IMG/VR virus record: IMGVR_UViG_3300009993_000002
Reading direction: 5' to 3' (one strand)
Length of the DNA: 20,000 bases
Origin: an uncultured virus (IMG/VR IMGVR_UViG_3300009993_000002)
Taxonomy: Duplodnaviria > Heunggongvirae > Uroviricota > Caudoviricetes
The notes beneath the pieces are model-generated. The model had not been told where the DNA came from and made no database searches. It saw only the letters and a list, made by a program, of their open reading frames with translations. Made by a program: the position numbers and the translations under genes. Shown in pieces: positions 1 to 20,000 of the stretch; the first letter of the stretch is position 1, and every line of letters starts with the position of its first letter.

Positions 1-158
1 TGCACCCTCCCCGCTTCCGCGAGCTTGATTCGCAGGTAGGCGACGGCTCCGGGCCGCGCCATGGCTTCTTCCGTGGTGTGAGGGGTTTCCGACTCCGCTT
101 CCGCCAGAAGCTCTCGGATCACCCGAACCCTCGCGGGGTCATATTCTCTGCTGGCCAT
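1..158 (-). CDS. Hypothetical protein, 5' part only (MASREYDPARVRVIRELLAEAE...), runs off the left edge
   Basis: Manual translation; ATG at 158 preceded by AAAGGA; no stop before the window edge; same strand as the upstream operon. Confidence 0.6.
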   Translation of the reverse strand, partial: MASREYDPARVRVIRELLAEAESETPHTTEEAMARPGAVAYLRIKLAEAGRV

Positions 159-199
159 GGCGGTCCTTTCTGTGGGGCGCCAAGCCTATTTCCAGTCGG

Positions 200-400
200 T
201 CAGTTCAGCATCTCCACGATCGCCCTGACCGCCCCGAGCAGGACTTCTCCCGTCCTGGTGCCAATCAGGAGGAGGCCGAGGACCAGCGCCAGAACTGCGG
301 TTACCTGAACGCTTGTTGCACTGGACGGCCCCCCGGAAGGGCGGAGCCGGAAGAACAGGATGACAGCGAGCAGAACTGCGAGATCGACATGGATGCTCAT
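200..400 (-). CDS. Small two-TM membrane protein (66 aa)
   Basis: Two hydrophobic stretches (DLAVLLAVILFFRL; VTAVLALVLGLLLIG); GGAGGGG RBS upstream of ATG. Confidence 0.7.
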   Translation of the reverse strand: MSIHVDLAVLLAVILFFRLRPSGGPSSATSVQVTAVLALVLGLLLIGTRTGEVLLGAVRAIVEMLN

Positions 401-415
401 GCCCCCTCCATGGGG

Positions 416-643
416 CTACCTCGTGAAGACCACCTTCGCCCAGGCGGGCGAAAGGCAGTGGGACGGGTGATTGAAAGCGATGCCGCAGGCGGTACACAGG
501 CGTACGCCGATGAACCAGTGCGGCACCTGCGGGAGCCGGGTGTCGGCCGACTCGCGGTGCGCCGCCTCGGGCTGACCGCAGTTCGGGAAGAGGCAGCGCC
601 GCTCACCCCGGAACACGTGATCGCCAATGAGGGTCAGTGCCAC
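416..643 (-). CDS. Small Cys/His-rich protein, possibly zinc-binding (75 aa)
   Basis: CxxxxC...H and CxxC...HxxHC patterns; GGAGG RBS; overlaps the end of the upstream gene. Confidence 0.6.
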   Translation of the reverse strand: MALTLIGDHVFRGERRCLFPNCGQPEAAHRESADTRLPQVPHWFIGVRLCTACGIAFNHPSHCLSPAWAKVVFTR

Positions 644-1119
644 CTGCGACGCACCTCCTGAAGTGCCTCCACCAGCTCGGGCGAGAGAAACATCATCCGA
701 AGGTGGCGCTCACACCGCTCCGTCGTCTCGATGCCGGTGATTCCGGAACGAAGGGCAACGAGGAAGGGGGCGGGCTCCCCGCAGACCTGCGACAGGTTGG
801 GTCCGAAGGCTTCCGCGCAGGTGCCTGAGGTGTCCCACTTCTTCGGGACCCACTGGGTGACGAAGGTTCCCCGGGGGAACACCTCTTCGCCCTTGACGTC
901 CAGCTCGTCGAACCAGGTGTCGACGTGCACCTCGGAGGTGTTCGGCTCCAGGTAGGAGACCTTCCAGTACCGGTTGTCGTCCTGGATGACGGCCGACCAG
1001 AGCGATCCGTACTCCTGGTGCTCGACGAACTGGCGGTGCACCACCTTGTCGCTCATGCCGGTGACGGCGATGTGGTGGCGCTCCAGCCACTCGACCGGGA
1101 AGGAGCGGGTGGCGCTCAC
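634..1119 (-). CDS. Hypothetical protein (161 aa, MSATRSFPVEW...) with C-terminal Cys motifs
   Basis: True start is likely the GTG at 1119, in a GTGA overlap with the stop of 1116..1355. The longer ORF-track N-terminus is low-complexity and overlaps another gene. Confidence 0.7.
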   Translation of the reverse strand: MSATRSFPVEWLERHHIAVTGMSDKVVHRQFVEHQEYGSLWSAVIQDDNRYWKVSYLEPNTSEVHVDTWFDELDVKGEEVFPRGTFVTQWVPKKWDTSGTCAEAFGPNLSQVCGEPAPFLVALRSGITGIETTERCERHLRMMFLSPELVEALQEVRRRWH

Positions 1120-1355
1120 TTCTTGCGCTCCGGCAGCACCTCGGCGACGACCAGCGCGGCGCGATTGACGCCCCGGCGGATCGGACCGACCTTCATGGCC
1201 CCGATGCCCACGGCGGTCAGGGCGACAGCCGTCGCGGCACCCAGCGTCGGATCGCCGGTCACGCCAGATGCCACAGCACCCAGCGCCGTGGACACGCCGA
1301 TCGCCGTCACGTCGTGAATCACGAGGTGTTCGTCGGCGCCCTCGATGCCCTTCAT
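1116..1355 (-). CDS. Small membrane protein (79 aa)
   Basis: Two Gly/Ala/Val-rich hydrophobic segments; 4-bp start/stop overlaps with both neighbours. Confidence 0.7.
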   Translation of the reverse strand: MKGIEGADEHLVIHDVTAIGVSTALGAVASGVTGDPTLGAATAVALTAVGIGAMKVGPIRRGVNRAALVVAEVLPERKK

Positions 1356-1543
1356 GGCTTTTCTTCCCTTCCGTTCGCGATCCGCTCGATCGCCTCATGC
1401 AGCTTCGGTGATGTGGAGTAGACGACCAGGTAGGCCATCATGAAAAGAACGAATGCGGCGGCACCGAAAAGAATGGCCAGCACGAATGCGACGGCCACGC
1501 TCGGCAGGATTGCGATCACGATGTATCGCACCTGATTTTTCAC
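1352..1543 (-). CDS. Small membrane protein (63 aa, MKNQVRYIVIAILPSV...)
   Basis: GTG at 1543 in a GTGA overlap with the upstream stop; about 35 hydrophobic residues followed by a charged tail. Confidence 0.7.
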   Translation of the reverse strand: MKNQVRYIVIAILPSVAVAFVLAILFGAAAFVLFMMAYLVVYSTSPKLHEAIERIANGREEKP

Positions 1544-1689
1544 CGACGCCCCCATATCGTTCGAGAGGATCCGAGAATCACCATCAGGCAGGCAATCGCC
1601 CAGATCATCGAACAGAGAAAGCCCATTTCCTCGTTGATGAGGAGTGCAGGGAGCAGCACGAAGAGCCATCTCGCCAGGTACAGATTCAC
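1540..1689 (-). CDS. Small membrane protein not in the ORF track (49 aa, MNLYLARWLFVLLPALLINEEMGFLCSMIWAIACLMVILGSSRTIWGRR)
   Basis: Manual translation; exactly fills the gap with GTGA overlaps at both ends; two hydrophobic segments. Confidence 0.7.
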   Translation of the reverse strand: MNLYLARWLFVLLPALLINEEMGFLCSMIWAIACLMVILGSSRTIWGRR

Positions 1690-2003
1690 TGCTCGACTGT
1701 TCCCTCCGGGCTGAAGAGCGCGCCCTGATCCTGGTGGCCACCCGGGGGCTTGCCGCCGTTTTCGATGAGGGCCCAGTGCGCCGCAGGATCACTCAGGCTG
1801 AGCCGGTGGGCCAGCCACTCGCGGAGCAGCGGAAGCTGCTCCTGTGACCAGCCGAGCGTTTCGTTACGGCCCTTCTTGTCGTGCACGACGTGTACGACCG
1901 GCATCGGGAAAGCCCCGAAGGGGCGGTCGACCCAGTTCGTAACCGTCTGCGGTGTGACGCCCAGGTGCTTGGCCACGTAGATCTGGCTGTACAGCTTCTC
2001 CAC
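1686..2003 (-). CDS. Helix-turn-helix DNA-binding protein (excisionase/AlpA/MerR-like fold), 105 aa
   Basis: YSQIYVAKHLGVTPQTVTNW..R...FPMP matches the xis/AlpA-like HTH pattern; strong RBS AAAGGAGAGG before GTG. Confidence 0.8.
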   Translation of the reverse strand: MEKLYSQIYVAKHLGVTPQTVTNWVDRPFGAFPMPVVHVVHDKKGRNETLGWSQEQLPLLREWLAHRLSLSDPAAHWALIENGGKPPGGHQDQGALFSPEGTVEQ

Positions 2004-2017
2004 GTTCCTCTCCTTTC

Positions 2018-2048
2018 GGCCTAGGCCAGCTTACCACAAACCTAGGCC
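2018..2048 (-). promoter_or_regulatory. Promoter/operator of the HTH operon: extended -10 (TG-g-TAAGCT) flanked by two CCTAGGCC boxes
   Basis: CCTAGGCC at 2020-2027 (within the perfect palindrome GGCCTAGGCC) and 2041-2048; -10 at 2028-2033. Confidence 0.55.
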
Positions 2049-2056
2049 GCTACGCC

Positions 2057-2455
2057 TCAACCCTGTTGAGATTGAGGCAAGTTGGGGTGACGCGCCTCCA
2101 GGAGGTCGGCCACCTCGTTGAGCGTGTCGACCGAGTACGGTTCGAGACCGTCCTTGCCGTGGCCGACCAAGCGCGCCTCGATGCCCAGATCCCGCAGCCG
2201 GGCCTTCGCCAGGGTTCGCCGCCGCTCTTCGGCCACCTCGGTCTTCGTCTTGAAGTAGAGGGTGTAAGCGCCCTGGAGGGCGTGCCGGGTTTCCCTGCTG
2301 AAGGGGACCGGCTTGAATCCGTACGGCGACCCGATGAAGACCCGCTTCGTGCCGATCTCCGTGATCGGGCACTCCTTCTGAGAGTTGCCGTCGAAGAGGA
2401 TCACCGTGCTGCCGACCGTAAGGACTTCCCCGCCGGTCTCAAAACTGCGTGCCAC
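2057..2455 (-). CDS. Hypothetical phage-type protein (132 aa)
   Basis: Normal amino-acid composition, AAAGGAAG RBS before GTG, fits gene packing. Confidence 0.75.
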   Translation of the reverse strand: MARSFETGGEVLTVGSTVILFDGNSQKECPITEIGTKRVFIGSPYGFKPVPFSRETRHALQGAYTLYFKTKTEVAEERRRTLAKARLRDLGIEARLVGHGKDGLEPYSVDTLNEVADLLEARHPNLPQSQQG

Positions 2456-2472
2456 TTGCTTCCTTTCCGGAT

Positions 2473-2499
2473 GCGGGGCGGCCCTCCGGCCGCCCCGGC
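2473..2499 (-). terminator. GC-rich hairpin after the ATP-grasp gene
   Basis: GGGGCGGCC / GGCCGCCCC inverted repeat; no U tract. Confidence 0.4.
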
Positions 2500-2509
2500 T
2501 GCTGTCCGA

Positions 2510-3532
2510 TCAGCCCTCGATGACCGTGTCGATCACATAGAGGGACTTCGAGGTGTTGGGCCGGACCTCGCGCACGGGCTTGCCCGTCGCGAGCCGAACC
2601 GCCTCCCACGCCATGTTCACACCCGTCTTCCAGCAGTGGAACAGGCCGTCCGAGCCGCGCGGGTTGACCTCCAGCAGGACGGGCTGGCCGTCGAGCATGC
2701 GGGTCTGCACGTTGCACAGGTACAGGATGTCGAGCTTCGTCGCCATCGCGCGGGCGATGTGGTGGATCTGCTCGTCGTCGGAGAAGGTGCGCGCGTACTT
2801 GCCCTTGATTCGGGCGATGGTGGTGACCACCTCGCCGGTCGGGGCGCGCAGCACGTCCACGCTGGCCTCCGGCTCGTCCATGACGGGGGCCACGATCAGG
2901 GGAGGCAGTTTTTCGCCCTCGGCCTCCATCGCGATCAGGGCCTGCTCGTAGTCGTCCACCTGCACCGTGCGCCGGGGCGAGACGAAGAGGTCGGCCGGAC
3001 CGGGCCGGTTGCGCTTCAGCACGCGGAAGCCGTCGGCCGCCCAGCCCGTGTCGGGCTTCACGCAGACCTCGCGGCCGTCGGCCTCGATGGTCTCGAACGC
3101 CTCACGGAAGGCGGCGGAGTCTGTCACCTGGAAGTGCTGCGGGACGAACAGCCCGGCCTCCTTGGCGGCGGCGTACGTGGCCGTCTTGGAGTCGGCGATG
3201 GCCGCACCTGTCACGCTCGGCTGGGACAGCAGGGTCACGCCCAGGGCCTCGAACTCGTGCTGGTAGGTAGCCAGCACGTGGAACCGGTCGGACGGGATGA
3301 GGATGTCGATGCCGTTGGCCTGCGCGAAGTGCAGCGCCCACTCGGCGTAGTCCTCGTCGCTCACATCACGGTCCGGCTCGGTTCCGGCGATGTCGGCCTT
3401 GGCGAGCGCGGGTCCCATCTGCGGGTGGGTGGCGTAGACGGTGACCTGCTCACCGTCGGGGTTGTCGTGCAGCATGTCGACCAGGTGCGCCTTGTAGGTG
3501 CGGGCCCGGTTGATCCATACGCGTACGCTCAC
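2510..3532 (-). CDS. ATP-grasp protein, resembling the Ter-associated ATP-grasp family (340 aa)
   Basis: VCVKPDTGWAADGFRVL, E.SVDVL and NVQ..MLDGQPVLLEVNPRGSDG motifs; N-terminal RVWINR; GTG at 3532 follows AAAGGAGA. Confidence 0.85.
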   Translation of the reverse strand: MSVRVWINRARTYKAHLVDMLHDNPDGEQVTVYATHPQMGPALAKADIAGTEPDRDVSDEDYAEWALHFAQANGIDILIPSDRFHVLATYQHEFEALGVTLLSQPSVTGAAIADSKTATYAAAKEAGLFVPQHFQVTDSAAFREAFETIEADGREVCVKPDTGWAADGFRVLKRNRPGPADLFVSPRRTVQVDDYEQALIAMEAEGEKLPPLIVAPVMDEPEASVDVLRAPTGEVVTTIARIKGKYARTFSDDEQIHHIARAMATKLDILYLCNVQTRMLDGQPVLLEVNPRGSDGLFHCWKTGVNMAWEAVRLATGKPVREVRPNTSKSLYVIDTVIEG

Positions 3533-3564
3533 GTCTTCTCCTTTTCCGTTTCTCAACATACCCA

Positions 3565-3602
3565 ATATTAGCGGAAGTTGAGGGCTGTAAGCAACCTAGG
3601 CC
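3565..3602 (-). promoter_or_regulatory. Sigma70/HrdB-like promoter TTGCTT-N18-TAATAT with an adjacent CCTAGGCC box
   Basis: -35 at 3589-3594, -10 at 3565-3570, box at 3595-3602. Confidence 0.6.
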
Positions 3603-3613
3603 ACTTACGGGAA

Positions 3614-3641
3614 GAGCCCCCTCCGGAATCAGAGGGGGCTC
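3614..3641 (-). terminator. Probable terminator downstream of the TROVE gene
   Basis: GAGCCCCCTC-N8-GAGGGGGCTC perfect 10-bp stem. Confidence 0.6.
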
Positions 3642-3678
3642 AAGGGGCGCACGCAGGGTCAGATCGTGCGCCCGGCCG

Positions 3679-5307
3679 TCAGACCATCCACGGCCACGGA
3701 GCGTTCTTGCGGTTCTCCACCAGCTCGACCAGGCCGAAGCTGGCATCCGACAGGCCGCCGAAGGTGTGCCGGTTCGGGCTGCGGTTGTCCAGGATCGAGG
3801 CGGAGTAGCCCGCCATGTTCCAGACGTAGACCGGGACGTCCTGCGGGATCAGGTCGTCGATCTTGACCTCCTCCTGGCGCCCCCACCGGTAGGTGCCGTC
3901 GTGCTTGACGAAGTAGCCCGGCTTCGACTGCTCGTCGGTGACGATCACGACGCGGGTGTGGCTGCGCGTGAGGTTGTCACGCACGGCCGCCGGGATGTCC
4001 GTGTAGTTGATCGCGTCCCCGAAGGAGTCGGTGACCTTCAGCACGCTGGAACCGCGCGGGACCGCGACCCTCCTGGAGGTGCCGCCGAATGCCACGAGCG
4101 TGGCACCCTGCGCCTTCACTGCGAGGGAGGTGCCGAACAGCGCCGCCTGGTCGGCCAGCGTGATCTCACCCTTGTGCGGGGTCGAGAACGAGTGGTTCGG
4201 GAACATGCTCGGGCTGCGGTCCACCAGGATCAGCGTCTCGCCGGAAAGCGACGGGACCAGCTCCAGGGAACCGGCCAGGCCGCGCTCCAGCACGTGACCC
4301 CAGCGCAGCGACGGCGCCATGCGGTAGGCCAGCAGGAACTGGTACGGGAAGACCCGCGCCCGGCGCACCCGCTCGCCGTCCGAGAGGACGGCTGCCACCC
4401 GGTCGGCCGCCTGGTCGGAGATCCCGTTCTCGTCGAAGTTGCGGAGGTTCTTCAGCAGCGCGTGCGGCGCCATGATGTGCGTCGCCGCCTCCCACAGCAG
4501 CTTCTTGTCGACCTTGCTGCCCAGCTCCGACAGCACGTCCTCCCACGACAGACCGGCCGCCTTGATGAAGTCCCGCTGGAGCAGGGCCGGGTCGGTCGGG
4601 CTGGACGCGGCGAGTGCACGCCACCTCTTCAGCTCGGCCGTCATCGTCAGGTTCTCGGTCCGGCGCCCGGGACGCTTGTGGCGCCGGTCGATGATGAAAC
4701 GGAACAGGTCCGACTGCGCGGAGTCCTTCGGCTTCGGGTGGACGATCTCGATGACGTCGGCGAACCGGTAGGCCCGGCGGTCGGAATCCCACTTGCCGTA
4801 CGTGAACTCGTTGTAGAGGCGCACGACGGCACGCGCGATGCCCTGCCGGACCGGCATGTAGCGCTTCGGCCACGCCTTGCCCGCGATCGAGAACCAGTAG
4901 CTCAGGAACTCGCCCGGCTCGTCGGCGCGCTGAAGCACCCCGTCGACCATGTCCTCGACGTGCTCGTACCGGTGCTGGTCGCACAGCGCCTTCGCCACCT
5001 CGGCCGCGCCGAGCGCGGAGGCCGTGCGCATGTAGCCGTCCTTGCGCAGCCACGGCAGCATGTGCGTGACGTGGTACTGCTCCAGCAGGGCGGTGCCGCG
5101 AAGGAGGTCCACGTAGCGCTCGTTGCGCGGGTCGGCGCCCTCGTGGAACATCTCGGCGGTCACGAGGTTGGACACCGAGAGCAGGTAGAGGTCCGACAGC
5201 GGGTTCCGACCGAAGCCGGATGCACCGAGGGCGGTCGTCGCCGGGCCGGTCGTGCTGACCGGGGACGTGACGCGCGGGCGGACCGTGCGCTTGTTGAAGG
5301 TGGCCAT
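3679..5307 (-). CDS. rsr: Ro60/Rsr ortholog: TROVE domain plus C-terminal vWA domain (542 aa)
   Basis: MATFN start, F(H)E...RNER, LR....MRTAS, LQRADEPGEFLSYW, KWD....YRFADVIEIVHPKP, ALLKNLRNF, FPYQFLLAY, LILVDRSPSM (MIDAS), VIVTDEQS, WNMAGY, GGLSDA; ATG at 5307 with GAGGAG RBS. Confidence 0.93.
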   Translation of the reverse strand: MATFNKRTVRPRVTSPVSTTGPATTALGASGFGRNPLSDLYLLSVSNLVTAEMFHEGADPRNERYVDLLRGTALLEQYHVTHMLPWLRKDGYMRTASALGAAEVAKALCDQHRYEHVEDMVDGVLQRADEPGEFLSYWFSIAGKAWPKRYMPVRQGIARAVVRLYNEFTYGKWDSDRRAYRFADVIEIVHPKPKDSAQSDLFRFIIDRRHKRPGRRTENLTMTAELKRWRALAASSPTDPALLQRDFIKAAGLSWEDVLSELGSKVDKKLLWEAATHIMAPHALLKNLRNFDENGISDQAADRVAAVLSDGERVRRARVFPYQFLLAYRMAPSLRWGHVLERGLAGSLELVPSLSGETLILVDRSPSMFPNHSFSTPHKGEITLADQAALFGTSLAVKAQGATLVAFGGTSRRVAVPRGSSVLKVTDSFGDAINYTDIPAAVRDNLTRSHTRVVIVTDEQSKPGYFVKHDGTYRWGRQEEVKIDDLIPQDVPVYVWNMAGYSASILDNRSPNRHTFGGLSDASFGLVELVENRKNAPWPWMV

Positions 5308-5325
5308 GACCGTTCTCCTCTCCGA

Positions 5326-5367
5326 GAAAACGCGAAACCCCCTCTTCCCAAAACGGGAGAGGGGGCG
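5326..5367 (-). terminator. Intrinsic terminator between the Y-RNA array and rsr
   Basis: Minus strand CCCCCUCUCCC-GUUUU-GGGAAGAGGGGG followed by UUUCGCGUUUU. Confidence 0.65.
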
Positions 5368-5375
5368 CATGTCAA

Positions 5376-5557
5376 TGTGTGGATGGGGTGCCCGGCCAAC
5401 AAGTAGACGCCGGTGGTTCTTTCGAACCTTCCTCGACCAACGCTCTGCCAATTGAGCTACCTACGAGCAAGCTCGCAAGTCAGGACTCGAACCTGAAACA
5501 TTTGGTTCCACTGTGAAGTAACCGTCGCCAAAACGCTCCGGACACCTCAACCACACA
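5376..5557 (-). ncRNA. yrlA: YrlA-type Y RNA with a circularly permuted tRNA-like domain
   Basis: Minus strand order: closing stem GGUGUCCGG/CCGGGCACC, GGCGACGGUUACUUC, ACCAA, T arm UCAGG-UUCGAGU-CCUGA, loop-closed acceptor stem CUUGCGAGC-UU-GCUCGUAGG, D arm GCUC-AAUUGGCA-GAGC, UUGGU. It lies immediately upstream of rsr. Ends are approximate. Confidence 0.88.
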
Positions 5558-5565
5558 CTGAGCTA

Positions 5566-5692
5566 ACGGAAAACGCAGAGAGCCACCGGCCAACAAAGTG
5601 GGCCCCGGTGCCGGAGCTAACCGGCTGTTTCCTTTTTGCAGAAAGAAGTAACCGTTGCCCTAAACGCTCCGGTGGCTTTCTGCGTTTTCCGT
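5566..5692 (-). ncRNA. Second Y-RNA-like unit, no tRNA domain, with a long terminal stem
   Basis: Shares CCGGAGCG / CGGUUACUUC / ACCG / GUUGGCCGG with the YrlA; 24-bp terminal inverted repeat (5566-5589 vs 5669-5692, one mismatch); internal hairpin GCCGG-UUAGCU-CCGGC. Confidence 0.75.
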
Positions 5693-5694
5693 CA

Positions 5695-5773
5695 TGCGCC
5701 CCGGCCAACTAGGTGGCGCCCGGTTTGCTCTTCCCAAATGAAGTAACCGTTCGCCGGAACGCTCCGGGGTGCA
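5695..5773 (-). ncRNA. Third, minimal Y-RNA-like unit (about 79 nt)
   Basis: GCACCCCGGAGCGUUCCGGCGAACGGUUACUUC...ACCGGGCGCCACCUAGUUGGCCGGGGCGC; contains GGCGAACG, matching the GNCGAAN(0-1)G bacterial Y-RNA consensus. Confidence 0.75.
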
Positions 5774-5779
5774 GGAAAA

Positions 5780-5809
5780 ACATTACGCAATCCTGCGAGG
5801 GGATCGCAA
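5780..5809 (-). promoter_or_regulatory. Promoter TTGCGA-N18-TAATGT driving the Y-RNA array
   Basis: -35 at 5804-5809, -10 at 5780-5785; the predicted start (about 5773) coincides with the 5' end of the first Y-RNA unit. Confidence 0.65.
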
Positions 5810-5815
5810 GCCCAT

Positions 5816-6295
5816 TTACCCCTCGCCTGGTGCCAGGATCCAGGACGGGTTGGCCTGCTTGGGCGTGAGCCCCAGCGCCTTGAGGGCGTCCAGCAGGGGC
5901 TTGTGGCTGGCCGAGTGTGTGCCCGGGGCGATGGCCTTGGGGGTGTAGTCGTCGGCGTAGTAGATGGTGCCCGCCAGTGCGATGCCGTAGTGCATGATGC
6001 CGCTCACCAGCGACCCGTGCTCGACGACCTGCACACCGCACCGCTCGGCAAGTGCCTCGTCCAGCTTCCTGGTCGGCACGTCGGCCGCCTCGACGCCCAT
6101 GCCGAGGAAGATGGCGATGCGCATCTGGTCCGCGCTCACGCCGTCCTCGTCCTCGTCCTCGTCGCTGGGCATCTCCAGCCAGGGGAGACCGGCACCTTCA
6201 AGGTCGCCGTACTCGTCGGCCTCGGCCACCTCCCAGCCGCCGTCGTCGGGGCAGCCAAGATGGAAGCCGTAGTACAGGGTTGCATTGGGCGACAT
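5816..6295 (-). CDS. Acidic hypothetical protein (159 aa, MSPNATLYYGFHLG...)
   Basis: ATG at 6295 with GAGGAGAAAGG RBS; Asp/Glu-rich tract DEDEDED. Confidence 0.75.
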   Translation of the reverse strand: MSPNATLYYGFHLGCPDDGGWEVAEADEYGDLEGAGLPWLEMPSDEDEDEDGVSADQMRIAIFLGMGVEAADVPTRKLDEALAERCGVQVVEHGSLVSGIMHYGIALAGTIYYADDYTPKAIAPGTHSASHKPLLDALKALGLTPKQANPSWILAPGEG

Positions 6296-6317
6296 GTCGA
6301 CCTTTCTCCTCAACAGG

Positions 6318-6345
6318 GAGGGGGCCCCAGGCGTGGGGCCCCCTC
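6318..6345 (-). terminator. GC-rich hairpin, possible terminator or processing site
   Basis: GAGGGGGCCCCA / TGGGGCCCCCTC inverted repeat in the intergenic gap. Confidence 0.55.
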
Positions 6346-6355
6346 GGATCGGCGT

Positions 6356-6550
6356 TCAGGGAGTGACGTCGTTCCCGGCGGCCGAGCTGTTCTCGGCCCG
6401 CACCGTCTCGGCGACGACCGTCTTCACGTCGACTCCGTACCCCTCGGCGATACCGGCCAGGGCGCCAGCGACGCGCTCGCTGGTGTGCTGATCGAGTTCC
6501 GGGTGCGCCTGCCCGACCTGCGTGACAGGCCGTTCGTCGCGCCCGCTCAC
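6356..6550 (-). CDS. Small hypothetical protein (64 aa)
   Basis: GTGA overlap with the vWA gene stop; plausible composition. Confidence 0.6.
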   Translation of the reverse strand: MSGRDERPVTQVGQAHPELDQHTSERVAGALAGIAEGYGVDVKTVVAETVRAENSSAAGNDVTP

Positions 6551-7302
6551 TGGACGATGCCCTTCCGCCGGGCCTCGGTGAGCCAGCTCGGGAACTCGTT
6601 CATGAGCCGGTTGTACAGCTCGGCATCGCGCATCGCGGTCGGATCCTGGCCGACGGCGAAGAAGTCCGAGTTGTCGATCGGACGGTACTGCGGGACCGGG
6701 ATGTCGTCGAGGCGCTGGAGGAAGCCCAGGCCCTCGTCGTCGTTGTAGTCGTACACGCGGTCCTCTCCGAAGCCGACGAACTGCCAGAAGATCGGCAGGT
6801 TCGCGTACTGGCAGATGCGGTTGGCCGCCGCCTTGCGGTCGCCTGGGGATCCGTCGGTCTGGAAGACGACGAGGCCGGGGACCGTCTTGCCGCTGGCCTG
6901 GTAGTGCTGCACGACAGCATCCATGGCCACGGCGTAGTCCGTGCCGCCCATGCTGATGTTGCCGCCGAGCTTGTGGTGAGCCTTGGCGATCTTGCCCTGG
7001 TAGTCCGTCAGGGACAGCTCGTCCATGCCCTTCAGCTCGTGGTCGAAGAAGACGACCGGCACCTTGCCGTCGTCGTCGAAGAGCGGGGCCATGCCCAGGA
7101 TGCGCTCCGAGAAGTACTGAACGGCACCACCGCTGTAGTAGCTCCGGCCCGGCCAGTCCATCGAGCCCGAGCGATCGAGCACCAGGTACACAGCCGCTCG
7201 CTCACCCTCCAGACCGTGCTGATTGGCGGCGAAGCTCGCCTTCTGGAAGGGCTTCTCCAGACCGGGAGCGACTTCACGGATCTTCTCTATCGTGTATCCC
7301 AC
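6547..7302 (-). CDS. vWA-domain protein, TerF-C-terminal-like family (251 aa)
   Basis: AAVYLVLDRSGSM (MIDAS DxSxS), FDDDG.VPVVFF, MGGTDY..AM, VVFQTDG, LPIFWQFVGFG, FLQRLDD...R.IDNSDFF, LYNRLMNEFPSWL. Confidence 0.88.
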   Translation of the reverse strand: MGYTIEKIREVAPGLEKPFQKASFAANQHGLEGERAAVYLVLDRSGSMDWPGRSYYSGGAVQYFSERILGMAPLFDDDGKVPVVFFDHELKGMDELSLTDYQGKIAKAHHKLGGNISMGGTDYAVAMDAVVQHYQASGKTVPGLVVFQTDGSPGDRKAAANRICQYANLPIFWQFVGFGEDRVYDYNDDEGLGFLQRLDDIPVPQYRPIDNSDFFAVGQDPTAMRDAELYNRLMNEFPSWLTEARRKGIVQ

Positions 7303-7323
7303 GTTTTCCCTCTCCGAGGATCG

Positions 7324-7509
7324 TTACTTCTGGACGGGCTTGGGCCACTGCTCCGGCGGGACGCCGCCCATCTTCGCTTGCGGCTTCTCGGGAACTGCCG
7401 TTCGAACCAACTCGCCGGATCCGTAGTTCTTGCTCGCATGCGACTGTGTCGCTGCGGGTCCGGTGTCGACCCTCTCGGAAGCGGCATCCAACGCATCGGC
7501 GTCAGACAT
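7324..7509 (-). CDS. Small hypothetical protein (61 aa, MSDADALDAASERV...)
   Basis: ATG at 7509 with GGAAGG upstream; overlaps the stop of the upstream small ORF. Confidence 0.55.
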   Translation of the reverse strand: MSDADALDAASERVDTGPAATQSHASKNYGSGELVRTAVPEKPQAKMGGVPPEQWPKPVQK

Positions 7510-7639
7510 AAGCACCTTCCTGCCAGGCGAGCATGACTTTCTGCTCGCGGTATTCGTCCAACTCCTTGACGGAGAGGAACGTGATTCCGTCCTCCTGGAG
7601 TACAACCGGCTTGACCGGTCCCTCCGATTCCTTCTCCAT
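7502..7639 (-). CDS. Small acidic ORF not in the track (45 aa, MEKESEGPVKPVVLQEDGITFLSVKELDEYREQKVMLAWQEGAYV)
   Basis: Manual translation; fills the gap between the tRNA-like RNA and the next gene with an 8-bp overlap; RBS is weak. Confidence 0.45.
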   Translation of the reverse strand: MEKESEGPVKPVVLQEDGITFLSVKELDEYREQKVMLAWQEGAYV

Positions 7640-7649
7640 TCCGTTCACG

Positions 7650-7768
7650 TGTGCACGACGGGATTCGAACCCGTGGACCCTCCGGAAACACCCAGTTCCG
7701 TCAGGTCGCCTGCCTCCTCCGCTGGGGCGGATTCAGCAGGACCCTTTAGGCCGCTCAGGCACATGCAC
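7650..7768 (-). ncRNA. Atypical tRNA-like RNA (119 nt): class-II-type D arm, enlarged anticodon loop, 33-nt variable arm
   Basis: Acceptor GUGCAUG/CGUGCAC, D arm CCU-GAGCGGCCUAA-AGG, T arm ACGGG-UUCGAAU-CCCGU; CCUG/CAGG encloses 24 nt that include the hairpin UCCGC-CCCA-GCGGA. Confidence 0.75.
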
Positions 7769-7869
7769 TGCCAGGCCGATCAGCCTGACCCAGATTCCGT
7801 TTACAGAGGTCATTGCCCGTAAGAGCTTCTACACGGAATCGATGGGCTCTTCTTCCTCCTCTACCCAAG

Positions 7870-7954
7870 AGTCCACGACGGGATTTGAACCCGCGTTTCC
7901 CGCCGCTGGCTTTACCCAGTAGGAAGGCGTGCTAGGCCGCTGCACTACGTGGAC
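7870..7954 (-). ncRNA. Atypical tRNA-like RNA (85 nt): Glu/Asp-like body with an 18-nt anticodon loop
   Basis: Acceptor GUCCACG/CGUGGAC, D arm GUGC-AGCGGCCUA-GCAC, T arm GCGGG-UUCAAAU-CCCGU; CCUUC/GGCGG encloses CUA-CUGG-GUAAAG-CCAG-C. Confidence 0.75.
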
Positions 7955-8112
7955 GGCCCGGCCGCTCGCGAAAGCCGGGCTTCGGATTCCCGCCGAACTG
8001 GCAGGCCAGTGCCAGTTCGGTGTCCTGCGGAAACCCTCAGTGGTATGTCACCCCGCTACCGGCTTTCTTCAGCCGAGAGCGGGGGTTCTGCGGTCGCCGG
8101 ATGACGACCTTG

Positions 8113-8186
8113 TTGGCAGGGGGAGAGTTGAACTCCCGACCTCGGGATTATCAGTCCCGTGCTCTAACCAACTGAGCTACCTGCCA
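8113..8186 (-). tRNA. trnI: tRNA-Ile(GAU), CCA not encoded
   Basis: Complete cloverleaf: UGGCAGG/CCUGCCA, GCUC-AGUUGGUUA-GAGC, CGGGA-CU GAU AA-UCCCG, GGGAG-UUCAACU-CUCCC, discriminator A. Confidence 0.95.
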
Positions 8187-8298
8187 TCGATCCAGCCGGA
8201 AGCAGGTCGGATCTACCTCCGGTGGATCGGTGCGCCGAGCCGGGCCGTAACCGGCTCGATGCGTTTCGTCCGGGCGTCGGATCCCCGAACTAGGTATA

Positions 8299-8327
8299 AC
8301 TCTACCGACGTTGCTGGCCTAGGTCAA
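8299..8327 (-). promoter_or_regulatory. Promoter TTGACC-N17-TAGAGT for the tRNA cluster, overlapped by a CCTAGGCC box
   Basis: -35 at 8322-8327, -10 at 8299-8304; near-consensus HrdB promoter. Confidence 0.75.
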
Positions 8328-8336
8328 CAGACCAGT

Positions 8337-9638
8337 TCAGCTCGCCAGCCGGAAGTTCTCACCCTCGGCGGTGACCAGGCCGTCACGGGCGAACGAACGC
8401 AGGAACTTGCTCGCCTGAACGGTCCCGCAGCCGGTGTGGCTGGCGAGCAGGCCCGGCGTCCAGACCGCCTGCGGATGCCCCTGAAGAGCCCGTATGGCGA
8501 CATCCCGGGGGTACTTGCCACGGCCGTGATCCGGAAGAGCCAGGAGACCGATCATCTCGTCCGTGACCGTCCATGTGCGAACCAGATTCGGGCCGTGCGT
8601 GTTCAGGTAGCCGTGGCCCCGGAAGCGGGGACCGCGTGGCAGGAAATGCGGCTCGACCCCAGCCCCTTCACCGAGCACCGTCGTGGTGTTCTGCGGGGTG
8701 TTGACGCGCAGGCAGAACGAGAAGTCGAAGTTCGTGCGGATGCCCGAGGTGATGCCCCGGTCGTCGCCCGAGCGGAGCGGGTTCTGGGTCATCCACATGA
8801 TGATGATCTCGCGCGAACGGCCCTGGCTGGACAGCTCGGTGAGCTTCTGCATCACGGACTTGTCGGGCCCGTCGGAGAAGGTGTACTCCTCGTCGCCCTT
8901 CGGCGCCTTGCCGCGCCTCTTGTCCTCCTCGATCACAGCCTGGAGGACCGAGTAGCCCTCGTCGATCGGGATGAGCCTGCGCGGGCCGAGTTTCAGATCC
9001 CACTTCGAGATCCCCAGCTTGGCCATCTGGGCAGCCCGGTCTTCCATCCGGGCGTGCTCGCGCTCGATCATCTCGATGATCTCTTCATGCGTGACAGCGC
9101 ACGGGCAGATGCCGCGCCAGACCGTGGCCTCCTCGCCCTTGCCGTCGATGAAGCCGCCCAGCTCCTCATCCGGGTGGACCACGGCCCGCGCCATCAGGGC
9201 GCGCGTGGACCAGCTCTTGCCGGAACCGGAGGCGCCGCCGACCAGAAGGCGCTCATGGCGCGGCACGTCGACCTCCTCGCCCGTGACGGTGTCGAGGCCC
9301 AGCGTCGTGATGTCGGGGTGCCAGAACATGTCCAGCTCGTCGGTCACGTACCGGGTGCGCACGGAGTACAGCACCTTCGAGGACCGGCCGCTGGGGGTCA
9401 GGTCCGACAGGTGGCCGTCCAGGACGTCGAGCATGGCCCGGATGACCTGATGCCGCTTGCGCAGCTCGGGCAGCGCGTCGCGGCCGTCGAGCTGGAGGGT
9501 GGCCACGACGCCGGACTGGGTCAGCTCAGCGTCGTGGAGCGTGACGCCACGCAGCCCGCGCTTCACGGCCTGGGGGTTCCAGTAGTCCGGCGTCAGGAGG
9601 CCGAGCAGGCGCAGCTCCTCCTCAGTCGCTACCAGCAT
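8337..9638 (-). CDS. FtsK/SpoIIIE-family ATPase, TraB-like, with a probable C-terminal winged helix (433 aa)
   Basis: Walker A LLVGGASGSGKS, FIDGKG.E, RMEDRA..M, Walker B LIPIDEG, QGRSREI....TQ.P (Arg finger/Gln sensor), IRTNF, G.GYL; C-terminal TPGLLASHTGCGTVQASKFLRSFARDGLV. Confidence 0.9.
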   Translation of the reverse strand: MLVATEEELRLLGLLTPDYWNPQAVKRGLRGVTLHDAELTQSGVVATLQLDGRDALPELRKRHQVIRAMLDVLDGHLSDLTPSGRSSKVLYSVRTRYVTDELDMFWHPDITTLGLDTVTGEEVDVPRHERLLVGGASGSGKSWSTRALMARAVVHPDEELGGFIDGKGEEATVWRGICPCAVTHEEIIEMIEREHARMEDRAAQMAKLGISKWDLKLGPRRLIPIDEGYSVLQAVIEEDKRRGKAPKGDEEYTFSDGPDKSVMQKLTELSSQGRSREIIIMWMTQNPLRSGDDRGITSGIRTNFDFSFCLRVNTPQNTTTVLGEGAGVEPHFLPRGPRFRGHGYLNTHGPNLVRTWTVTDEMIGLLALPDHGRGKYPRDVAIRALQGHPQAVWTPGLLASHTGCGTVQASKFLRSFARDGLVTAEGENFRLAS

Positions 9639-9939
9639 CGGGCACCTCCATGTTCGCGTCGAACATCGGGTCGAGCCCGAGCGGGAAAAAGATGTTCTCG
9701 GCAGGGTCGATCATGATGAAGATCTTGTACGGCGCCATGATCGAGCAGATCCGACCGGCCTCGTCCAGCTTGACCCCGCCGTTCAGGGGCCACACGGCGA
9801 ACATGTCTCCGGCTTCCGGTGCGCCGAGCTGGAGTGCCGCATCGTGCGGAGTTGCGGCGAGAGCGCAGTGACCGTCGAGGGGGTTGTAGTACAACGTCCT
9901 CGCTTCACGCCGAACGGGAACGGCGTAGTAGGAACTCAC
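9622..9939 (-). CDS. Hypothetical protein (105 aa)
   Basis: GGAGAGGAAAAGAAAG upstream of GTG; overlaps the start of the FtsK-like gene. Confidence 0.7.
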   Translation of the reverse strand: MSSYYAVPVRREARTLYYNPLDGHCALAATPHDAALQLGAPEAGDMFAVWPLNGGVKLDEAGRICSIMAPYKIFIMIDPAENIFFPLGLDPMFDANMEVPDAGSD

Positions 9940-9965
9940 CTTTCTTTTCCTCTCCTTGATGCACG

Positions 9966-10003
9966 GAAGGCCGGACCTGGGTGGAGCGCCAGGTCCGGCC
10001 TTC
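9966..10003 (-). terminator. Probable terminator hairpin
   Basis: GAAGGCCGGACCTGG / CCAGGTCCGGCCTTC perfect 15-bp inverted repeat. Confidence 0.65.
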
Positions 10004-10017
10004 TCGGGTTGCCTCGG

Positions 10018-10494
10018 TCAGACGGAGGCGGTGGGGGTGCCGTAGCCGTAGCTGACGGCCGGGGTGGAGTCGCCGTCGGCCTCGTCCGAGTCCGCCTCGT
10101 CGGTGTCGACGTCGGAGTCCGCGTCGGTGTCGTCGGAGCGGTTCTCCAGGGCGGCGATGTACTCGCGGGCCTGCTCCTCGGAGAAGTCCTCCAGCAGGAG
10201 AGCGGCGACCGGGTCGACGCCCTTCTCGTTGGCCTTGTCGACGACCGGCTTGACGACGTTCATGAGAACGGAGTCGCGCAGGTTCACGGCCCACGACTCG
10301 CCGCGCTCGGCGGCCTCGGCCAGCTCGGCGTCGGCGGCGGCCTTGGCCTGCTCGTCCTTGTAGGTGCTCTTGAGGTTGGTCGCGGCGGCTTCGAAGATGA
10401 GCTTCGCGTAGACCGCGATGTCCGCCTCGCTGGCGCCGGGGAAGTCCTTGGATGCGGTCCGGAAGACGGATCGCACTGCGGTGGTCAGAGACAC
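10018..10494 (-). CDS. Acidic alpha-helical hypothetical protein (158 aa)
   Basis: GGAGAGGA RBS; strongly GC3-biased codons; Asp/Glu-rich C-terminal tail. Confidence 0.8.
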   Translation of the reverse strand: MSLTTAVRSVFRTASKDFPGASEADIAVYAKLIFEAAATNLKSTYKDEQAKAAADAELAEAAERGESWAVNLRDSVLMNVVKPVVDKANEKGVDPVAALLLEDFSEEQAREYIAALENRSDDTDADSDVDTDEADSDEADGDSTPAVSYGYGTPTASV

Positions 10495-10591
10495 GTTCTA
10501 TTCCTCTCCGAGGTTCTGCTTCGTTCTGCGAACTTTGTTGTGCGTGCTCGCTGTTCGTCGGTAACAGCGTATCACGATTCGGCCTGGGCCA

Positions 10592-10951
10592 CTAGCTTCT
10601 CGCAGGTCCCTTCGCCTGCTTTCGGATCGTTGCGTCCTCGGGGTGATCCGAGTTCGCGAAGTAGTTCAGGCGCGGCGAAACCGTCACCTTCACGGACCGG
10701 CGCGCGGGGACCTGGATGCGGTCGCCGCTGTGCGGGTTCCGGGCCATACGGGGCTTCTTGTCGACGCGGTCCAGGCTCAGGAAGTTCGTGATGGAGACGC
10801 TTCCCCCCTGGGCTACGGTCCAGGCGATGATGTCGCACATCGTCTCGACGGCCTCGGCGGCGACGGAACGGGACAGGCCCATCCGGTCGGCGAGGGTTTC
10901 GGCCAGAAGCTGCTTGTTCAGGTTGCGGGGCTTCTGCTCGTCGTTGGCCAC
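10592..10951 (-). CDS. HU/IHF-family histone-like DNA-binding protein (119 aa)
   Basis: LNKQLLAETLADRMGLSRSVAAEAVE...VSITNFLSL....KPRMARNPHSGDRIQVPARRSVK is the HU/IHF signature; AAAGGAG RBS. Confidence 0.93.
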   Translation of the reverse strand: MANDEQKPRNLNKQLLAETLADRMGLSRSVAAEAVETMCDIIAWTVAQGGSVSITNFLSLDRVDKKPRMARNPHSGDRIQVPARRSVKVTVSPRLNYFANSDHPEDATIRKQAKGPARS

Positions 10952-11114
10952 GTTGGGCTCCTTTCCTCAACTGCACCTATCGTAGCACTCCTTGAGAATC
11001 AAGTTGGCTAAAAGGCAGCATGAGAGTGTGGTGTACATGGTGTGGGGGAGAACCAGGTTACGTCCAAGAACTGTTCAGCGTTGCACCAAGCAGGGAAACA
11101 ATCCGGCCACAGCG

Positions 11115-11144
11115 AAGGGGACCCGGTGGAAACCGGGTCCCCTT
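11115..11144 (-). terminator. Probable terminator hairpin
   Basis: AAGGGGACCCGG-TGGAAA-CCGGGTCCCCTT just downstream of the 11163 stop. Confidence 0.65.
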
Positions 11145-11162
11145 GCCTTCTGGAAGATGGGA

Positions 11163-11378
11163 TCAGGAAGCGGGCCCGAACGGCGGCAGGCTGCGCCTGT
11201 GGGCGCGGGCCCGGTCGATCGACTCCCGGGTGCGAGGCGCCGCTACAGCGCGACGCATGCCCTCCATCGGATCCTCGGCGACCTGCGGTGCCGACTTCTT
11301 CTCGCGGGCCTCCTGGGTGGCCGACTTGCGGCCCGCGTACTTCGTCTCGGCGAGACGCTGGTCACGGCTCTTGCTCAT
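11163..11378 (-). CDS. Small basic hypothetical protein (71 aa, MSKSRDQRLAETKY...)
   Basis: ATG at 11378 with GAGGAG RBS and an ATGA overlap with the upstream stop. Confidence 0.7.
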   Translation of the reverse strand: MSKSRDQRLAETKYAGRKSATQEAREKKSAPQVAEDPMEGMRRAVAAPRTRESIDRARAHRRSLPPFGPAS

Positions 11379-11779
11379 ACGGTCTCCTCGCTGGAATGGG
11401 CCAGCGGAAGATGGACCGCCAGCCACGTTTTCTCGGTTTCGTCGGCCGGATCGAAGGGCCGGTCGGTGAAGTACACGACCGCGCGATCGACTCCGGCGGT
11501 CTCCTCGCTCTTCAGCGTGAGCGGGGAGATGACGTACATCTGGCCGATCGAGACGTAGAGCGCACCGTTTGCGATCCTGACGCTTCCCGAGCCGATCGCG
11601 GGCACGGGGCCCGGATGGGTGGTGAACTTGGCTCCGCAGGCCCAGGCGGCAGCCTCGGCCTCGATCCGCCGGTCCTCGTTCGGGTGGTACAGGAAGACGC
11701 TGAGCGCGTTCTCCATCGTCGGCACGTTCAGGACGACTTCGACATCGACCACTTCCGGACCGGTGTCACCGAATGTCAT
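11375..11779 (-). CDS. Hypothetical protein (134 aa, MTFGDTGPEVV...)
   Basis: C-terminal, protein-like part of ORF 11375..12055; ATG at 11779 overlaps the upstream small ORF stop (ATGA). Confidence 0.65.
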   Translation of the reverse strand: MTFGDTGPEVVDVEVVLNVPTMENALSVFLYHPNEDRRIEAEAAAWACGAKFTTHPGPVPAIGSGSVRIANGALYVSIGQMYVISPLTLKSEETAGVDRAVVYFTDRPFDPADETEKTWLAVHLPLAHSSEETV

Positions 11780-11892
11780 CGGTGCCCCATGTTGTCGGGG
11801 TCCAGGACAGTCGCCTCGTTCAGCCGGTTCCCCGCGAGCAGGGCAAGCGCTCCGGCCATCGAGAGCAGGATCCACCGCTTCAACTTCTGCAC
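11776..11892 (-). CDS. Small single-TM or signal-peptide-like protein not in the track (38 aa, MQKLKRWILLSMAGALALLAGNRLNEATVLDPDNMGHR)
   Basis: GGAGAGGAAC-GTG, the same RBS context as the gene starting at 2003; ATGA coupling to the next gene. Confidence 0.6.
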   Translation of the reverse strand: MQKLKRWILLSMAGALALLAGNRLNEATVLDPDNMGHR

Positions 11893-12070
11893 GTTCCTCT
11901 CCGGTTTCCTGTCGCTTCTCTGTGACGTTTCGCACCGGGAAGTTCACCCGATGACGAACGGGCCCGGATGGTTCGATCCAATCCGGGCCCGTCGGTGTCC
12001 CATGCTCACCCCTGGCCGCTGCCTGCCCTCGTCCGGCTGGGCCCGCTGGCGGCACGGGCTTGAGTACGCC

Positions 12071-12334
12071 TCAGACCGTCACCCCCTCCGGGTTCTCCAG
12101 CTTCTTCAGCACCTCGTTGGCCCAGGAGTTCTTGGCTCGGGCCGCCTGCTTGAGACGTGCCTTCAGGCGCCGGATCATGGTGGAGTCGTCGTAGCCGTAC
12201 GCGCTGGCCACGTCCCTCACCATGGAGGTGAGGCCCTGGGCGGCCTCGGGAGAGAGACCTTTGGTGAGATCCTGCGCCGCCTTGTCGAATCCGTTCACGC
12301 TGGAACGCTTCTTGATGTTTCGGCCGTTGCTCAC
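12071..12334 (-). CDS. Small basic helical hypothetical protein (87 aa)
   Basis: AAAGGGGA RBS; first gene of a leftward unit, divergent from 12456. Confidence 0.7.
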   Translation of the reverse strand: MSNGRNIKKRSSVNGFDKAAQDLTKGLSPEAAQGLTSMVRDVASAYGYDDSTMIRRLKARLKQAARAKNSWANEVLKKLENPEGVTV

Positions 12335-12379
12335 GCTTCAGTCCCCTTTCCGAGACCGCCCTGTCCGGCGGTGAGTCAT

Positions 12380-12432
12380 ACTCTTCCAGAAGTGGCCCAG
12401 GCCGTCAAGTCCGGCTATCGAAGGTACAATTG
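12380..12432. promoter_or_regulatory. Divergent promoter region with a GGCCTGGGCC box
   Basis: Leftward TTGACG-N17-AAGAGT; rightward -10 TACAAT at 12425-12430; box at 12391-12404. Confidence 0.5.
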
Positions 12433-12455
12433 ACCTGCGCAGACAGGGAGGTGAG

Positions 12456-12920
12456 ATGAGACGTACGATGCCGGACGTCCGCCGGAAGGCCAAGGTCAGG
12501 CCCGATGTGCTGGCGGCCTTCCTGGACGAGTCGCCCACTGGGCTGCGCCTGCCGTTCACGAAGGTTCCCGACTGGGTGATGATCTGCGAACGCATCAACC
12601 CGACGGCCTTCCGGCTGTGGTGCATCATGCGCAGCATGCAGTTCGAGGGCGGCCCGGGTATCCCGCCCGTGACCCTGGACGAGATCTGTTACCTGCTACC
12701 GGGGGTCAACGGGAAACCCACTTCGAAGGCGAGGGGCAGGGAGGCCCTGGACAGCCTGCTGGTGGAGGGGTTGCTGAAAGACGTCAGTGCGCCCGGAACG
12801 CCCAAGTCGGCGCCACGCCTGTATCTCGCCCTCGATGAACCACAGAACGGGGGCATGGGGTTCAGCGGGGCCCGCAGGAAGCTCAACCGGTACACCAGGC
12901 TCTGGCGTACACGGGAGTAA
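12456..12920 (+). CDS. Winged-helix protein resembling the N-terminal domain of phage/plasmid replication initiators (154 aa)
   Basis: FTKVPDWV...INPTAFRLWCIMRS...TLDEI......S....REALDSLLVEGLL pattern; GGGAGGTGA RBS. Confidence 0.7.
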   Translation: MRRTMPDVRRKAKVRPDVLAAFLDESPTGLRLPFTKVPDWVMICERINPTAFRLWCIMRSMQFEGGPGIPPVTLDEICYLLPGVNGKPTSKARGREALDSLLVEGLLKDVSAPGTPKSAPRLYLALDEPQNGGMGFSGARRKLNRYTRLWRTRE

Positions 12921-12924
12921 CAGG

Positions 12925-12965
12925 CAGACGGCCGCCCTCCACGGGGGGAAGGGGGCGGCCGTCTG
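12925..12965 (+). terminator. Probable terminator hairpin
   Basis: CAGACGGCCGCCCTC / GGGGGCGGCCGTCTG inverted repeat directly after the TAA. Confidence 0.6.
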
Positions 12966-13104
12966 GCGGAGACCGGGGTCTCTGCGGCCCGTCCTCACAC
13001 TTTCACCGTAGACCGGCCATGGCGAAGATCGCCACCGGAACCTGCAACCTCTGGACTTCCTCAAGAGTGGTGACATCGGATTTCCGGGCGGGAAAGATGC
13101 CAGC

Positions 13105-13440
13105 ATGAAGATTCGAAACCCGCTCAAGAAGAAGACCGAAAAGACGGCCGACGCCACTCCGGTTCCGGCCCCTCGCCGCATCGCACCGGTCAGTGCGACC
13201 CGGCCCCCCGCCACCACCTACGACCCGGCCCGGGATGCCGCCCTGTACACGCCGGTCTACAGCCCGCCGAGCACGTCCGGCGACTGCGGAACCAGCTCGT
13301 CTGGATCCCACCACGGCAGCGGCAGCTCGCACTCGTACGACTCGGGCAGCTCGCACAGCGGCGGTTCACACTCGTACGACGGCGGCTCGCATTCGTACGA
13401 CTCGGGCTCCGGCTCGTCATGCGACAGTGGCGGGTTCTGA
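13105..13440 (+). CDS. Low-complexity protein with a basic N-terminus and SHSYDxG repeats (111 aa)
   Basis: Repeated TCGCA(C/T)TCGTACGAC units in frame; ends just before a bidirectional hairpin. Confidence 0.65.
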   Translation: MKIRNPLKKKTEKTADATPVPAPRRIAPVSATRPPATTYDPARDAALYTPVYSPPSTSGDCGTSSSGSHHGSGSSHSYDSGSSHSGGSHSYDGGSHSYDSGSGSSCDSGGF

Positions 13441-13453
13441 GAAGATGTTCCAC

Positions 13454-13499
13454 GAGCAGGCCCACCTGGGAGCGTCGGTCTCCCGGGTGAGCCTGTTTT
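13454..13499. terminator. Bidirectional terminator between convergent genes
   Basis: CAGGCCCACCTGGGAG / CTCCCGGGTGAGCCTG imperfect stem followed by TTTT. Confidence 0.6.
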
Positions 13500-13500
13500 G

Positions 13501-13581
13501 TCACAGCACGCCGACGACTGCCAGGATCAGCAGGATCAGCAGGATCGCGACGAGGAGATAGATCAACCCTCCAGGTGTCAT
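13501..13581 (-). CDS. 26-aa hydrophobic micropeptide (MTPGGLIYLLVAILLILLILAVVGVL)
   Basis: Manual translation; strong RBS GGAAGGGAGG 5 nt before ATG; stop immediately before the terminator. Confidence 0.65.
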   Translation of the reverse strand: MTPGGLIYLLVAILLILLILAVVGVL

Positions 13582-13623
13582 GACTGCCTCCCTTCCACGT
13601 TCCGTCTACCCGGTTTCACCGGA

Positions 13624-16600
13624 TCAGACCATGAACCAGTTGCCCCCCGAGGGAATGAGCGTCATGGAATCCCACTGGGCGGCGAGGTTCTTCGTGGTCG
13701 CGCCGTCGATGGTCTCCGAGGCGTTGCCGTCCACCGTGACGGCATTTCCGCTTGAGTCGATCTTCTTCACGGTGATCGGGTCGGTGCGCCCCGTGGCGGT
13801 CGGCAGTGTGATGGTGACGCCGCCACTGGTGGCATCGACCAGGATCACCTGGTCGAAGTACGTGGCGGTGTAGGCCGAGGTCTTCGTCGTCACGGGGAAT
13901 GTGAGCTGCGAGTTCCGCAGCCGGAGGCCAGTCGGGGAGTCCACCGTGAGGTTGGCGGCCGTGAAGAGGCCAGCCAGGGTGATTTCGCCGCGCGCTGCGG
14001 CCAGCCCCGTTCCGCTGGTCCGGTCACCGAAGCGTGGCGTGCTCGTCTCAGTGTCGATCTTCAGATACATGGTGGGACCCAGGCCGCCCGTGCCGGGCCC
14101 GAAGATGTACACCAGGAACGTGCATGTCTCGATCGACAGGAGGGTGGCGTGGATCGAGTGGGCGGCGCCCACCGATCCGTAGTAGCTGCCCACCGGGCAG
14201 AAGGCTGCCCAGCAGTACAGAATGCGCATGGCGTAGATGTCGGTATGCTCGGTGACGAGGATGCCGTAGGTGTACCCGCCGCCGATGGTGAGGTTGGTGA
14301 CCACGGTGTTGTCGTTGGCCCCATTGGCGGGCAGCAGGATACCGATGGCCAGACCCGTCGCGAACAGGTTCGGGTTCTGGTAGCTGGCGCCCGGAGGCGC
14401 GACAGTTCCCGAGGTGGAAACGGCCATGTCCCGGAGCCTGGCGTTCGCGACTCCCGAGAGATCGAGGGCCGAGTAGGTCAGGCCGTTGCGGCTGTGGCAC
14501 GTCAGGATCGACAGGTCGCCGATGTCCACGTGGACGTTGGAGAAGACGCCCGGCGCCACGCCGTAGCCGCCCGGCTGCGAGGGCCCTCCGATGACGGCGG
14601 CATTGCCGTTCGCGTTGATGGAGTTGACCTGCGCGGTCGCGTTGGCGAACATGCCGAAGCTGACGAGCGTGCTGCCGGTGGTGTTGGGGTAGGTCTGCTG
14701 CCAGTGCTGGACGCCGGACCCGTTGATGTCTCCCTTGATCGACAGGGTCAGCTTGCGCCCCGTCGCGGGCACCACGGGGAGAGTGAGCTGCGAGTTGCCG
14801 AGGGTCGAGCCGCCGGTCTTCAGGGCCCCGGCGACACCGTAGAAAGCTCCCCGGGCAGGCGGGATGTAGACGGTCGCGGCGTAGGAGTGCGCGAGGCCGT
14901 AGGCCACGGCCGCGTCGATGGCCCTCTGGATGGCGACCGTGTCGTCCGTGGCCCACAGGACCGGAACTCCGGTCACCGTGGATGCGGCGTTCACCGAGAG
15001 GGTGACCTGCGTCGCGCTGGTGTAGGAGAGGATCGTTCCGGTGATGGTCTCGCCGGACGTTCCGGCGTTCAGCACCAGGATGTTCTTGCCGACGTCCGCA
15101 GGCTTGAAAGGCGCGCTGGTGGAGCACGTGAGGACCGCCGAGCCCGACGTCATCGCCGCGTCGATGGCCAGCTTTCCGTCGCCGACGGCGCCGTACTTGG
15201 CGACATCGAAGATGTGGGCCGGTCCGCCTCCTGGCGTCTTCGTGTAGGTGCTGGTGGTGCCTGCAACGTAGGTGATGTTCGTGCCCAGGTAGAGGGAGCC
15301 GTTCCCGCCCCCGTCATTCAGTCCTGCGGTCGCCGCGTGGAGGTAGGCGTTGTCGATCTGCACGTGCGAGGTGTTGGTGAACGACGCGCCGTACTGGGGG
15401 GAGTTCGTCGAGCCCCCGCCGTCATCCACGCCGGGGAAGTTCGTCCAGTCGCCGATGATGAGCGGGGTGGTGGCGCCGTTCGCGGCCAGACCTGCATACC
15501 CGCCGCCGCCGGTACCTCCGTTACGGCCGTCGCGCCGGGTCATCAGGTTGGAGATGACGATCGGCGGGGTGCCGGTGCAGTCGAGGTAGACGCCGTTGAA
15601 GCCGTTGCGGTCGGTCGAGCAGCCCGACATCAGCATGCCGCCCGACCCGGCGCCGTTGCCCCAGTTGCCGCTCAGGTAGAAGCCGTGGTTGCCGTTCCAC
15701 TCGGCGCGGCAGCCGACCATCTGAGAGTTGGCCGCGTTCTGGAGCATCCAGCCGTTGGACCAGTTCCCGATCGCCTGGCAGTCGACGGCCGTGAGGTCGA
15801 CCATGCGCTCACCGAAGAAGCCGTGGGCGTGGTTGTTGTCGAGCATCACCCGGTGCATGCGCCAGGAGTACGGAGCGATGCCACCCTGGAGGCCGCAGTA
15901 GATGCCGGAGTTCGGGAAACGCCGGATCGTGACGTCGCGCAGGGCCACGTTCTGCACGTTGCCCTTGGCCTGGATGCCGTCGACTCCGGCACCGAGATTC
16001 CCTCCGTCGAGGGTGACGTTCAGGATCCGCTGCTCGCCAGAGATGTCCGCGTAGCCACCATCGGTGGCGTCCAGGAAGCGGATCGCGGCAACTCCGGTGA
16101 AGGTGCCGAGCGGTTTGATCTGGGCGTTCGGCTCGTAAAGGTCGGTGACCGTCATGAGGTCCGACCGCAGGGTCATCAGCGTCTTGCCCGGCGGCACGAC
16201 GATCGGCTCGTCGATGGCGTACGTGCGGGGCGGCAGGGCGATGACACTGCCAGCGGGGGACGTGTCGAGGATGGCGTTGATGGCGGGCGCGTCGTCGGTG
16301 GCGCCGTCACCGACGACGCCGTGGTCCATGCCGTTGATCCACAGGGAGTCCTGCGCCACATACAGGCCGTCGGCCGTGGTCTGGTCGAGTGCTCCGACGT
16401 CGGCGGCCGTCAGTGTTACGTCACCGTCTTCACCGTTGACCGAGGTGACCAGGGCGTCAGGCATCTGCGCGGCGGGAACCTTGCCTGTCGAGTCGAGAGA
16501 GGCCACGCCGTTCGCCACGCCGACCATGTCCGTGGTGAGGACCGGGTCTCCGTCGGGGCCGCCGCCGAAGTTCGAGCGGGCGATGGTCCCTGGTGCGTTG

Positions 16601-19600
16601 AGGTCGAGCGCCCCGACTGACAGCGTTCCCTTCGTGATCAGCATGTTGCCCACGATGAGGTTGCTGCCCGACCCTCCGACGGACTCCTCGCGGATCAGGG
16701 ATCGCGCAGCCCCGTTCACCGTGTGGGAGGCGATGGAGTTGTTCGCCACGAGGTTGCCAGTTGCGCCGAATTCCAGGTGAATTCCGGAGAAGGCGCCAGC
16801 CGTACCTACCGCACCGATGCCGAAGATGGTGTTTCCTTCGACCAGGCAGTTTGTTGCCGCAATGAAGACGGCGTCACCGGCAACTCCGTCGAAGTTGCAT
16901 CCGATGATCTTCGTGGCCGACGCGTCCTGCACGCGAATGGCCGGTCGGCTGTTTCCGCCGTTGACGAAGTTGCATCCTAGGATCGTCTGCGTTCCGGCCG
17001 AATCATGGATCATGCCCATCGCCATGCCCGATCCGCCGAGGAACTGAAAGTCGCACGCAACGATCAGGTTCTCGTCGTTCGACGTCATGTATATCGCACT
17101 GCCCTCGAAGGTCGAGGTGTTCGCGTTGTCGAAGAGGCAGTGCGCGATGATGTTGTTGTGGCCGAAAGCCGTGCTGTTCATGCCCGACAGCACCAGGGCG
17201 GTGCTCTTGATGGAAGTAAAGTGGATGCGCTGGAAGACGCATTCCACAGCACCCATTGCCCAGATGCCGCCGTTCGGGCCGATCGTCTGATTGGCGAGGT
17301 TGCCGTCGAGGGTGAAGTTGGAGAACGTCGAACGCGTCTCATCGCCAGAGAAAGTGATCGCATTGTCGTTCATTCCGTCGGCCAGCTTCAGCACGGTTCC
17401 CCACCCGGAACCGATCAGCCCGAGGCCGACCCCGCTGGGCCAGTTGATCGTGGCACCCAGCGAGAACGTGCCGTCGAGCAGTCGGACGTTTCCCTTTCCG
17501 GGTGCCGCGTTCACCAGGTCGATGGCCTGCTGGATGACGAGGTGGTCGTCAGTGCCAGTGCAGACGAAGTCGGCACCGCTCTGATTTCGGGAATCGCTCG
17601 CCGCCACGACGACATCGCCTACGCCCACATCGGAGGCGACGAGGCTTACGTCGGGCCCGCTGTAGCCGTTGACGGTTTCCACGACGCTCTCTCCGGCGGT
17701 CGTGGAATCCACGATCAGGCCGAGCGCTTCGAGGGCGTTCAGCAGGCTCTCCAGGCCCGCACCCGTGGTCCGGGCCCCCGAAACCGACTGCTGCCCCACG
17801 GGCGTCGCACCGAAGAAACCGGCCTGGCCAGCAGCGCCGTCCAGCGTGTGACCGGTCGTGTCGAACGGACCGTCGCCGAAGACCCACTTACCGGAGGCGT
17901 GCGCCGTGAACTCTCCGGACTCCAGGCGGAGGTAAGTGTGCTGCTCCCCAAGGAAGTTGACCAGCTCGTAGACCGAAAGGAAGAGGTCAGCACCTGAGGC
18001 GTCGAGATCCAGGGCGGTGCCCGACTGCCGGAAACGGTAGCTCTTCGCGTCTTCCTGACCGACCAGGAAATCGGAGTCGATGAGGGCCAGCACGCCAGCG
18101 CTGAGCCGCCTCAGGAAGGTGTCCATTGAGCCGGAGCCCGAACCCCACTGCATCTCGCCGTCGGCGAGGCGGCGCCACATGTCGTTGGTGCTGGCCAGCG
18201 CCCGGGAGGACTGCGCCACGTCGCTGTCGGACGGGCGCAGGGATGACACGGTGCCCGTGAACTCCGCCCCGGAGAGCTGGGCGTAGCCGCTCAGGTCGAC
18301 GGCAGCCCCGCCGCTGGGGCCCGATCCGAACTTGCCCGCCTTGACGAACAGGGCCTGAGACGCGTCGGAGAGGTTGGCCGCAGTTCCCGATACCGCCAGA
18401 AAGCCCAGGTTGATGGCATTTCCAGGAAGGGCCTCGTTGACCGAGAAGGCTTCCTTGCCCGCCGCGCCGACCGCCGATTCCAGATCCGCGTACGTCTGCT
18501 GCCCGTACTGAAGGATGTAGATCTCGGAACCCTCGTTCGGCGGGAGCATCCAGAGCTGGTGAAGTACGAATTCACCGCCGGGTACAGGCGTGAGAGTTCC
18601 GCCGCTGTCGTAATGCCCGACATCGACAATCGGATCGGCGGCCCCGAGGTCAAGATCGGTATCCCTCAGGAGGTGAATCCATGCAGCGGGCGACGTGGAG
18701 GACGTGGGGACGATGTGCGGATTGTTGGTCTCGGTTCCGCCGTCGAAGTGATTCCATCCACGGGAGAAAACCTGCCCGCTGCCTACGTTGAGCCGAAGGT
18801 TCGCACCGTTCGGGCTCACGTCGTTACCGGAGATGTTGAACGCACCGATGGCGTCCATCAGGTCGTAGAGCTGGTTCACCGCATTGCGGGCGATCGTGGG
18901 GATCGACTGGGCCAGGAAGATCGACCCGTTGTGCTGGGCCACCATGCCGATGACGATGAAGGTCCGGCGGTCTTCCGGCAGGGGGCGCGATCCCTGCTGG
19001 TAGACGTTCAGGTCGGCGTCCATCAGCAGCCAGGTGATGTCGCGGGTCTGCGCAACGCTGTCCAGCTCGACGGTGATGACGCTCGTGCTCTCCACGTGCG
19101 TCACGACGGGAGGGCTCTGGAGGTAGTCGACGATCTGCCCGGTCAGCGGGTTGATATCGACAGCCAGCGGGTTCGAGAGGCTGGCGGAGATGTCGCCACC
19201 CGTGGCGATGCCGGTCTCCAGGCCGCCGCTCGGGCCCACGGGACCCTGCGGGCCCACGAGCGAGGCCAGCCACTGCTCCTCGGTCCCGACGAAACCTTCC
19301 TCGACGGCCACCTCGTAAGCCGATGCGCCGTCGGCACCGGGGGATCCAGGCGAGCCAGGATTTCCCGGAGGGCCCTGAATGGGGACGTATTCCACGCCGC
19401 AGACATCCACGGAAAGGATGTCCGTGATGTCCAGTGATCCAGACCCCTGCGGAAGGGAGAAGGTGCCGACATCCCAGGCACCTCCCACGAATTGCCGGAT
19501 CCGCCACAGGCGCCCCTCTTCGGGCAGGACGCCAGAAGCATCGGTGCAGACGAGGCTTTCCGAAAAGTGTCCGTTCTCGTCGAGCGTGACCTTTCCGCCG

Positions 19601-19752
19601 CCGAGGAGAATCTGGTTTCCACCCTGATCGGTCCAGCGCTCAGGAACCGGCTCGAAAATCACATAGTGGGAACCGTCGGTTCCGTCGTACGGCTCACCAT
19701 TGACCGGGTTCACGTACGTTCCGGTGACGGTGCGTTCGGTCGGAAGCGCCAC
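13624..19752 (-). CDS. Very large tail fibre/tailspike-like protein with multiple pectin-lyase-like (right-handed beta-helix) modules (2042 aa)
   Basis: Collagen-like GPPGNPGSPGSPGADG plus GASAYEVAVEEGFVGTEEQWLASLVGPQGP; two VxxVNGxxG..VxLxAxDVG linkers; three beta-helix starts (ADFVCTGTDDHLVIQQAID; DHGVVGDGATDDAPAIN; FDVAKYGAVGDG...DDTVAIQRAID); C-terminal DATSGGVTITLP...VKKIDSSGNAVTV..TIDG; AAAGGAGG RBS. Confidence 0.88.
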   Translation of the reverse strand: MALPTERTVTGTYVNPVNGEPYDGTDGSHYVIFEPVPERWTDQGGNQILLGGGKVTLDENGHFSESLVCTDASGVLPEEGRLWRIRQFVGGAWDVGTFSLPQGSGSLDITDILSVDVCGVEYVPIQGPPGNPGSPGSPGADGASAYEVAVEEGFVGTEEQWLASLVGPQGPVGPSGGLETGIATGGDISASLSNPLAVDINPLTGQIVDYLQSPPVVTHVESTSVITVELDSVAQTRDITWLLMDADLNVYQQGSRPLPEDRRTFIVIGMVAQHNGSIFLAQSIPTIARNAVNQLYDLMDAIGAFNISGNDVSPNGANLRLNVGSGQVFSRGWNHFDGGTETNNPHIVPTSSTSPAAWIHLLRDTDLDLGAADPIVDVGHYDSGGTLTPVPGGEFVLHQLWMLPPNEGSEIYILQYGQQTYADLESAVGAAGKEAFSVNEALPGNAINLGFLAVSGTAANLSDASQALFVKAGKFGSGPSGGAAVDLSGYAQLSGAEFTGTVSSLRPSDSDVAQSSRALASTNDMWRRLADGEMQWGSGSGSMDTFLRRLSAGVLALIDSDFLVGQEDAKSYRFRQSGTALDLDASGADLFLSVYELVNFLGEQHTYLRLESGEFTAHASGKWVFGDGPFDTTGHTLDGAAGQAGFFGATPVGQQSVSGARTTGAGLESLLNALEALGLIVDSTTAGESVVETVNGYSGPDVSLVASDVGVGDVVVAASDSRNQSGADFVCTGTDDHLVIQQAIDLVNAAPGKGNVRLLDGTFSLGATINWPSGVGLGLIGSGWGTVLKLADGMNDNAITFSGDETRSTFSNFTLDGNLANQTIGPNGGIWAMGAVECVFQRIHFTSIKSTALVLSGMNSTAFGHNNIIAHCLFDNANTSTFEGSAIYMTSNDENLIVACDFQFLGGSGMAMGMIHDSAGTQTILGCNFVNGGNSRPAIRVQDASATKIIGCNFDGVAGDAVFIAATNCLVEGNTIFGIGAVGTAGAFSGIHLEFGATGNLVANNSIASHTVNGAARSLIREESVGGSGSNLIVGNMLITKGTLSVGALDLNAPGTIARSNFGGGPDGDPVLTTDMVGVANGVASLDSTGKVPAAQMPDALVTSVNGEDGDVTLTAADVGALDQTTADGLYVAQDSLWINGMDHGVVGDGATDDAPAINAILDTSPAGSVIALPPRTYAIDEPIVVPPGKTLMTLRSDLMTVTDLYEPNAQIKPLGTFTGVAAIRFLDATDGGYADISGEQRILNVTLDGGNLGAGVDGIQAKGNVQNVALRDVTIRRFPNSGIYCGLQGGIAPYSWRMHRVMLDNNHAHGFFGERMVDLTAVDCQAIGNWSNGWMLQNAANSQMVGCRAEWNGNHGFYLSGNWGNGAGSGGMLMSGCSTDRNGFNGVYLDCTGTPPIVISNLMTRRDGRNGGTGGGGYAGLAANGATTPLIIGDWTNFPGVDDGGGSTNSPQYGASFTNTSHVQIDNAYLHAATAGLNDGGGNGSLYLGTNITYVAGTTSTYTKTPGGGPAHIFDVAKYGAVGDGKLAIDAAMTSGSAVLTCSTSAPFKPADVGKNILVLNAGTSGETITGTILSYTSATQVTLSVNAASTVTGVPVLWATDDTVAIQRAIDAAVAYGLAHSYAATVYIPPARGAFYGVAGALKTGGSTLGNSQLTLPVVPATGRKLTLSIKGDINGSGVQHWQQTYPNTTGSTLVSFGMFANATAQVNSINANGNAAVIGGPSQPGGYGVAPGVFSNVHVDIGDLSILTCHSRNGLTYSALDLSGVANARLRDMAVSTSGTVAPPGASYQNPNLFATGLAIGILLPANGANDNTVVTNLTIGGGYTYGILVTEHTDIYAMRILYCWAAFCPVGSYYGSVGAAHSIHATLLSIETCTFLVYIFGPGTGGLGPTMYLKIDTETSTPRFGDRTSGTGLAAARGEITLAGLFTAANLTVDSPTGLRLRNSQLTFPVTTKTSAYTATYFDQVILVDATSGGVTITLPTATGRTDPITVKKIDSSGNAVTVDGNASETIDGATTKNLAAQWDSMTLIPSGGNWFMV

Positions 19753-19815
19753 GGGTCCCTCCTTTGTATGGGAGCAGCGTAACCAGGAAAGACGCGCTTG
19801 GCCGATACTGCTGGA

Positions 19816-20000
19816 TCAAGCACCTACGGCAACCCACGGACCCGCGATGTCGGATCCCGTGTTCGATGCGGGAACGAGGGGTGACGGAAGGGTGGTGCGA
19901 CCCGATCCGTTCTTGGCGAATCGGTATGTGGCGGCCGTGAGACCGACGTTCGCCGCCGCATCGACACCGGTCCAGCCGGATCCTCGGGTGAGGGTGGGCG
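19816..20000 (-). CDS. 3' end of an upstream gene, probably a virion/tail-type protein (...NVGLTAATYRFAKNGSGRTTLPSPLVPASNTGSDIAGPWVAVGA)
   Basis: Open frame from the window edge to TGA at 19816-19818; Gly/Thr/Ala-rich beta-type composition ending in a W-x-A motif. Confidence 0.6.
   Translation of the reverse strand, partial: PTLTRGSGWTGVDAAANVGLTAATYRFAKNGSGRTTLPSPLVPASNTGSDIAGPWVAVGA

What the first reader, a model, noticed from the sequence alone, without database searches (positions are those of the whole stretch)
7650..7954. Two tRNA-like RNAs whose anticodon loops are replaced by an inserted hairpin
Seen: both have fully paired acceptor, D and T arms with intact GG and UUCRAAU motifs, so they do not look randomly decayed. 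Their anticodon loops are 24 nt (containing UCCGC-CCCA-GCGGA) and 18 nt (containing CUGG-GUAAAG-CCAG) instead of 7. The two bodies differ (class-II-like versus Glu/Asp-like), yet show the same kind of alteration at the same place. The first also has a 33-nt structured variable arm (GACC/GGUC, CGGAA/UUCCG). They appear co-transcribed with a normal tRNA-Ile. Inference: they may be non-decoding tRNA mimics (decoys for anticodon nucleases, synthetases or tRNA-sensing defence systems), tRNAs with mini-introns needing cleavage and ligation, or substrates/partners of the nearby Rsr. They mirror YrlA, where the anticodon arm is also the site of an appended domain.
Basis: partly seen in the sequence, partly recalled or inferred. 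Interest (0 to 1): 0.82.

Follow-up and report, generated by a model that had tools for sequence, protein, structure and literature searches.

The report
Two conserved non-decoding tRNA-like phage RNAs
A large Streptomyces phage makes, beside a normal isoleucine tRNA, two RNAs that keep the tRNA body but have no usable anticodon loop; evolution has preserved them, so they probably work as tRNA look-alikes, though their partner is unknown.

Summary
On the minus strand, TL1 (7768-7650, 119 nt) and TL2 (7954-7870, 85 nt) follow tRNA-Ile(GAU). They sit 2.3-2.6 kb upstream of a Ro/TROVE gene in a cluster-BM-like Streptomyces phage.

Both keep the acceptor, D and T arms. TL1 has a 24-nt anticodon "loop" that folds into an internal loop plus a 5-bp hairpin, and a 33-nt variable arm. 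I found 12 distinct TL1 sequences. In the 10 aligned, 17 of 38 pairs show compensatory changes, including 4 of 5 pairs in the inserted hairpin.

TL2's body is also conserved, but its anticodon loop varies by lineage: a 17-nt hairpin insert, or 3, 6, 8 or an aberrant 7 nt. None is canonical.

- **Intron reading:** unsupported. There is no bulge-helix-bulge motif, no splicing endonuclease or RtcB in 5 of 5 related genomes, and an RNA ligase in only 1 of 5.
- **Pseudogene reading:** rejected by the covariation.
- **Ro's Y RNA:** they are not the phage's only or main Y RNA candidates. Three Y-RNA-like units, one with a YrlA-type core, lie directly upstream of Ro.

Best reading: conserved, non-decoding, tRNA-derived RNAs, matured like tRNAs, with TL1's extra hairpins as ligand-binding modules. 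The partner is unknown. No expression data were available.

The parts
8299..8327 (-). Sigma-70-like promoter (TTGACC, 17 nt, TAGAGT) upstream of the tRNA-Ile/TL2/TL1 cluster
   Evidence: It is the only promoter-like site on this strand in 5200-8500; 0.2 are expected by chance. The hexamers are conserved in 8 of 8 aligned lineages.
8187..8298 (-). Conserved structured leader between the promoter and tRNA-Ile
   Evidence: Mean pairwise identity is 0.67 across 8 lineages. It contains a 9-bp hairpin. The YrlA model gives only a weak match here (15.6 bits, E 7).
8113..8186 (-). Normal tRNA-Ile (anticodon GAU)
   Evidence: ARAGORN; Rfam tRNA 74.8 bits; clean cloverleaf fold.
8051..8085 (-). Conserved hairpin in the spacer between tRNA-Ile and TL2
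   Evidence: Aligned in 7 of 8 lineages, with changes that keep the pairing. Function unknown.
7870..7954 (-). TL2: 85-nt tRNA-like RNA with an Asp/Glu-like class-I body. Its anticodon arm is a 6-bp stem, a UA/C internal loop and a CUGG-N6-CCAG hairpin (7919-7906).
   Evidence: My TL2 model R2 scores 106.8 bits on the window's own copy, which is one of the sequences it was built from. The weak blastn matches of the T arm are all to tRNA-Asp genes.
7772..7787 (-). Small covarying hairpin ending 3 nt before the TL1 5' end, preceded by an invariant CUGGG
   Evidence: The stem differs in sequence but stays paired in the 4 and then 8 aligned lineages.
7650..7768 (-). TL1: 119-nt class-II tRNA-like RNA. 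The anticodon arm carries a conserved internal loop and a 5-bp hairpin with a CCCA loop (7731-7718). The 33-nt variable arm (7707-7676) has an invariant CUGG in its loop. The discriminator is A.
   Evidence: My TL1 model R1 scores 129.8 bits on the window's own copy, which is one of the sequences it was built from. Mean pairwise identity is 0.77, against 0.80 for tRNA-Ile and 0.51-0.63 for the spacers.
7502..7648 (-). Conserved small ORF (48 aa from the GTG; 45 aa from the ATG at 7639). It starts 1 nt after the TL1 discriminator and has no Shine-Dalgarno sequence.
   Evidence: The translations are conserved in 4 lineages. The junction is identical in 6 of 8 lineages; the other 2 have a Shine-Dalgarno-led leader of about 20 nt. 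Only 8 homologues were found, all unnamed.
7324..7509 (-). Second small ORF (61 aa). Its start overlaps the stop of the first ORF.
   Evidence: Reading. It corresponds to gene 152 of Frankenweenie. No family match.
6547..7302 (-). vWA-TerF-like protein
   Evidence: Pfam PF10138, E 7.6e-56. It is present here and in Frankenweenie but not in JustBecause or Satis.
5388..5770 (-). Three tandem Y-RNA-like units. The third has a YrlA-type permuted tRNA-like core (5504-5434). They are preceded by a promoter-like site and followed by a terminator-like hairpin (about 5368-5328).
   Evidence: RF02553 scores 32.5 bits, E 3.7e-5, below its gathering score of 69; the Satis homologue scores 43 bits. The 10-nt motif occurs 3 times against 0.01 expected. 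Alignment; sequence.
3679..5307 (-). Ro60/Rsr-like (TROVE) RNA-binding protein
   Evidence: Pfam TROVE E 1.4e-10; PHROG 850 'RNA-binding protein' E 6.9e-30. Relatives are annotated 'Ro-like RNA binding protein'.

Best explanation
TL1 and TL2 are functional, non-decoding RNAs derived from tRNAs. They form a small family confined, as far as I could find, to cluster-BM-like large Streptomyces phages.

They are probably transcribed from one conserved promoter together with tRNA-Ile. Because they keep a full acceptor/T-arm helix and the D/T elbow nucleotides, host RNase P and RNase Z probably cut them out, and the CCA-adding enzyme probably finishes them, as for a CCA-less tRNA. This gives stable L-shaped RNAs.

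They cannot read codons. Instead:
- **TL1** uses the tRNA body as a chassis. It displays two conserved extra hairpins, one in the anticodon arm and one as a long variable arm. Their invariant loop motifs are the likely contact points for a protein or RNA partner.
- **TL2** works through its tRNA body alone, because its anticodon loop is free to change in length.

The most likely role is as tRNA mimics within the phage's tRNA/RNA-surveillance module (Ro, Y RNAs and, in one relative, an RNA ligase). They could tether or titrate a tRNA-binding factor of the host or the phage.

A second, separable effect: cutting at the TL1 3' end would leave the downstream small ORF with a start codon 1-10 nt from the new 5' end. 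That makes it a nearly leaderless mRNA.

**Shown:** structure, conservation, absence of a decoding loop, synteny.
**Inferred:** transcription, processing, the ligand, and any link to Ro.
For: **Intact tRNA core with covariation**
- TL1: 17 of 38 pairs have compensatory changes and 95.5% of cells are paired. RNAalifold finds the same fold independently, with 16 of 37 pairs compensated.
- TL2: 11 of 26 pairs have compensatory changes.

**TL1's extra parts are under selection**
- 4 of 5 pairs of the inserted hairpin and 6 of 12 pairs of the variable arm covary.
- The flank CUGAA, the GCAGG strand and the discriminator A are found in all 13 TL1 copies extracted (12 distinct). The hairpin loop is CCCA in 12 of 13 copies and UCCA in Satis.
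- CUGG in the variable-arm loop is invariant in the 10 aligned sequences and present in L162.
- TL1 is as conserved as the real tRNA-Ile (0.77 against 0.80) and more than the spacers (0.51-0.63).

**No canonical anticodon loop in any lineage**
- TL2 has a 17-nt hairpin insert in 8 of 11 aligned sequences. The others have 3 nt (Satis), 6 or 8 nt (L149), and 7 nt with A33 and C37 (L150). L162 has 6 nt.

**Copy number and position**
- Each is single-copy in 5 of 5 whole genomes searched; the other matches are ordinary tRNAs at 22-47 bits.
- The promoter is conserved in 8 of 8 lineages, with no terminator-like site before TL1.
- Ro lies 1-4 kb downstream in all 8 genomes checked: 4 of 4.

**Link to the downstream ORF**
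- The start of the small ORF abuts TL1 in 6 of 8 lineages.

**The design works when engineered**
- A tRNA scaffold with the anticodon stem-loop replaced by an inserted hairpin is processed and stable in E. coli (PMC3753655, passages read).

**A related phage has further examples**
- A more distant 259-kb phage carries two more remodelled tRNA-like RNAs in its main tRNA array. One has a 57-nt three-hairpin insert; the other has a 5-nt loop and a variable arm of about 50 nt.
Against: - There is no expression or processing evidence of any kind. No RNA run holds this DNA.
- No partner is identified.
- The link to Ro rests on synteny among related genomes, which is shared descent and not independent co-occurrence.
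- The 259-kb relative keeps its extra remodelled tRNA-like RNAs about 50 kb from Ro.
- The phage already has dedicated Y-RNA-like units next to Ro.
- TL2's distal hairpin never varies where it is present (8 of 8 sequences), so it offers no covariation. It is missing in other lineages, and one homologue (L149) also lacks the GG of the D loop. TL2 could therefore be drifting in some lineages.
- The leaderless-mRNA idea fails in 2 of 8 lineages, which have a Shine-Dalgarno-led leader. A gene caller also prefers the ATG 9 nt further on in the window.
- All homologues come from one phage group, so few independent evolutionary events underlie the covariation counts.
Confidence: 0.45

Rival explanations
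1. Decoys for host immunity. TL1 and TL2 are baits that soak up or misdirect a host tRNA-targeting defence factor, such as an anticodon nuclease, an acceptor-end-modifying toxin or a tRNA-sensing protein. This would spare the real tRNAs. It is a specific version of the mimic idea in which the partner belongs to the host.
For: - The RNAs are non-decoding but keep a full tRNA shape.
- TL2's anticodon loop changes length between lineages while its stem and body are kept. That is the kind of pattern an arms race could give.
- TL1 exaggerates the class-II variable arm.
- Both lie in a region with RNA-repair flavour: Ro, Y RNAs, and an RNA ligase in JustBecause.
- A review of jumbo phages places TROVE proteins among RNA-repair counter-defence genes (PMC7824862, passage read).
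Against: - No defence system is identified and no experiment exists.
- Catalytic nucleases are hard to titrate with a single-copy RNA.
- TL1's arms are strongly conserved rather than fast-evolving.
- My literature searches found no precedent for a non-decoding phage tRNA decoy.
Confidence: 0.2
2. Processing punctuation only. The tRNA-like folds serve merely as RNase P/RNase Z cleavage signals. They separate tRNA-Ile, the spacer RNAs and the downstream mRNA, much as mascRNA does for MALAT1 or tRNAs do in mitochondrial transcripts. The released RNAs themselves have no function.
For: - The acceptor/T-arm unit that these enzymes need is intact.
- The TL1 3' end abuts the start codon of a conserved ORF with no Shine-Dalgarno sequence in 6 of 8 lineages.
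- TL2's anticodon loop is unconstrained in length.
- The Rfam mascRNA model gives a weak match to TL2 (15.8 bits, E 7).
Against: - This does not explain why TL1's two extra hairpins are kept by compensatory changes with invariant loops.
- It does not explain why the anticodon stems of both RNAs covary, since a minihelix would be enough for cleavage.
- It does not explain why two such elements stand in tandem.
Confidence: 0.15
3. Charged but non-decoding tRNAs. TL1, and perhaps TL2, are aminoacylated by a synthetase that does not need the anticodon. They then donate the amino acid to a non-ribosomal reaction or affect a charging-dependent sensor.
For: - TL1 keeps a constant discriminator A and a class-II body. 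Among ordinary tRNAs, my TL1 model scores best on a phage tRNA-Tyr (34.4 bits).
- From general knowledge (recalled, not tested here), class-II synthetases for Ser and Leu largely ignore the anticodon.
- An ATP-grasp gene lies downstream of Ro in the window.
Against: - TL2's discriminator varies (U, C or A) between lineages. That argues against a fixed identity.
- No transferase gene is conserved beside the RNAs. The ATP-grasp and vWA genes are absent from JustBecause and Satis.
- A 33-nt variable arm and a 15-bp anticodon arm may not fit a synthetase.
Confidence: 0.08
4. Intron-containing tRNAs. The hairpins are mini-introns that are cut out and the halves ligated to give decoding tRNAs.
For: - In TL1 the 24-nt loop starts with CUGAA. 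Removing 17 nt could leave a 7-nt loop with U33 and a purine at 37, giving anticodon GAA.
- JustBecause encodes an RNA ligase next to Ro.
Against: - Removing TL2's hairpin leaves 3 nt. The Satis, L149, L162 and L150 homologues have no insert yet still lack a canonical loop.
- Both arms show an internal loop plus a closed hairpin, not two offset 3-nt bulges around a 4-bp helix.
- A tRNA-splicing endonuclease is found in 0 of 5 related genomes, RtcB in 0 of 5, and an RNA ligase in 1 of 5.
- A class-II body with a Phe anticodon matches no known tRNA type.
- Compensatory changes keep the hairpin, and its loop and flanks are invariant. That is unusual for a spacer-like intron.
Confidence: 0.03
5. 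Decaying tRNA pseudogenes with chance insertions.
For: - tRNA finders report them as undetermined or miss them.
- TL2's loop differs between lineages, and one homologue lacks the D-loop GG.
Against: - Compensatory changes occur in every helix.
- TL1 is as conserved as tRNA-Ile.
- The RNAs are kept in 12 distinct TL1 lineages whose Ro proteins have diverged to 36-38% identity.
Confidence: 0.03

Closest known systems
YrlA (Rfam RF02553), the tRNA-like Y RNA bound by bacterial and phage Ro60/Rsr
   Same: It is a tRNA-derived, non-decoding RNA with intact D and T arms, encoded near Ro in bacteria and phages. Its extra domain sits where the anticodon arm would be (PMC4201824; abstract and passages read).
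   Different: - YrlA is circularly permuted. Its two ends form the Ro-binding helix at the anticodon-stem position, and its acceptor stem is closed by a loop.
- TL1 and TL2 have free acceptor ends and a closed anticodon arm.
- The YrlA model does not match them even at E up to 10.
- A separate YrlA-type core lies at 5504-5434 in the same window.
Deinococcus radiodurans Yrn1
   Same: As described in PMC4201824 (passages read), it can be drawn in non-permuted tRNA order, with an 'anticodon arm' of 5 bp and a 6-nt loop. That makes it a tRNA-like RNA with a non-canonical anticodon loop.
   Different: - In Yrn1 the Ro-binding helix continues from the RNA ends. The flanks of TL1 and TL2 do not pair to extend the acceptor stem (reading).
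- Yrn1 has no variable arm and only a partial D arm.
Engineered 'tRNA scaffold' for producing recombinant RNA (Ponchon and Dardel approach)
   Same: The architecture is the same: acceptor, D and T arms are kept, and the anticodon stem-loop is replaced by an inserted hairpin. The chimera is processed and stable in bacteria (PMC3753655, passages read).
   Different: That scaffold is man-made. Here the design is natural, conserved, and in TL1 extends to the variable arm as well.
Other tRNA-like RNAs: the tmRNA tRNA-like domain, mascRNA, and plant-virus 3' tRNA-like structures
   Same: They have acceptor/T-arm mimicry that RNase P or the CCA-adding enzyme recognises, and they do not decode.
   Different: - Rfam gives only chance-level matches: mascRNA 15.8 bits for TL2, and the Tymovirus tRNA-like structure 17.4 bits on tRNA-Ile itself.
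- TL1 and TL2 keep all four arms of a cloverleaf.
Stable RNAs of unknown function encoded in the phage T4 tRNA gene cluster (recalled from memory, not checked here)
   Same: They are phage RNAs co-located with tRNA genes that are not tRNAs.
   Different: No sequence or structure comparison was made. This is a lead only.

Membership tests
Canonical decoding tRNA (Rfam RF00005) | Cloverleaf with a 7-bp acceptor stem, D and T arms, and the elbow nucleotides (U8, A14, GG in the D loop, UUCRAAU T loop) | tested here: met
   Both RNAs meet this.
Canonical decoding tRNA (Rfam RF00005) | 5-bp anticodon stem closing a 7-nt loop with U33 and a purine at 37 | tested here: not met
   - TL1: 24 nt in all 12 distinct sequences.
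- TL2: a 17-nt insert in 8 of 11 aligned sequences; otherwise 3, 6/8, or 7 nt with A33 and C37, and 6 nt in L162.
Canonical decoding tRNA (Rfam RF00005) | Recognised by tRNA models | tested here: inconclusive
   TL2 scores 44.2 bits (gathering score 29), with the arm skipped. ARAGORN gives '???'. TL1 is not reported by either tool.
YrlA / Y RNA | Match to the RF02553 covariance model (gathering score 69 bits) | tested here: not met
   No match on TL1 or TL2 at E up to 10. The model does match 5504-5434 at 32.5 bits.
YrlA / Y RNA | 5' and 3' ends pair to form the Ro-binding helix; permuted order (T arm before D arm) | tested here: not met
   TL1 and TL2 run in normal tRNA order, and their ends lie in the acceptor stem.
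YrlA / Y RNA | Encoded next to Ro | tested here: inconclusive
   They lie on the same strand, 2.3-2.6 kb upstream, with five ORFs and the Y-like units in between. They are syntenic in all 8 related genomes checked, but this is shared descent.
YrlA / Y RNA | Physically bound by Ro | not testable with these tools
   This needs immunoprecipitation or gel-shift with the phage Ro protein.
Intron-containing tRNA (archaeal-type or group I) | Excision restores a canonical anticodon stem-loop | tested here: not met
   - TL2: no. 3 nt are left, and the insert-free homologues are still aberrant.
- TL1: formally possible only with a 17-nt excision that gives a class-II body with anticodon GAA.
Intron-containing tRNA (archaeal-type or group I) | Bulge-helix-bulge motif, or a self-splicing intron of more than 200 nt | tested here: not met
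   The inserts are 14-17 nt. They form a symmetric internal loop plus a closed hairpin.
Intron-containing tRNA (archaeal-type or group I) | Splicing endonuclease and ligase available | tested here: not met
   In phage genomes, PF01974 is found in 0 of 5, PF01139 in 0 of 5, and PF09414 in 1 of 5. Host enzymes were not examined.
tRNA pseudogene | No selection on structure (no compensatory changes; conservation no higher than the flanks) | tested here: not met
   Compensatory changes occur in every helix. TL1 identity is 0.77, against 0.51-0.63 for the spacers.

The most novel reading that the evidence does not exclude
Large actinophages may use the tRNA fold as a natural display chassis, in the way the laboratory 'tRNA scaffold' does. 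Small protein-binding hairpins would be grafted into the anticodon and variable arms, cut out by the host's own tRNA-processing enzymes, and used to capture or redirect a host or phage tRNA-binding factor, for example a tRNA-targeting defence protein or the Ro/exonuclease machinery. The same cut at the TL1 3' end would create a nearly leaderless mRNA for a conserved 48-aa protein. One tRNA-like element would then couple RNA maturation to translation of its neighbour.
Probability: 0.2. Interest if true: 0.8.

Novelty: new variant of a known kind. Interest (0 to 1): 0.62.

Why it matters
Phage tRNA genes are usually explained by codon supply or, more recently, by escape from tRNA-cleaving defences. 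Both explanations need decoding. Here two RNAs keep the tRNA body under selection while decoding is impossible, so the tRNA shape itself must be what is used.

They sit beside Ro and Y RNAs, whose tRNA-like domains also have no known function. The isolate phages JustBecause, Satis and Frankenweenie grow on laboratory Streptomyces. A family with free acceptor ends in such tractable phages gives a direct handle on what tRNA mimicry does in this setting.

There is also a practical point. Public records annotate these RNAs as tRNA-Ser, tRNA-His or tRNA-OTHER, and one Y-RNA unit as tRNA-Pro. Phage tRNA counts are therefore inflated.

Tried and rejected
- **Own genome:** none is held for this window.
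- **First TL1 pattern scan of viral contigs:** it was too loose. None of the 80 fully fetched loci matched the TL1 model, and I did not scan the other 39 short loci.
- **Tighter pattern:** it found true homologues only on large phage-like contigs or short metagenome pieces.
- **Bacterial genomes:** None of the 80 I scanned matched, and I did not scan the other 40. Absence from cellular genomes is therefore not shown.
- **RNA evidence:** no RNA holder was listed, so I can say nothing about expression.
- **Other Ro-encoding actinophages:** VanLee, GiJojo and Atuin have Ro inside or beside ordinary tRNA arrays, and VanLee has a YrlA-like match. None has a TL1-like match above 34 bits.
- **Kissing-loop idea:** TL1's CCCA loop could pair with the UGGG of its variable-arm loop. 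By my reading, about 8 of the 12 distinct sequences allow 4 pairs and the rest have a mismatch at the fourth position. The Satis sequence has the only double change (UCCA with UGGA). I could not read the variable-arm loop of L233 from any output. The idea is suggestive but unproven.
- **Alternative TL1 pairing resembling the Y-RNA Ro-binding helix:** it works only in the window sequence, not in the relatives, so I dropped it.
- **Two further weak TL1-model matches in the Satis tRNA array** (26-29 bits): they did not resolve into cloverleaves by eye.
- **Family searches:** the small ORFs and the 165-aa ORF gave no hits.
- **Earlier notes of this scan:** nothing found.
- **Literature:** searches found no description of these RNAs. 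The genome announcements only give tRNA counts (PMC6687918 and PMC10652959, passages read).
Full report
**What the window is.** All genes in this part of the window lie on the minus strand. The closest public records are the large Streptomyces phages Frankenweenie (77% identity over 97% of a 1.9-kb query), JustBecause and Kela (76%), and Satis, Quantum, Kradal and EhyElimayoE (69%). Their genome announcements place these phages in cluster BM (PMC6687918 and PMC10652959, passages read). No whole genome is held for the window.

The gene order on the minus strand is:
- an FtsK-like gene (9638-8337);
- tRNA-Ile(GAU) (8186-8113);
- TL2 (7954-7870);
- TL1 (7768-7650);
- two small ORFs;
- a vWA-TerF-like gene (7302-6547);
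- two more ORFs;
- three Y-RNA-like units (5770-5388);
- Ro/TROVE (5307-3679);
- an ATP-grasp gene (3565-2510).

ARAGORN reports TL2 as a tRNA of undetermined type. Rfam's tRNA model scores it 44.2 bits but skips 25 nt of the anticodon arm. TL1 is invisible to both tools, even at E up to 10.

TL1 nevertheless folds as a class-II cloverleaf, both alone and by RNAalifold on ten homologues. It has a 7-bp acceptor stem, a 3-bp D stem with a GG loop, and a 5-bp T stem with loop UUCGAAU. Its variable arm is about 33 nt.

The 24 nt are not a loop. They form further closing pairs, a small symmetric internal loop, and a 5-bp hairpin capped by CCCA.

TL2's arm is a 6-bp stem (one mismatch in the window), a UA/C internal loop, and a CUGG-hexaloop-CCAG hairpin.

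**Homologues and covariation.** I built covariance models from the four isolate lineages and searched pattern-seeded and protein-seeded loci. TL1 turned up as 13 copies, 12 of them distinct. They come from isolates, IMG/VR contigs of 46-192 kb, and metagenome contigs.

- **TL1, ten aligned sequences:** 95.5% of 380 cells are standard pairs, and 17 of 38 pairs change on both sides. No shuffle out of 500 reaches these values, and sliding the 3' partner drops pairing to 38-46%.
- **TL1's inserted hairpin:** it is the most covarying helix, with 4 of 5 pairs compensated.
- **TL1's variable arm:** 6 of 12 pairs are compensated.
- **TL1's invariant features:** the CUGAA flank, the GCAGG strand and the discriminator A are in 13 of 13 copies. 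CCCA is in 12 of 13, and UCCA in Satis. The CUGG in the variable-arm loop is invariant in the 10 aligned sequences and present in L162.
- **TL2, eleven aligned sequences:** 96.0% of 273 cells are paired and 11 of 26 pairs are compensated.

Across eight lineages, TL1's mean pairwise identity (0.77) matches that of the real tRNA-Ile (0.80). The spacers score 0.51 and 0.63. One caution applies: all sequences belong to one phage group, so the number of independent changes is smaller than the cell counts suggest.

**TL2's anticodon loop is free to vary; TL1's is not.** TL2's hairpin insert is present in 8 of the 11 aligned homologues, and its four stem pairs never vary there. The other lineages have:
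- Satis group: a 5-bp stem with a 3-nt loop (69-70 nt in all). GenBank annotates it tRNA-His.
- L149: a 6- or 8-nt loop.
- L162: a 6-nt loop.
- L150, from a distant 259-kb phage: a 7-nt loop with A at position 33 and C at position 37. ARAGORN calls it tRNA-Arg.

So no homologue has a canonical decoding loop, yet the stem below the loop covaries. TL2's discriminator varies (U, C or A), whereas TL1's is always A.

TL1 does not meet it. TL2 meets it only half-way: the insert is clade-specific, but the alternatives are not normal either.

**Not introns, not pseudogenes.**
- Removing TL2's hairpin leaves 3 nt.
- TL1 could formally give a 7-nt loop by removing 17 nt. That would yield a class-II body with a Phe anticodon, which matches no known tRNA type.
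- Neither arm has two offset bulges around a 4-bp helix.
- Five related complete or near-complete genomes contain no tRNA-splicing endonuclease (0 of 5) and no RtcB (0 of 5). An RNA ligase is present in 1 of 5 (JustBecause, next to Ro). Host enzymes were not examined.
- Compensatory change in every helix excludes neutral decay.

**Relation to Ro and Y RNAs.** Directly upstream of Ro lie three tandem units that share a 10-nt motif (3 matches against 0.01 expected) and a second 9-nt motif. A promoter-like site precedes them and a terminator-like hairpin follows.

The third unit carries a T arm, then a closed stem, then a D arm. This is the permuted order typical of YrlA. It matches RF02553 at 32.5 bits (E 3.7e-5), and the Satis homologue scores 43 bits. 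Both are below the gathering score of 69.

The phage therefore has its own Y-RNA candidates. TL1 and TL2 are something else, or something additional. They differ from YrlA in topology: they have free acceptor ends and a closed anticodon arm.

Ro lies 1-4 kb downstream of TL1 or TL2 in all eight genomes checked. These genomes are syntenic relatives, so this is not independent evidence. In other actinophages, Ro sits inside or beside ordinary tRNA arrays. That suggests a general Ro-tRNA link in phages but is not specific to TL1 or TL2.

The 259-kb relative also has two more remodelled tRNA-like RNAs in its main tRNA array, about 50 kb from Ro. One has a 57-nt, three-hairpin insert in the anticodon arm. 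The other has a 5-nt loop and a variable arm of about 50 nt. Remodelling tRNA arms thus seems to recur in this phage group.

**Expression context.** The only promoter-like site on this strand in 5200-8500 lies upstream of tRNA-Ile. Its hexamers are conserved in 8 of 8 lineages. No terminator-like site lies between it and TL1.

Neither RNA, nor tRNA-Ile, encodes CCA. If they are matured, it would be by the RNase Z plus CCA-addition route. This is an inference from general tRNA biology.

The TL1 discriminator is followed after one base by a GTG that opens a conserved small ORF with no Shine-Dalgarno sequence. The junction is identical in 6 of 8 lineages. In Frankenweenie no other in-frame start precedes the conserved core. 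The two remaining lineages have a Shine-Dalgarno-led leader of about 20 nt. Cutting at the TL1 3' end would therefore yield a nearly leaderless mRNA. This is an inference and remains untested.

**What I think it is.** Stated with high confidence (about 0.85): these are conserved, structured, non-decoding tRNA-derived RNAs.

Stated with much lower confidence: they act as tRNA mimics. TL1 would use the tRNA body as a processing and stability chassis that displays two selected hairpins to a partner. TL2 would act through the tRNA body alone.

The engineered tRNA scaffold shows that exactly this architecture is processed and stable in bacteria (PMC3753655).

The partner could be the Ro/Y-RNA machinery, a host tRNA-targeting defence factor, or a tRNA-processing enzyme. 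Nothing here discriminates between these. No RNA data exist for this DNA.

**Independent DNA support.** Contigs from three further runs cover both RNAs without indels. They show a single substitution, and it lies in a spacer. The runs may belong to one sampling campaign.

Noticed in passing
window 5388-5808 (minus strand): There are three tandem Y-RNA-like units directly upstream of Ro, with their own promoter-like site and a terminator-like hairpin. In the window only the third unit has a YrlA-type tRNA-like core. In Frankenweenie, JustBecause and Satis the second unit also carries a T-arm-like segment that the window lacks (gap in alignment A2). All score below the Rfam gathering score, so they would be missed in routine annotation.
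   Followed up: partly
L001 4859-4949; L002 6317-6388 and 5522-5592; L003 6349-6418: Public annotations appear to mislabel these RNAs.
- Frankenweenie's 91-nt 'tRNA-Pro' overlaps the YrlA-like match.
- JustBecause's 'tRNA-Ser' is the 3' part of TL1.
- JustBecause's 'tRNA-Cys' probably belongs to a Y-like unit.
- Satis's 'tRNA-His' is the short form of TL2.
   Followed up: partly
L159 734-860 and 3244-3361 (259-kb IMG/VR phage, main tRNA array): There are two further remodelled tRNA-like RNAs here. One has a TL2-like body with a 57-nt insert of three hairpins in the anticodon arm. The other is class-II-like, with a 5-nt 'anticodon' loop and a variable arm of about 50 nt.
   Followed up: partly
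window 8187-8298 and 7955-8112 (minus strand): The leader before tRNA-Ile and the spacer after it contain conserved hairpins. Examples are a 9-bp stem in the leader and the hairpin at 8085-8051. The motif CUGGG recurs three times: in the spacer before TL1, in the TL1 variable-arm loop, and in the TL2 insert. I have no explanation for this.
   Followed up: no
window 6547-7302 and 2510-3565 (minus strand): A vWA-TerF-like protein and an ATP-grasp of the Ter-operon type flank the Ro region. The vWA gene is shared only with Frankenweenie. The ATP-grasp gene was not seen in the three annotated relatives' loci.
   Followed up: no
L002 4446-5198: JustBecause has an RNA ligase (PF09414, E 1.2e-17) inserted between the Y-like units and Ro. 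It is absent from the other four genomes searched.
   Followed up: yes
window 13624-19752 (minus strand): This is a 2042-aa protein with beta-helix and pectate-lyase-like domains. It corresponds in position to the 'minor tail protein' of Frankenweenie.
   Followed up: no
L295-L297 (Gordonia phage VanLee, Streptomyces phage GiJojo, Arthrobacter phage Atuin): In these unrelated actinophages the Ro gene sits inside or at the edge of the tRNA gene array. GiJojo has several over-long 'tRNAs' (78-81 nt for class-I types) that I did not inspect.
   Followed up: no
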